The position numbers and the translations under genes were made by a program. DNA of 64,000 bases from Erysipelotrichaceae bacterium (GTDB taxonomy: Bacteria > Bacillota_I > Bacilli_A > RFN20 > CAG-826), in NCBI GenBank assembly GCA_012518415.1, contig JAAYSH010000035.1, positions 934 through 64,933 on the forward strand, written 5' to 3'. Each line of letters opens with the position of its first letter. Positions within the stretch are counted from its first letter, which is position 1. This document shows, in pieces, positions 1-64,000 of the stretch. The notes under the pieces were generated by a model, which had not been told where the DNA came from, made no database searches, and saw nothing but the letters and a program-made list of their open reading frames with translations.

Positions 1-145
1 AAAACTAACTTTAGCGACACATAATTCTTTATTTTGATATATACCTGCTTTCATATGATTAAATATCTTGGACTATTGTTCTTAGCTAATTACGTATATT
101 TTTGACTAGTCCTTCTTCTCTTTTAAGGGATTTGGTTGTTCGCTC

Positions 146-304
146 TTATGCTTTCGAAACGAGGCGGTATAAGTTTGTTCCTCTATGGGTTCTTCTATTC
201 TCTTCAAGCCATTTCTTATAAAAACCGCTTCTATCCGCTTTGTTATATACCGTCGTCTCTATATTCGACAACATATCCAATTCTTCTTGTGTCAGTTTGC
301 GCAT
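146..304 (-). CDS. Hypothetical small charged protein (52 aa; MRKLTQEELDMLSNIETTVYNKADRSGFYKKWLEENRRTHRGTNLYRLVSKA), antisense to the listed 69-aa plus-strand ORF
   Basis: Hand translation of the minus strand. The protein is clean and hydrophilic, whereas the plus-strand ORF 136..345 is low-complexity and Cys/Phe-rich. Only a weak RBS-like AAGAAGGG lies upstream. Confidence 0.2.
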   Translation of the reverse strand: MRKLTQEELDMLSNIETTVYNKADRSGFYKKWLEENRRTHRGTNLYRLVSKA

Positions 305-567
305 ATTTCAATAACTGCCCTTCTTTTATGTTTCTACATCAGTAAATAAACTTATCTATAATAATTTTATCTTACAGTTTTTTTTAGTTGTAGTAAAGCC
401 TTCAATTGTATGTTGTTTTAGAGTATTCGTAGGATTAATAAGGTCTATTGTGTTAGTTTTAATAATGTAATAGTTTTGTAATTTTTCAGTTAATTTCCTT
501 GCCATTACCTCAAAAGCAAATCCTTTTTGCATCTTATTATCTACATTGAGCGCTAAAGTAATAGTTA

Positions 568-1506
568 TTAATCACCTTCTTCTTCATCTTTTAAAACGTC
601 CGCACGCCATTTCTTAATCGTTGCGCCTTGGACTGCTCTTTTGGCATCAAAGTCTTCCATTTCATAAATATTATTAAATATAACTGATTCTTTTGTATCA
701 ACACATAAGGTGCCTGCCGCAAGATCGGTTAAGGAGCGGCCATCTTTGCGTACTGTTAAAATGACCACAGATATAATCGGTAGTAGTAAAAATAAACCAA
801 CAAAATTAATTAATACACTTGTAACTGCCCGATAAGGCTTGTGAGCTTTTGCCATCTTAAACCCATACATCGTTACAAACCCTAACCGCATAACGAGATG
901 ACCTAAAGTTGCCCCATGGGGAGTAAAGGACGGGATTATTAAAAAGAAAATAAATATAAAAATCGCATATGTAATTAGATGACCTTGTGCTTGAAGGTCG
1001 CCAAGTGGTTTCGCTAAGTTTATAAATGCTGTAGTTGCCTCAAGATCATTAATTGCCGCTTGATAAGCTTTCTTATAAAAATTCTTCGCATCAGCCTCTT
1101 TTCCTTGCTTAACTTTTACTTCCCATGGTGTTGATGTCATAACCGGAGTAGAAAAATCAAATAAGGTATCAGCGCTTTTGCGAAGCAATATTTCATCATA
1201 GTATTGATCGATTGAGTAGGGTTTTGTTGCTAAATCGGATTCGACATAGTAGCGATAAATCGCTTCAGGATACTCTTCCTCAGGCCGAGCATTAATAGAA
1301 TGAGTATGATTGTTAATAACAAGTAAATGACTATCAAGCTGTAACCTTGTTATATCTCTTGTTAATTGTTCAGCCCCAAAATGCTTACCTAAAATTGGTA
1401 CAGTTGCTAAAGCAAACGTACCTTCGGCAAAAGTAAACAAAATTAAAAGATTAAATAGCAGTGCTACAACACGGCGACCTAATTTAGCTGGTTTAATATA
1501 TTTCAT
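568..1506 (-). CDS. RDD-family integral membrane protein with a large extracytoplasmic loop between TM1 and TM2
   Basis: N-terminal GRRVVALLFNLLIL, central GATLGHLVMRLGFV and C-terminal GRSLTDLAAGTLCVD match the RDD (Arg-Asp-Asp) family signature. The ORF is 312 aa and tandem with a paralog. Confidence 0.6.
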   Translation of the reverse strand: MKYIKPAKLGRRVVALLFNLLILFTFAEGTFALATVPILGKHFGAEQLTRDITRLQLDSHLLVINNHTHSINARPEEEYPEAIYRYYVESDLATKPYSIDQYYDEILLRKSADTLFDFSTPVMTSTPWEVKVKQGKEADAKNFYKKAYQAAINDLEATTAFINLAKPLGDLQAQGHLITYAIFIFIFFLIIPSFTPHGATLGHLVMRLGFVTMYGFKMAKAHKPYRAVTSVLINFVGLFLLLPIISVVILTVRKDGRSLTDLAAGTLCVDTKESVIFNNIYEMEDFDAKRAVQGATIKKWRADVLKDEEEGD

Positions 1507-1512
1507 AATAAA

Positions 1513-3021
1513 TTAATTGTCTGTTTCATCTTTTTTATTATCTTCACTTGACTCGTTAGGTTCTTCACGGTGTTCTTCGCCACGAGTAAAGATCGATTCA
1601 AATTGATCGCTAGTAATTTTATTTTCTTCTTCCTCATCTTGGCTTGTAATCGCCCCTGCAAGTTCGGCTTTATCTTCTTCACTTAATGTTGCCGCTGGAC
1701 CACCAAGTAAGCGGTCTTCAAAATTAACCCACTCTTCATCGCTTTCTTCTTCAACGAAAACTTGCTCTTCAATCGGGTTATCTTTTAGTTCACTTTCATA
1801 ATCGGGATAAATTTTTGCAACCTTAAGATGAACTGGTCTTGTTCCAGCAATAAAGTCATGCAATGCACGGTTCTTTTTACCGAAGGTCGCCATTGTAAAT
1901 GAAATGAATGTGAAAATTGGAAGCATTCCGCCCCCGCCGACGAAAAAGATAAAAAATACATCTAACATAAATGTTAAAAGGAAAAAGGCAATGTATCTTG
2001 CAATAATTTGCCACCATTTAGCTTTATATCCGTATGTATTAACAATACCAAGACTTAGGAGCTTTTTACCTAATGTTGCTCCGTGTTTAAATACAAGTGG
2101 GAATAAAAGATAGACGATTAAGGAAGAACCAAATAGTGAGAGTATAATAGCAACTGACCCTTTTTGATTAATTATTTGTGCATCTGCCTGAGCGTTTAAA
2201 TCATTTCTTGCACTCGTATATAAATTTGCAAAAAATTGATCTGCTTCGGCTGATTTCCCTTCTTTAATCGCTACCCCGGGGGGAAGGTGATGTGCTTCAG
2301 GCACGGCAGCATTTACTTGAACTGCCTGTTTTTTCGAGTTAGGCTCAAGAATTCCAGTACTTTCGAAAATTGATGCGTCTAATTTATCAGTTTTTGGTTG
2401 ATCAACACGTAAAATGCGTTCTTTAAACCACGTAACCGGATCATCTCTAAAGTTATGAACAGTAATATATTGGCTATCAATTACATCAAGACCGAGATTA
2501 TTAAGTTGCTCTTCGATCTCAGCGTTTGCTTCTTTTCTAAATGTAATGAGCTGTTCATTAATCTCTTCGCCTTCTTTAAAATATAACTGGCGAATATATT
2601 CATAACTTTCATTTATTCGATCATATTTATATTTCGTATAAAACTCTAATACGGCTGCACTTTGAAGATATTTATCTTTAACAGCTGAAGTATAACCTAC
2701 AACACCTTGTGGTAGTCTTGGACCATATATAAGTGATAATTCAGTTAAATCTTCACCATATTCGCCAACATAAGTAATTGTATAAAGGCGCGAGTTGTGC
2801 CGGTCCATATTTGATGCGCGCTCATGTAAGTCGATTTGACTAGTCGCATTTAAGATTGGTCGAGCGACTCCGTAAAAACCAATAAAAAATAAAACTATCA
2901 TTATAATGAAGTCGATAAGTGCAGCCCCAAATCTTCGACCAGGTTTTGGTAAAGGAGCAAACCTCGCCTCAGTTGGAACTTGTCTTTGTCTAACCGTTGA
3001 ATCCGTCTTTGTTGTTGTCAT
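1513..3021 (-). CDS. RDD-family integral membrane protein paralog, with a ~250-aa extracytoplasmic domain and an acidic C-terminal tail
   Basis: PGRRFGAALIDFIIM (N-terminus), GATLGKKLLSLGIV and KNRALHDFIAGTRPV (C-terminus) are RDD motifs. The tail is acidic (EEESDEE...SSEDNKKDETDN). AAGGAAG RBS upstream. Confidence 0.6.
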   Translation of the reverse strand: MTTTKTDSTVRQRQVPTEARFAPLPKPGRRFGAALIDFIIMIVLFFIGFYGVARPILNATSQIDLHERASNMDRHNSRLYTITYVGEYGEDLTELSLIYGPRLPQGVVGYTSAVKDKYLQSAAVLEFYTKYKYDRINESYEYIRQLYFKEGEEINEQLITFRKEANAEIEEQLNNLGLDVIDSQYITVHNFRDDPVTWFKERILRVDQPKTDKLDASIFESTGILEPNSKKQAVQVNAAVPEAHHLPPGVAIKEGKSAEADQFFANLYTSARNDLNAQADAQIINQKGSVAIILSLFGSSLIVYLLFPLVFKHGATLGKKLLSLGIVNTYGYKAKWWQIIARYIAFFLLTFMLDVFFIFFVGGGGMLPIFTFISFTMATFGKKNRALHDFIAGTRPVHLKVAKIYPDYESELKDNPIEEQVFVEEESDEEWVNFEDRLLGGPAATLSEEDKAELAGAITSQDEEEENKITSDQFESIFTRGEEHREEPNESSEDNKKDETDN

Positions 3022-3120
3022 AATTATTACTTCCTTATATATAAACTCTTATTAATTATACTTTTTATTCTCTTTAATTTCCATTATAAAAAATTAGGAG
3101 TTTTTTATGTTAGAAAATAT

Positions 3121-3144
3121 AAAAAAACCCCTGCAATGCAGGGG
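3121..3144 (-). terminator. Rho-independent terminator downstream of tuf
   Basis: Hairpin CCCCTGCA-(A)-TGCAGGGG at 3128-3144. On the minus-strand transcript it is followed by a U-run (A7 at 3121-3127 on the plus strand). Confidence 0.6.
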
Positions 3145-3170
3145 TAATTTTTAAGATTGATCCGAACTAA

Positions 3171-4355
3171 TTACTTAATAATTTCAGTAATTGTTCCAGC
3201 ACCAACAGTTCTTCCACCTTCACGGATTGAGAATTTGGTTCCAACTTCAATCGCGACTGGATGGATAAGTTCGATTGTTAATTCAACGTTATCACCAGGC
3301 ATAACCATGTCAACACCAGCAGGTAATGTAATTGTACCTGTAATGTCAGTTGTTCTGAAGAAGAATTGTGGGCGATAGTTGCTTAAGAAAGCTGTGTGAC
3401 GTCCGCCTTCTTCTTTCTTTAAAACGTAAACTTGAGCAGTAAACTTTGAGTGTGGTTTAACTGTGCCAGGTTTGGCTAAAACTTGTCCACGTTCGACTTG
3501 GTCTCTTGTAATACCGCGTAAGAGTGCACCAATGTTATCTCCACTTTCGGCATAGTCAAGAAGTTTACGGAACATTTCAAGTCCAGTAACTGTTGATTTT
3601 TGTGTTGGACGAATACCAACGATTTCAACCTGGTCACCAACTTTAATTGAACCGCGTTCAACACGACCAGTAACAACTGTTCCACGTCCTGAAATTGTCA
3701 TGACGTCTTCAATTGGTAATAAGAATGGTTTGTCTGTATCACGTTCTGGCTCTGGTACGTAAGAATCAACTGCTTCCATTAATTTTAAAATTGATTCGGC
3801 TGCATCTTCATCGCCTTCAAGGGCGGAACGAGCAGAACCTGAGACGATTGGAGTGTCATCTCCTGGGAAGCCATATTCATTTAATAAGTCACGGACTTCC
3901 ATTTCGACTAATTCGATAAGTTCTGGGTCATCGACTAAGTCGGTCTTGTTTAAATAAACAACAATGTAAGGAACGCCAACTTGTTTTGAAAGTAAGACGT
4001 GCTCACGTGTTTGCGGCATAACACCATCAGTAGCAGCGACAACTAAAATCGCTCCGTCCATTTGGGCGGCACCAGTAATCATGTTTTTAACGTAGTCCGC
4101 GTGTCCAGGACAGTCAACGTGTGCGTAGTGACGATTCTCCGTTTCGTATTCGATGTGTGAGGTACTAATTGTAATACCGCGTTCTTTTTCTTCAGGCGCT
4201 TTGTCAATTGATTCATACGCCGTGAATGTCGCACCACCTTGAGATGATAATACTTTGGTGATTGCGGCAGTTAAGGTTGTTTTACCATGGTCAACGTGAC
4301 CGATAGTTCCAACGTTAACGTGTGGTTTGCTTCTATCAAACTTTTGCTTTGCCAT
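3171..4355 (-). CDS. tuf: Elongation factor Tu
   Basis: [11 protein letters not shown]-loop, DCPGHADY and NKTD motifs; 394 aa; ends the str operon. Confidence 0.97.
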
Positions 4356-4455
4356 GTGATTTCCTCCTTCTGAAATCGCATTAAATTTCCGATTTCATAA
4401 TAGCAAAATTTACAATAAATGCAACAATAACAGATAGTATTGTGCATTTGTGCAT

Positions 4456-6540
4456 CTATCTAGACGCACCTCCCCCAACTTTAGACAAAATTGCCTCTTG
4501 AACGGCTGCTGGGGTTTCACCGTAGTGATCAAATTGCATTGCATATGTGCCTCGGCCTTGTGTTAGCGATCTTAAGTCGGTAACGTATCCAAATAATTCG
4601 GATAAGGGGATTTCTGCATGAATAATTTTTGCATTAGCCCGTTGGTCTTCACCGACAATTGAACCGCGTCGACGAGCAATATCGCCGATAACTTCACCGT
4701 AGTAGTTTTCCGGAACCGTAATTTCAACTTTCATTATCGGTTCTAAAATTACTGGGTCACATTTACTGGCCGCTTCTTTGAGGGCCATAGATGCTGCAAT
4801 TTTGAAGGCTGATTCACTTGAGTCAACTTCGTGATAGCTTCCATCGAATAAAGTCGCCTTTATATCGATAATTGGAAAGCCCGCCACGAGTCCGCGATCA
4901 AGGACATCTTGGATACCTTCATTTGTTGGCTTAATGTATTCTCTTGGAACAACGCCACCAACAATTTTATCGACAAATTCATATCCTTCACCTGGATTAG
5001 GCGCAAAATTAATTTTTACGTGGCCATATTGACCTCTTCCTCCAGATTGACGGATGTATTTGCCTTCACAATCCGCTGCGGCGCGAATTGTTTCACGATA
5101 ATTAACTTGCGGTTTTCCAACCGCGACATTAACGCCGAATTCCCGGCGAAGCCGGTCAACGAGAATGTCTAAGTGTAATTCACCGACACCAGCAATAATT
5201 GTTTGTCCGGTTTCTTTGTCGGTTCTTGTTTGGAATGTTGGGTCTTCTTCTGCTAGTTTACTTAAACCGTTTGCCATTTTATCTTGGTCGGCTTTGGTTT
5301 TTGGTTCAACTGCTTGTTCAATAACTGGGTCAGGGAATTCCATCGTTTCTAAGACGATTGGTTGTCCTGGTGATGAAATTGAATCTCCAGTTGTTGTTTC
5401 TTTAAACCCAACAACTGCACCAATATCACCTGCATATAGTTGATCAACTTCCTCACGGTGATTGGAGTGCATTAAGACGAGCCTTGAAATTCGCTCGCGC
5501 TTATTTTTCGTTGTATTTAAAACATATGAGCCTGTTTTTAAAACACCTGAGTAAATTCTTACGTATGCAAGTCGACCGATATATGGGTCGGTTGCAATTT
5601 TAAAGGCAAGAGCCGCGAGTGGTTCTTCATCGTCAGCTTTTGCTTCATACGGATTGCCTTTTCCATCAACACCCGTTGCTGGTTTAACATCAACCGGGCT
5701 TGGTAAGTAATCCAAAACTCCATCTAAGAGTGGTTGGATACCTTTATTTTTATAGGCTGATCCACAAAATACTGGATAAAACTCATTAGTTAAGACTGCT
5801 TTTCTAATCGTTTGTTTAATTAGATCAACAGGAATTTCTTCCTCTTCTAAGACAAGCATCATTAAGTCATCATCGAAATTAGCGAGATTTTCCAAAAGTA
5901 TTTGTCGATATTCTTCGGCTTTCGCTTGGTATTCGGCAGGAATTTCTCTAATTTCTGGTTTTGCGGTTATATCATTACTGTAAATAATCGCTTCCATTTT
6001 AATTAAATCAATCATCCCCTCGAATGTTTGACTCTCACCAATGGGATATTGAACTGCGGCGGCATTTGCGCCTAAACGTTCACTAATGGAGGTAACTGAC
6101 ATTTCAAAGTTTGCCCCAGTAGCATCCATTTTATTAGCGAAAATAATTCTAGGGACGTGATACTTATCTGCTTGACGCCAAACAGTTTCTGTTTGTGGCT
6201 CTACCCCACTTTTTGCATCAAGTATTGTTACCGCTCCATCTAATACTCTTAGAGACCGCTCAACTTCTACTGTAAAGTCGACGTGCCCCGGTGTATCGAT
6301 AATATTAATCCGGTAACCTTCCCATGTAGCGGTTGTTGCTGCTGATGTGATTGTAATGCCGCGTTCTTGTTCTTGCTCCATCCAATCCATCGTTGCTGCC
6401 CCTTCATGGGTTTCACCAACTTTGTGAATTTTACCAGTGTAATATAAAATACGTTCAGTAACAGTCGTTTTTCCGGCATCAATATGTGCCATAATTCCGA
6501 TATTACGAGTATGTTCTAAATCAAATGCTCGTTTTCCCAT
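4456..6540 (-). CDS. fusA: Elongation factor G
   Basis: [17 protein letters not shown] and NKMD motifs; 694 aa; lies between rpsG and tuf. Confidence 0.97.
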
Positions 6541-6583
6541 AACGTATTTTCCTCCTTTTAGTATTGTTCACAAAATTTAGTTA

Positions 6584-7054
6584 TTAATAGCGATAGTGAG
6601 CATAAGCTTTGTTAGCTTCTGCCATTCTATGCGTATCTTCTCTTCGTTTAACAGAAGCGCCTGTTCCTTGAGCGGCATCGATAATTTCGCCTGCTAACCG
6701 GGCTTCCATTGTTTTTTCGTTACGTAAACGTGAATAATTTACTAACCATCTTAAGCCTAAAGTTACTTTTCTTTCCGCAGTAACTTCGGTAGGGACTTGA
6801 TAGTTTTGTCCACCGACACGGCGAACTTTTAATTCGACTTCAGGCATGATGTTATTTAAGGCAGTTGCGAAGACATCCATCGCAGGTTGGCCACTTTGTT
6901 TTTCAATTCGGGCGAATGCACCATAAAGAATTGACTGGGCTGTACCTTTTTTGCCATCATACATAATTTTATTAATTAACCGCGTCACTAGTTTTGAATC
7001 ATAAATTGGATCTGGTAAGACGTCGCGTTTTACAACATGTCCTTTACGTGGCAT
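6584..7054 (-). CDS. rpsG: 30S ribosomal protein S7
   Basis: 156 aa with the MPRKG... N-terminus conserved in S7; in str operon position. Confidence 0.95.
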
Positions 7055-7109
7055 AGTTTTTTCCTCCTGTGTAAATTTTTAAAAATAAACGTGCTCGTAA
7101 TTATTCTTC

Positions 7110-7520
7110 TTATTCAGGTCGTTTTGTACCATAGAGTGAGCGTCCTTGACGACGTTTTTCAATTCCTGCTGTGTCAAGTGTACCTCTAACGACGTGATAA
7201 CGAACCCCTGGTAAGTCTTTAACACGGCCTCCGCGTACTAAGACGGTTGAGTGCTCTTGTAAGTTATGACCTTCACCACCAATATAAGCGTTAACCTCAT
7301 AGTTATTGCTTAAGCGAACCCGGGCATATTTACGTAATGCTGAGTTTGGTTTTTTCGGTGTAAGAGTTCCAACACGAGTACAAACACCACGTTTTTGCGG
7401 CGCGTTTTGGTTTGTTTCTTTTCTTTTAATCGAATTCCAGCGTTTGCCTAAAGCTGGTGATTTTGATTTAGTCACTTGTTTCTTGCGACCTTTACGTACT
7501 AGTTGTTCAATTGTTGGCAT
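7110..7520 (-). CDS. rpsL: 30S ribosomal protein S12
   Basis: [12 protein letters not shown]...[10 protein letters not shown]...[15 protein letters not shown] is a near-canonical S12 sequence. Confidence 0.96.
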
Positions 7521-7686
7521 GGCTTGTCTCCTTTCACATGGTAATTACAGTGTTTTATCTAAGCACACAAGTTCGGGCGTGTCATACCCTCCAAAACAAA
7601 GGAGTGACACTGTCACTAGCTTGTGTGATTTCGCACACGTATGGGATTATAAACTTTATATGTCTGCTTGTCAAGTAAATGCTTGC

Positions 7687-7923
7687 TAACTAGGTAATAA
7701 TGTCACTTTTCAAGGTTAATGCAACGGAATAGTGAAAAAGCTCAAAAATCAAATAAACAGCCAAGGTTAATTACACAACACAGTTAAAAAAGGCTGTTTT
7801 TTGTTTGAAATCGCATTAAAACAACTTTAAAAAGCACAAGAAAATAAACTTGATATCTTTTCAATCAAGGTTATTGAAACGCTCCGTTGCATTAACTTTG
7901 AAAAGTGACGTAACTAGGTAATA
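7687..7923. repeat. ~240-bp element bounded by 27-bp inverted repeats (1 mismatch) and 13-bp direct repeats, with an internal hairpin; lies upstream of rpsL
   Basis: GTCACTTTTCAAGGTTAATGCAACGGA at 7702-7728 is the reverse complement of 7883-7909 with one G/A mismatch. TAACTAGGTAATA occurs directly at 7687-7699 and 7911-7923. An internal AACAGCC...GGCTGTT hairpin followed by a T6 run lies at ~7758-7808. Confidence 0.55.
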
Positions 7924-7943
7924 TTTTTTTTGATTAAAACCGT

Positions 7944-9446
7944 TCAATACGTATTCGCTAAAAACTCAATCGTCATAGCATTTTTCGATTGTTTAATTAT
8001 TTTAAATGTAAACGGAAGTTTAGTATCATCTTTAAAAGTAAAGTTTGGGTAAATTTCACTGCCAAAATGATCGCTGTTTTTAAACAAGGTCGAGTTATTC
8101 GCAAAAGCGCCATCTTGACGGCGACTTCCACCTCTTTCTAACAAGTGATATAAAATTTCATTATCATCATATAATGGTGAGTTGTTATACATGAATGCAT
8201 TTTTTCCTGCGACAAGTGGACGTAAGTTTGCTTTTACGTGCATAACTTTAAGTCCATATTCACTAAACAAGTTTACTTTTTGTGAAGCATTCGCATCATA
8301 GTAATTTAAGTTTGTTGGCGTATAAAACTCAAGAAGCAAATATTCGCTAAATACATCAAAATCATTTTTTAATTGCGGAGTAATTAAAATGAAATCTCCA
8401 CTTGTAACAAATGGACGTAAAGTAATCTTTCCAGGACTAGTTACAATGTATGGTTTACTCCACCCTAAAAGCATCTTTGAAAAGGAACTATGATCGCCGA
8501 GAGAATAATCCATCATGTCCGCGCCTCCAAGTGGGCGGTAAGTGCCTGAGCCAGTATTATAGTAGTCTTCTAACCCAAGTAAATGACCTACTTCATGAAT
8601 TAATGTATGAGCATCGGGCATTTTATTATTTAGTGAATATTCGGGGTATAAAAAATCATAACTTGCCCATGCGTATGTTTTACCAACGGGTGAAGTTAAA
8701 TTAGGTGATTGTTTATCATAAGTTGTATACGCCCAAAATAAGGAATTGCGATTACTTCCTTCGCTTTCACTCGTTTTGCCACTGTTACCAATTGGGTGCG
8801 AATATATGACAAATGCTGCATCAACATAACCGTCTTCGTCTTGATCATACATTTGTTTAAATTCAAGTGGATCAACTGTTTGCTTATACGCTTCAATTGC
8901 TAGTTGCATTACTTTAGAGGAAATGCTTGTTTTTTCACTCTCACGGCAAACACCGCTTGAACAATTATTAATCCGGCTCATTAAGTTTTCGTCCTCAACC
9001 ATATACCAAGGTGCGACTTTACCGCCTAACTTTAATTTGCCGTAGCTTGATTTGTAATAAAAACTTGCGACTGACTCCCATTGGTTCACTTTTGGGTCAC
9101 CAAAAAAAGCATTTTCAATAATTTGATGTGCGTCTTCGCCATTATTATTATCGAGTTCGCTTTTAGGGTAACTTGGGAATTCAACAGGCAAAACGAGGAT
9201 GTTTTGTTTGCCTGATGCATCTAAATACTTTTGTTGCTCTTTTTCATTATTTGCTTTTTCAAATATTGTTTGAAAGTCTTGGACATATTCTTTTGGTTCA
9301 TAAAAATTTGGGCCGCTGAGGCGAGTAGGTTTATTGACATTATCACTAAATGCGTAGGGTTTACTGTCAACACCAAAACAAGCACAGCCACTTAATAAAA
9401 GTAAACTGACTAGAGTAAGGAGTGTTTTCCTTTTTGCTATAGTCAT
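7944..9446 (-). CDS. Lipoprotein, M6 (immune inhibitor A/InhA-like) zinc metallopeptidase family
   Basis: Signal peptide plus lipobox LLLSGC. HEVGHLLGLEDYY matches the M6-type HExxHxxGxxD zinc motif. N-terminal LVLPVEF...ESVASFYYKSSYG block resembles InhA-like proteins. Confidence 0.6.
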   Translation of the reverse strand: MTIAKRKTLLTLVSLLLLSGCACFGVDSKPYAFSDNVNKPTRLSGPNFYEPKEYVQDFQTIFEKANNEKEQQKYLDASGKQNILVLPVEFPSYPKSELDNNNGEDAHQIIENAFFGDPKVNQWESVASFYYKSSYGKLKLGGKVAPWYMVEDENLMSRINNCSSGVCRESEKTSISSKVMQLAIEAYKQTVDPLEFKQMYDQDEDGYVDAAFVIYSHPIGNSGKTSESEGSNRNSLFWAYTTYDKQSPNLTSPVGKTYAWASYDFLYPEYSLNNKMPDAHTLIHEVGHLLGLEDYYNTGSGTYRPLGGADMMDYSLGDHSSFSKMLLGWSKPYIVTSPGKITLRPFVTSGDFILITPQLKNDFDVFSEYLLLEFYTPTNLNYYDANASQKVNLFSEYGLKVMHVKANLRPLVAGKNAFMYNNSPLYDDNEILYHLLERGGSRRQDGAFANNSTLFKNSDHFGSEIYPNFTFKDDTKLPFTFKIIKQSKNAMTIEFLANTY

Positions 9447-9449
9447 AAA

Positions 9450-11141
9450 TTAATAACTCCTAATTTGAATTTTCGCCCCTTCTTCAGTAAGACTACCAAT
9501 TTTTACAGCATACCCAATACTTTCGCCGCTATTAAAGTTAAGTAATTTAAAGGCACTGCCTTCTTTATATAAACTATCGTTCGTTGCGACATATTTATTA
9601 CTTGGATCGCCAAACAGCTGATCAAATAAGGTTGGAGTTCGGTTTGGTTTGCCTTGGTCGGCTTTAACGATTTCGATAAGTGAATAATGCTCATTAACAA
9701 CGGAGCGCGGATTAAACGGATCAATCGTATTAGAATGTGCGACCTCGGTAAAATATGTATGAGGTGTTTGGTTTCTTCCTGCGATTGCCGTTGAAGGGGC
9801 TTCAATTTCATCGACATATTTAGTTTCACGAACATTTAAAGTTCTGACGCCATCATCAAGATAATAGGCGCTTCTAACTAAACGAGCATCAACATGTAAT
9901 AACCTAATACCTGGTTCAGAAAATCCCATTAATACATTGCTAAATGGATTATTTGGGTAAAATGCGTCCATATAATTAAGACCGCCAGGAGTGTAGTATT
10001 CGATCATAATATATTCATCAAATGGAGTATTATTCCAATTATTATTAATTAAAATAACATCGCCGGAACTATGAAATGGTCGAAGCGTAATATCACTATC
10101 ACCAGTTACTACAATTGGGTCAATCCATCCTAAAGCGAATTTAGAAAACGGGTTATGGTCACCAATCGTGCCATCCATCATATCGATATATCCAAGTGGT
10201 GCTTTTTTTCCGCCGTAGTCATAGTAGTCATCTAAACCTAAAATGTGACCAACTTCATGAATATATGTATGCGCATCAATTTCACTATCCCCGTAGCGGT
10301 TGTATAAAAAGTCATGACTTGCCCAAGCATATACTCCAGGAACTGGTTTATTCGTGTCACTAGGATCAATTGCTTCTTTATTTCCGTAATACCAAAATAC
10401 ATATGCCCAAAATACGTTGCTATCTAGCTGGGTTGTGTAATTGCGACCAGTTCTTTCATCATATAGGGTCTTTTCAGAATTTAAAAAGTTTGGAGCACTA
10501 TATACTAAGAAAATCGCATCAATTTCACCATCGTTATCTTGATCATATTCATTTAGTAAAGCTGCATCAAGTTGCTCATATACTTTTTCAAGTGCAAAAT
10601 ATGAGCCATCCATACCAGCATAATTGGGATTATTTTTGTTATTAGCGACATATTCGCTTAAATATGAGGTTGTAACACCTAAATCGACCCAGTTTGTTAC
10701 TTCTCCACTAAAATTAAGGGCACCGTAACTACTTTTATAATAATAAGATGCGACACTTTCAAAAACTGTATCATCACTACTACCAAAAAAGGCTTTTTCG
10801 AGTCGTTGTCTTGTTATTTCACCACCTGCACTATCGAGTTCACTTGCAGGATAATCACTAAATTCAACCGGCACAACAAGGAGTTTTTGCTCTCCTGTAC
10901 TATTAATCGTACTAATACCGTTAAGCTCATTTAAATATTTATATGTCGGGCGCTCTCCACTAGGAATATAGTTCTTATAGCCCTGATTATCTTGTTCATT
11001 AAATTCATCAAATGATATTGGAGCTTCGCTACTACTTGGCTCCTCATTATAGTCAATTATCGGAAAAGGCCATTCACAACTACTTAAAAGTAATGTTGCT
11101 AAGATGCTAAATCCAAATAGCTTTTTGCGTTTCATTCTCAC
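9450..11141 (-). CDS. Lipoprotein, M6 (InhA-like) zinc metallopeptidase paralog
   Basis: Lipobox LLLSSC; HEVGHILGLDDYYDY; LLVVPVEFSDY...ESVASYYYKSSYG. A 3-nt gap separates it from the downstream paralog. GGAGGAGG RBS upstream. Confidence 0.6.
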   Translation of the reverse strand: MRMKRKKLFGFSILATLLLSSCEWPFPIIDYNEEPSSSEAPISFDEFNEQDNQGYKNYIPSGERPTYKYLNELNGISTINSTGEQKLLVVPVEFSDYPASELDSAGGEITRQRLEKAFFGSSDDTVFESVASYYYKSSYGALNFSGEVTNWVDLGVTTSYLSEYVANNKNNPNYAGMDGSYFALEKVYEQLDAALLNEYDQDNDGEIDAIFLVYSAPNFLNSEKTLYDERTGRNYTTQLDSNVFWAYVFWYYGNKEAIDPSDTNKPVPGVYAWASHDFLYNRYGDSEIDAHTYIHEVGHILGLDDYYDYGGKKAPLGYIDMMDGTIGDHNPFSKFALGWIDPIVVTGDSDITLRPFHSSGDVILINNNWNNTPFDEYIMIEYYTPGGLNYMDAFYPNNPFSNVLMGFSEPGIRLLHVDARLVRSAYYLDDGVRTLNVRETKYVDEIEAPSTAIAGRNQTPHTYFTEVAHSNTIDPFNPRSVVNEHYSLIEIVKADQGKPNRTPTLFDQLFGDPSNKYVATNDSLYKEGSAFKLLNFNSGESIGYAVKIGSLTEEGAKIQIRSY

Positions 11142-11205
11142 TACCTCCTCCTTAGTCTATCTTTATAATTATAACTTTATTATTGTAACATGTGGAGTTT
11201 ATGCT

Positions 11206-12597
11206 TTATTCATGAGGAAGAATATCTTCGCCTTTTTGCTTAGGCAGCGGCAAAACAATATTTAAAATGAAACTAGCAACAATAATTATTAAAAAGAAAT
11301 TAATTTTTACACTACCAATCGTTAAGCTTAGTGCGAGTGTATAGCCTAAAAATATTTCCGCTAAGAAAAAGCCACCTAAAATAAAACCGAGTAATAAAAT
11401 AAGTATCACTCCAACACCTGTCCGAAGTTTTCCTTGCTCCTTAACTCCTGCTTTAATTAAATTAAACCCGTTGATAAATAGTCTTGAGGCAAATAAAAAT
11501 AAAAAGGCAAAATAAATCCCTTCAGGAATTGTCTGGAGAATATATTCAAGTGGTAAAGCAAAAACTAAAATAATTATCCCCATTAAAAAGGTAGTATTTA
11601 TAATCTTTTCTTTTTTATTAATATATCTAACTTCTTCACTTATAAGTTCAAAAGGCGGGATCGCAAAGGCTGAATTTGCTAAAGTCAGACCACTATCTAG
11701 TAAAATTTTCGAATCTAAACTAGGTCCTTCCTTTAACTTTTTGCTAACTTCTTCTCCTTCACCCCGGTACATATTTACTGTGTTTGAAAAACTAATAACT
11801 GTAAGTGCAAGCGCAAGTAAAATTAACGACCAATCAAAATCGATATGGTTATAAAATCTAAAATATTCGCCTAAATTACTAAAAACAAAATAATTATAAT
11901 GACCAAACTCTTGAAAACGGGCAAAATATAATGTGCCTTCAAGTGAAGCTTGCGTTGCAAGCATAATTAAGTCATGAATCACATAAATTAAAATGCCCAT
12001 AATAAAAATAAGTGGTAGTTTGTAGCGATTAAAGAAACTATCCTTACTAAGCGAATTAAATAAATAAAACAAAAAGACAAACAAAACTAGATTACTTATA
12101 CCTATATAGTTAATTACCCCGCCTTGATCAAGGGGAACATAAGTAAACTTCACTAAAATTCCGACCATAAATAGTGCCGCAAATACAATTGAAAGCGCAC
12201 CTGCAAAATAAGGCGGAATGAGTTTTTTCTTCATTCTTGGAGTAAAAAGATGGTAAACCATCGCAAATACGAGGTAAACGATTGCGATTATCCAAGAAGC
12301 AATCGCGACCCTACCTCGAGCAATCGCGCTAGCACTTACTCCATCACCTACTTCACTACTACCTAGTGTTAAAATAAAAATCGGTAAAAAAATAAAGTTT
12401 GGGATAAATAAGCCAAGCCGGTCTTTTTTATCAAAAATAATAAATGCGATTGATCCAATTGCCGCAAGTAAAATTCCAATACCTAAATGTGCTTTTGCAG
12501 CCAAAAGTGCCATGATTAATAAAACACTAAAATTAGTTATATTAACGCCGTAGGCACTTTTCTTAGATTTTACTTTTGCAACATCCGTTTTATTCAT
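11206..12597 (-). CDS. Polytopic integral membrane protein (~12 TM), unknown function; first gene of the membrane protein + 2x M6 protease operon
   Basis: 463-aa hydrophobic ORF with no recognised motif. TATAAT lies 6 nt upstream of the ATG and there is no SD sequence, so the transcript may be leaderless. Confidence 0.5.
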   Translation of the reverse strand: MNKTDVAKVKSKKSAYGVNITNFSVLLIMALLAAKAHLGIGILLAAIGSIAFIIFDKKDRLGLFIPNFIFLPIFILTLGSSEVGDGVSASAIARGRVAIASWIIAIVYLVFAMVYHLFTPRMKKKLIPPYFAGALSIVFAALFMVGILVKFTYVPLDQGGVINYIGISNLVLFVFLFYLFNSLSKDSFFNRYKLPLIFIMGILIYVIHDLIMLATQASLEGTLYFARFQEFGHYNYFVFSNLGEYFRFYNHIDFDWSLILLALALTVISFSNTVNMYRGEGEEVSKKLKEGPSLDSKILLDSGLTLANSAFAIPPFELISEEVRYINKKEKIINTTFLMGIIILVFALPLEYILQTIPEGIYFAFLFLFASRLFINGFNLIKAGVKEQGKLRTGVGVILILLLGFILGGFFLAEIFLGYTLALSLTIGSVKINFFLIIIVASFILNIVLPLPKQKGEDILPHE

Positions 12598-12642
12598 AAG
12601 ATAATTATATCTAATTTAACCATCAAAAAGGAAAATACATGA

Positions 12643-12675
12643 CAAAAAAAACAAAAAACTGCGGCATAACCGCAG
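12643..12675 (-). terminator. Rho-independent terminator downstream of rpoC
   Basis: Stem CTGCGG/CCGCAG (12659-12664 / 12670-12675) with a CATAA loop. On the minus-strand RNA it is followed by a U-rich run (A-rich 12643-12658 on the plus strand). Confidence 0.65.
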
Positions 12676-12696
12676 TTTAATGTTTACTTTAGCGAT

Positions 12697-15600
12697 TTAT
12701 TTCTCGTAATCTGATAAGTAAAACTCTTCTACTTCTTCAAGTTCATCTGAGACTTCGAAGTTTGCGAGTGTTTCTTCTTCATCATACAATTCGTTAACGG
12801 TTCGTCCAGCTGGAATAAGTTTTCCAGTAATGACGTTTTCTTTTAAGCCGTGAAGTGTATCTGTTTTTCCTTTAATCGCGGCATCGGTAAGTACTCTTGT
12901 TGTTTCTTGGAACGATGCTGCCGAAAGGAAACTTTCAGATTCAAGCGCAGCTTTAGTAATTCCTAAAATAATTGGACGTGCTACCGCTGGTTTGCCGCCC
13001 TCAAGCAAGTGCTTGTGGTTTTCCTCAGTGAAACGAATTAATGTTACACGTTGTCCTGGGAGTAAACTTGTATCTCCACCATCGATAACGACGACTTTCC
13101 GTAACATTTGTCGGGTAATAACTTCTAAGTGTTTATCAGAAATTTTAACACCTGCTGATGTACGGTAAACTTTTTGAACTTCATTAAGAATATAGTTTTC
13201 AACCGCAGTTACGTCAGAAACTTCTAATAGTTTCTTCGGATTAATTGCACCTTCGGTAATTCTTTGGCCGTTAACAATTTCATCACCTTCTTTGACGCGT
13301 AACTTCGCACCGTAGTTAGTGTGATATTCTTTTTCTTCGACCGTGTCACCTAAGTCATTAGCAATAACAACTTTGGAGCGGTTATTAACAGTTTCAATTG
13401 ATTTAACAACTCCAGCAATTTCTGAAATAAGTGCTTCGCCTTTAGGGTTTCGCGCTTCAAATAATTCTTGGACTCTTGGTAAACCTTGGGTAACGTCTTC
13501 GCCACCAGCGACACCACCAGAGTGGAATGTCCGCATCGTTAACTGCGTTCCTGGCTCACCAATTGATTGCGCCGCCATAACTCCAACCGCATCACCTACT
13601 TCAGCAAGTTGACCAGTTGCTAAGTTAACACCGTAACAGTGCCTACATACACCTTTACGTGTTTCACAGCCAAATAATGAACGAATTTCAACACTCTTAA
13701 CACCTGATTCTTCAACAAGCAGTGCCTCATCTTCAGTAATTAATGTATTAGCTTCAACAAGAATATCACCTGTTTCAGGATGGAGAATATCATGAATTGT
13801 AAAGCGACCTACAAGTCGATCTGATAAGGATACAACTGGGCGATCAGCTTCAATTTTCTTCCGTTCTCTAATTTCTGTAACGACAAAGCCATGATCGCTA
13901 CCGCAATCTTCTTCACGGATAATAACATCTTGGGCAACGTCAACTAGACGTCTTGTTAAATAACCAGAGTCAGCAGTTTTTAAGGCTGTGTCCGCTCCAC
14001 CTTTACGAGAACCGTGCGAGGCGATAAAGAATTCACTAACAGTTAATCCTTCACGGAATGAAGTTTTAATTGGTAACTCAATCGTCTTTCCACTTGGAGA
14101 CGCCATTAGTCCACGCATACCTTCTAATTGTAAGAAGTTACTTTCTTTACCACGCGCACCACTATCGCTCATTAAGAATAATGGGTTTTCTTTATCAGCA
14201 TTGAACTGGGTACGAAGTGCTTCGCGTACTTCATTAGAAATATCTTTCCAGTTATCAATAACTGCATCATAGCGCTCTTCTTCATTAACAAGTCCTTTGT
14301 CAAAAGCATGCTGGATTTGCATTACTTTTTCATCACCCTTCTCAATAATCTCATGCTTGCCTTCGACAATTTTAATGTCCGCAAGTGAGATAGTTAGCCC
14401 TGATTGGGTGGCAAAGGAGAAGCCTTGATCTTTAATCTTATCAAGGACCGCACTTGTTTTTCCTGCACCATATTTTTTAAACAATAAGTCAATTAAGACA
14501 GAAATGTCTTTAACTTTAATTGGTTTGCGTAATTTTTGCTTGGCAACGTATTCACGAATATTTGTTCCGCGCGGGACAAAATACTCGCTTGGAGTTTCTT
14601 CATAATTAAGTGTTTCCCCATTGTATGTATCGTTAATATAGGCGAAATCACTTGGGAAAACTTGATTAAATAATAATTTACCAACACTTGTAATTAAATA
14701 AGAAGCATTCATTTCTGGTGTGAAGCATTTTTTCTTAAGTGCTTTACCAGGAATTGCGACCCGATTATGGAGGTGAACCAAATTAGTTTCATAAGCGATT
14801 CTTACTTCATTAACTGAACGGAACACTTTTCCTTCACTTGCAGCATATAATTCATAGTTAGCTGCTTGTTCGTAGTCGCCTCTTTCTCTTTCTTCTTCGG
14901 CGCGGTCACGGAAATCTTTAACATTCTTTTCCGTTGTCATATAGTAGTTACCAATAACCATATCTTGTGATGGTGTAACAATTGGCTTACCATCTTTTGG
15001 ACCTAAAATATTATTGGAAGCAAGCATTAAAGTAAGTGCTTCTTCTTGCGCGGCTTTACCTAATGGGACGTGAATTGACATCTGGTCACCATCAAAGTCC
15101 GCGTTAAAACCAGTACAAACAAGTGGGTGAAGCCTAATAGCTCTACCACTTACTAAAACTGGTTGGAATGCTTGAATTCCAAGTCGATGAAGTGTTGGGG
15201 CGCGGTTAAGCAAGACAGGATGTTCAGAAATAATATCTTCGATAATATCAAAAACTGCTTCATGGTATTGATCGATCATCTTGTCTGCTGCCCGGTTACC
15301 ATTCGCCTTGCCTTCTTTAATCAAAATGTGGGCAATAAATGGTCTAAATAATTGAATTGCCATAACAACCGGGACACCGCATTGATACATTTTTAATTCT
15401 GGACCAACAGCGATAACTGAACGACCTGAATAGTCAACACGTTTACCAAGTAAGTTTTGACGGAACCGACCTTGTTTACCTTTTAAGTTTGAACTTAATG
15501 ATTTTAAGGCGCGTCCCCCGGTACCTGTTACTGGTCTTGAACGACGACCATTATCAATTAAAGCATCGACTGCTTCTTGGAGCATCCGCTTTTCGTTCAT

Positions 15601-16590
15601 TAAAATAACACTTGGTGCGTTCATTTCAATTAATTTCTTTAACCGGTTATTTCTTGTAATAACCCGGCGGTATAAATCGTTTAAGTCACTTGTAGCGTTT
15701 CTGCCGCCATCAAGTTGAATAATCGGACGTAAATCTGGTGGAATAACTGGAATTACATCCAAGACCATCCACTCAGGTTTATTTTCACTATTTCTAAACG
15801 CTTCGACAACTTCGAGACGTTTAACTTCTTTTTGTCGACGTTGTCCGGTTGATTTAGTTAAAGATTCTCTTAACTTTTCATATTCACCGTCTAAATCGAC
15901 TTCTTTTAATAACCGTTTTACTGCTTCTGCACCTTCACCAAATTCGGCGCCATTGAAGTAAGCGACAAATCTTGAGACAGTGTAAAAGTCAAACGGCCGG
16001 CTAACATCTTGGAGTTTATCAATAATTGATTCACTTTGCGCATATTCATATGTATCAGGTTTAATTAAACCTTCTTCTTGAATTTCGCGGATAACGTTTG
16101 CGAAAATTTCGCGGCCGTTGCGCTCATCAATAAATTGTTTGTATTCTAAAACTTCTGATGTGCCAGGGTTTAAAACGACGTGGGATGAGAAGTATATAAC
16201 TTCTTCTAATAATCGGGCCGACACATCGAGTAATAATCCCATTCTTGAAGGGACGCCTTTTAAATACCAAATGTGTGAGGCAGGTGAGGCGAGTTCGATA
16301 TGACCTAATCTTTCACGACGTGCCTCTTTGGAAATGACTTCAACACCACACTTTTCACAGGTAATATTGCGGTTTCTTGCTCTTTTGTACTTACCACAGT
16401 TACATTCATAATCTTTGGCAGGTCCAAAAATGCGTTCACAAAATAGTCCTTCCATTTCTGGCTTTTGTGAGCGGTAGTTAATCGTTTCTGGCTTTAAAAC
16501 TTCACCGTTTGACCATTCACGAATTTTTTCAGGTGACGCTAAACCTACTTTCATTGACTGAAGTCGATTAACATTAAATGTATTTGACAT
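12697..16590 (-). CDS. rpoC: DNA-directed RNA polymerase subunit beta'
   Basis: 1297 aa with the NADFDGDQM catalytic motif and Zn-binding CNCGKY...CEKCG at the N-terminus. Confidence 0.97.
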
Positions 16591-16605
16591 ATATTAGCCT
16601 CCTCC

Positions 16606-19600
16606 TTACTCGATATCGGACTCATCATCCGTATCGCTTTCTTCTGATTTTCTTAATTCTTCGACACTTTGAGCATATTCTAGTGCTTCTTTTCCTCGTA
16701 AGGATGTGCGGACTTTGCGCTCTTCAGCGACGTTCTTCTTCGCGATTTCAAGTAAGTCAATTTCTTCACCTTCATCATCGTATAAGCGAACATCGATTGC
16801 GAGTCCTTGTAATTCTTTCGTTAATACTTTAAAGGATTCAGGAATGCCTGGTTTTGGTAATTCATGACCTTTAATAATTGCTTCATAAGTTTTTCTTCTT
16901 CCAATTCGATCATCTGATTTAATTGTAAGAATTTCTTGGAGTGTATGGGCCGCACCATAAGCTTCAAGTGCCCAAACTTCCATTTCTCCAAATCTTTGGC
17001 CACCGTTTTGAGCTTTACCTCCAAGTGGTTGTTGCGTAACTAAACTATATGGTCCAGTTGCACGAGCGTGTAACTTATCATCAACCATGTGGTCAAGTTT
17101 AATTAAATACATAACACCAACGTTAACTCGCTCATCAAAGCGCTCACCAGTACGACCGTCATATAAAACAGTCTTACCATCTTCGGCAACATCGGCGGCT
17201 TTCATTAAATCTAAAATTTCTTCGTTAGTAATGCCGTCAAAAACTGGTGTCGCTAGGCGAATACCAAGTTTTGCACAGGCAAGTCCTGCGTGCATTTCTA
17301 AAATCTGCCCAATATTCATCCTTGAAGGGACACCAAGTGGGTTTAAAATAACATCAACCGGAGTTCCATCTGGCATATACGGCATATCTGCTGCAGGTAA
17401 GATGCGTGAAATAACACCCTTGTTACCGTGACGTCCAGACATTTTGTCACCTTCAGAGATTTTTCGCTTTTGAGCGATATAAACACGGACAACCTGGTTT
17501 ACATCCGGTGGTAAAAGGTCGCCATTTTCTCTTGAAAATACTTTAACATCGACAACTGTTCCCGCACCTCCGTTAGGAACGCGAAGTGAGGTGTCTTTGC
17601 CTTCTTTGGCTTTATCAGATGAAATTGCCATCATTAATTTTTCAACTGGTGAAGGTTCGCGGTGGCCCTTTGGTGTTGTTTTACCAACAAGAATATCGCC
17701 TTCTTTTACTTCTGCACCAGGAATAATGATTCCGTTTTCATCTAAATATTTTTTCGCATCTTCACCAACATGGGGAATATCGCGAGTAATTTCTTCTTTA
17801 CCAAGCTTCGTATCACGGCTCTTTACATCATACTTTTCAATACGAATTGATGTGTATGTGTCATCTTTGATGAGCCGGTCCGAAATAACGATCGCGTCTT
17901 CAAAGTTATAGCCTTCCCAAGCCATAAATGCAACATTAACGTTTTGACCTAAAGCAAGGTCACCGTTTTGCATCGCTGGTCCATCAGCAATAAGTTCACC
18001 TTTTTTAACTTTTTCACCAACTTTTACGACCGCATTTTGGTTATAACAACTACCTTGGTTCGAACGAGCGAACTTTTGTAAGTGATATTCATCTTTACCT
18101 TCGCTTGTTTCAACAACAATTAATTTGCTGTCAACATATGTAACTTCTCCGTCACGCTTAGCTAAAACGGCAGAGCCACTATCACGGGCAACTTGCCATT
18201 CTAATCCCGTACCAATAATTGGTGCTTCTGGATTAATTAAGGGTAGTGCTTGTCGCTGCATGTTTGCTCCCATTAATGCACGCATTGCGTCGTCGTTTTC
18301 TAAAAACGGAATCGAAGCAGCTGCGACTGAAACAATTTGTTTGGGAGAAACATCGATATAATCAACTTGCTTTGGATCGACAACGACGTTATTACCTCCG
18401 TGGCGAGCAACGACGTTTTCATCAGTCATAAAACCATTTTCGTCAATGCTTACACTTGCTTGAGCGATAATAACATCTTCTTCATCCGCAGCACTTAAAT
18501 ATATTGTTTCATCTAAAATCTGACCAGTTCCTTTAACAACTTTCCGGTATGGTGTTTCAAGGAAACCGTATTTATTAACTTTTGCGTATGTCGCTAAGTT
18601 GTTAATAAGTCCAATGTTTTGTCCTTCAGGAGTTTCAATTGGACAAATTCTTCCGTAGTGTGAAGTATGAACGTCACGAACATCAAAAGAAGCACGGTCA
18701 CGTGATAATCCGCCTGGTCCAAGCGCGGAAATCCGCCGCTTATTTGTAATTTCTGCGAGTGGATTTGTTTGGTCCATAAACTGAGACAACTGTGATTTAG
18801 CAAAAAAGTCATGGGTTTGTGCTGTTAATGGACGGATATTAATTAATGATTGTGGTGTAACTGAATCAATTTCACTAATCGACATTTTTTCTTTAACCGC
18901 TTTGGCCATTTTTGATAAACCAATTCTAAAGGTGTTTTGAATTAATTCACCAACACTACGAACGCGGCGGTTACCTAAGAAGTCGATATCATCAGTTTTT
19001 CCAATTCCTAAGGGGAAAGTAGAAAAATAACTAAAGGTCGCATAAATATCAGGAATTGTGACACGTGTAATTGTTTCGTTTAAATAAGTACCGACAATAT
19101 TAATCGTTTTTGTTTGTTCATCGTTAGTAAATACTTTAATAATATTAACTTTGTCATGCCCAGGATCAAGCTTATCATTGATTGGTAAACTTACTTCATG
19201 AGCTCCATTTTCAAAGACGCGGTTTGCTTTTAATTCATCCACTTCTTTTCTTGTTAATGTATGGCCTTTCGCATATAAAACTTCACCATCAGCAGAAACA
19301 AGGTTTTCTGCTAGAGTGACGCCACGAAGACGGTTATAAATACCTAACTTTTGGGCGAATTTATACCGACCAGCCTTGCCTAAGTCATAGCGTTTTTCAT
19401 CGAAAAACTTTTGTGCGATAAATTTATGAACACCATCTTTAGTTAATGGTTCCCCTGGTTTTAGTTTTCTAAATATTTCAACTAGGGCGTTAGTTTGAAC
19501 TTCAACTTGGTTTCTTCCACCAGTTGAGGCATCTTTTAATAAAGTATTTTGTAATCTTGTAAGCGGTAGTTCTTCACCTTTTTTAAGTCGAGGTTTTTTT

Positions 19601-20259
19601 ACGAATTGCTCGTCAAATAACTCCTCGATTTCTTTATCGGTTGATAAACCTAGCGCTTTTAAAAGTGTTGTTGCGTATAGTTTTCTTGAACGATCAATTT
19701 TAACGTTTAAAATATCACGGCGATCACTCATGAATTCTAGCCATGTTCCGCGTGTAGGAATTAAATCACCTGCAAAAAGCATCGTTCCTGATTTGTCTCT
19801 TTCGGCTGACATATACGCGCCAGGAGAACGAACGATTTGAGAAACGATAACTCGCTCCGCGCCATTAATAATAAATGTTCCTGATGGAGTCATTAATGGG
19901 AAGTCACCCATAAATACTTCGCTTTCTTTAATTTCACCGGTTTCTTTAAACCGTAACCGATAAACAGCGCGAAGCGGTGCTTCATAAGTTAAATCTCTTT
20001 CTTTACATTCTAAATAATGAAATTCTGGTTCATCAAACCTAAACGAGACATATTCAATGACTAATGTTTCCGCATAGTTAGAAATCGGGAACACATCTTT
20101 TAATACTTCATCAACCCCTTCAGTAATAAACCACTCATACGAATCGGTTTGAATTTCTACTAAATTTGGGAGCGATAACGAACTCGATGTTTTTGTAAAA
20201 TCATAACGGTCGTTATTTAATTTTTTCTTTGGTAATTTTACTGACATACATGGCCTCAC
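16606..20259 (-). CDS. rpoB: DNA-directed RNA polymerase subunit beta
   Basis: 1217 aa with conserved beta motifs ([20 protein letters not shown]). The true start may be the internal Met at MSVKL. Confidence 0.96.
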
Positions 20260-20270
20260 TTTCTTTATAA

Positions 20271-20876
20271 CTAATTTGTCTTTTTGGCCGAATAAATGTA
20301 GTAGCCTTTGTGTCTTTTTAATAAGTCACAGTTGCCGAACACACTTTCGACATATGTTTTGGCACTTTTAGCTCCGTGTGACTTACGCATCACGAAGTAA
20401 AGCGCTCCACCTAGATTTAAATGCTCATGACTTTCGCCAAGCATTTTATATACAATTTGTTTCCCCGCCCTGATCGGCGGGTTAACAATAATTGCATCGA
20501 ATGTTTCGCCTTTATTTATTGCACTGTACACATCACTAAGGCGAATATCACTAGTAGCGAGCTGATAAGCGTCCCAGTTGCGTTTTGCTAAATTAAGGGC
20601 GCGCTTATTTATTTCAAGCATCGTTACTTGGATGTTTGGGAATAAGACTTTTAGAGTAATGCCGATAACTCCAATGCCTGATCCTAGATCAATAACTTTC
20701 CCGTCGATACCTTGTTCATAAATAACTTTTAATAATGCTGCAGATCCAGCATCAATTTTGTTTTTTGAAAAGACACCGCGGTCACTAGTAAGAGTGAAGT
20801 TTTCCCCTCCTAGAGTATAAGTTACGATAAACTCTTCGCTAGGGAGAGCATCATCATTTTTGAAATAATGTGACAT
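20271..20876 (-). CDS. Class I SAM-dependent methyltransferase (small-domain/RsmC-like), in the position of B. subtilis ybxB between rplL and rpoB
   Basis: [16 protein letters not shown]-binding motif and IVNPPIRAG motif; 201 aa; synteny with ybxB. Confidence 0.75.
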
Positions 20877-20895
20877 TTTCTTCTCCTCCCTTTAA

Positions 20896-20926
20896 AGCCG
20901 AAAAACCCGCTCATATAAGCAGGTTT
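20896..20926 (-). terminator. Putative attenuator/terminator hairpin between rplL and the methyltransferase-rpoB genes
   Basis: AAACCCGC-TCATATA-AGCAGGTTT stem-loop with one mismatch; followed on the minus-strand RNA by UUUUUCGGCUUU. Confidence 0.35.
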
Positions 20927-20947
20927 ATTTAGGCACTTAAGTAAGTC

Positions 20948-21322
20948 TTATTTAATTTCAACAGTTGCTCCTGCAGCTTCAATAGCTTTTTTATGCTCTT
21001 CCGCTTCAACTGGAGAAATGTTTTCTTTAATTGCAACTGGTGCTGAGTCAACAAGTTTTTTCGCATCCATTAAGCCTAAACCAGTAATTGCTTGTACTGC
21101 TTTAATAACTGGGACTTTGGTTTGACCAATTTCGGTTAACATTAATGTTACTTCGCTTGGTCCTTTTTTACTTGTTTCTTCTTCTTCGGCAGGTCCGGCT
21201 GCGACTGCGACTGCAGCGGTAACTCCGAATTCTTCTTCAATTGCTTTAACTAAATCGTTAAGTTCTAAAACGCTCATTTCTTTTAATGCAGCGATAATTT
21301 GTTCTGCTGTAAGTTTTGCCAT
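20948..21322 (-). CDS. rplL: 50S ribosomal protein L7/L12
   Basis: 124 aa, Ala/Glu-rich, with the conserved C-terminal domain ...[10 protein letters not shown]. Confidence 0.95.
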
Positions 21323-21368
21323 TATTTATTTCCTCCTTGTGGCACATGTTTTTGATTTAATTTAGTTG

Positions 21369-21881
21369 TTACGCTTCTACTTGTTGTTCGCCAGATTGCG
21401 AATCTGCAATCGCTTGAACTGTAGCGGCGAATTTTCGAATCGGACCTTGAAGTACTGAACAAACCATCGATAATAACCCATCTCTTCCAGGTAATCTACC
21501 AATTTCTAGTACTTCCTTCCCGGTGACTGGTTGGCCTTCAATAATACCGGCCTTGATGACTAGTTCTTCATGTCTTCGGGAATACTTGCGTAAAATTTTT
21601 GGTCCAGCAATAACATCTTCGGAAAAGATGTAAGCATTAGGTCCTTTGAGATGTTCTTCTAACTGTTCGCCATATCCGAGTTCATCAAGCGCTCGAGAAA
21701 ATAGCGTGTTTTTGTAGACGACTAATTTTGCATTTTGCTCTTTAAGCTCTTTGCGAATTTCGGTAAGTTGGGTAACATTTAGTCCGCGATATTCCGCGAT
21801 AATAAGTGCATCAACTTTTTTGACGTCTTCGACTATCTCTTGGACGATAGCTTGCTTTTTTTGCAAGACTTTTCTACTCAT
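21369..21881 (-). CDS. rplJ: 50S ribosomal protein L10
   Basis: 170 aa; located between rplA and rplL. Confidence 0.9.
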   Translation of the reverse strand: MSRKVLQKKQAIVQEIVEDVKKVDALIIAEYRGLNVTQLTEIRKELKEQNAKLVVYKNTLFSRALDELGYGEQLEEHLKGPNAYIFSEDVIAGPKILRKYSRRHEELVIKAGIIEGQPVTGKEVLEIGRLPGRDGLLSMVCSVLQGPIRKFAATVQAIADSQSGEQQVEA

Positions 21882-22056
21882 CGAACATACCTCCTGTAAA
21901 AATTTTATTTATTTTTCGAAGGCGATCAATATCCAAGCGGCCACTCCGAAGGAGTAAATAGAATGTATTATCCTACACCTCGGCAACATGATTAAGCTTG
22001 CGCCGTTGCTGTCTTTGGTCTATTGAATGCTTTTCAAAAACTAATGTGGTCGAATA
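21882..22056 (-). promoter_or_regulatory. rplJ leader; candidate L10(L12)4 autoregulatory leader RNA
   Basis: 175-nt untranslated gap between rplA and rplJ, in the position of the known L10 leader in Firmicutes. The structure was not verified. Confidence 0.3.
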
Positions 22057-22749
22057 TTAATTACGTGATGGGAATGTAATTTTAATTGAAGGTCCCATCG
22101 TTGTATGAATGGCAGCATTTTTGAAGTAAGTACCTTTTACTGCGGCTGGTCTTGCTTTTGCAACGACATCACAGATTGCTTCTAAGTTTTCGATTAATTG
22201 TTTATCATCGAAACTAACTTTGCCAAACGATACATGCATATTCGCTTCTTTATCAACGCGGTATTCGACTTTACCCGCTTTGACATCAGCGACTGCTTTT
22301 TCAACATCCATTGTAACTGTTCCTGATTTTGGGTTTGGCATTAATCCTTTTGGTCCAAGAATTCTACCTAACCGTCCGACGTTACCCATCATATCCGGAG
22401 TCGCGATAATTGTATCGAAATCAAACCAGTTTTCTTTTTGGATTTTGTCAAGCATTTCTTGCCCGCCGACATAATCGGCTCCAGCATTTTTTGCTTCTTC
22501 AATTTTTGAGTTAGTAACGACTAAGACGCGGACTTCTTTACCTGTTCCATGTGGTAAAACAAGTGTTCCACGAATTTGTTGATCAGCGTGACGTGGGTCA
22601 ACGTTTAAATTGAAACTAACATCAACGGTTGCATCAAACTTAGTCGTGTTTGTCTTTTTTGCTAGTGCGATTGCTTCATCGAGTTCGTATAACTTTTCAC
22701 GGTCAACGAGTTCATACGCAGCAGCATACTTTTTTCCTCTTTTTTTCAT
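22057..22749 (-). CDS. rplA: 50S ribosomal protein L1
   Basis: Core begins [16 protein letters not shown]. The listed ORF (to 22860) is over-extended into rplK; start set at the internal Met. Confidence 0.9.
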
Positions 22750-22789
22750 AATTCCTCCTTGTGGTCCTAACGAGATGACTCCCTCCCAC

Positions 22790-23203
22790 TTATTGTTTAA
22801 CTTTAATACCCATATTTCGGGCCGCACCTTCAACAATGCGCATTGCCGCATCAAGATCATCCGTATTTAAGTCGGGTAATTTGTATTCGGCAATTTCTTT
22901 AAGCTGAGCTTCAGTAATCGATCCGACTGTTTGCTCTTTTGGGTTATCTGCGCCTTTTTCAATTCCTGCTGCTTTTTTAAGCAAGATGGCAACTGGAGTT
23001 GTTTTTAATTCAAAGTCGAATGACTTATCTTCATAGGCGGTAATAATAACCGGTACGACTTCGCCGCGACGATCGGCGGTACGAGCGTTAAAGTCACTAC
23101 AAAACTGTGGCATGACAATACCTGCTGACGCTAAATGGGGGCCAGGTCTGGCTTGTCCGCCAATAAGTTCTAACTTAACTACTTTTGCGATTTTTTTACT
23201 CAC
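22790..23203 (-). CDS. rplK: 50S ribosomal protein L11
   Basis: 137 aa; [22 protein letters not shown]...[11 protein letters not shown] matches L11. Confidence 0.95.
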
Positions 23204-23547
23204 GTTACTTCCTCCTTACTCATGGTAGATTACGTGTTGTGGTCAAGGGGCGAATCGCCGCCCTTCCACAGCTTTATTTGCGTATTTTTTATACGCGCCG
23301 TAGCATTATATAAGCATTAATTTTCAGTTGCAAGTTTTAGCAGTTTTCTTTACTTTTTCTTGACAATTTCCTAAATAACACTATACGTTGTTAATACTAC
23401 CTTTTTATAAGAAAAAAAGCAAGAGGAATTTGTATTTGTTCGGTAAAGAAATACCTAAACCTCGATTTTTGAGAAATTTATCCCCTTAATTTCAATAAAA
23501 AAGGCTTAGAATCAACAATCCAAGCCTTTATTTAAACTGAATTAATC
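23204..23547 (-). promoter_or_regulatory. nusG-rplK intergenic region: nusG terminator hairpin (~23494-23532) plus a GC-rich structured rplK leader (candidate L1-binding site, ~23225-23260)
   Basis: AAGGCTT...AAGCCTT stem after the nusG stop. CTGTGGAAGGGCGGCGATTCGCCCCTTGACCACAAC stem-loop on the minus strand sits in an otherwise AT-rich spacer. Confidence 0.3.
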
Positions 23548-24102
23548 TTAGACTTTTTCAATTTCTCCGAAGTCAACTTCGAACGTAGTTGGACGACCGA
23601 AGAATGTAGCTTCGATAATAACTTCGCCAGTCTCTTTATTAATACTTTGGATAATTCCCTCAGTACCTTCAAACGCACCGTGAATGACTTTAACACTATC
23701 ACCATCGTTATAGCGATCATACATTGATTCATCAATTTCACCAAGTCGTTTTAAGATTGGTTCAATTTGCTCTCTTGGAACTGGGAATGGTTTTGTACCT
23801 CCACCTGAAGAACCAACAAATCCAGTAACATCAGGAGTATTACGAACCATATACCACGCTTCATCAGTCATGATCATTTCAATAAATACATAACCAGGAT
23901 AAAGGTTTTTCATTTTTGTCTTGCCGGTTGGTTTTCCTTGTCTCATTGCATCTACTTCGATTTCTGCAACAAGAACACGGCCGATATACTCTTCAAGGTC
24001 CATCGATTTCGTCCGGCGTTCTAAGTTTACCTTAACGATGTTTTCACGACCTGAATATGAGTTAACGACATACCACTGCATTTCTCGATCTAAATTTTCC
24101 AT
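23548..24102 (-). CDS. nusG: Transcription termination/antitermination factor NusG
   Basis: 184 aa with an NGN domain (WYVVNSYSGRE) and C-terminal KOW domain; follows secE. Confidence 0.93.
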   Translation of the reverse strand: MENLDREMQWYVVNSYSGRENIVKVNLERRTKSMDLEEYIGRVLVAEIEVDAMRQGKPTGKTKMKNLYPGYVFIEMIMTDEAWYMVRNTPDVTGFVGSSGGGTKPFPVPREQIEPILKRLGEIDESMYDRYNDGDSVKVIHGAFEGTEGIIQSINKETGEVIIEATFFGRPTTFEVDFGEIEKV

Positions 24103-24115
24103 ACACTTACACCTA

Positions 24116-24316
24116 CTAATTTCCTATTGATTTAAACGCGTCTTCAATTCCGCCTAACAAATAACCAGCCGCGATATCTTCAAGCACCAAAACAAGGGCA
24201 GCAATAATAACGACGACGATAACAACTGAAACAAGCGAAATAAGTTTTTCGCGTTTTGGCCACCTGACGCGGCGTGCTTCTTTTACTACTTCTTTTGTAT
24301 ATTTACGAATTCCCAT
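24116..24316 (-). CDS. secE: Preprotein translocase subunit SecE
   Basis: 66 aa with a single TM; RWPKREKLI motif; secE-nusG synteny. Confidence 0.9.
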   Translation of the reverse strand: MGIRKYTKEVVKEARRVRWPKREKLISLVSVVIVVVIIAALVLVLEDIAAGYLLGGIEDAFKSIGN

Positions 24317-24326
24317 GTTTTGCCTC

Positions 24327-24473
24327 CTAACGGCTTTCTTTGTGTAATGTTGTTTTATTACACTTTTTGCAATATTTTCTTAATTCAAGTCGCTTGGTTG
24401 AACCGACTTTTTTTGTTGTGTTGTAATTTCTTGATAAACATATAGAGCAAATTAAAATAATTTTTTTCCGCAT
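24327..24473 (-). CDS. rpmG: 50S ribosomal protein L33 (not in the ORF track, <60 aa)
   Basis: Hand translation gives [48 protein letters not shown], with CxxC...CxxC Zn-ribbon motifs and conserved sigH-rpmG-secE synteny. Confidence 0.85.
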
Positions 24474-24578
24474 GTTATCACCTCTTTATATTACCTTATT
24501 GTCGCTAAAAAGACTAGCATAACTTATTTTGGCGGTCAAGAAAGAAATGCTACGCTTCTTAACATTAGTAATTATACA

Positions 24579-25193
24579 CTAAGACTGATGTTCGATTTCT
24601 TCAATTATTTTTTCTTTAATCGTTTTCATAACTTCATAGTAGCGATATTTGCTTATCGCTAGTGCAGAAATTATTTCACTAGGGGTAAACCCATCGAGCC
24701 GTAAAATAATGATATCTTTTTCCAAATCATCGAATTCAACGAAAAAATAATCATAAAATTGCTCGTGACGATCATCGGGTAAAACATCTAACGAAATGTA
24801 TTCATCGTTTTGTCCCATAATATCCTCCAGCGTTAAATTATCGGCATAGTCAAGTTCTTGTTCAAATGATAGTGCATGATTTAAAACATTTTTGTTACGC
24901 GATGTATTTTCTTTAACATGCCGCCAAACTGAGCGCCTAACAAGTAGTTTCGCAAAAGCTGGAAATGCACCTTTGCTTTCATCATACGCCATTGCTGCTT
25001 CATATAAGCCGATGATTCCTGCCGCGAAAAAATCGTCGACATCAAGTCCGCACATCGGTACTAAGTCACAAACTAAAAAAGCCATCTTGTGCAAAAGAGG
25101 CTTGTATTGTTCGATTAAACTTTCAAGTCCTTGTGGTTCGTTGTTTCTAATTTGCTTAATATAAAGCATCGTCGTTTCTTCTACTAGTTTCAT
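24579..25193 (-). CDS. sigH: Sigma-70 family RNA polymerase sigma factor, SigH-like by position
   Basis: 204 aa; region-2-like LYEAAMAYDESKG and a region-4 HTH (ILRLDGFTPSEIISALAIS). Sits upstream of rpmG-secE-nusG and downstream of rlmB, as B. subtilis sigH does. Confidence 0.7.
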   Translation of the reverse strand: MKLVEETTMLYIKQIRNNEPQGLESLIEQYKPLLHKMAFLVCDLVPMCGLDVDDFFAAGIIGLYEAAMAYDESKGAFPAFAKLLVRRSVWRHVKENTSRNKNVLNHALSFEQELDYADNLTLEDIMGQNDEYISLDVLPDDRHEQFYDYFFVEFDDLEKDIIILRLDGFTPSEIISALAISKYRYYEVMKTIKEKIIEEIEHQS

Positions 25194-25211
25194 ACTTTAT
25201 CCATCTCCATC

Positions 25212-25931
25212 TTAATTTTGCTTTCCGCGGATACCGGCGATTAAAATTCCAGTGGCGACTGATACGTTTAAGGAATTAACGTGACCGCTTTGAGGAATTT
25301 GTACCATAAGGTCGCAATTAGATGCTAGTAAGGGAGGAATGCCTCTACCCTCAGCACCGACGACCAACACACACGGAAAATCATACTTAAGATCGAGATA
25401 ATTGTCAGGAGCATTTGCGTCTGAACCAACTAACCAATAACCAGCGTCTTTTAATTTCTTCGCTGTTTGATTGAGATTTGTAACTTGAACAACTGGGACA
25501 TAATTGTGTGCACCAGTTGCAACTTTGATTACACTCGCATTCATTTGTACTTGTCGATGTTTTTGAATAATAATACCATCGACACTAAAAGCATCAGCGA
25601 TTCGAATAATTGCACCTAAATTATGTGGATCTTGAACTTCAGCCATCATAATAATAAGCGGATTTTCTTTTTTGCTCGCTTTTTCAATTAGAGTGTTGAG
25701 TTTAGTATATACGTAAGCGCGCATTAAGGCAACAACTCCTTGATGATTTTTACTATTTGTTAAATCATTTAATTTGTTGCCGCTAACAAATTCATATGGG
25801 ACATTATGCGCCTTTGCTAGTGTAACAAACTCGGAATTAGTAAGGTTTTGCGCAAGAAATAACTTCGTAACATTATTAGCTCGAAGTGTATCTCTCACAC
25901 TATTACGTCCATAAATAACTTCATTACTCAT
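25212..25931 (-). CDS. rlmB: TrmH/SpoU-family 23S rRNA 2'-O-methyltransferase (RlmB/YacO-like)
   Basis: 239 aa with a SpoU methylase C-terminus (GAEGRGIP...NVSVATGIL); cysS-rlmB synteny. Confidence 0.85.
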   Translation of the reverse strand: MSNEVIYGRNSVRDTLRANNVTKLFLAQNLTNSEFVTLAKAHNVPYEFVSGNKLNDLTNSKNHQGVVALMRAYVYTKLNTLIEKASKKENPLIIMMAEVQDPHNLGAIIRIADAFSVDGIIIQKHRQVQMNASVIKVATGAHNYVPVVQVTNLNQTAKKLKDAGYWLVGSDANAPDNYLDLKYDFPCVLVVGAEGRGIPPLLASNCDLMVQIPQSGHVNSLNVSVATGILIAGIRGKQN

Positions 25932-27268
25932 TAAAATATTTCCCTTTTAATTAATTGTTCTCTTAGTTTATCGCTTTGTTCATAATCCTTATTTGCTCTT
26001 GCTAAATTGTACTCATCAAGCAAGGCGAAATCTTCGCTAGTTAAAATTGGATAAGTAATTTTAAAACCTAAAATATGTAACATAACTTCAAGTGTTGCGA
26101 ATAAATTAGCAAGTAATTCTAAATCGTGCTCGCGAACACGGAGAGCACTGTTAGCAAGTTTTAATACGCGATGTAACTGCGAAAGTGCATTAGCAGTATT
26201 TAAATCATTTGCAAGTTCACTTAGAAACCCTTCTAATTCACTTGGAGTTCCGCTTGTTAAATCAACCTTGTTTATTTGTAAAGTAACCGCGAGTTGCCGA
26301 TAAGTTTTCGAAATTTTATTGATTTCATTAATCGCCATCTCAACAACTTCTTCACTAAAATTTACCGGAGCGCGGTAGTGCGTACTAATTAACATCATTC
26401 TCACAACATTCCCGCCGTATTTAGCTAACATATCCTTTGCTAAAACTACATTACCTAAAGACTTTGACATCTTACTATCGTTTAAATTAACAAAACCGTT
26501 ATGCATCCAATATTTAGCAAGTTTATTATTATTAACTGCTAGTGACTGTGCGATTTCATTTTCATGATGGGGAAACTTTAAATCAACCCCACCTCCATGA
26601 ATATCAATACATTTTTCTTCAAATAATGAATCAATCATAACGACACATTCAGTATGCCAGCCAGGTCTGCCTTCACTCCATGGTGAATCCCATTTTATGC
26701 CTGTTTCTGTCTTTTTCCAAACGACAAAATCAAGTGGTGATTCTTTGCGTTCATCTTGTTCGATTCTTGTTCCAGCTTGGAGTTCTTTTGGATCAAAATT
26801 ACCTAACTCTCCGTAGCGATCATCTTGGCCAACACGGAAAAACACATCACCATCAACTTCATATGCTGCTCCCGCTTCAATTAACTTTTCGACAAAAGCA
26901 ATAATATCAGGTATAAACGACGTAACGCGTGGAGAATGTGTCGGTAAATCCGCATTAACAAGGCGAACATTTTCTTCATAGGCAGCAATGTATTTATTTG
27001 CTACTTCTGCTTCACTCATATTTTCTTCAATCGCCTGGGCGATTACTTTATCATCAACATCAGTATAGTTACTTATATGCGTGACATCATAGCCAACGTA
27101 TGTTAAAAACTTTGTTAATGTATCAAACACAACAATTGGGCGTAAGTTACCGACATGAATGTGATTGTATACAGTTGGTCCACAAACATACATCGATACT
27201 TCGTTTTCAATGATCGGTTTAAATATCTCTTCTTTATTTGTTAGTGAATTATAAAACTTTATTTCCAT
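25931..27268 (-). CDS. cysS: Cysteine--tRNA ligase
   Basis: CGPTVYNHIHVGNLRP (HIGH motif), KMSKSLGN motif and Zn-binding Cys residues; 445 aa. Confidence 0.95.
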   Translation of the reverse strand: MEIKFYNSLTNKEEIFKPIIENEVSMYVCGPTVYNHIHVGNLRPIVVFDTLTKFLTYVGYDVTHISNYTDVDDKVIAQAIEENMSEAEVANKYIAAYEENVRLVNADLPTHSPRVTSFIPDIIAFVEKLIEAGAAYEVDGDVFFRVGQDDRYGELGNFDPKELQAGTRIEQDERKESPLDFVVWKKTETGIKWDSPWSEGRPGWHTECVVMIDSLFEEKCIDIHGGGVDLKFPHHENEIAQSLAVNNNKLAKYWMHNGFVNLNDSKMSKSLGNVVLAKDMLAKYGGNVVRMMLISTHYRAPVNFSEEVVEMAINEINKISKTYRQLAVTLQINKVDLTSGTPSELEGFLSELANDLNTANALSQLHRVLKLANSALRVREHDLELLANLFATLEVMLHILGFKITYPILTSEDFALLDEYNLARANKDYEQSDKLREQLIKREIF

Positions 27269-27310
27269 AATTATTACATACTCCTAGTTAAATTTTAGCA
27301 TTGTTGGGTG

Positions 27311-27982
27311 TTATTGAGTAATAATTGCCTCTAATTGTTTTGCACTATCTGCTTTATATGTTGGTTTTAAATGTTTAACATCTTCATATATCCGAAATCC
27401 CCAACTTACAAAAACTACGGCAAGTCCGCCGTTATTGGCTGTTTTCATGTCAATATCGCTATCGCCTATGTAAAGCGTTTCAGCTTTAATTAAATTATAT
27501 TTGTCAAACAAATCGTTTAATAAAGTTGGGTCTGGTTTTAGTGGATATCCTTCAATTTGACCAACAACTTCGATAAAAATATTCGGGAAAAAGTGCTTGA
27601 TTACACTTTGAGCTATTGCGTGTGGTTTGTTTGTTAAACAAAACAATTTATAACCTTGCTTGTTTAGTGAACTAAGCAAATCACTAATACCTTCATATGG
27701 GAAGGAGTGTTCAAGGTGATTATGCGCATATGAATCTAAATATAAGCCAAGTATTTTTTCAAGTTCTTGTTCGCTTACTTGCTTATCTTTTAAAGCACGA
27801 ACAAATATTTGCTTTGATCCGCTCCCAACAAGCGCTTTAACCTGTTCGCTATTATAGTTTGCCTTATGACCAAAACTATTTAAAGCAAGATTAACACTAT
27901 AGCTGATATCTCCAAGTGTATTTAAAATCGTACCATCTAAATCAAAAATTAAATTTTTATACATAATTCTTTTCCTCTCCAA
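27311..27982 (-). CDS. HAD-superfamily hydrolase (phosphatase, PGP-like)
   Basis: FDLDGTIL motif I, a ...TNK... motif and GDSDIDM motif IV; 223 aa. Confidence 0.8.
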   Translation of the reverse strand: MERKRIMYKNLIFDLDGTILNTLGDISYSVNLALNSFGHKANYNSEQVKALVGSGSKQIFVRALKDKQVSEQELEKILGLYLDSYAHNHLEHSFPYEGISDLLSSLNKQGYKLFCLTNKPHAIAQSVIKHFFPNIFIEVVGQIEGYPLKPDPTLLNDLFDKYNLIKAETLYIGDSDIDMKTANNGGLAVVFVSWGFRIYEDVKHLKPTYKADSAKQLEAIITQ

Positions 27983-28073
27983 GATGTATTATACTAAATC
28001 CAACCCACTTTTACATTCATAAACAAAAAAGAGTAGCGAATTGCTACTCCTTTATGTATTTAGTTTCCTAAGA

Positions 28074-28301
28074 TTAATTGTCGAACCAGAGAACTGTGCC
28101 TTTGACAATAATTGTAATAAGGTCGACAAGCCAGACGATTGGAAGACCGAGAATAAGTAAGATAATACCTAAAACGATTCCTAGCGTGTTATTTTTCTCG
28201 ACACTTAAAACAATTCTTGCAACCCACCAAATGACGTTAATAAGTGGAAGTGCAAAGACGATCTTTAACCATAGTGGTTGTTCGTTTAACCATTTCATCA
28301 T
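28074..28301 (-). CDS. Small two-TM membrane protein, unknown function
   Basis: 75-aa hydrophobic ORF (possibly YccF/DUF307-like; family not confirmed). Confidence 0.35.
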   Translation of the reverse strand: MMKWLNEQPLWLKIVFALPLINVIWWVARIVLSVEKNNTLGIVLGIILLILGLPIVWLVDLITIIVKGTVLWFDN

Positions 28302-28440
28302 AGTACGTAATCCTCCTTCTATAAATCAAGTATAACATAACTTTATTAGTTTAGAATGCGGAAAACAACTTTTTTCTTTATTTTAAAAATCATATTATTA
28401 CAATGGTCTTAACCCTCACTTATGCGAAACTATTTGAAAA

Positions 28441-28467
28441 CAAAAAACGCTCAAATTAATGAGCGTT
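28441..28467 (-). terminator. Rho-independent terminator downstream of rplQ, ending the alpha operon
   Basis: AACGCTCA-AATTAA-TGAGCGTT hairpin followed by a U6 run on the minus-strand RNA. Confidence 0.55.
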
Positions 28468-28490
28468 ATTTATGTTAATTGAGAAAATTT

Positions 28491-28892
28491 TTATTGCACG
28501 AATTGGACTAAACGCATCGGAGCATTGTCGCCTCGACGGTTAACTAATTTAAGTGAGCGTGTATAGCCACCATTACGGTCAGCATACGCTGGTCCTAAAT
28601 CGTCAAATAAAACTTGAAGCGCAGTTCTTCCATCATCAGCCTTAAAACCTGGACGGACAAACCGTGCTGCTTGTCTCCTTGCGTGTAAGTCGCCACGTTT
28701 GGCAAGTGTAATTAATTTATCGGCAATTGGCACGATTTCACGTGCAACTTTTTCTGTTACTTTAACTTGACCACCAATAATTAATTGACTCACGACGTTG
28801 CGGAGCATATTTTTATTTTTACTCCGGTCAAAACCGGCTTTAAAACGTACGCCACCTTTTCCGCGAACGTTTTTACGTCCTGTTGTTCCCAT
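28491..28892 (-). CDS. rplQ: 50S ribosomal protein L17, with an ~11-aa N-terminal insertion
   Basis: ...LAKRGDLHARRQAARFV...GGYTRSLKL...GDNAPM is the L17 signature; AGAGGT RBS. Confidence 0.93.
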   Translation of the reverse strand: MGTTGRKNVRGKGGVRFKAGFDRSKNKNMLRNVVSQLIIGGQVKVTEKVAREIVPIADKLITLAKRGDLHARRQAARFVRPGFKADDGRTALQVLFDDLGPAYADRNGGYTRSLKLVNRRGDNAPMRLVQFVQ

Positions 28893-28903
28893 ATTTCTTA
28901 CCT

Positions 28904-29890
28904 CTAGCTTTCACGGAACGATAAGCCATATTCTGCTAAAGTATCTTTAACTTCTTTTAATGACTTCTTACCCATGTTCCGAATTTTTGTCATTTCTTCT
29001 TCGGTTTTTTCCGTTAATTCTAGTACCATTTGGAAACCGTAACGTTTTAAACAGTTGTAAGAGCGAACACTTAAGTCAAGCTCTTCAATTGTCATATTAT
29101 CAAATGGTCCTGGTTCTTCACTACCATCGTCTTCTTTAAAGACATTTAGGTTTTGAACGATTGAATCTAATTCAGTAAAGCGTTGGAAATGAGCAACGAG
29201 TATTTGTGCTGCAAGAGCGATTGCTTCTTGCGGAGTGATCGAACCGTTTGTTGTAACTTCAATACTTAATGAATCAAAGCGTGAGTCATGACCAACCCGC
29301 GCGCCATCAACATGATAAGCGACGTTTTTAATTGGTGAATAAAGTGAGTCAGTTGCAATTGATCCAACTGGAAGTGAAGTATTAAGTTGTTTGTTCGCTT
29401 CGCTTGTTTCATATCCACGTGAGTTACGAGCATAAAGAACCATCTTTAAATGTCCACCTTCAGCGATATGAGCGATTTCTAATTCAGGATTAATAACTTT
29501 TACATCACTAGGAATCCGAATATCTGAAGCCCGAACAACAGCTGGACCGACTAAGTCGATTTCTAAGCGTTTTGTTACATCTTCATCATCCTCAATTTTT
29601 AAGACGAGGTCTTTTAAATTTAAAATAATTGTTGTAACGTCTTCGACAACGCCTTCAAGTGCGGAAAACTCATGATCTGCTCCTTCGATTTGAACAGCAA
29701 ATACTGCTGCGCCTGGGAGTGAGTTTAGTAAAACTCTACGTAAGGCGTTACCAATCGTAATTCCAAATCCACCTTCTAAGGGTGAGACATTAAATTTTCC
29801 ATAATTTCTTTTTTCGCTTTTAGCTGCAACTTTAAAATCAATATCTTCAAACGGATTTTCAATATATTTTTCTTGTTTGTTTTTTTCCAT
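28904..29890 (-). CDS. rpoA: DNA-directed RNA polymerase subunit alpha
   Basis: 328 aa; the N-terminal domain and C-terminal LSVRSYNCLKR...I are typical of alpha. Confidence 0.95.
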   Translation of the reverse strand: MEKNKQEKYIENPFEDIDFKVAAKSEKRNYGKFNVSPLEGGFGITIGNALRRVLLNSLPGAAVFAVQIEGADHEFSALEGVVEDVTTIILNLKDLVLKIEDDEDVTKRLEIDLVGPAVVRASDIRIPSDVKVINPELEIAHIAEGGHLKMVLYARNSRGYETSEANKQLNTSLPVGSIATDSLYSPIKNVAYHVDGARVGHDSRFDSLSIEVTTNGSITPQEAIALAAQILVAHFQRFTELDSIVQNLNVFKEDDGSEEPGPFDNMTIEELDLSVRSYNCLKRYGFQMVLELTEKTEEEMTKIRNMGKKSLKEVKDTLAEYGLSFRES

Positions 29891-29914
29891 TATTCATTTC
29901 CTCCTTTAATCCTC

Positions 29915-30313
29915 TTAACCACGTGGCCGTTTTGGTGGTCGGCAGCCGTTATGAGGAATTGGTGTTGTGTCCGTAATGGTTTGGATGTTTAAACCCGCGG
30001 CATGAAGTGCCCTAATTGCGGATTCTCTTCCTGGTCCTGGACCTTTGACGTTAACATCAATTTCAGTTAAACCTTGTTCAACTGCGATTTTGCCTGCTGC
30101 TTCACCTGCTTGTTGGGCGGCCCAAGGAGTCGACTTTTTCGATCCTTTAAAACCGAGCGCACCTGCGCTTGAACTAGCAATTGCATTACCGGCTTCGTCG
30201 GTAATTGTTACAATCGTGTTATTAAAGGTGGAATGGATGTGCGCAACACCTTTAGTATACGAGCGTCTAATTCTTTTTCTACGTCCAGCTTGACGTCTTC
30301 TTTGTTTTGACAT
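29915..30313 (-). CDS. rpsK: 30S ribosomal protein S11
   Basis: 132 aa; [18 protein letters not shown] matches S11. Confidence 0.95.
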
Positions 30314-30331
30314 AATCCATTATCCCCTTTC

Positions 30332-30709
30332 TTAACCTTTAGATCCAGCTTTCTTATTAGCGATAGTTCGTTTTGGACCTTTTCTTGTCCGTGCGTTCGT
30401 TTTTGTTGATTGTCCGCGTACTGGAAGTCCGCGTCGGTGACGAATACCGCGGTAGCAACCAATTTCTTGGAGCCGCTTAATATCCATCGCGACTTCACGA
30501 CGTAAGTCACCTTCAACTTTCATATTGTTAATTTCTGAACGAATCGCTGTTAATTGATCATCGCTTAAATCTTTAACCCGAATATCGTGGTTAATATTTA
30601 ATTTGTCTAATAATTTTTCTGCTTTTGATTTGCCAATCCCATAAATATAAGTAAGTGAAATTACTACTCTTTTATCGTTGGGAATATCAACACCTGCAAT
30701 ACGTGCCAT
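30332..30709 (-). CDS. rpsM: 30S ribosomal protein S13
   Basis: [26 protein letters not shown] matches S13. Confidence 0.95.
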
Positions 30710-30726
30710 AATTTTTTCCTCCTAAA

Positions 30727-30840
30727 TTAACCTTGTCTTTGCTTATGCTTAGGATTTTCGCAAATAACCATAACGCGGCCTTTGCGTTTAATTACCTTAC
30801 ATTTGTCGCAAATTGGTTTGACTGAGGCTCTAACTTTCAT
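30727..30840 (-). CDS. rpmJ: 50S ribosomal protein L36 (not in the ORF track, 37 aa)
   Basis: Hand translation gives [37 protein letters not shown], a textbook L36, lying between infA and rpsM. Confidence 0.9.
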
Positions 30841-30867
30841 AGTATTTTTCCTCCAATTTGTTCGACT

Positions 30868-31086
30868 TTATTTATGTCGATAAGTTATTCTGCACCGTGT
30901 TAAATCATAAGGTGAAATTTCAACCGTAACTCGGTCCCCAGGTAAAATCCGAATATTGTGCTTTTTAATTTTACCAGAGACGGTCGCTAGAATTTCCATG
31001 CCGTTTTCAAGTCTTACCATAAATGTAACATTTGGTAGTGCCTCAATCACGACTGCAGGAAACTTCATTACATCTGCTCTTGCCAT
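30868..31086 (-). CDS. infA: Translation initiation factor IF-1
   Basis: 72 aa; [17 protein letters not shown]...[13 protein letters not shown]. Its start overlaps the map stop by 19 nt. Confidence 0.93.
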
Positions 31087-31856
31087 TTTTTCAACTCCTT
31101 TTCGTCTAATACAGTCAATACTTCAAAGCCATCTTCTGTAATAACAATCGTGTTTTCATAATGCGCAGATAATTTCCCATCTAGGGTTTTCACCGTCCAT
31201 TCGTCATCAAGTACATATGTCGCTCGTGAACCTAGAGTTACCATTGGTTCAATCGCAAGAGTCATACCTACTCGTAGACGCGGACCACTGCCTTCATACC
31301 CATAATTTGGTACGAATGGGTCTTCATGGAGTTTGACTCCGACTCCATGACCAGCATACTCCCTTGGTACTCCGTAGCCTTTTGGCTCTAAGTAACTTTG
31401 AATTGCGTGTGAGATATCACCTACATATCCGCCTGGTTTTGCGTAATTAATTACTGCATTCCAGAAACTTGCTTCCGTTGCTTCAATTAAAGCTTCGGCT
31501 TCAGGTGAGATTTCACCAACTGGGAATGTGCGTGCGGCATCCGCGATATAACCATCCTTTGTTGCACCGACATCAAGTGAAATGACATCACCTTCTTTTA
31601 AAATAATATCTTTACTTGGAATTCCGTGAATCAAGGTGTCATTAACGGATATACATATGTTGCCAGGGAAACCACCATATCCTAAGAATGTCGGTGTTGC
31701 CCCTTCACTGCGAATGATCTTGCCTGCAAGTTGGTCAAGTTCCCAAGTGGAAACGCCCGGCTTGCATTTAGGACCTAATTGTTCAAATACCGTAGCAACG
31801 ATACGTCCCGCTTCTTTCATAAGTTTTACTTCGCGAGGTGATTTCGTAATAATCAT
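31068..31856 (-). CDS. map: Methionine aminopeptidase type I
   Basis: 262 aa with the pita-bread fold metal ligands (D...D...H...E...E). Confidence 0.93.
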
Positions 31857-32509
31857 TCATTCACCTCATCGAGTAATGCGATAATTTCGCTAAACAATTG
31901 GTCGATACTTAGAAGTCCATTAACATTAATTAATAAGCCGGTGTCTTCATAATAATCTTCCAATGGAGCACTATCTTTGGTATAAACTGCTAGTCGCGTT
32001 TTAAATGCTTCTGCAGTGTCGTCTAATCTTTGAATTAATTCACCGTCGCATATATCACACACACCTGCAACTCGTGGTTTTAGTGTCTCAATATGGTATG
32101 GTGCGCCGCAGTTGCTACACACGCGTCTGCCAGAAATACGGGTGACTAACTCATCGGTACTTGCAGCAATATTTATAACTGCTGCTATTGGTTTATTAAG
32201 TTCATCTCCGATTTCTTGAAGTGCTTTTGCTTGCGGCAGTGTCCGCGGGAAGCCATCGAGTAAATAGCCATTACTCGTATCGGCTTCACTAAGTCTTTCT
32301 TTAACTAAGCCAATCGTAACATCATCAGGAACTAAATTTCCATCATTAATATATCGAGCGGCAATTTGACCTAGCGGCGTTTTATTACTTATAGCTTCAC
32401 GGAAAATATTTCCGGTTGAAATATGTGGTATTCCGTAATGCTTAGCAATTTTTTGAGCTTGGGTACCTTTACCAGCACCCGGCGGCCCAAGAAGTACGAG
32501 GTTTAACAT
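31853..32509 (-). CDS. adk: Adenylate kinase
   Basis: GPPGAGKGTQA P-loop and a Zn-binding lid (CSNCG...CDIC). Confidence 0.95.
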   Translation of the reverse strand: MLNLVLLGPPGAGKGTQAQKIAKHYGIPHISTGNIFREAISNKTPLGQIAARYINDGNLVPDDVTIGLVKERLSEADTSNGYLLDGFPRTLPQAKALQEIGDELNKPIAAVINIAASTDELVTRISGRRVCSNCGAPYHIETLKPRVAGVCDICDGELIQRLDDTAEAFKTRLAVYTKDSAPLEDYYEDTGLLINVNGLLSIDQLFSEIIALLDEVNE

Positions 32510-33867
32510 TAACCCCGTCCTCCAGCCCGTTGGATTTCTTCGAAACTCTTGCCGGCGAGTAAACCATCAATTTGGTTATTAATTTCAAGTGCAACACCGA
32601 CAACAATAATCATCCCTGTTCCACCTAGAGCTAAACTTTGATCAGGGACCAAACCGGTAAGTGTAAGAATAATTGGGAATGCTGCAATCGCGGCAAGCGC
32701 TAATGCACCAATTACGGTTACCCGGTTAACGACTTTTCTAACATAACGCTCAGTCTCATTACCAGGACGTATACCTGGGATATACGAACCATTCTTTTGG
32801 AAATTCTCTGCGAGTTTTTCCGGATTAATTTGTAAATTCGCATATAAGAATGAGAAGGCAATAATTAGGAATACGTAGATAAGTAAACCCCAAGGCATTG
32901 ACCATGTTTGGTTACCAAACCACGGCATTTTTGTCATCGCTGACATATTAAATATATTAAGCCATTCTGCGCTTTGGTCTGCTCCTTGAATGAAACTAAC
33001 AATAATCGAAGGGGCCATCATTAATGATGAAGCGAAGATTACTGGAATAACTCCAGATGAGTTTACTTTAATTGGGAGGAATGATGCCTGCGCATATTTA
33101 GCAGTTCTTCCACCCTTGCCCGCGCTTTGAACTGGAATTCTTCGCTGCGAGTTTTCAATAAATGTAATAAATATAATAATTGCGACAAACACAACGATAT
33201 ATAGTAAGAATTGGAATACGCCAGTTAATACTTCTTGAACAGGTAATCCAACATTTAACTTACTACCTAACCACACGCTGAATGCACGGGTAAATTGCGT
33301 TGGAAGCGAGGAGACGATACCGGCAAAAATAATCATTGAAATACCGTTACCTACTCCTTTAATGGAAATTTGGTCACCTAACCACATCGTTAGGAATGTA
33401 CCTGCTAGCATAATAATAATTATGTAAGCATATGTTAGGAAACCGCTACTAGATAAAGTAATATAGTTACTATTTTCCATCGTAATGACAATTCCGTATG
33501 CTTGAACCGCTCCTAAGAGTAGGGTTAAGTAACGAGTTGCCATATCTAGTTTTCGTCTTCCTGCTTGTCCTTGCCTTGATAATTCTGTTAAAGCTGGCAA
33601 AACGTCGGAACTAAGTAATTGAATAATAATCGACGAGGTAATATAAGGCGAAACTCCTAGCGCCATAATCGAGAAGCTTTGGAGCGCCCCTCCTCCTAAC
33701 ATATTCATTAAACCGAAAGCATCATGTTCACTTAGTGAGGCACCTTGAACGGTAACACCTGGGACAGTAATCGCCGCCCCAATTCTCCAGATGAATAAGA
33801 TGACAATCGTAAAGAAAATACGGTCAACGATTTCTTTATTCTTAAAAATAGCCCGGAATTTCTTCAT
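32509..33867 (-). CDS. secY: Preprotein translocase subunit SecY
   Basis: 452 aa with 10 TMs; sits between rplO and adk. Confidence 0.95.
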   Translation of the reverse strand: MKKFRAIFKNKEIVDRIFFTIVILFIWRIGAAITVPGVTVQGASLSEHDAFGLMNMLGGGALQSFSIMALGVSPYITSSIIIQLLSSDVLPALTELSRQGQAGRRKLDMATRYLTLLLGAVQAYGIVITMENSNYITLSSSGFLTYAYIIIIMLAGTFLTMWLGDQISIKGVGNGISMIIFAGIVSSLPTQFTRAFSVWLGSKLNVGLPVQEVLTGVFQFLLYIVVFVAIIIFITFIENSQRRIPVQSAGKGGRTAKYAQASFLPIKVNSSGVIPVIFASSLMMAPSIIVSFIQGADQSAEWLNIFNMSAMTKMPWFGNQTWSMPWGLLIYVFLIIAFSFLYANLQINPEKLAENFQKNGSYIPGIRPGNETERYVRKVVNRVTVIGALALAAIAAFPIILTLTGLVPDQSLALGGTGMIIVVGVALEINNQIDGLLAGKSFEEIQRAGGRG

Positions 33868-33868
33868 T

Positions 33869-34315
33869 TTAAATAGCCTCGACTTGTCCGCCTGCTTTTA
33901 CAATGGCAGCTTCTGCACTTGCAGAAAACTTGTTTGCCTTGACGGTTAATTTTTTCGTAATTTTTCCACCACCTAAGACTTTGATTCCGCCGTTTTCGAT
34001 TTGCTTGACAATACCGGCTTCAATTAACTCTTTTGGTGTAACAATCGCTCCGTCTTCAAAGCGATCCAAATCACTTAAATTAACGACTGTATATCTAATG
34101 CCGCCCCGGTTGTTGAAACCGCGTTTTGGAATACGGCGATATAAAGGTGTTTGTCCACCTTCGAAACCAGGTGCTTTTCTTGACGCACGGCCTCTTGAAC
34201 GTTGACCTTTGTGGCCAGTACCGGTGTTTTTACCCCATCCTGATCCTTCACCACGGCCAACCCTTTTTCTTTTACCGCGCGATCCGTCTGTATATTGAAG
34301 TTCATGTAATTTCAT
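33869..34315 (-). CDS. rplO: 50S ribosomal protein L15
   Basis: 148 aa with a Gly/Arg-rich N-terminus (GRGEGSGWGKNTGTGHKGQ). Confidence 0.93.
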   Translation of the reverse strand: MKLHELQYTDGSRGKRKRVGRGEGSGWGKNTGTGHKGQRSRGRASRKAPGFEGGQTPLYRRIPKRGFNNRGGIRYTVVNLSDLDRFEDGAIVTPKELIEAGIVKQIENGGIKVLGGGKITKKLTVKANKFSASAEAAIVKAGGQVEAI

Positions 34316-34347
34316 AATAATTTCCTCCTTGCAACTTGAGTTAAGGA

Positions 34348-34986
34348 TTAACCCTCATACTCACGAAGCGCTTGTACATCCTTGCGCGATTTAAGATTTT
34401 GCAAACCATCATGTGTTGCACGTAAGACGTTAAGTGGGTTTCTTGACCCATATATTTTTGAATAAACGTTGCGAATCCCTGCTAATTCGAGTAAGACCCG
34501 CACTGGTCCACCAGCGATTATACCTGTTCCTTCAGGAGCTGGTTTTAAAAATACTTTACTTGCACCAAATCTTCCGACAACTTCGTGGGAGATTGTATCA
34601 GCGCTACCAGTTAACTCAACTTGTTGAATATCTTTTTTCGCTGATTCAAAACTCTTTCTAATTGCGTCTGGTACTTCAATCGCTTTTGCGTGAGCAAAGC
34701 CGTAGCTGCCTTTTTTGTTTCCAACAACAACAACTGCGACAAAGCGGATTCGACGTCCACCTTTAACCGTTTTCGCAACCCGGTTAATATTAACAACACG
34801 TTCTTCGTATTGTTTTTTTGGGCGTCTTCTACCATGACGGCGACGACCACCGGGACGACGAGTGCGGCCACGATTACGTGATGGTTGACTTCGTCTTTCT
34901 TCGGAAGCACTTGGTTCTACGTTTTTTTCAGTTTCATTTGTTGTTTTTTCGCTATTTACTTTTGTAGCTTCTTTATTATTTTCCAT
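34348..34986 (-). CDS. rpsE: 30S ribosomal protein S5, with a ~55-aa Arg-rich N-terminal extension
   Basis: Core [24 protein letters not shown]...[11 protein letters not shown]. Upstream is [22 protein letters not shown] with no internal Met. No rpmD lies between rpsE and rplO. Confidence 0.93.
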
Positions 34987-35001
34987 TCGTGCATCCTCCT
35001 T

Positions 35002-35358
35002 TTAAAATTGTAATCCTGCTTTTCGCGCTGCTTCTGCTAACGCTTTGACTCGACCGTGGTAAATATAACCACTGCGGTCGAACACGACTGTTTTATAGCC
35101 TGCTTTAAGTGCGGCTTCACCGATAGCCTTGCCAACTGCTTCTGCAGCTGCAATGTTGCCACCATTTTCTAATTTTAATCCAACCGAACTTGCACTTGCA
35201 AGGGTGACTCCCTTAACATCGTCAATAAGTTGGGCTTCGATATGTTTGTTACTTCGGAAAACATTAAGGCGTGGACGTTCATTAGTACCACTAATTTTTT
35301 TGCGTACGCGGGCATGTTTGCGAAGTCTAACTTTATTACGGTCAATTTTCTTAATCAT
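35002..35358 (-). CDS. rplR: 50S ribosomal protein L18
   Basis: 118 aa; sits between rplF and rpsE. Confidence 0.92.
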
Positions 35359-35378
35359 AATTATATACCTCTTTCGCT

Positions 35379-35918
35379 TTAGGCCCCAGCGCGTTTACCT
35401 TCACGCCGTAAGATCCTTTCTCCTTTGTATCTAATACCTTTACCTAAGTAAGGTTCTGGTGGTCGAACTTCACGAATTCTTGCTGCTGTTTGACCGACTG
35501 CTTGACGGTCGATCCCTTCAACAACAATTTCCGTTGGTTTCGTAACATTAATGCGGCTATTTACTTCTGGTTCAATAATAACATTGTGTGAATAACCAAT
35601 TTCTAATTCAACGGCTTCACCTCTTTGAATCGCACGGTAACCGATTCCTTCGATTAGCAATGTTTTTTGGAATTCTTCATGAACACCAATAATTGCGTTT
35701 TCAAGAAGCGAACGGATTGTGCCATGTAAATTTTTCGCCCGAAGTGTTTCGCTTAAGCGTTTAACTTCAACTGCACCTTCGTTTAATTCGACGGTAAGTT
35801 CTTCAGGAATATTTACTTTTAATTCACCTTTTGGTCCTTTAACATCGATGAACCCTTCTTTAATATCGAGAGTTACTCCTTCAGGAAGAGTAATCGGTTT
35901 TTTTCCAATTCTTGACAT
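35379..35918 (-). CDS. rplF: 50S ribosomal protein L6
   Basis: 179 aa; [15 protein letters not shown] matches L6. Confidence 0.95.
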
Positions 35919-35927
35919 ACGCTCCTC

Positions 35928-36323
35928 CTACCAGACATAAGCGAGAACTTCCCCGCCAATACCTTTCTTTCTTGCACTTTCATCAGTCATTAAACCGTGT
36001 GATGTTGAAATAATTGCAATACCTAAACCGCGTAAGACACGTGGTAGTTTATCACAACCAACAGTAACTCTTAATCCTGGTTTTGAAATTTTCTTTAAAC
36101 CGGAAATAACTTTTTCCCCATTTGGACCATATTTTAAATTAAGGGTTAAAGTCTTTTTAACATCGCCTTCAACTTTAAAATCAGTGATAAAACCTTCTTC
36201 TTTTAAAATACGGGCAATGTTAGCTTTCATTCTACTACTTGGCATAGCAACCGTTTCGTAGCTTAAAGCATTTGCATTTCTAATACGTGTTAACATATCT
36301 GCAATTGGATCTGACATACTCAT
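35928..36323 (-). CDS. rpsH: 30S ribosomal protein S8
   Basis: [14 protein letters not shown]-terminal signature. The listed ORF (to 36344) is slightly over-extended. Confidence 0.93.
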
Positions 36324-36337
36324 AATTCGGTTCCTCC

Positions 36338-36523
36338 TTACCAACTAGATTTCTTCATACCAGGAATTTCGCCTTTATACGCGAGTTCGCGTAAGCAAAT
36401 TCGGCATAATTTGAATTTTCGATAAACACTTTTGGGACGACCACAACGTTGACAGCGCGTATACTCTCGCACTTTAAACTTGTTTGGCCGGCTCGCTTTT
36501 ACACGTTTTGATGTTTTTGCCAT
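36338..36523 (-). CDS. rpsN: 30S ribosomal protein S14, type Z (zinc-binding)
   Basis: 61 aa with CQRCGR...CRIC zinc motifs. Confidence 0.93.
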
Positions 36524-36538
36524 ATGTTTCGTCCCTCC

Positions 36539-37177
36539 TTACTTTCTAAAGGGCATACCAAGTTTCGCTAAGAGCGAATATGCCTCTTTATCCGTTTCTG
36601 CGGTTGTGACAATTACAATGTCGGCTCCGCGTATTTTTCCGATTGAATCGTAATCGATCTCTGGGAAAATTAATTGTTCTCTTACACCAAGTGTATAGTT
36701 TCCACGACCATCGAAGGAGTTTTGTGAAACTCCGCGGAAGTCACGGACCCTTGGAAGGGCGATTGTAACTAATTTGTCAAAAAACTCATACATTCTGCTG
36801 CCGCGAAGTGTAACTTTTGTTCCTACTTCTTGTCCTTCTCTTAATTTGAAGGCGGCGACAGATTTTCTCGCCTTAATAACAATTGGTTTTTGACCAGAAA
36901 TCGTTGTTAAGTCACGCACTGCATCTTCCATAACTTTGGCGTTATGCGCTCCATCGCCTACACCTAAGTTAATGACAATTTTATGAATCGCAGGAACTTG
37001 CATTACTGTCGTATATTCAAATTCTTTCATCATTTCCGGAATAACTGTTGTGCGATATTTTTCTTCTAAGCGACTTAACTCGCGAGTTGGCGCGCTTTTT
37101 TTCGCGGGTTTTTTTGTTGCTTTTTCTTCTTTAGAGACCGCTTCTACGGCGGTTTTTACTTTTTTCTCTTCTGCCAT
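36539..37177 (-). CDS. rplE: 50S ribosomal protein L5, with a ~33-aa Lys/Glu-rich N-terminal extension
   Basis: Core LSRLEEKYR...[17 protein letters not shown]...[10 protein letters not shown]. Confidence 0.93.
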
Positions 37178-37191
37178 AAATAGCGTCCTCC

Positions 37192-37503
37192 TTAATCTAA
37201 TTGTGTTCCGCTTGCGACGGTGACACGGACTTTACGTCCTTCTTTGTTCACTTCCATGCGGACTCTTGTTGGTTTGTTTGTTTTTGGGTCAACAATTGCG
37301 ACATTACTTACGTGAATTGGCGCATATATATCAATAATTGATCCTTCTGGATTTTGTTGACTTGGTTTTTGGTGTTTCTTCCGAATGTTAATTCCTTCGA
37401 CTACGACCCGTTCGTGTTTAGGATGAACAAGTTGGACGATACCTTCTTTGCCTTTATCGCGACCAGCAATAACGACAACTTTATCACCTTTTTTAATTCT
37501 CAT
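37192..37503 (-). CDS. rplX: 50S ribosomal protein L24
   Basis: [24 protein letters not shown] motif. Confidence 0.93.
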
Positions 37504-37515
37504 TGTTGCGACCTC

Positions 37516-37890
37516 CTAAATTACTTCCTGGGCGAGTGAAACAATTTTCATCGCTCCTTCACCTTTTTCCCGTAATTCACGGGCGATTGGACCAAAGACC
37601 CTGGTCCCGATTGGGTTGCCATCTTCATTTAATAAGACGACTGCATTGTCATCGAAACGGATTGTTGATCCATCTTTTCGTTGAACTGCCTTTTTAACTC
37701 GAACAATAATACCAGTGACTATTTCACCTTTTTTAACTTTGCCTCCTGGAGTAGAAGCTTTAACCGTACAAGTGACTAAGTCGCCTAAGGTTGATGAGCG
37801 GCGGGCTGAGCCTCCGATTAAGGAAATAACTTGAACGATTCGGGCACCACTATTATCTGCAACATTTAATCTTGTTTCTTTAATAATCAT
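37516..37890 (-). CDS. rplN: 50S ribosomal protein L14
   Basis: [17 protein letters not shown] matches L14. Confidence 0.95.
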
Positions 37891-37902
37891 AACAGCGCCT
37901 CC

Positions 37903-38343
37903 TTATTGTTCTTCGTTCGCGGGCGTTTCTTCATCTACTTCAACTTCCGCTTCGAGTTCTTCTTCGTTTTCTTCTTCATCTTCTTCGAATTTATCTGCAG
38001 GAGTAACTTCGAGTTCTTCTTGAAGTTCTTCAAGTGCAGCTGCTTCTTCGGCTTGAACTTCTTCAAGCGCTTCTTTAACAGAAACATCACCTTCGATTAA
38101 GACGCGAACTAACATCCAGCGTTTTGTTTTGCTCACTGGGCGAATGCCACGAATTAAGACGCGGTCGCCTTCTTTGGCAAGATTTTCTTCGTCATGGACG
38201 TAGTATTTCTTCCGATATTTCACCCGTTTTTTATATTTTGGGTGGGGAATGTGTGTTTCTACAAGGACGACGATTGTCTTATCCATTTTGTCACTTACGA
38301 CTTCGCCAACCATTTGTCGGCGTAAATTTCTTGTGTTTGCCAT
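37903..38343 (-). CDS. rpsQ: 30S ribosomal protein S17, with a ~60-aa acidic C-terminal extension
   Basis: S17 core ([17 protein letters not shown]...[14 protein letters not shown]) followed by [14 protein letters not shown]...[25 protein letters not shown]. Confidence 0.9.
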
Positions 38344-38355
38344 ATCGTCACCCTC

Positions 38356-38562
38356 CTATTTATTTTCCGCTAAGCCGAGTTCTCGCTCACGGAGCACTGT
38401 ATTAACTCGAGCAATATCTTTGCGGACTTTCGTAATGTCTTTTCCGTTTTCTAGTTGTCCAACGGCTTGTCTGCGCCGTAAGTGGAACAACTGTTCTTTT
38501 AATGAATAATGTTTTTCGGCTAACTCTTCATTTGTGAGTTCACGAATTTCGTTAATTTTCAT
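38356..38562 (-). CDS. rpmC: 50S ribosomal protein L29
   Basis: 68 aa; sits between rplP and rpsQ; coiled-coil sequence typical of L29. Confidence 0.9.
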
Positions 38563-38980
38563 CTATGTTCACGTCCTTCCGGCTTACTACCCGACATTTG
38601 ACCGGGAGTTTGTAGGCGGCGAGTGCGAGTGCTTCTCTAGCGATCTTTTCTGACACACCACCTATTTCAAATAAGATTCGGCCACGTTTTACAACGGCTA
38701 CCCATCCATCTGGTGCTCCTTTACCTCCACCCATCCGAACATCAGCAGGTTTTCTTGTAACGGCAAGATGTGGGAATATACGAATCCAAATTTTACCTGT
38801 TCTTCTTGTGTATGCGGCTAGCACAATCCGGGCTGATTCAATTGAGCGGTTACTAATGTAATTACCGTGAAGAGCTTGAAGAGCATAATCACCGTGTTCA
38901 ATTCTTGTACCAGCAGTAGCTTTTCCTTTCCAGGATTGTCCATGCGGTTTGCGATATTTTGTCCGTTTTGGTTGTAACAT
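38552..38980 (-). CDS. rplP: 50S ribosomal protein L16
   Basis: [11 protein letters not shown]...WIRIFP...RMGGGKG matches L16. Confidence 0.95.
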
Positions 38981-38985
38981 CGTGA

Positions 38986-39657
38986 TTATTCTCCTTTCTC
39001 TTTAGTTCTGCGGCTTGGGTACTCACCCCGACAGATCCATACTTTAACACCTAAGCGCCCATAAGGCATGTGTGCTTCAGCGTGAGCGTAGTCAATATCA
39101 CTACGTAATGTATGTAATGGCGTTGTACCTTCTTTGTAACCTTCACTACGGGCAATTTCTGCTCCATTTAATCGGCCACTAATTTGTGTTTTAATACCTT
39201 TTGCACCAGCCCGTCGTACTTGTCTAATCATTCGTTTTTGTACGACTCGGAATGATGCACGTTCTTCGAGTTGACGTGCGATTGAGTTAGCAACGATCGT
39301 TGCATCTAAATCAGGGTTTTTAACGTCAACAATGTCAATGTTAAGTTCACCTGTTGTGATGATCTTGTCTAATTGTGCTTTTGTTTCGCTAATTGTGGCT
39401 CCTTCTTTACCCATCGCAACACCAACACGGGCGACGTGAGCGGTAACATTAACACGGTAGCCACTTTCTGATTTAACAACACGTTCAATTTCAATTCGAG
39501 ATAAGCCTGCGTTTGCAAGGCGTTTTTCTAAATATTCCCGAATTTTCATATCTTCATTAAGAAATTTGGCAAAATCTTGGTTGTTTGCATACCAACGTGA
39601 ATTCCAGTTACGGTTCACACCGTATCGCATGCCATTCGGATTAACTTTTTGTCCCAT
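38986..39657 (-). CDS. rpsC: 30S ribosomal protein S3
   Basis: [13 protein letters not shown]... with KH domain; 223 aa. Confidence 0.95.
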
Positions 39658-39667
39658 AACTTTCCTC

Positions 39668-40168
39668 CTATGCCCTTTCTTTTACTACCACAGTAATGTG
39701 GCTGGTTCTTTTTGTTACGCCTGAGGCTGATCCTCGAGCACGGGGACGATAACGTTTAAGTCTTGTCCCTTCACTAGCATAAATTTCGCTAATATATAAA
39801 CTTTCTTCATCTAAGCCGAAGTTGTTAACGGCGTTAGCGACCGCACTGTTAATTGTTTTAACAACAATTGGCGTTGCTGACTTGTTAACGTTAGCAAGTA
39901 GAGCGAGTGCTTCACTTACATCAAGGCCGCGAACTAAGTCGATAACTAGTTTTGCTTTTCTTGGTGTAACGCGAACCATTTTTGCTACTGCTTTTGCTTC
40001 GGTTCGTCTTTCTTGAATTACTTCTTCAAGTTGTTCGTCATCTTTTTTTCTTCCGAATAATCGGCGACGCTTTTTTACTTTACCTGTATCTTCTTTTACT
40101 TCTTCGCTTGGAGCGGTAGTTTCATTAACTTCTTCTTGGTTAATATCTTTTTTCTTATCTTTTGCCAT
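39668..40168 (-). CDS. rplV: 50S ribosomal protein L22, with a ~44-aa charged N-terminal extension
   Basis: Core [24 protein letters not shown]...[10 protein letters not shown]; the extension is [14 protein letters not shown].... Confidence 0.9.
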
Positions 40169-40177
40169 ACCTTACTC

Positions 40178-40480
40178 CTATTTCTTCTTCGCCCGTGCTT
40201 TTGCGGCTTTGTCTTCTGCTGAGTGTCCAGCATGTCCGCGGTAAGTTCTAGTTGGGGCGAATTCTCCTAATTTATGTCCGACCATATCCTCGGTAACGTA
40301 TACAGTAATATGTTCTCTACCGTTATAAACCGCGAAGGTGTGACCGACAAATGCGGGGAAAATCGTCGAACGACGTGACCAGGTCTTGATAATTTCTTTT
40401 CGATTCGCTTTGTTTAAGGCATCGACTTTTTTGAGCAAGTGCTCGTCTGCGAATGGGCCTTTTTTCAAACTACGTGCCAT
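40178..40480 (-). CDS. rpsS: 30S ribosomal protein S19
   Basis: [10 protein letters not shown]...[12 protein letters not shown] matches S19. Confidence 0.95.
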
Positions 40481-40501
40481 AGTACCTTTCCTCCTTCACG
40501 T

Positions 40502-41338
40502 TTATTTCCGTTTCCGGCGGCGCCGGACGATTAATTTGGTCGATGGTTTTTTATTTCGTCTTGTTTTAACTCCAAGTGCTTTTTTACCCCATGGAGTTCT
40601 TGGTGCGTCGTGTCCGATTGGTGCTTTACCTTCACCACCACCATGTGGGTGATCGTTAGGGTTCATTGCTGATCCGCGGACAGTTGGGCGGAAGCCTAAC
40701 CAGCGAGACTTACCAGCTTTACCAAGGTTAATTAAGTTATATTCTTCATTGCCGACACTACCGATTGTTGCTCGACATGTAGCAAGAATTTTTCTAACTT
40801 CCGAACTTTGGAGACGAAGTGTGACGTATTTGCCTTCTTTAGCTAATACTCTTGCACTAGTTCCGGCCGCTCTTGCGATTTGGCCACCTTTTTTCGGATG
40901 TAATTCCACGTTATGAACGACAGTTCCTACCGGAATATTTGCTAGTGGCATTGCATTACCGACACGAAGGTCGACTTTTTCTCCGCTGATGATTTCGTCG
41001 CCGACTTGTAATCCCTTTGGATGAATAATATAACGCTTTTCACCATCAACATAATTAATTAAAGCGATATTTGCATTTCGATTTGGATCATATTCAATCG
41101 CTGCGACTTTTCCGATAATATCGTCTTTGTTTCGTTTGAAGTCGATAATCCGGTAACGCCGTTTGTGACCACCACCACGATGACGTGTGGTAATTTTCCC
41201 GGCATTGTTACGTCCGCCTGATTTTTTAAGGGTAACGGTTAGTGATTTTTCCGGAGTAGTTTTGGTAATTTCTTCAAACGTTAAATTTGTCATATTTCGC
41301 CGCGATGGTGTCGTCGGCTTATATTTTCTAATTGCCAT
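40502..41338 (-). CDS. rplB: 50S ribosomal protein L2
   Basis: 278 aa; ...GGGHKRRYR...[15 protein letters not shown] matches L2. Confidence 0.96.
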
Positions 41339-41355
41339 AATTCACTTCTCCTTCT

Positions 41356-41673
41356 TTATTCTTTGAATAAATCGATAGCTTCGCCTTCAGCGACAGTTAC
41401 GATTGCTTTCTTATATCCGCGGGTATGCCCTGGATATCTTGTTCCCCGTCTTGTTACATCACGACGAACATTAATAACGTTTACATTGTCGACTTTTACT
41501 TCGAAGACTGCTTCGAAGGCGTCTTTAATTTCTTCTTTTGTTGCAGTTTTTAACACTTCAACTGTAACTTTATTTTGCGCTTGCATAAGCGCCATTGTTT
41601 TTTCAGTAATTATTGGACGAATTATAACATCAAAGTGTTTTGTTGCTCTTCGCACTTGTTTTTCATTTGCCAT
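41356..41673 (-). CDS. rplW: 50S ribosomal protein L23
   Basis: 105 aa; sits between rplD and rplB. Confidence 0.9.
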   Translation of the reverse strand: MANEKQVRRATKHFDVIIRPIITEKTMALMQAQNKVTVEVLKTATKEEIKDAFEAVFEVKVDNVNVINVRRDVTRRGTRYPGHTRGYKKAIVTVAEGEAIDLFKE

Positions 41674-42323
41674 TATTTAATTCCTCCTTCTAATTCCTTA
41701 ATCGCATCTTTTGTAAAGACAACTGTATCTACATGAAGTAAGTCGTAAACAGAAACATTTGTTGGGGCGACTAGCTTCACATGAGCGAGGTTACGAACGG
41801 CTAAGTGGAGATTGTAGTCTTCTACTTCTTTAACAATCAATACTTTGCCTTCAGCCTTAATCGCTTGTAAGAATGCAAGCGCCTCTTTTGTTTTAGCAAT
41901 GTTTTCGAGTGTTTCAACAATAATGATGCTCTTATTTTCACGGTGAAGTGAGAGCGCACTTTTTAAGGCGAGTGCATGTTGTTTGCGATTTTGTTTTTGT
42001 TTGTAGTTTTGTGTTCCATCAGGTGTGTGAACCGCTCCACCTCCGACCCAAATTGGGGAACGGGTTGAACCTGCTCGCGCACGACCTGTACCTTTTTGTC
42101 GCCAAGGTTTTCTGCCACCGCCACGAACTTCGCTACGGTTTTTTGTTTTGGCAGTCGCTTGTCGACGGTTATTTAAGTATGTTTGAACCGCATCGAACAT
42201 TACTTGTTCATTAGGTTCAACAGCAAACACTTCGCTTTTTAAACGGACGAATGTTGTTTCCTCACCCGCTTGGTTGAACAAGGGATAGTTAACGCTTGCC
42301 GTTTTTACAGTTAAATTTGCCAT
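41673..42323 (-). CDS. rplD: 50S ribosomal protein L4
   Basis: 216 aa; ...KPWRQKGTGRAR... matches L4. Confidence 0.93.
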   Translation of the reverse strand: MANLTVKTASVNYPLFNQAGEETTFVRLKSEVFAVEPNEQVMFDAVQTYLNNRRQATAKTKNRSEVRGGGRKPWRQKGTGRARAGSTRSPIWVGGGAVHTPDGTQNYKQKQNRKQHALALKSALSLHRENKSIIIVETLENIAKTKEALAFLQAIKAEGKVLIVKEVEDYNLHLAVRNLAHVKLVAPTNVSVYDLLHVDTVVFTKDAIKELEGGIK

Positions 42324-42337
42324 AATTAGCTACCTCC

Positions 42338-43033
42338 TTATTCTTGGTCGACCGCGCCTTCAGCAGCGCGATTAATAATTGGCTTAATTACTTTAGGTTC
42401 ACCAAGCTGTGTTTTGATTGCTGAGCGAACTTTGACAAGACCTTTTTTCGGTCCTGGGATTGCGCCTTTAATTAAGAGCGCGTTTTTATCAGCGATAACA
42501 TCGACGATTTGTAAGTTTAAGACTGTTACTTGTTGATCGCCGTGGTGTCCGGGCATCTTTGTACCTTTGTGGACACGGCTGTCGGTAATACCTGATGCGA
42601 TTGATCCAGGTCCGCGGTGGAACCTTGAACCGTGTGATCTTGGTCCAGAAGCATGACCGTGACGTTTAATCGTTCCTGAGAACCCTTTTCCTTTGGAACG
42701 ACCGGTTACGTCAACCATGTCACCTTTTTGGAAAATATCAACGGTAATTGCATCGCCGACTTTGTAGTCGCTTAATTCATCACCTTGAAGTTCAAACAAA
42801 TGTTTCTTTGTCGTAACACCAGCTTTGGCAAAGATGCCTTTGCGTGGTTTGTTTACCCGTTGTTCTTTTTGTTCTTCATAACCGATTTGAAGTGCGTTAT
42901 AACCATCGACTTCTTCGGTTTTAATTTGGGTAACGACATTTGGTAAGACTTCAACAACTGTAACAGCATACATTGTGCCATCTTCCGCGAATACTTGGGT
43001 CATACCAACTTTGCGGCCTATAATCTCTTTCAT
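42338..43033 (-). CDS. rplC: 50S ribosomal protein L3
   Basis: 231 aa; GRKVGMTQVF...GKGFSG matches L3. Confidence 0.93.
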   Translation of the reverse strand: MKEIIGRKVGMTQVFAEDGTMYAVTVVEVLPNVVTQIKTEEVDGYNALQIGYEEQKEQRVNKPRKGIFAKAGVTTKKHLFELQGDELSDYKVGDAITVDIFQKGDMVDVTGRSKGKGFSGTIKRHGHASGPRSHGSRFHRGPGSIASGITDSRVHKGTKMPGHHGDQQVTVLNLQIVDVIADKNALLIKGAIPGPKKGLVKVRSAIKTQLGEPKVIKPIINRAAEGAVDQE

Positions 43034-43043
43034 GTCTTACCTC

Positions 43044-43352
43044 CTATAGTCTGAACTCGATATCAACTCCGCTCGGTAAATCGAAACGTCTTAAGTTGTC
43101 AACTGTTTCTCTTGTCGGATTGATGATATCGACCAATCGTTTGTGTGTTCTAATTTCGAATTGTTCCCGCGATTTTTTGTATTTATGCGGTGAACGAATA
43201 ACCGTATATACTTCTTTATCCGTCGGGAGCGGAATGGGACCTACGATTGTCGCCCCTGTTCTTTCGGCTTGCTCAATGATCTTCGCGACTGTTGCATCAA
43301 GTAGTCGGTGATCATATGATTTCAAGCGAACCCGAAGTCTTTCTTGTTTTGC
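43044..43352 (-). CDS. rpsJ: 30S ribosomal protein S10
   Basis: [20 protein letters not shown]...PLPT...[14 protein letters not shown]. The listed 151-aa ORF is over-extended upstream; start set at MAKQ. Confidence 0.93.
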
Positions 43353-43508
43353 CATGAACTTAATTCCTCCTAACACATGGATTGACCGTTGCTCTTTGCG
43401 AATTACCGGCCGCCCTTCATGACAACCCGTGTGGGCGTGTCCGCAACCTCGCAGTTCAATACAACAGACAACGGTATAAACCATACAATTAAGTAGCAAT
43501 TAAGTCAA
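43353..43508 (-). promoter_or_regulatory. S10 operon promoter (TTGACT-17 nt-TATGGT on the minus strand, 43480-43508) and a GC-rich structured 5' leader
   Basis: Minus strand reads CTTGACTTAATTGCTACTTAATTGTATGGTTT. A ~130-nt leader has locally high GC (CGAGGTTGCGGACACGCCCACACGGGTTGTCATGAAGGGCGGCCGG) in an AT-rich genome. Confidence 0.4.
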
Positions 43509-43874
43509 GTAAATTCGCTCATTTGTTCGATTTAAGTTTTAGGAGTTTTTTAGACTGTTTTTTGATCTAAGCGAGGAAATAGTCGTAGTTATTGTCAAAA
43601 CATCGTGCAAAAAGGGCGATTTACCGCCCTAAATTGCCTCGCGCGCGTATATACGTGCGCCTAATATAAGGTTGAACCAAAAAACATTTTACAATTTCTT
43701 TACAATTGCTTCGCCTTAATCTTTCGATTTAGTTTTTACTAATGTAAGTAAATTCGGTTTTAATAACCTAATAAATCAGCGCATTTTTGCGCGTTTTTTT
43801 TTAAAAGTTTTGGTTGTTTTGCTTATAAATTAACCTTTTTGTTTAAATATATCTTGTCCAACCAGCATATAGTT

Positions 43875-44642
43875 CTAGTTTTTCTTCCGTAGAAGATGGT
43901 AGGTTTCATCCCACTTTAAAGTTGTAGCTTCATCCATAAACCAACCCTTAAAAATATATCCTTCTCGTTTTGGGGGTTTAGGATTAACATAGATGTTGTA
44001 TTTAATGTCTTCTCCAATTAGATCAATCCAATATACGTTTGAATTTGGAGCGTGTTCATAATTAAAATAGTAAACCACATTGGCTGGGGTTAAAGCAGGA
44101 TTAACATACTCGTTTCTATCCACCAATTCACCATAATACTTCGGAGGAACAATCGTTGAAGAAGGCGTATAAAGGGAACTTCTATGATAAATTTTTTCAG
44201 GCTCACGTTTCTCAGAAGGAATAAGTACTAACTCATTTATATTTCTGGTACTAACCGAGTCACTAAACAACGTTTCAACTGTATAGGGAATATAAATTTT
44301 ATCAAGATGTTTACTACTAAATATAACGTTTGGAGTTATAGAAAACAAAGAACGTTTTGCGCCAATAACCCTTACCGGAAAACTATCAACATGACTTGGT
44401 ATCTCCAACATTCTTTGCAATTTACCTAAATCAGTAACTCCATAAACAGTAGCGAAAGCCTCTTTAGAATCTTCGGTATTATTGGCCGTAATCTCTAAAT
44501 ATTTAGTTGAGTACGATATATATTTACCCTCTCTTTCGAACTTTCTTATTTCACACTCTGCAAGGTATGTTGTAGTTAGTAATAATGATGGTATTAATAT
44601 CATTCGAGAGATTGTTTTATTATGTACTCTCATTTTTTTCAC
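43875..44642 (-). CDS. Secreted/surface protein with a BspA-type LRR-like middle region and a C-terminal Flg_new (Listeria-Bacteroides repeat)-like motif
   Basis: N-terminal signal peptide (MILIPSLLLTTTYLAEC). The C-terminus REGYIFKGWFMDEATTLKWDETY matches the G-Y-x-F-x-G-W...W pattern of Flg_new. IP..V..F repeats are present. Confidence 0.45.
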   Translation of the reverse strand: MKKMRVHNKTISRMILIPSLLLTTTYLAECEIRKFEREGKYISYSTKYLEITANNTEDSKEAFATVYGVTDLGKLQRMLEIPSHVDSFPVRVIGAKRSLFSITPNVIFSSKHLDKIYIPYTVETLFSDSVSTRNINELVLIPSEKREPEKIYHRSSLYTPSSTIVPPKYYGELVDRNEYVNPALTPANVVYYFNYEHAPNSNVYWIDLIGEDIKYNIYVNPKPPKREGYIFKGWFMDEATTLKWDETYHLLRKKN

Positions 44643-44814
44643 CTCATTTAAACAAAAACGGCTAATTAATTATTAGGAAAAAAATCTGCCAAATAATGTT
44701 TTCTTCTTCTTTGTTAATTTAAGTACAAACTAACTAGGCCTTAATCGCAAACCATTTTTTAAAAAAACACCAAAAAAAACACTAATATGCTAATTTGTTT
44801 TAAAAACTAGTTCA

Positions 44815-45490
44815 TTATCTATTTTTTAGTTCTTCAGCTTTTTGTTTGGCTAATGCAGCTTCATTTCTTTTTTGACCGTCTTTATATGTATAAATACAGC
44901 CGCAGTAGTTTTGATTATATAGTTCAAACTCTTTTGTGAGTTGGTCTTTTACTATTTGTCCATTTCCCTTTTTAAAATCACTATAAAAATATTTTGTTTT
45001 TGGAAATAACGATGCAAGTTTTTCACCAATTTCATTTAGTTTTATCGCATCTTTTTGTCTAGATATACTCATTACAGTTGTAAAGTACTCAAAGCCATTT
45101 TCTTGTGCGAACGCAAATGCTTCTTTCATTCGGTTTTCAAAACATATATGGCATCTTTTTCCGCCTTCTTTTTCATCCGCGTATGGACTTAGTACTTCTT
45201 TTTGATACGTCTCATCATAGGCGAAAGCAACCAAATTAATTTTATGACCGTATTTTCTCTCAAACTTTTTAAGCATCTCTTCTAAAGTCCATAATCTTCG
45301 TTGCCATTCACTTTTTGGAAAAATATTTGAGTTATTATATGTAAGTGTTACTTCAAAGATTTCTGCAAGTGCAAGTAGCGGTCCGCTTGTACACGGCCCG
45401 CAGCAAACATGTAGCAATAAACTTGGCTTTTTGCCGCTTTGTTTAATCTTTGCTATTTCTTCTTGTTGTAGTTTAAAATATTTTCTTTTA

Positions 45491-45513
<23 letters not shown>
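44815..45513 (-). CDS. queH: Epoxyqueuosine reductase QueH (DUF208)
   Basis: LLLHVCCGPCTSGP Cys cluster plus a later CHICF...C pair; directly downstream of queA-tgt. Confidence 0.7.
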
Positions 45514-48163
<2,650 letters not shown>

Positions 48164-48209
48164 ATCTTGTTTTGATCATGGTGGTTAGGCAAGCAACACC
48201 AACTACTTT

Positions 48210-49637
48210 CTAATATTTTTTTATTTGTTCACTAACTATTTGATTGACTACTGCAGGATTAGCTTTCCCGCGTGTTTTTTTCATAACTTGCCCAACTAAA
48301 TAGCCTAGTGCGCGATCTTTGCCGCCTTTATAATCTTCAATTGATTGCGGATTTGCCCGTAATATTTCCTCAACCAACGGAATTAATACACTTTCATCAC
48401 TAATTTGCATCATGTTTTTTGCATTAGCAATTACTTGAGGGTCACGTTTGTCTTCTAACATAATTTTGAACAAATCTCTCCCTTGTTTGTTAGAAATTTG
48501 CCCGCTTTCAATTAAGTTAACTAAACTTGCAAGTCTTGCAGGTTTGATTGGAAGCTTGTTAATATCTACTTGATGTTCGTTAAGATATGATAACACTTCT
48601 CCATTCATCCAGTTTGCAAGTGTTTTATAATGTGTTGTTAACTTTGCTGCTTCATCAAAATAAAGTGCATCAGCCTTATTTTGCAAAATAATATTTGCAT
48701 CATACTCACTTAATCCGAGTTTTTCGATGTAGCGGTTTCTTTTTAAACTAGCGGATTCAGGAGCGTTTTCAATAGCACTTTTAATAAACTCATCACTTAA
48801 ATGAATAATTGGGATATCGGCTTCTGGGAAATACCGATAGTCGACATCTTCATCTTTTCGCCGCATTGATATCGTTGCTCGCGTGGCGTCATCATAGCGC
48901 CGAGTTTCGGCAATAACCGCTTTTCCTTTAAGTAGTTGTTTAGCTTGACGATTAATTTCGTATTCAATCGCTTTACCAACATTTGCGATACTATTTAAGT
49001 TTTTAATTTCAACTTTTGTACCAAACTTTTCTTCTCCGTGAAGACGCAAAGATATATTCACATCGCAACGTAGCGACCCCTCTTCCATTTTGCCATCACT
49101 TACATCTTTATAAACGACAATTTCACGAATTGCTTCAATAAATTTCATTGCCTCATTCGCAGAGCGGAGCTCTGGATGGGAAACGATTTCAATTAAAGGG
49201 ATACCTGCGCGGTTATAGTCAATTAATGTATATTCATCTTCATGATGTTGCGCAGCGGTGTCTTCTTCTAAATGTAGTCTTTCAATCCCAATCCGTTTTA
49301 TTTCGTTATTGTCTTTTAATTCTATATACCCATTAGCACCAATCGGTCGGCGAGCTTGAGTTATTTGATACCCTTTAGCAAGGTCAGGATAAAAATAATT
49401 TTTCCGGTCAAAATGTAGTTCGCTATCAATTTCCATATTTAGTGCATCTGCAGTAATAATTGCATTAATAACTGCTTGTTTGTTTACTAGAGGTAGTGTG
49501 CCAGGAAAACCAATATCTACTAACGACACCCTTGTGTTTGGTGAGGCTTCAAAAGAGATTTCTGAAGCAGAAAACATTTTTGTTTTTGTTTTCATTGCAA
49601 CATGAAGTTCTAATCCGATAACTGCTTCAAAATTCAT
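48210..49637 (-). CDS. gatB: Asp-tRNA(Asn)/Glu-tRNA(Gln) amidotransferase subunit B
   Basis: MNFEAVIGLELHV N-terminal signature; 475 aa; gatCAB order. Confidence 0.95.
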   Translation of the reverse strand: MNFEAVIGLELHVAMKTKTKMFSASEISFEASPNTRVSLVDIGFPGTLPLVNKQAVINAIITADALNMEIDSELHFDRKNYFYPDLAKGYQITQARRPIGANGYIELKDNNEIKRIGIERLHLEEDTAAQHHEDEYTLIDYNRAGIPLIEIVSHPELRSANEAMKFIEAIREIVVYKDVSDGKMEEGSLRCDVNISLRLHGEEKFGTKVEIKNLNSIANVGKAIEYEINRQAKQLLKGKAVIAETRRYDDATRATISMRRKDEDVDYRYFPEADIPIIHLSDEFIKSAIENAPESASLKRNRYIEKLGLSEYDANIILQNKADALYFDEAAKLTTHYKTLANWMNGEVLSYLNEHQVDINKLPIKPARLASLVNLIESGQISNKQGRDLFKIMLEDKRDPQVIANAKNMMQISDESVLIPLVEEILRANPQSIEDYKGGKDRALGYLVGQVMKKTRGKANPAVVNQIVSEQIKKY

Positions 49638-51100
49638 TGCTTCTTCCTCCGATTAGCAAATAAGTTAAATTGTCCCGTTATATTTTCAACACCTTGAGCG
49701 ATTTGAAAAAGTTTTGCTTCTTCAAATGGCTTCACCGTTAAGTTTATGCCTAAGGGTAAGTTATATTTGAATCCTAACGGAAGCGTAATTGATGGAAATC
49801 CTCCTAAATTTGCCGCTCCTAAATGATTACTAATAATCATTTCATCACTTGAAGGAGTGCTTCGATTACTTGCATCACTTATTGTTGGGGCGACATCTTT
49901 TGTTGCGGGAACATAAATAACATCATATTCTTCTAAAATTTTACTATACGCATCAACGATTAAGCGTCTTACTTTGAGGGCGCTATCGTAGTAGTGCTCG
50001 CGGTTATTTTTATTTAAAGCGTATGCTCCAAATACCATTCTTTCCTTAATCTGGTCGGAAAATGATTCGCTTCGTGACTTAATCATAATTTCCTCATACG
50101 TTGCACCTTCGCTTTGCTTTCCGTATTTAATTCCGTCTAATCTTGCATTGTTGCTTGAAGCCTCAGCACACGAAATAATATAGTATGTTGGGAAAAGTGC
50201 TTCGAGTAGCTTTTTATCAATGTTTATACGGTTTATAATTGCACCTGCTTTTTCTAATTCACCGAGGTTTTGCAGCATAAACTCCTGGTATTTCTTATCT
50301 GCGAGTTCAAACACTTCATTAATAACCGCAATTTTTATACCAGACAAGCCGTTATTAATTCGGGCGGTATAATCTTCTAGTGGACGCTTTGCTGAGCTTA
50401 AATCTTTTTCATCATGGCCAGCAAGTAAGTTTAATGCAAGTGCGGCATCAAGTGTCGATCTTGTAAAATAACCTACATGATCTAGTGATGAGGCAAAAGT
50501 AAATAAACCATACCGAGATATTCTCCCCCAAGTTGGCTTAAATCCTACCAGGCCAGCATGTCCTGCAGGTTTTCTAATGCTATCTCCTGTATCACTTGCA
50601 AGTGAAAACGGAACAATCCCAGCTGCGACCGCGGCCGCAGACCCTCCAGAAGAGCCTCCAATAATTCTCTTCTTGCTTTCATCCCAAGGATTATATATTG
50701 TTCCTTTTTTGCCGGTTAGGCCCGAACCTCCCATTCCGAGCTCATCCATTGTTGTTTTGCCAAGAATTATTGCTTTTGCTTCCTTTAATTTACTAACAAC
50801 CGTCGCATCAAACAAAGGAATATATCCTTCTAAGACTTGCGAACTTGCGGTTGTTTCAATACCTTTAGTTGAAATATTATCTTTAATTAAAATTGGAATT
50901 CCCCAGAAAACATTACCCTCTTCTGGCTCGGTTAACTTTTCTGCTTCTAAAAGGGCATTAGCAAAATTATCGGCTTCTAAGACATTATTTTTATCCTTCT
51001 TTAAAAGTTTAATCGCTGCCTCAGTTAATTGTAAGGGTGTGACTTCTTTAGCGACTAAAGCCTTATGCATCTCAAAAATTGTTAAATTAATATATTCCAT
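49634..51100 (-). CDS. gatA: Glutamyl-tRNA(Gln) amidotransferase subunit A
   Basis: Amidase signature GGSSGGSAAAVAAG; 488 aa. Its TGA stop overlaps the gatB ATG (ATGA). Confidence 0.95.
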   Translation of the reverse strand: MEYINLTIFEMHKALVAKEVTPLQLTEAAIKLLKKDKNNVLEADNFANALLEAEKLTEPEEGNVFWGIPILIKDNISTKGIETTASSQVLEGYIPLFDATVVSKLKEAKAIILGKTTMDELGMGGSGLTGKKGTIYNPWDESKKRIIGGSSGGSAAAVAAGIVPFSLASDTGDSIRKPAGHAGLVGFKPTWGRISRYGLFTFASSLDHVGYFTRSTLDAALALNLLAGHDEKDLSSAKRPLEDYTARINNGLSGIKIAVINEVFELADKKYQEFMLQNLGELEKAGAIINRINIDKKLLEALFPTYYIISCAEASSNNARLDGIKYGKQSEGATYEEIMIKSRSESFSDQIKERMVFGAYALNKNNREHYYDSALKVRRLIVDAYSKILEEYDVIYVPATKDVAPTISDASNRSTPSSDEMIISNHLGAANLGGFPSITLPLGFKYNLPLGINLTVKPFEEAKLFQIAQGVENITGQFNLFANRRKKQ

Positions 51101-51393
51101 TACCGAATCACCTTTGAGATTTTAACTTGTCCTTCTTCACTTTCGCCAACATTTGCTAAAACTTCATCGGTTGCTAAATGCTCTCCTACTTCATCTTCGC
51201 GTAAACCGACATCTTCAAGCGGGAAAGGATAATTCATTGGCATTGCTTCACCAAATCCTTCTAAATCTTTAAATTTGCCCACATATTCGTTTAACCAATT
51301 AATGTCTTCTTCGACATGCTTATAGTGTTTCTTTTTTAATTCAAGCATAATTGAGTTTGCAATTTTTTCTAACAACTTTCTATCTACTTCCAT
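51100..51393 (-). CDS. gatC: Glutamyl-tRNA(Gln) amidotransferase subunit C
   Basis: 97 aa; directly upstream of gatA. Confidence 0.85.
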   Translation of the reverse strand: MEVDRKLLEKIANSIMLELKKKHYKHVEEDINWLNEYVGKFKDLEGFGEAMPMNYPFPLEDVGLREDEVGEHLATDEVLANVGESEEGQVKISKVIR

Positions 51394-51395
51394 AA

Positions 51396-55588
<4,193 letters not shown>

Positions 55589-55676
55589 TAACTCACCTCA
55601 AATTATGCTAGGTATATTTTACCATAATAAAGAGGCTCCTACCCCTTGCATTCATTGTTATTTTTATTATTTTTAA

Positions 55677-56126
55677 TTAATTATTTTTTGAAGAAATATA
55701 TTGTAAAATCGCACTCGCACCAACTATAGAATTAATAAGTTCGTTATTTTCAATAATGAGTAAAGTTGGTACACCTTCGATGATAACATGAGGGATAAAT
55801 TCACTAGTTAGCATTGCTTTTGCCTTTTTATAATTAACTAGATAATGCGGCCTGTTCTCAAGAAATTCACTAATTTCACTCGCAATACTTCCGCAATAGC
55901 CGCATGTTTCACTATAAATATAAACATAGTAAAAATATTGTTCTTGATTAAGAATCTCATCTAACCCAATTTCTTGAATAGTTGATGTATAAGAACTAGG
56001 CGAAGTTACCAAAACCGTATGTGATTGTTCACTTTCATAGTGTTTGCTTGGCACAATGCTATAACCCACACCAATTTCAACCGCGATTAAAAGTATCGTT
56101 CCAAATTTAATTAAGTTGTGTTTCAT
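55677..56126 (-). CDS. Membrane-anchored thioredoxin-fold protein (CxxC)
   Basis: N-terminal TM followed by a YSETCGYCGS active-site-like CxxC; 149 aa. Confidence 0.6.
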   Translation of the reverse strand: MKHNLIKFGTILLIAVEIGVGYSIVPSKHYESEQSHTVLVTSPSSYTSTIQEIGLDEILNQEQYFYYVYIYSETCGYCGSIASEISEFLENRPHYLVNYKKAKAMLTSEFIPHVIIEGVPTLLIIENNELINSIVGASAILQYISSKNN

Positions 56127-56189
56127 ATTATTAAATAGGAGATAAAAACGAGTTAGCGTTTGTTTTATTTAACATGGTAAAATAAGTAC

Positions 56190-57080
56190 ATGAGAAAACG
56201 AGTAACATTAATAGAAAACATTACTTTTATGGCAATCATTGCTGCGTTTTATGCGATTGCGTCTTTAATCGTATCGTTTGTCCCGGCCTTATCGCTATTA
56301 TTCATGCTCGTATTGCCACTTCTTTCTGTACTTGTTGTATTATACTGTGAAAATAAATATTTAATCATTTATTTTATCGCTGCTTTAGTATTATCACTTA
56401 TTGCTTCCATTCATAATTTGTATGTTTCCTTCTTTTATTTAATTCCTGCTCTTATAACTGGAATTGTAATGGGTTTATTAATTAAGGCGAAAGTTACTTC
56501 TTCGCTTGTTTTTTTACTAACATCTTTCATTCAAGTTGGAATTAGTTTTCTTGGCATCGTCTTTATTCGCTGGATTTATGAAATCGATATCGTTAACTCG
56601 ATTTTGAGTTTGCTAAATTTAACCGCGCATCCACATAAGTTAACAATTGTTTCCGTATTTATTTTGTTAATGGCCTATGCCCAAACTGCTTTATCACTCA
56701 TAATTGTTGAAGATGAGTTACCAAAGCTTAACTTAGAAATTAATAATGAATATATTCCGTATACTTCGCTTATTAGCTTAAGTTTATACATTATCGGTGC
56801 TCTTATCTTAGCTTTTTATCCTCCGATTGCCTACATACTCGTTTTTGTATATATATATTTAAGTTTAACTTCTTTATTATTTATATATAAAAATGAGCAG
56901 ATCGGTAAAAAGTTGTTAATTACCGGTTTTGCGCTTTTTGTCGTTTCATTTTTTGCTAGTAGTGTTTTGCTAGATTCTATTTATGTGCCCTTTGTATTTG
57001 GTATAATATTTATACCTTCCGACACTTATTTAGTAGTAAAATATATTAAAACGTGTCGAAAGCGCCGAAAGGATCGTTAA
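56190..57080 (+). CDS. Polytopic membrane protein (~8 TM), unknown function; first gene of a plus-strand three-gene operon
   Basis: 296-aa hydrophobic ORF with no recognisable motif; basic C-terminus (KTCRKRRKDR). Confidence 0.5.
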   Translation: MRKRVTLIENITFMAIIAAFYAIASLIVSFVPALSLLFMLVLPLLSVLVVLYCENKYLIIYFIAALVLSLIASIHNLYVSFFYLIPALITGIVMGLLIKAKVTSSLVFLLTSFIQVGISFLGIVFIRWIYEIDIVNSILSLLNLTAHPHKLTIVSVFILLMAYAQTALSLIIVEDELPKLNLEINNEYIPYTSLISLSLYIIGALILAFYPPIAYILVFVYIYLSLTSLLFIYKNEQIGKKLLITGFALFVVSFFASSVLLDSIYVPFVFGIIFIPSDTYLVVKYIKTCRKRRKDR

Positions 57081-57607
57081 TGTTAAAGTCATTTTTTAAA
57101 CGGATTGGAATTGGTTTGCTTACTGTTTTAGGGCTGCCATTTTTTCTCGCTATTTTATTATTAGGACTTGTTTACACAATAATTACCTGGATAATTATGT
57201 TCTTTTGGGCGATTGGGCGCTTCTTCTCAGGGAAAAAAGTATTTGGTCCGACTGGGCGCGATATCCAAGCAGCAAGAATTTTAAAGCGGAGGCTCCAAAA
57301 AGAGCAAGATGAGTTAGACGCTCCAAAAGAACCGCAGCAAACACTTAATATTCAAAATGCGATTTTTTACCAAGGCCCGCAAGCAAATATCCCGCAGGAT
57401 TTCGCTCAACATCAAGCACTTGGTTCTCAAGATGAACCTCAATACATCGAAGAAAATGAAACAAGCGGATATATTACTACAAGTGAACAAGATGAACATG
57501 AAATTATTGACCCTAACGATTTCGTCGAGTCCGAAGTTTATTCAAACGAAGATGAAATAGATTTATACAATGATGAAGATGATGGAGGTTTTTCAAGTGA
57601 TAATTAA
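57080..57607 (+). CDS. Membrane protein with 2 TMs and a ~100-aa acidic, disordered C-terminal tail
   Basis: Start chosen at the ATG overlapping the upstream TAA (TAATG) with an AAAGGA RBS. The listed ORF from 57053 is probably over-extended. The tail is rich in D/E/Q. Confidence 0.5.
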   Translation: MLKSFFKRIGIGLLTVLGLPFFLAILLLGLVYTIITWIIMFFWAIGRFFSGKKVFGPTGRDIQAARILKRRLQKEQDELDAPKEPQQTLNIQNAIFYQGPQANIPQDFAQHQALGSQDEPQYIEENETSGYITTSEQDEHEIIDPNDFVESEVYSNEDEIDLYNDEDDGGFSSDN

Positions 57608-58283
57608 TCCTCTTATTTTAAACAATGCAAACCAAAGAGAAATATGGCGGATTATCCTCGTTATTTTCATTTTCTTGTTAATTATTTTAGCCCTTTTCTC
57701 ATTAATTTTTGATTTAGTTAAAGCGATTATGATTAGGCAAGGACGAAAAATTGATGGGGCAATGATCAACTTAACTGACACTGGGTTAATTGAAGGACAA
57801 AGTGATTACCGGAAAACAGCCCGAAGAAAAAGTCGGATGATGTTATTTAAAGCAATGATGATACCGATATTATTAATTGTTACTGGTTTAATTATCCACT
57901 TCACTTATACTACAATTATTGGTCGCGCAATTAATTTATGGGATTATGAAAGGGAAGGATTTCGAACAATTATGTATGTTCATGATTGGTCAAATATTCC
58001 ACGAGTAAAAGTGTTTGGTGTTAGTGTCATCTCCGACTGGCCGGCTTTATTAAATAAGCCCCACTTTGAAGTTGAGGCAATTGTAAGTTATATCGTCTTA
58101 CCGCTTTATGTTATTGGTGGAATTTGTTTACTAGTCACAACCCAGGCACATATCGCAAGATTTATCCGTATTGAATACTTAATTAAAGAGCACTATGAAA
58201 GTGATATATCAAAAAAGCAGCTCTATGATACTAGTGCTGCTAGTTATGAGTATCGTGAAAGTGAAGACACTCTCGAACAATAG
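57597..58283 (+). CDS. Membrane protein (3 predicted TM), unknown function; third gene of the operon
   Basis: Probable GTG start, 9 nt after a GGAGG, overlapping the previous gene's end. The alternative ATG at 57570 has no SD. Confidence 0.5.
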   Translation: MIINPLILNNANQREIWRIILVIFIFLLIILALFSLIFDLVKAIMIRQGRKIDGAMINLTDTGLIEGQSDYRKTARRKSRMMLFKAMMIPILLIVTGLIIHFTYTTIIGRAINLWDYEREGFRTIMYVHDWSNIPRVKVFGVSVISDWPALLNKPHFEVEAIVSYIVLPLYVIGGICLLVTTQAHIARFIRIEYLIKEHYESDISKKQLYDTSAASYEYRESEDTLEQ

Positions 58284-58308
58284 ATAACCGTACCGGTTAT
58301 CTTTTTTT
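58283..58308 (+). terminator. Rho-independent terminator of the plus-strand membrane operon
   Basis: GATAACCG-TAC-CGGTTATC 8-bp stem immediately followed by T7. Confidence 0.7.
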
Positions 58309-58477
58309 ATTTTGTTAATAAATCATTAACTAATAAAACAACTTGAATCGCAATAAAAATAACAAGCGCGATATCAACGCCGATTACAAAATATGTGAGG
58401 CGTTTTCTTTTTAATTGTTCCCGCTCCTCAGCTGTTAAATTATCAACGATTTGATATTTGCGTTTATTGTTGTTCAT
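58307..58477 (-). CDS. Hypothetical small single-TM protein (56 aa), immediately upstream of asnS
   Basis: Hand translation gives MNNNKRKYQIVDNLTAEEREQLKRKRLTYFVIGVDIALVIFIAIQVVLLVNDLLTK. No clear RBS. It is convergent with the terminator above. Confidence 0.25.
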   Translation of the reverse strand: MNNNKRKYQIVDNLTAEEREQLKRKRLTYFVIGVDIALVIFIAIQVVLLVNDLLTK

Positions 58478-58489
58478 TACTGTATTCCT

Positions 58490-59893
58490 TTAATATTTAA
58501 TTGAACCAGCAGTTCTTGGATATGGTTGAACGTCACGAATATTTTGAATCCCAGTTAAATACATAATTAAACGGTCAAAACCTATTCCAAACCCTGAAGT
58601 TTGGACACCACCGTATTTTCTTAAGTCTAAATACCATTCAAGTCCTTCGATGTTTCCTTGTTCTTCCATTTTTTTCTTTAAAACATCATAGCGTTCTTCA
58701 CGTTGTGAGCCGCCGACAAGTTCGCCGACATAAGGGACAAGCAAATCACAAGCGGCAACGGTTTTTCCGTCATCATTTTCGCGCATATAAAATGCTTTAA
58801 TTTCGCGCGGATAATCGGTGACAAATACTGGTCCTTTAATAACTTGATCAGTAATATATCGCTCGTGTTCTGTCGCTAAGTCCATCCCCCAGAAAATATC
58901 AGGGTTATCAAACGCAAATCCGTCTGCTTTTGCTTTTTCTAATAATTCAATCGCTTCTGTATATGTAATTCGTTTAAACTCACTTGCTAATACATCATGA
59001 AGGCGGTCGCTTAGAGTTTTGTCGACGAATTTATTGAAAAAGTCCATTTCTTCTTGGCAATGAAGTAAGACATAACTAATACAATACTTAATACATTCTT
59101 CAATTAAATCCATATTATCTTCTAAATCAGCGAAAGCAATTTCAGGTTCAATCATCCAAAATTCACTTGCATGTCGACTTGTGTGCGATGCCTCTGCTCT
59201 AAAGGTTGGACCGAATGTGTAAACATCGCGGTAAGCTTGCGCGAATGCTTCAACATGTAATTGCCCAGATACAGTAATGCCGACTTTTTTACCGTAAAAA
59301 TCATCTAAAGAATTATCTTTACCAGTAACTAAATAAAATATCTCCCCTGCACCTTCAGCATCGTTAGATGTAATTATTGGTGTATGGACATAAACAAAGC
59401 CCATCTCATGAAAAAAGTTATGAATTGCAAATGATAATTCACTTCTTAGCCTAAATACTGCGTTAAACGTATTCGCCTTTGGCCTTAGATGAGCGATTTC
59501 ACGTAAAAACTCAAACGAATGCCGCTTCTTTTGGAGCGGATAATCACTTGGTGCATCCGCTAATAATTCAAATTCATCTAATTTAATTTCAAAGGGCTGC
59601 TTTGCATCAGGAGTTAAAATTAACTCCCCAGTTACGCTAATAGCGGCACCAGTTCTTAATTTCGATAAATCTTGGAAATGGACGTTTTCTTTTTGATAAA
59701 CGATTTGAACATTTTTAAAGTATGTTCCATCATTTAATTCTAAAAAACCAACGTTACCGTTATCACGATTCGTTCTTATCCAGCCTTGTAAGGCAACTTT
59801 TGTTTGAATATTTTTTAACTCTTCTTCGCTACCAAAGTTTATAACTTCATATAAATAGCGCGATACATGTGGTGTAATCATCTGCTCCTCCAT
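58490..59893 (-). CDS. asnS: Asparagine--tRNA ligase
   Basis: Class II aaRS motifs; [21 protein letters not shown] is characteristic of AsnRS; 467 aa. Confidence 0.9.
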
Positions 59894-59931
59894 TACTTAA
59901 TATATTATAAGCAAATAAAAATTGTTTTACA

Positions 59932-60945
59932 TTAAAAGTTCCGAAAATCATCAATTTGCCAGTTTGGGTCTGCTCCTAAAGTTAACGGAGCAAAAAGTTT
60001 TTCTTTGTATAAATGCCGCGCAAGTTGAGCAATCATTGCCGCTTGATCGGTTGTCGCCCATAACGGCGGTATTGTTGCACTTATACCTTCTAATTCTAAA
60101 AGCCGCGGCAATTCGCTACGTAAATATGAGTTAGCCGAAACTCCCCCAGCAATAACTACTTGTTTTACATCGTATTCTTTTGCGGCTCTTAGTGCCTTTT
60201 CAATAATAATATTCATAACCTTATATTGAAACGATGCGCATAAATCAGGAACATTTATCTGTTCGCCTTTTTGTTTGGCATTATGAACTAAGTTAATAAT
60301 GTGTGTTTTAACCCCAGAGAAAGAAAAATCATAACTGCCATCATGTAGTAATGGCTGCGGGATATCGTATGCATGTTTATTCCCTGTCTTAGCAAGCCGG
60401 TCAATTGGAACACCGCCTGGATAACCTAAATCTAAGACACGCGCGACCTTATCATAACACTCACCAATCGCATCATCGCGAGTTGTACCAATAATTTCAA
60501 ACTCTAAGTGTCGCGGCATATAAACAAATTCCGTATTACCGCCGCTAACAACGACTGCTAAAAGCGGAAATTCAAGTTGTCCGATAAATTCATTCGCATA
60601 TACATGGGCGGCAAGATGGTGAACTGGGATAAGCGGCTTATTATAAAGCATCGCAAGTGTTTTCGCTGCTTGAACTCCGACATGAAGTGCCCCAATTAAA
60701 CCAGGACCGCGGGTAACCGCAAAAGCATCGATATCTTCAAATGTTAACTTACTTTGATGAAGTGCTTCTTTTAAACATGCGCCAATATTTTCACTATGAA
60801 GACGTGAAGCCATTTCAGGCATCACCCCGCCATATTTTTCATGCATTTCAACTTGGCTTGAAACAACGTTACATAAAAGTTTATCGCCATCAGTGATTGC
60901 GACACTTGTTTCATCACAACTTGTTTCAATTGCTAAGATTTTCAT
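59932..60945 (-). CDS. tsaD: tRNA N6-adenosine threonylcarbamoyltransferase
   Basis: MKILAIETSCDETSVAI Kae1/TsaD N-terminus; 337 aa. Confidence 0.93.
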   Translation of the reverse strand: MKILAIETSCDETSVAITDGDKLLCNVVSSQVEMHEKYGGVMPEMASRLHSENIGACLKEALHQSKLTFEDIDAFAVTRGPGLIGALHVGVQAAKTLAMLYNKPLIPVHHLAAHVYANEFIGQLEFPLLAVVVSGGNTEFVYMPRHLEFEIIGTTRDDAIGECYDKVARVLDLGYPGGVPIDRLAKTGNKHAYDIPQPLLHDGSYDFSFSGVKTHIINLVHNAKQKGEQINVPDLCASFQYKVMNIIIEKALRAAKEYDVKQVVIAGGVSANSYLRSELPRLLELEGISATIPPLWATTDQAAMIAQLARHLYKEKLFAPLTLGADPNWQIDDFRNF

Positions 60946-61399
60946 TACTTCTCATCTCCCTCATCATATAGATCGCGTTTTCCCCGTCTGCATAATAACC
61001 TAGCTTTTTATGTGAAACAAAAAAACCAGTTTTTAAATATAACTTGCGAGCTGCGAGATTACTTTCGCGAACTTCTAAAGTCATCATCTTTACTTCTTCA
61101 ACCATCGATACGCGGCGAATAATATCGTTAAGCAAAAGGGTCGCAAGTCCGACACCTCGGGCGTCTTCGCTAATTGCAATTTGGGCGATTGTTGCGCTAT
61201 TATACGTAACCCAGTACGAGGCAAAGCCAAGGACAACATCATCATAAGTTAAGACTAATAAATGGGCGATTGGATTTTCATATAAATCATAATACATATC
61301 CTCAAGTCGCCAAGGATCGATAAACGATTCCTCTTCAATCTTCATAACTGCATCTAAGTCTTTTTCTTCCATTGGACGTATAAAAATACTTTTACTCAT
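60926..61399 (-). CDS. rimI: Ribosomal-protein-alanine N-acetyltransferase (GNAT)
   Basis: GNAT fold motifs (IAISEDARGVGLATLLL); sits between tsaB and tsaD. Confidence 0.8.
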   Translation of the reverse strand: MSKSIFIRPMEEKDLDAVMKIEEESFIDPWRLEDMYYDLYENPIAHLLVLTYDDVVLGFASYWVTYNSATIAQIAISEDARGVGLATLLLNDIIRRVSMVEEVKMMTLEVRESNLAARKLYLKTGFFVSHKKLGYYADGENAIYMMREMRSNENLSN

Positions 61400-61403
61400 A
61401 TTT

Positions 61404-61988
61404 CTAGTCCTTTAAATAAATCGCATTTAATAAAAGCGGATCATCTAACTTATTTAGTTTGTGCTTATATTTAAGCATATTACTAAAGCGATTAAATGGA
61501 GCGCTCTTTTTATTTAAATACTTCGTATCACCAGTTAATAAGTAAGTAGGATGCTCTTCTAAATACTTATTTAACTCATCATTAGTAATAATTTTATCAT
61601 CAACAAGCGCTTCACCTTCAAAATACACTCCTACATAGGAGCGCTTTCTTCTTGCATTCATTACACAGACGCTTGGACTACCTTCGCCTGCCATAATTTG
61701 TAAGGAACTCGCTTCATAAATCGGGACCATAAGGGCAAGTCCAATAACTTTCGCGATTGTAACTGCAATTCTAACTCCCGTGTATGAACCAGGTCCAATT
61801 CCAACAATTACTTCATTAATATCTCGCGGATTAATATTTTTATCGGTGCACAGCTTATTAATCGCATCGACCATTAGTTCACTTTGCATTTGAAAAGCTT
61901 CTTGCTCAATCGATCCGATTAGGACATTATTTTTAGCAAGTCCAACCGATAAGTTTGCTCCACTAGAATCAAGTAATAAAGTAATCAT
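61404..61988 (-). CDS. tsaB: tRNA threonylcarbamoyladenosine biosynthesis protein TsaB
   Basis: Inactive Kae1 paralog (MITLLLDSSGANLSVGL); tsaE-tsaB-rimI-tsaD synteny. Confidence 0.85.
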   Translation of the reverse strand: MITLLLDSSGANLSVGLAKNNVLIGSIEQEAFQMQSELMVDAINKLCTDKNINPRDINEVIVGIGPGSYTGVRIAVTIAKVIGLALMVPIYEASSLQIMAGEGSPSVCVMNARRKRSYVGVYFEGEALVDDKIITNDELNKYLEEHPTYLLTGDTKYLNKKSAPFNRFSNMLKYKHKLNKLDDPLLLNAIYLKD

Positions 61989-62449
61989 TTAATTAATCGT
62001 TCGTATTCCTCTAATAATTTTTGATAACGCTCGCCTGTTGAAGTAAAAGTAAGTGTTCGACTACTTGTTCCAACATTGACGATTTCAATATTTAACTGTG
62101 ATTTTGGTAAATACTCCTCGATATACTGCGGCCATTCGACAACAGTAACACCATCACCATCAATGAATTCTTCTAAACCGATATCTTTATTCCCATCTTC
62201 AAGCCGATAGGCATCAATGTGATAAAGCGGAATTCTTCCATAAAAATATGGTTTTAAAATATTAAAAGTTGGGGAATTTACCCGGTCTTTAACGTCTAAA
62301 GCTTTGGCTAATCCTTGGACAAAGGCTGTTTTTCCAGCACCAAGGTCACCACTAAAAGTTATAACATCACCTCTTGATAATAAAGGTGCAAGATTTTCTG
62401 CTAATTGCTTAGTTTGTTCTAATGAATTTGACATGACTGTAATTTTCAT
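61985..62449 (-). CDS. tsaE: tRNA threonylcarbamoyladenosine biosynthesis ATPase TsaE
   Basis: GDLGAGKTAFVQG P-loop; 154 aa. Confidence 0.88.
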   Translation of the reverse strand: MKITVMSNSLEQTKQLAENLAPLLSRGDVITFSGDLGAGKTAFVQGLAKALDVKDRVNSPTFNILKPYFYGRIPLYHIDAYRLEDGNKDIGLEEFIDGDGVTVVEWPQYIEEYLPKSQLNIEIVNVGTSSRTLTFTSTGERYQKLLEEYERLIK

Positions 62450-62539
62450 AGTTTACCTTCCTTTATGTCCAGGCGTAATTATAGCATAATTAACGATTTT
62501 ACCTATAATATTATGTATACAATGCCGAGGTGTTTATTT

Positions 62540-63445
62540 ATGAAATTATATGATTTAGCAATTATTGGCGCGGGCCCAATCGGGCTTATCGCTGCGAGAA
62601 AAGCCCAGGACGCTAATTTAAATACAATTATTTTTGAATCTCGAGAGCGCGTTGGTGGACAAGCGATTGAACTATATCCCGAAAAGGAAGTCGTCGATTT
62701 AATTGATACGCCAGTCATGTTAGCGAAAGATTATGTCGATTTACTCGTTGATAAACTAGAGTTTAATGAGCGACTAACTCTAAAACTTAATACATCTGTA
62801 GTTAAAGTCGAAAGTAAAGATGATTATGTTAGTGTGATTACTTCTAGTGGTGAAGTATGGGCGAGCAATGTCATTGTTGCGACTGGTTTAGGTATATATA
62901 CTCCGCGCCCAATGGGAGTTGAAGGCGAAGATAAATACGAAGAAATTGCTTACTCCGTCCAAGATTTTTCGCATTTTAGCGATAAAAAAGTATTAATTCT
63001 GGGCGGCGGCGATAGTGCAATCGACTGGGCGAAGATGGTTTCTCGGATTAGTAGGGATGTTTATTTAATTCACCGCCGTAATACTTTTCGCGGCAACATC
63101 AACACAATCGATGGAATTGATACAATTACTATATTAACTCCGTATGTTCCAAAAGAAATTATTGGTGAAAACGGTAGACTAAAAGCATTAATAGTCGAAC
63201 ATACCGAAACGAAAGAGTTGGTTAGTTTAGATGCTGATTACATTTTAGTTAACTACGGAAATATCCCTCGTGGGGACTCGCTTGGATTAGAAAGTTTAAA
63301 CCGGGGAATTAAAGTTGATGAGAACTTTTCCGCTGGTCGAAATATTTATGTCGCAGGTGATGTCGCGGCTTATCCAAATAAAAAGAAGCGAATTCTCCCA
63401 GGAATTGAGGAACTCGCTCGTATTTTCAAACAAATTATTACTTAG
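62540..63445 (+). CDS. FAD-dependent ferredoxin--NADP+ reductase type 2 (YumC-like), a thioredoxin-reductase-fold protein with no CxxC
   Basis: IIGAGPIGL (FAD-binding), LYPEK, ILGGGDSAIDWA, IHRR..FR, LVNYG and AGDV motifs shared with B. subtilis YumC. Start set at MKLYD (GAGGTG RBS); the listed ORF start at 62465 is over-extended. Confidence 0.75.
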   Translation: MKLYDLAIIGAGPIGLIAARKAQDANLNTIIFESRERVGGQAIELYPEKEVVDLIDTPVMLAKDYVDLLVDKLEFNERLTLKLNTSVVKVESKDDYVSVITSSGEVWASNVIVATGLGIYTPRPMGVEGEDKYEEIAYSVQDFSHFSDKKVLILGGGDSAIDWAKMVSRISRDVYLIHRRNTFRGNINTIDGIDTITILTPYVPKEIIGENGRLKALIVEHTETKELVSLDADYILVNYGNIPRGDSLGLESLNRGIKVDENFSAGRNIYVAGDVAAYPNKKKRILPGIEELARIFKQIIT

Positions 63446-63446
63446 T

Positions 63447-63989
63447 CTAGCGTTTTACTTCCGCAGAGAATATTGAATAATATTTTCTTACATATTCATC
63501 ACTAAAAGGGGGGAACCCCTTTTTCATTTGATTTAAAACTTTCTTTGTTTGATCAATTAAAACAGTAATTAAATCTTCGCTATATCCATACTTTTTTATA
63601 TGGGCAACGTATTCTTTTTCATCGAGTAAGAGTATATCCCCACTAGGGAACTTCTTAATATCAAGATCGTAGTCGATATATTTAATAATCCCCTTATGCA
63701 TAATTGATGGTGAGGCGATATTTGTATAAAAGGAGATACCCTCTTCTTTAAACATGGCGATTGTATTCCACCAGTAGGTTTTAGAGTAAAAGGTGACGGA
63801 AGGTTCTTTTGTCCACCACCGCCGACCGTTTTCTTCAATTACTTTCGTCTTTTTACTTGCAACAATAAAAAACTCATCGTTATCTTCAACTAAATAATTT
63901 CTCTCCCACATCCGATGGAGTGAGCCATCATGTTTATAACTTTGAACAATTAGCCAATTATTATTCGGATTAAAACTCATAATACCCAC
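63447..63989 (-). CDS. DUF402/UPF0374-family protein (nucleoside tri-/diphosphatase-like)
   Basis: 180 aa; the YKHDGSLHRMW N-terminal motif recalls the Firmicute YgaC/Ntdp family. Assigned from memory, not verified. Confidence 0.45.
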   Translation of the reverse strand: MGIMSFNPNNNWLIVQSYKHDGSLHRMWERNYLVEDNDEFFIVASKKTKVIEENGRRWWTKEPSVTFYSKTYWWNTIAMFKEEGISFYTNIASPSIMHKGIIKYIDYDLDIKKFPSGDILLLDEKEYVAHIKKYGYSEDLITVLIDQTKKVLNQMKKGFPPFSDEYVRKYYSIFSAEVKR

Positions 63990-64000
63990 GTTTCTATTTT

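Follow-up and report, generated by a model that had tools for sequence, protein, structure and literature searches.

Introduction

Insertion sequences (IS) of the IS30 family contain a single open reading frame (ORF), measure approximately 1.0 to 1.7 kb, and end in terminal repeats of 20 to 30 bp, and their transposases act on their own ends. Mycoplasmas and the Erysipelotrichaceae, which concern us here, belong to the same broad low-GC Firmicute lineage. The family layout given above agrees with published descriptions (PMC7648426, PMC3317919), and the members typically generate target duplications of 2 bp, within a range of 1 to 3 bp (PMC5821093). For IS30 and ISApl1, imprecise loss through short repeats has also been reported (PMC5821093). 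Two elements from mycoplasmas are of particular relevance. IS1630 of Mycoplasma fermentans, as summarized in PMC3317919 with reference to Calcutt 1999, is an IS30-type element with 27-bp ends and target duplications of 16 to 26 bp, and ISMhom-1 of Mycoplasma hominis is a member of the IS30 family that likewise has 27-bp ends (PMC7648426). Among the short elements, the pneumococcal SPRITE and RUP are MITEs with terminator-like or RNA-hairpin content (review PMC10969869).

Here we analyse a repeat located upstream of the str operon of an Erysipelotrichaceae bacterium. Throughout the text, "the window" is the whole stretch of DNA that was analysed, with a length of 64 kb; positions refer to it unless another sequence is named, and related sequences are designated by L numbers. 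The original prediction, made from the letters of the window, described a pair of inverted arms with flanking direct repeats and offered three readings: a MITE-like mobile element, a long-range RNA structure that governs read-through or str-operon expression, or a gene for a small structured RNA. According to our analysis, the repeat is very probably a non-autonomous, internally deleted copy of a 1527-bp insertion sequence of the IS30 family.

Results

Structure of the element

The element proper comprises 210 bp (7701 to 7910) between the M6 lipoprotein operon and the rpsL promoter. The 27-mer GTCACTTTTCAAGGTTAATGCAACGGA, present at 7702 to 7728 of the plus strand, recurs with one mismatch at 7883 to 7909 of the minus strand; no further match with up to three mismatches was found in the 64 kb, none of 100 shuffles matched, and the pair is by far the best inverted repeat of the window. 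The 13-mer TAACTAGGTAATA has exactly two copies in the window (7687 to 7699 and 7911 to 7923), where 0.14 matches would be expected by chance with up to one mismatch, and two copies appeared in no shuffle. Using the parent IS and the other insertions described below, the lengths of both repeats were refined: the arms, the first of which begins with TGTCAC and the second of which ends with GTGACG, have 28 bp and are identical in 26 of them, and the direct repeats, which adjoin both arms, have 14 bp, of which 13 are identical. The 27-bp arms with a single mismatch and the 13-bp direct repeats that had been proposed are thus confirmed in a slightly enlarged form. The positions of all features are compiled in Table 1.

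Table 1. Features of the element and of its immediate surroundings, in window coordinates.
Feature	Position	Strand	Evidence
str-operon promoter TTGACA-17-TATAAT (neighbour, outside the element)	7646..7674	-	12 of 12 consensus matches
Target-site duplication, rpsL side, TAACTAGGTAATAA	7687..7700		exact 13-mer repeat; 14-bp duplications at independent insertions (L039, L040, L032, L042/L043)
Arm B, terminal inverted repeat, transposase-distal end	7701..7728	+	three differences from the IS consensus CGTCACTTTTCAAAGTTAATACAACGGA, at positions 1, 13, and 20
Non-coding interior	7729..7882	-	collinear with the untranslated 3' end of the IS and with the 17-nt junction repeat
Hairpin AAACAGCC / GGCTGTTT, flanked on each side by T-rich runs	7752..7802		from the region downstream of the transposase gene
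17-nt repeat TCAAGGTTATTGAAACG, putative deletion junction	7865..7881	+	two direct copies in the IS: position 166, within the 3' end, and position 1482, beside the 5' arm
Arm A, terminal inverted repeat, transposase-proximal end	7883..7910	-	one difference from the IS consensus, at position 20
Target-site duplication, M6 side, TAACTAGGTAATAT	7911..7924		repeat search and other insertions

No ORF of 40 aa or longer exists inside the 210 bp; the sense strand of the lost transposase gene corresponds to the minus strand of the window. The AACAGCC...GGCTGTT hairpin with its run of T was found where it had been predicted. The recurring submotifs similar to CAAGGTTAAT, which had also been noted, are present at 7711, 7762, and 7865, and they correspond to the inner part of the arm and its subterminal copies, the 17-nt repeat itself resembling the inner part of the arm. 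The 46 nt formed by the subterminal repeat and arm A are the same terminus as that of the full IS in L007, L035, and L037. The A run at 7924 to 7931, which separates the M6 stop codon from the duplication copy, differs in length among assemblies, with one or two A fewer in L021 and L012.

Genomic setting

All the neighbouring genes are on the minus strand, in the order rpoB, rpoC, a 463-aa protein without a Pfam match, two Peptidase_M6 lipoproteins, the element, rpsL, rpsG, fusA, and tuf. The second M6 lipoprotein gene (7944 to 9446) ends at 7944 and rpsL (7110 to 7520) starts at 7520, in accordance with the context originally described. The str promoter, which had been expected in this region, lies outside the element, on its rpsL side and 12 nt beyond the rpsL-side duplication copy; it is identical in the strain that carries a flipped element (L007), and it is downstream of the element and appears untouched by it. 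No consensus promoter was detected inside the element. When the empty site (...AAAAAAAATATTACCTAGTTAGCAAGC...) was reconstructed by removing the element and one duplication copy, only about 45 nt remained from the M6 stop codon to the -35 box, with no terminator in them; the insertion lengthened the spacer between the M6 and str operons by 224 bp.

Other observations were made in this region. The 5' leader of rpsL (7521 to 7645, minus strand) has two small hairpins, the second of which (AGTGAC-AGT-GTCACT, 7617 to 7603, followed by CCTTTGTTTT) was flagged as terminator-like and differs only in its loop in a related strain; the leader has no Rfam match, and the z-score of its fold is only -0.7. 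The 463-aa protein and the two Peptidase_M6 lipoproteins (7944 to 12597) are placed between rpoC and rpsL and split the usual rpoBC-str neighbourhood, and a distant relative (L008) has a similar insertion with an added xanthine/uracil permease gene. The M6 gene at 7944 to 9446 exists in at least 12 protein variants, which are mosaic combinations of a few polymorphic sites, with two distinct C-terminal haplotypes, …KIIKQSKNAMTIEFLANTY and …KIVSQSKTSLTIEFMANTQ; this pattern of sequence variation points to recombination among strains at this surface-protein gene.

The parent insertion sequence

A third copy of the arm, with 18 subterminal nt, is present in L007 upstream of the lipoprotein cassette, directly after the rpoC terminator stem. 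Beside it lie a ribosome-binding site and the first codons of a divergent gene (MYFNHLKFED...). A back-translated pattern for these first 10 residues gave no matches in the GTDB species genomes. A degenerate pattern based on the consensus of the arm and the subterminal repeat gave five matches in all in the JGI metagenomes, one of which, L035, has two inverted arms 1.5 kb apart around a 398-aa ORF with the MYFNHLKFED start; L033 (GC-rich context) and L036 (DnaA-box region) were set aside as probable chance matches. The complete IS has 1527 bp, perfect 28-bp ends, and one gene, and is organized as a 5' end of 111 nt, the gene for the 398-aa transposase, and a 3' end of 219 nt containing the hairpin.

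The 398-aa protein scores 91.9 bits with the NCBIfam model NF033563, "IS30 family transposase" (cut-off 80, E 5e-26), has weak matches to HTH_38 and rve in Pfam that are below the cut-offs, and has homologues that, where named (JGI, NCBI), are called IS30 family transposase. D223, D283, and E322, picked by motif only, are the candidate catalytic residues. The size, the single ORF, and the terminal repeats fit the description of the IS30 family, from whose target duplication of 2 to 3 bp the parent departs with 14 bp in five cases. It appears to be a previously undescribed IS30-family insertion sequence of an uncultured lineage from biogas reactors.

A search with the M6 protein retrieved near-identical contigs from biogas and anaerobic-digester metagenomes, the host being named a MAG of Erysipelotrichaceae in one source and its relatives Bacilli in others. 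One of the related contigs, L007, physically joins the end of the IS (141 of 141 nt identical) to the cluster formed by the hypothetical protein, the two M6 genes, and rpsL. An identical transposase (P0255) is encoded on 18 contigs with different genomic contexts, including assemblies that hold the locus (ERZ2648292, ERZ925077, ERZ27280805, and GCA_040436515.1). In ERZ2647959, five IS copies are on contigs with a coverage of 31.4 to 31.6, and the M6 contig has 31.8; the corresponding values in ERZ2648292 are 23.5 for the IS copies and 21.6 for the M6 contig. All the IS copies are full length (1527 bp) and more than 99.6% identical. The parent IS is active in the host bacterium.

The break points of assemblies offer another view of the same relationship. 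The 31-mers that the window has in common with the IS start at 7783 to 7791 and at 7829 to 7851; therefore, assemblies with k=31 should break at 7812 when coming from rpsL and at 7852 when coming from M6. Logan contigs from different runs end exactly at these positions, four at 7812 and nine at 7852, and a contig that carries a SNP at 7797 stops at 7858, as predicted by the same 31-mer analysis. An autonomous partner with the same ends is, in summary, linked to the locus in L007, present in at least five copies at equal coverage, and independently predicted by the break points. Reproducible break points of k-mer assemblies can reveal an element of this type.

With respect to the surroundings of the rpoC terminator, the full IS copy at L007:1-141 (compare window 12598-12696) is located exactly after the terminator stem, and the next 14 nt are the T tract of the terminator, GTTTTTTGTTTTTT. 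In L007, the IS and the short element, in direct orientation, stand on either side of the three-gene lipoprotein cassette, an arrangement similar to a composite transposon. L031 has the same type of flank as L007 and is without the IS at the rpoC terminator.

Target-site duplications

Duplications of 14 bp were found around a full IS in L039 (ATTCGCTCTTTATA), across a scaffold gap in L040 (ACCTATATTTACTA), and, in perfect form, around a 55-bp derivative in L032 (TTTTTTATTCACGT), while the IS copies of L042 and L043 have one half each of a shared 14-mer (GTATAGTGTTGCTG). Including the 13 of 14 bp of the window, the length is fixed at 14 bp in all five scorable cases. Because a 14-bp duplication accompanies four other insertions, the repeat that flanks the window element is best read as a target-site duplication as well. 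Several full IS copies have no matching duplications in the assemblies, which may be due to recombination between copies or to mis-scaffolding over a repeat of 1.5 kb. L042 and L043 are inverted copies on the same 435-kb contig, approximately 48 kb apart, and their half-duplications suggest an IS-mediated inversion of 48 kb or a scaffolding error. At another insertion site, the flanks are combined differently in four assemblies (L039, L041, L046, and L035).

Derivation of the short element

When the 1316 bp between the two 17-nt copies are virtually deleted from the IS, the product has 211 nt and aligns end to end with 7701 to 7910, with approximately 95% identity and about 11 differences. The hairpin of the window is the stem-loop that lies downstream of the IS transposase gene. 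The subterminal copies of the inner arm are probably the repeats that mediated the deletion. The 55-bp mini derivative of L032 (L032:181-235) is located at an unrelated intergenic site and consists of an outer arm fused to the subterminal repeat and followed by the other arm; it probably arose likewise, by a deletion between the arm and the subterminal repeat. The window element differs from the present IS copies by about 5%, and these copies from one another by less than 0.4%; this divergence would make the element older than the current burst of the IS, or a product of a different IS lineage.

The original suggestion of a MITE-like mobile element is supported by the IS30-type ends, the 14-bp duplication, and the collinear interior, whereas the copy number of the short form does not bear it out in the sequences searched. 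As in a MITE, its length of 210 bp is below approximately 500 bp, a transposase gene is absent, and terminal repeats, a duplication of the cognate length, and an autonomous partner are present; dispersed short copies were not found in the sequences searched, which gave one locus with the 210-bp form and a different derivative of 55 bp at one other. Searches of the 64-kb window, of approximately 100 kb of related loci, of the GTDB species representatives, and of the JGI, viral, plasmid, and phage collections revealed the 210-bp form nowhere else. More specifically, the exact and degenerate arm patterns gave no matches in the GTDB species genomes, nor did the arm 22-mer in the JGI metagenomes or the arm pattern in the viral contigs, and BLASTN found no match of the IS end in plasmids or of the element in phages. 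Multiple copies of the 240 bp had been proposed as the mark of a MITE; what is present in multiple copies is the full IS.

A variant of the main reading is that the element is a true MITE that arrived at the site already in its 210-bp form, having been moved in trans by the transposase of full-length copies. Both arms and an intact duplication (13 of 14 bp) are present, full copies with an intact transposase exist in the same genomes, and a second deletion derivative, that of L032, has a perfect 14-bp duplication elsewhere, all of which speaks for such a history. However, no collection searched yielded a second 210-bp copy, a deletion between the 17-nt repeats after the insertion yields exactly the same structure, and a deletion in place could also explain the 55-bp form. 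We regard arrival in the short form as possible and treat it as a tentative alternative. Because the 210-bp form is known from one locus only, we designate the element an [quoted passage not shown] instead of a plain MITE.

The flipped allele

Ten sequences from different assemblies that span the element (the window, L001 to L004, L012, L021, L022, L048, and L049) share one orientation, with zero to two differences. In L007, from a strain with 98% M6 identity, the whole segment from arm to arm is inverted (96% identity over 208 nt). Both orientations are therefore present, in different strain backgrounds, ten sequences versus one rearranged contig. The rpsL-side flank of L007 is the same as that of the window, and in both strains the position-13 mismatch of the arms remains associated with the flanks, which argues for a crossover inside the arms and not for a re-insertion. 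On the M6 side, L007 has a different spacer of 106 nt that lacks the duplication copy, the last 155 nt of its M6 gene are only 84.5% identical, and its M6-side arm together with the first 60 nt is identical to the present IS, the remainder resembling the window. The junction between this spacer and the arm was confirmed in a second assembly, L031.

Judging from these junctions, L007 seems to be a mosaic rearrangement rather than a clean flip or a switch. The minimum that would account for its history is an inversion from arm to arm and, in addition, a replacement or gene conversion, and no one-step model fits, neither a single inversion nor a recombination with a second copy. A rearrangement mediated by the transposase is a plausible origin of this allele. 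An assembly artefact was rejected on two grounds: the arms share no exact stretch of 21 nt or longer, and the junction of the proximal subterminal repeat, the G13/T1 arm, and the rpsL flank is absent from the window-type arrangement. An independent insertion in the opposite orientation was also rejected, given that T1, G13, and the duplication copy on the rpsL side are identical in both alleles, and so was a mixture of orientations as the origin of the Logan ends at 7852 and 7812, for it would break the contigs at the inner arm boundaries, 7883 and 7728.

The inversion of L007 with its identical rpsL-side flank, together with a crossover placed inside the arms by the position-13 variant, raises the question of an inverton, in which a site-specific recombinase would flip the 154-bp interior between the 27-bp inverted repeats and change the hairpin or terminator face presented to transcripts that come out of the lipoprotein operon or run into the str operon. 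One Logan contig breaks at 7867, as expected if a flipped junction coexists in the sample, and the flipped state turns the better T run, GGCTGTTTTTTGTTT, to the lipoprotein operon. Nevertheless, the arms are the ends of a transposable element with a target duplication, which an inverton does not need, and the sole flipped sequence among those spanning the element is a mosaic in its flank, its M6 3' end, and its IS-identical arm plus 60 nt. Nine Logan samples break at the start of the IS k-mers and not at the inner arm boundary. Neither a transposase nor a recombinase is encoded among the 30 non-ribosomal ORFs of the window, the element has no internal consensus promoter and the str promoter lies outside it, the hairpin is terminator-like both ways instead of depending on the orientation, and the arm, as we read its sequence, does not resemble a recombinase core. 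An inverton is thus very unlikely. We give just as little credence to the idea that the relic was co-opted as a flip-flop, in which the IS30-type transposase, acting in trans, or a recombinase encoded elsewhere would repeatedly recombine the arms.

A further junction involves the same arm. At L050:2931-2988 (ERZ2647959), arm B is cut at 7706 and joined to other DNA, whose reverse complement, TTGCACTTAGTCTGTCATTTAAC, resembles the 24 nt that adjoin the flipped arm at L007:4930-4961, TTGCAATTAGTCTGTCACTTAAC. A motif of approximately 24 nt, TTGCAnTTAGTCTGTCAyTTAAC, thus adjoins the arm in two arrangements (L050 and L007). This motif may mark a second mobile element or a hotspot, or it may be what remains of an old arm, given that arm B begins with TGTCACTT.

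RNA structure of the element

The sequence of the element folds far better than its shuffles, with z-scores of -7.3 as RNA and -8.6 as DNA. The hairpin at 7752 to 7802 folds with -14.0 kcal/mol on the minus strand and with -15.6 kcal/mol on the plus strand (z-score of -3.4), and is predicted to be modestly terminator-like in both directions; the consensus terminator scan did not call it, because its loop is too long. In Rfam, there were no matches for the whole window at the gathering thresholds and none at E<=1 for 7450 to 8000.

A structured RNA, either a leader or attenuator of read-through into the str operon or a small RNA gene, as originally put forward, could draw on the strong fold and on the hairpin followed by a T run, but it can be set aside almost entirely: the strong z-score is explained by the pairing of the terminal repeats, Rfam gave no match, the element is upstream of a perfect-consensus str promoter and hence outside the str leader, its sequence serves as the untranslated ends of the IS at many unrelated loci, no internal promoter was detected, and the element is absent from the syntenic spacer of a distant relative.

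Discussion

The window element is thus very probably an IS30-family copy that lost its transposase gene, and its history may be outlined as follows. The target TAACTAGGTAATA(A/T), with the M6 stop codon on one side and the -35 box of the str promoter on the other, would have been cut by the transposase with a stagger of 14 bp and duplicated upon repair. The transposase gene would have been lost through recombination or slippage between the 17-nt repeats, either in place, after the insertion of a full IS, or earlier, the short form then being moved in trans. Since the arms of the window have one to three mismatches in 28 bp from the ends of the IS, the transposase of the full copies could still act on them. 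The two derivatives, of 210 and 55 bp, would represent the birth of short non-autonomous elements by way of arm-like subterminal repeats.

At its present site, the element is probably passive cargo. It would place 224 bp more between the lipoprotein operon and the str promoter, together with a modest hairpin that is terminator-like in both directions, and in any transcript that enters it from the lipoprotein operon the two arms would form an RNA stem of 27 bp. According to this model, it may reduce the read-through from the lipoprotein operon into the str operon. Were the flip-flop real, the orientations would alternate among strains or subpopulations and tune the read-through into rpsL-rpsG-fusA-tuf, placing different terminator faces and RNA-hairpin contexts between a variable M6 lipoprotein operon and the essential str operon. 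A subgroup of the IS30 family with a fixed 14-bp staggered cut, defined by the parent IS, is more likely than this co-option. In the main reading, the conspicuous repeat directly upstream of a core ribosomal-protein operon is transposon debris, and not a new regulatory RNA or switch.

Comparison with known systems

With SPRITE and RUP, the element shares its small size, the lack of coding sequence, an intergenic position, terminal inverted repeats with a target duplication, the capacity to fold into a long hairpin, and a terminator-like stem-loop. Unlike them, with their tens to hundreds of copies per genome, the 210-bp form is known from a single locus, and its parent IS has been identified and is still active.

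The parent belongs to the same transposase family as IS30 and ISApl1 by the NCBIfam cut-off and has, as they do, one ORF enclosed by terminal repeats; loss by way of short repeats, reported as imprecise for those elements, would be a further trait in common. Its duplication is 14 bp, in contrast to the 2 bp (1 to 3 bp) of those elements, for which copy-out-paste-in transposition via a circle is documented. The resemblance to ISMhom-1 extends to the single transposase gene, the untranslated ends (approximately 108 and 140 bp in ISMhom-1, 111 and 219 bp here), the terminal repeats (27 bp in ISMhom-1), and the insertions in untranslated regions and gene 3' ends; ISMhom-1 differs in its host, is shorter (1.26 kb), and is without a reported deletion derivative.

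The closest likeness in duplication length is with IS1630. As far as the summary of IS1630 in PMC3317919 extends, both elements have an IS30-family transposase, ends of about 27 bp, and long duplications (16 to 26 bp there and 14 bp here), and both are multi-copy in a low-GC, Mollicutes-related host. The location of the L007 IS at the boundary between the stem and the T tract of the rpoC terminator recalls the inverted-repeat targeting reported in that summary for IS1630, although the other target sites found here show no obvious inverted repeat. The duplication is fixed at 14 bp here and described as variable there, and the parent IS, compared with that description, is longer (1527 bp versus 1.2 to 1.4 kb). 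A duplication of 14 bp is unusual for IS30 elements and finds its precedent in IS1630 as there summarized; its constancy carries the long-duplication behaviour of the IS1630 type to a relative outside the mycoplasmas.

What the first reader, a model, noticed from the sequence alone, without database searches (positions are those of the whole stretch)
7944..12597. Three-gene accessory module inserted at the conserved rpoC-rpsL junction: polytopic membrane protein plus two tandem M6/InhA-like zinc-metalloprotease lipoproteins
The rest of the minus strand follows Bacillus gene order exactly (…rplL-ybxB-rpoB-rpoC | rpsL-rpsG-fusA-tuf). Precisely at the junction sits an operon of a 463-aa ~12-TM protein with no recognisable motif, followed by two paralogous lipoproteins. 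The lipoproteins have LLLSGC and LLLSSC lipoboxes and carry the M6-type HEVGH[LI]LGL[ED]DYY zinc motif (HExxHxxGxxD) plus the InhA-like N-terminal VEF…ESVAS[FY]YYKSSYG block. The operon has its own candidate leaderless promoter (12598-12640) and sits between the rpoC terminator and the str promoter. A surface-exposed InhA-like protease pair coupled to a dedicated membrane protein, inside the most conserved block of the chromosome, is not a described arrangement and could be a host-factor or peptide-degrading or processing system.
Basis: partly seen in the sequence, partly recalled or inferred. Interest (0 to 1): 0.6.

Follow-up and report, generated by a model that had tools for sequence, protein, structure and literature searches.

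The report
Permease plus surface proteases after rpoC
Between the RNA-polymerase and ribosomal-protein genes of an uncultured small-genome Bacilli bacterium sits a three-gene unit, conserved across its whole clade, that encodes a degenerate uracil-permease-type membrane protein and two lipid-anchored zinc proteases that most likely digest external protein for food; it is an old lineage trait rather than a recent insertion, and only moderately unusual.

Summary
The three minus-strand genes are real: a membrane protein (11206-12597), M6 lipoprotein pA (9450-11135; the start is better placed at the ATG at 11135) and M6 lipoprotein pB (7944-9446).

**Proteases.** Both pass Pfam PF05547 and carry HExxHxxGxxD and a lipobox. 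A confident pB model matches only B. anthracis InhA2.

**Membrane protein.** It is not motif-less. It is a strongly diverged NCS2/UraA-type permease that has lost the uracil-binding Glu/His residues, while orthologues remain under purifying selection.

**Not a recent insertion.** In 43 of the 79 retrieved GTDB species loci, one to three M6 genes lie next to rpoC and/or rpsL, between the two wherever both ends are on the contig. The permease gene follows rpoC in a subclade. Every placeable close relative of the permease sits in that position.

**Regulatory signals.** The rpoC terminator, the SD-less start with TATAAT 6 nt upstream (seen in eight related loci) and the perfect rpsL promoter are all confirmed.

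**Likely function.** Paralogous M6 pairs elsewhere lie directly behind oppABCDF operons. This points to surface proteolysis feeding peptide uptake. Whether the permease works with the proteases is unresolved.

**Verdict.** A new variant of known kinds, of moderate interest.

The parts
12656..12678 (-). Intrinsic terminator after rpoC (stop codon at 12697)
   Evidence: 10-bp stem with 5 GC pairs, followed by TTTGTTTTTT. An equivalent hairpin plus T run follows rpoC in L001, L003, L005, L007, L008, L009, L011, L013 and L056.
12598..12609 (-). -10 hexamer TATAAT (12609-12604) plus a 6-nt spacer to the ATG of the permease gene: a candidate leaderless start
   Evidence: Sequence read. There is no SD, while 45 of 56 window genes have one. 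The same layout (a TAxxxT hexamer 6-9 nt before the ATG, no SD) is seen in L001, L003, L005, L007, L008, L009, L011 and L056. No -35 element at a proper spacing was found. No transcript data are available.
11206..12597 (-). 463-aa polytopic membrane protein: a diverged NCS2/UraA-fold permease without the canonical uracil-binding residues
   Evidence: No Pfam hit on its own. A profile built only from syntenic orthologues hits UraA at E 1.4e-18, and 6 of 10 orthologues hit PF00860. The best Foldseek hits of the AF2 model are UraA, with TM-score 0.51-0.60. UraA E241 and H245 are replaced by N and M. Orthologue dN/dS is 0.08.
11168..11196 (-). Promoter-like site (TCCACA-17-TATAAT) in the 70-nt spacer between the permease gene and pA
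   Evidence: Consensus scan, 10 of 12 matches. TATAAT-like boxes also occur in the same spacer in L001, L007 and L056. Function is not shown.
9450..11135 (-). pA: 561-aa M6-type zinc-metalloprotease lipoprotein, orthologue group p2
   Evidence: PF05547 36.6 bits (cut-off 22) and TIGR03296 88.4 bits (cut-off 110.8). Lipobox LLLSSC at 11076-11087, HEVGHILGLDD at 10227-10259, DMMD at 10173-10184. Best matches are L003_p2 (41%) and L005_p2. The ATG at 11135 lies 8 nt from AGGAGG.
7944..9446 (-). pB: 500-aa M6-type zinc-metalloprotease lipoprotein, orthologue group p3, the copy most constantly kept next to rpsL
   Evidence: PF05547 38.4 bits and TIGR03296 85.6 bits. Lipobox LLLSGC at 9384-9395, HEVGHLLGLED at 8565-8597, DMMD at 8508-8519. 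AF2 pLDDT 86.8, and the top Foldseek hit is InhA2 (4yu6) at E 4.5e-11. It starts 3 nt after the pA stop.
7687..7923 (.). Long hairpin element between pB and the rpsL promoter: 34-nt inverted-repeat arms (7695-7728 and 7883-7916) flanked by a 13-nt direct repeat, with an inner hairpin plus T run that may terminate the operon
   Evidence: RNA fold -69.4 kcal/mol, z = -5.8. It is absent from the equivalent spacer of L001, L003, L005, L007 and L009. It is a single copy in the window.
7646..7674 (-). Promoter of the rpsL-rpsG-fusA-tuf operon: TTGACA-17-TATAAT, 12 of 12 matches
   Evidence: It marks the downstream boundary of the module.

Best explanation
**What it is.** The locus is a clade-wide, vertically inherited gene unit of uncultured small-genome Bacilli. 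NCBI labels these genomes Erysipelotrichaceae, Bacilli or Mollicutes MAGs. The unit sits between rpoC and rpsL.

**Transcription (inferred from sequence).** It has its own SD-less, probably leaderless, promoter after the rpoC terminator. No terminator separates the three genes. A second promoter may lie ahead of the protease pair.

**The proteases.** pA and pB are exported, lipid-anchored on the outer face of the cell membrane through their lipobox cysteine, and act as zinc endopeptidases of the M6 (thuringilysin/InhA) type. Their most likely job is to cut extracellular proteins into oligopeptides that the cell imports. These are amino-acid-scavenging organisms with small genomes.

**The first gene.** It encodes a 7+7-fold permease that descends from a uracil/xanthine-type NCS2 transporter. 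It has lost the nucleobase-binding residues, so it probably carries a different small solute. Its link to the proteases is genomic, through shared position and probably a shared transcript. A physical link is not shown.

**Shown:** gene structure, family membership, conserved synteny, purifying selection.

**Inferred:** leaderless transcription, lipidation, proteolytic activity, the nutritional role, and any substrate of the permease.
For: **Family assignment of the proteases**
- PF05547 scores above its gathering cut-off for both proteins.
- The family profile matches InhA in the PDB at E 1.9e-10.
- The pB model (pLDDT 86.8) matches InhA2 at E 4.5e-11, and the next hit is 8 orders of magnitude weaker.
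- H, E, H, D, the lipobox Cys and a D-x-M-D turn are invariant in 35 homologues.
- All 92 full-length junction copies keep HExxH.

**Synteny**
- rpoC-permease-M6-M6(-M6)-rpsL is seen in L001-L006.
- In 43 of the 79 retrieved GTDB species loci, M6 genes are adjacent to rpoC and/or rpsL.
- There are three orthologue groups.

**Selection.** For L005 against L008, dN/dS is 0.08 for the permease, 0.053 for p1, 0.073 for p3 and 0.023 for rpoC.

**The permease**
- UraA is matched at E 1.4e-18 using a profile built only from syntenic sequences.
- 6 of 10 orthologues hit PF00860 on their own.
- UraA is the best structural match.
- The E241/H245/E290 motifs decay stepwise across the family.
- All placeable hits from the 1.84-billion-protein search lie between rpoC and an M6 gene.

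**Nutritional role.** In L047 and L073, M6 paralogue pairs lie directly downstream of, and co-oriented with, a full oppABCDF operon. In L025 and L035 the genes checked just upstream are the opp permease and ATPase genes. The published description of RF39/RFN20-type gut lineages reports small genomes lacking several amino-acid pathways (PMC7301438).

**Habitat.** Homologues come from digesters, lakes, soil, rumen and guts. This fits a general physiological role better than a host-specific one.
Against: - No expression or activity data exist. All of these organisms are uncultured.
- The opp linkage concerns paralogues, not the junction copies. It comes from four species, at least three of which are closely related, so it may represent only one or two independent events.
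- TIGR03296 scores (85-88 bits) fall below NCBIfam's cut-off of 110.8.
- The family lacks the InhA propeptide and C-terminal domain architecture, so the properties of InhA cannot simply be transferred.
- The permease model has low confidence (pLDDT 59.6).
- I did not show that the window's organism lacks amino-acid biosynthesis, or that it belongs to RF39 or RFN20.
- Other unrelated genes (CorC/CNNM, BspA-LRR, HlyIII, ABC, GGDEF-EAL) also accumulate at this junction in some lineages. Adjacency here is therefore weak evidence of a shared function.
Confidence: 0.55

Rival explanations
1. **Coupled digest-and-import or docking unit.** The NCS2-derived membrane protein has been recruited as the dedicated partner of the M6 lipoproteins. 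Either it imports their products, or it holds and regulates them at the membrane. The three genes would then form one functional machine.
For: - Every placeable member of this permease subfamily lies immediately upstream of M6 genes.
- In L009 and L011 the permease stop overlaps the M6 start (ATGA, TAATG), and in L013 the gap is 3 nt.
- The nucleobase-binding residues are lost, yet dN/dS is 0.08.
- M6 paralogues also sit in operons with another importer, Opp.
Against: - Many lineages keep the junction M6 genes with no permease (L015, L016, L018, L030, L041, L050 and others).
- In L091 a terminator and a promoter separate the two.
- Promoter-like boxes lie between them in the window, L001, L007 and L056.
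- No NCS2-fold protein is known to carry peptides (own knowledge).
- No co-folding test could be run.
Confidence: 0.2
2. **Defensive or offensive 'immune inhibitor' role.** As InhA does in Bacillus, the surface proteases would destroy antimicrobial peptides, immunoglobulins or competitors' proteins rather than feed the cell.
For: - The closest solved relative is InhA2.
- Many homologues come from gut and rumen MAGs.
- Paralogue expansion and fast divergence (30-45% identity between paralogues) fit proteins facing changing targets.
Against: - Homologues are just as common in anaerobic digesters, lake water and soil MAGs.
- dN/dS is low (0.05-0.07), which does not look like an arms race.
- There is an operon link to opp.
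- Sequence similarity to InhA is limited to the catalytic domain.
Confidence: 0.13
3. **Envelope housekeeping.** The M6 lipoproteins would process or shed the cell's own surface and secreted proteins. Their position next to core expression genes would reflect an essential maintenance role.
For: - At least one copy (usually p3) is retained almost universally at a core-genome position across the clade.
- Purifying selection is strong.
Against: - Copy number varies from 1 to 3.
- One lineage uses a plain signal peptide without the Cys.
- Further paralogues are attached to opp operons.
- No known M6 enzyme has such a role (own knowledge).
Confidence: 0.09
4. **Recently acquired accessory island** inserted at the rpoC-rpsL junction.
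For: - GC is slightly lower than the window average (34.7% against 37.8%).
- The permease gene has only 9 detectable relatives among 1.84 billion representatives.
- A MITE-like inverted repeat lies at the downstream border.
Against: - The same genes in the same order are found in dozens of species whose RpoC is 61-83% identical.
- Orthologue groups are conserved.
- There are no integrase or transposase genes.
- The inverted-repeat element is species-specific and lies outside the genes.
Confidence: 0.03

Closest known systems
Immune inhibitor A (InhA, InhA2) of Bacillus thuringiensis and B. anthracis; MEROPS M6 'thuringilysin'; PDB 4YU5 and 4YU6
   Same: It shares the catalytic-domain fold and the zinc motif HExxHxxGxxD, with Asp as the third ligand. 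PMC12237041 states that thuringilysins and snapalysins are the metzincins that use Asp. The conserved N-terminal strand block (LV.PVEF.DY ... FYxxxSYG) aligns with InhA residues 65-352.
   Different: InhA is a secreted zymogen of about 750-800 aa with a propeptide and extra C-terminal domains. pA and pB are 500-561-aa lipoproteins with a short linker and a single beta-rich C-terminal domain. Identity in the structural alignment is about 12-13%. TIGR03296 scores fall below the cut-off. The genomic context, next to rpoC and rpsL or behind opp, is different.
UraA / PyrP uracil permease (NCS2 family, Pfam PF00860; PDB 3QE7, 5XLS, 8OMZ)
   Same: It is the best sequence-profile match (E 1.4e-18) and the best structural match. 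The length (about 460 aa) and hydropathy pattern are comparable. The TM3 Phe motif and the TM12 'IP' motif are retained.
   Different: The window protein has no PF00860 hit on its own. UraA Glu241 and His245 are replaced by Asn and Met, and the TM10 GEN motif is not recognisable. The gene sits after rpoC with a leaderless start, not in a pyrimidine operon. For comparison, the ordinary uracil permease P0153 lies next to a pseudouridine synthase gene.
Cell-envelope proteinase plus Opp proteolytic systems of auxotrophic Firmicutes, for example Lactococcus PrtP with Opp (own knowledge)
   Same: The logic is the same: a surface-anchored endopeptidase produces oligopeptides that a transporter takes up. 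The M6 paralogues lying behind oppABCDF suggest this logic applies here.
   Different: PrtP is a subtilisin-like serine protease anchored to the cell wall. Here the enzymes are M6 zinc lipoproteins. The junction copies sit next to an NCS2-type permease, not next to Opp.
Snapalysin (M7) and igalysin (M64; Thomasclavelia ramosa IgA protease)
   Same: These are metzincins with an Asp third zinc ligand. Weak hits to the motif region were found (and rank 8).
   Different: Only the zinc-motif segment matches (E about 0.04 or worse). M64 has an extra residue before the Gly (HExxHxxxGxxD), which pA and pB lack.

Membership tests
Peptidase M6 (thuringilysin / InhA; Pfam PF05547) | Match to the Pfam catalytic-domain model above its gathering score | tested here: met
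   pB scores 38.4 bits and pA 36.6 bits against a cut-off of 22.
Peptidase M6 (thuringilysin / InhA; Pfam PF05547) | Match to the NCBIfam TIGR03296 M6 domain model above its curated cut-off | tested here: not met
   85.6 and 88.4 bits against a cut-off of 110.8, although E is 5e-24 and 7e-25 over nearly the whole model. This makes it a distant subfamily.
Peptidase M6 (thuringilysin / InhA; Pfam PF05547) | Zinc motif HExxHxxGxxD with Asp as the third ligand | tested here: met
   HEVGHILGLDD in pA and HEVGHLLGLED in pB. H, E, H and D are invariant in 35 homologues. 85 of 92 junction copies have the exact motif and all 92 keep HExxH.
Peptidase M6 (thuringilysin / InhA; Pfam PF05547) | Met-turn beneath the zinc site, the metzincin hallmark | tested here: inconclusive
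   A D-M-M-D segment lies 16 residues after the motif; its D, second M and last D are invariant and the first M nearly so. I could not inspect the coordinates of the model.
Peptidase M6 (thuringilysin / InhA; Pfam PF05547) | Catalytic-domain fold like that of solved InhA | tested here: met
   Foldseek places 4yu6 and 4yu5 at E 4.5e-11 to 4e-9 with TMq 0.55-0.57, and the next hit is at E 5e-3. The model has pLDDT 86.8 and pTM 0.89.
Peptidase M6 (thuringilysin / InhA; Pfam PF05547) | InhA-type architecture: a secreted zymogen of about 750-800 aa with a propeptide and additional C-terminal domains | tested here: not met
   pA and pB are 500-561-aa lipoproteins. The sequence match covers only InhA residues 65-352, and TM-score normalised to InhA is 0.39-0.42.
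Peptidase M6 (thuringilysin / InhA; Pfam PF05547) | Zinc-dependent endopeptidase activity | not testable with these tools
   This needs purified protein.
Bacterial lipoproteins (Lgt/LspA substrates) | Signal peptide ending in a lipobox L-[ASTVI]-[GAS]-C | tested here: met
   MKRKKLFGFSILATLLLSS|C and MTIAKRKTLLTLVSLLLLSG|C. The Cys is invariant in 35 homologues. One lineage instead has a plain signal peptide.
Bacterial lipoproteins (Lgt/LspA substrates) | lgt and lspA present in the genome; lipid modification demonstrated | not tested
   Only 64 kb of the genome was available.
NCS2 nucleobase:cation symporters (Pfam PF00860; UraA) | Match of the protein itself to PF00860 | tested here: not met
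   The window protein has no Pfam family at E <= 1.
NCS2 nucleobase:cation symporters (Pfam PF00860; UraA) | Homology to NCS2 at profile level | tested here: met
   A profile of 10 syntenic orthologues, with no ordinary uracil permease included, hits UraA at E 1.4e-18 and UapA at 1e-6. 6 of the 10 hit PF00860 singly, the best at 4.7e-29.
NCS2 nucleobase:cation symporters (Pfam PF00860; UraA) | 14-helix 7+7 inverted-repeat fold | tested here: inconclusive
   The AF2 model has only pLDDT 59.6 and pTM 0.64. Its best Foldseek hits are UraA (E 4e-4, TM-score 0.51-0.60), followed by other 7+7 carriers (SLC26, SLC4, SLC23).
NCS2 nucleobase:cation symporters (Pfam PF00860; UraA) | Substrate and proton-coupling residues (UraA Glu241, His245, Glu290) | tested here: not met
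   The window has Asn and Met at the Glu241 and His245 positions, and no alignable GEN motif. Relatives show stepwise loss: P0150 is nearly intact, L009/L011/L013 keep S-E-H, and L001/L056 keep only the Glu.
Leaderless genes | A -10 hexamer 5-9 nt upstream of the start codon and no Shine-Dalgarno | tested here: met
   TATAAT lies 6 nt before the ATG with no SD. The same layout occurs in eight related loci. The less-diverged permease genes in L090 and L091 have an SD.
Leaderless genes | Transcription start mapped at the start codon | not testable with these tools
   This needs 5' end mapping.

The most novel reading that the evidence does not exclude
A transporter of the NCS2 fold has lost its nucleobase site, has stayed under purifying selection, and has become the leaderless first gene of an operon with lipid-anchored M6 proteases. 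In some lineages it is translationally coupled to them. On this reading it would be a new kind of partner for surface proteases, either importing their products or docking them at the membrane. The whole digest-and-import unit would be wired between the RNA-polymerase and ribosomal-protein operons so that nutrient scavenging scales with growth.
Probability: 0.15. Interest if true: 0.6.

Novelty: new variant of a known kind. Interest (0 to 1): 0.33.

Why it matters
- **For annotation.** The result turns a 'hypothetical protein' into a recognisable, if degenerate, NCS2 permease. It also defines a short lipoprotein subfamily of M6 peptidases with three orthologue groups.
- **For understanding the lineage.** The rpoC-rpsL junction carries a lineage-specific, constantly retained surface-protease locus. 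This makes it a usable synteny marker for a large uncultured group of small-genome Bacilli found in guts, rumen, digesters and lakes.
- **For their physiology.** If the nutritional reading holds, these proteases, together with Opp, are a main route of nitrogen acquisition for organisms nobody has yet cultured. That could guide medium design, for example supplying protein or peptides as the nitrogen source.
- **For transporter evolution.** The stepwise decay of a transporter's binding site under continued purifying selection is a tidy natural series for studying change of function in the 7+7 fold.

Tried and rejected
1. **Word-indexed homologue search with the membrane protein.** It found only the protein itself. 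The exhaustive phmmer search was needed.
2. **First structure job.** It was rerun with a shallow 8-sequence alignment, which gave a low-confidence model.
3. **Profile A1 against the PDB.** The strong UraA hit was set aside because A1 contained near-canonical uracil permeases. The test was repeated with syntenic sequences only.
4. **Within-species dN/dS (window against L086 and L087).** There were too few substitutions (3-5 of each kind), and one comparison was spoiled by an indel. It was replaced by the L005/L008 pair.
5. **Foldseek against afdb50,** to look for cultured relatives. The library was unavailable.
6. **Literature searches** for M6 lipoproteins in Mollicutes or Erysipelotrichaceae. 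Nothing relevant was found.
7. **Rfam at gathering threshold over the window.** No family matched, so no known leader or riboswitch explains the spacers.
8. **Exact search for the inverted-repeat arm in metagenome contigs.** There were 0 hits, so the MITE idea remains untested.
9. **Recent-insertion reading.** Considered and rejected on the synteny evidence.
10. **Exact taxonomic placement (RFN20, RF39 or Erysipelotrichales).** This could not be settled. I could establish only that L059 and L077 belong to the 'uncultured Mollicutes' human-gut set of PMC7301438.

Full report
**1. What is in the sequence**

The interval 7944-12597 holds three co-oriented minus-strand ORFs. They lie between rpoC (12697-16590) and rpsL (7110-7520).

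- *Upstream border.* A 10-bp GC-rich hairpin with a T run follows the rpoC stop (12678-12656).
- *First gene start.* 47 nt further on, TATAAT (12609-12604) lies 6 nt before the ATG at 12597. There is no Shine-Dalgarno, whereas 45 of 56 genes in the window have a clear one.
- *Middle gene start.* This gene is better started at the ATG at 11135 than at the GTG at 11141. AGGAGG lies 8 nt upstream of that ATG. The same-species contig L087 carries a 561-aa call. The GTG-started sequence is not in the protein collection, while the other two proteins are.
- *pA to pB spacing.* pB starts 3 nt after the pA stop.
- *Downstream border.* Downstream of pB lie a species-specific long hairpin (z = -5.8) and a perfect TTGACA-17-TATAAT promoter for rpsL.
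- *Source organism.* The window matches a digester MAG that NCBI labels 'Erysipelotrichaceae bacterium' (NLI94518.1, NLI94516.1).

**2. The two lipoproteins**

- Both pass Pfam PF05547 (38.4 and 36.6 bits, cut-off 22).
- Both match nearly the full TIGR03296 M6 domain at E about 1e-24, but below NCBIfam's cut-off.
- A 20-sequence family profile finds InhA in the PDB at E 1.9e-10.
- A confident AlphaFold model of pB (pLDDT 86.8, pTM 0.89) matches B. anthracis InhA2 at E 4.5e-11. Nothing else scores better than 5e-3.
- The motif is HExxHxxGxxD, the Asp-ligand metzincin variant typical of thuringilysins and snapalysins (PMC12237041).
- The motif residues, most of a downstream D-M-M-D segment and the lipobox Cys are invariant in 35 homologues.
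- These are therefore M6-type enzymes, but a distinct short lipoprotein subfamily. They are 500-561 aa against about 750-800 aa for InhA, and only the catalytic domain aligns.

**3. The membrane protein**

- On its own it has no Pfam hit. It has only 9 relatives among 1.84 billion representatives.
- A profile made exclusively from syntenic orthologues hits E. coli UraA at E 1.4e-18.
- 6 of 10 orthologues hit PF00860 individually.
- The model is low-confidence, but its best structural matches are UraA, followed by other 7+7 carriers.
- Aligning the family to UraA shows a graded loss of the uracil-binding residues:
  - P0150 is nearly canonical.
  - L009, L011 and L013 keep S-E-H.
  - L001 and L056 keep only the Glu.
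  - The window protein has Asn and Met at these positions.
- The gene is not decaying. Between L005 and L008 its dN/dS is 0.08, similar to the proteases (0.05-0.07).

**4. Comparative genomics**

- Contigs carrying the best protease homologues show rpoB-rpoC-permease-M6-M6(-M6)-rpsL-rpsG-fusA-tuf-RDD-RDD.
- A scan of one genome per GTDB species returned more than 567 relatives. Among the best 79 loci, 43 have M6 genes directly adjacent to rpoC and/or rpsL.
- Copy number is 1 to 3. Reciprocal BLAST defines three orthologue groups. The window has p2 (pA) and p3 (pB), and p3, the copy next to rpsL, is the most constant.
- The permease is present in only a subset of lineages. However, every member of its subfamily that I could place lies between rpoC and an M6 gene. 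The weakest hit, an ordinary uracil permease, lies next to a pseudouridine synthase gene instead.
- The module is therefore ancestral to a large uncultured Bacilli clade and is not a recent insertion.
- In some lineages other genes have also accumulated at this junction: CorC/CNNM, BspA-type LRR, HlyIII, an ABC importer and GGDEF-EAL.

**5. Transcription signals across lineages**

- The layout 'terminator, then a -10 box 6-9 nt before the ATG, with no SD' recurs upstream of the permease gene in L001, L003, L005, L007, L008, L009, L011 and L056. These proteins are only 20-33% identical to the window's.
- The less-diverged permease genes in L090 and L091 have an SD.
- The permease-to-M6 spacer varies widely:
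  - a 4-nt or 1-nt overlap in L009 and L011;
  - promoter-like boxes in the window, L001, L007 and L056;
  - a terminator plus a promoter in L091.
- Co-transcription in the window is plausible because no terminator was found. It is probably supplemented by an internal promoter (11196-11168).

**6. Function**

- The immediate neighbours of 31 non-junction M6 loci were scanned against Pfam. The commonest families were Opp-type ABC ATPases.
- L047 and L073 carry a complete oppA-B-C-D-F operon, then a small unknown ORF, then two M6 genes, all co-oriented and tightly spaced. In L025 and L035 the neighbours that were checked are the opp permease and ATPase genes just upstream of the M6 pair.
- This points to extracellular proteolysis feeding oligopeptide uptake. 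Three further observations fit:
  - the surface anchoring;
  - the intact catalytic motif in every copy;
  - the wide range of habitats (digesters, lakes, soil, rumen, guts).
- RF39/RFN20-type gut lineages are reported to have small genomes lacking several amino-acid pathways (PMC7301438). I did not prove that the window belongs to either lineage.
- The opp evidence concerns paralogues from a few related species, so it is suggestive only.
- The role of the permease is open. A changed substrate is the simplest reading. A dedicated partnership with the proteases is the more novel one, and the evidence does not exclude it.

**7. Verdict**

The M6 lipoproteins, the separate promoter and the borders hold. 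The reading of an inserted accessory module, and of a motif-less and dedicated membrane protein, does not.
- Both components belong to known families, and annotation pipelines already call the homologues 'M6 family metalloprotease-like'.
- What seems undescribed, within the limits of my literature searches:
  - the clade-wide placement between rpoC and rpsL;
  - the short lipoprotein architecture with three orthologue groups;
  - the degenerating, leaderless NCS2 gene.
- Interest is moderate to low (0.33). Novelty is rated as a new variant of a known kind.

Noticed in passing
window 7687-7923: A species-specific element of about 230 bp lies between pB and the rpsL promoter. It has 34-nt inverted-repeat arms (88% complementary, 154 nt apart) flanked by a 13-nt direct repeat, TAACTAGGTAATA. 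The RNA fold is -69.4 kcal/mol (z = -5.8). It is absent from the equivalent spacer in five related loci and occurs once in the window. The arm has no exact match in the JGI metagenome contigs. It could be a MITE-like insertion or a terminator/insulator.
   Followed up: partly
window 28491-43499, compared with 3171-24102: The S10/spc/alpha ribosomal-protein block lies upstream of nusG-rplKAJL-rpoBC rather than downstream of tuf as in Bacillus. tuf is instead followed by two RDD-family membrane protein genes (1513-3021 and 568-1506). The same pair, followed by an ABC importer, is conserved after tuf in L001, L003 and L005.
   Followed up: partly
L025, L035, L047, L073 (for example L073:880-13230): Non-junction M6 paralogue pairs lie at the 3' end of oligopeptide transporter operons whose OppC and OppD are unusually long, as in Mollicutes. 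The full order oppA-B-C-D-F, then an unknown 248-267-aa ORF, then the M6 genes was confirmed in L047 and L073.
   Followed up: partly
L062:5707-12053, L037:11577-17181, L045:11502-13652, L026:5301-6617: In some lineages the rpoC-rpsL junction has also collected unrelated genes: two CNNM/CorC transporters, a BspA-type LRR protein, a haemolysin-III homologue, an ABC importer, a GGDEF-EAL protein and an AAA/DUF4143 ATPase. The junction seems to be a permissive site in this clade.
   Followed up: partly
L043, L050, L060, L067, L079, L082 (junction M6 genes): One lineage has a single p1-like M6 gene between rpoC and rpsL. Its signal peptide lacks the lipobox cysteine, so the enzyme would be secreted rather than lipid-anchored.
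   Followed up: no
L007:8207-9996, L008:8220-9839, L036:9995-11507: In three MAGs an M6 gene at the junction is split into two ORFs. This is either a frameshift pseudogene or an assembly error.
   Followed up: no
window 58490-59893 (-) and 56190-57080 (+): Two further genes have no Shine-Dalgarno and have a TATAAT- or TAAAAT-like box 6-10 nt before the start. Leaderless starts may be a recurrent feature of this genome.
   Followed up: no
window 1-64000: No Rfam family reaches its gathering score and no tRNA is found, even though the window holds most of the ribosomal-protein operons. The usual r-protein leader families (for example L10, L20 and S15) are therefore not detectable here. The 105-nt rpsL leader contains a small hairpin at 7617-7603.
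   Followed up: no
L005 vs L008, permease gene: The permease gene has a higher synonymous divergence (dS 0.87) than the neighbouring rpoC (0.36), p1 (0.33) and p3 (0.52) genes in the same genome pair. I have no explanation. Weaker codon-usage constraint or local recombination are possibilities.
   Followed up: no
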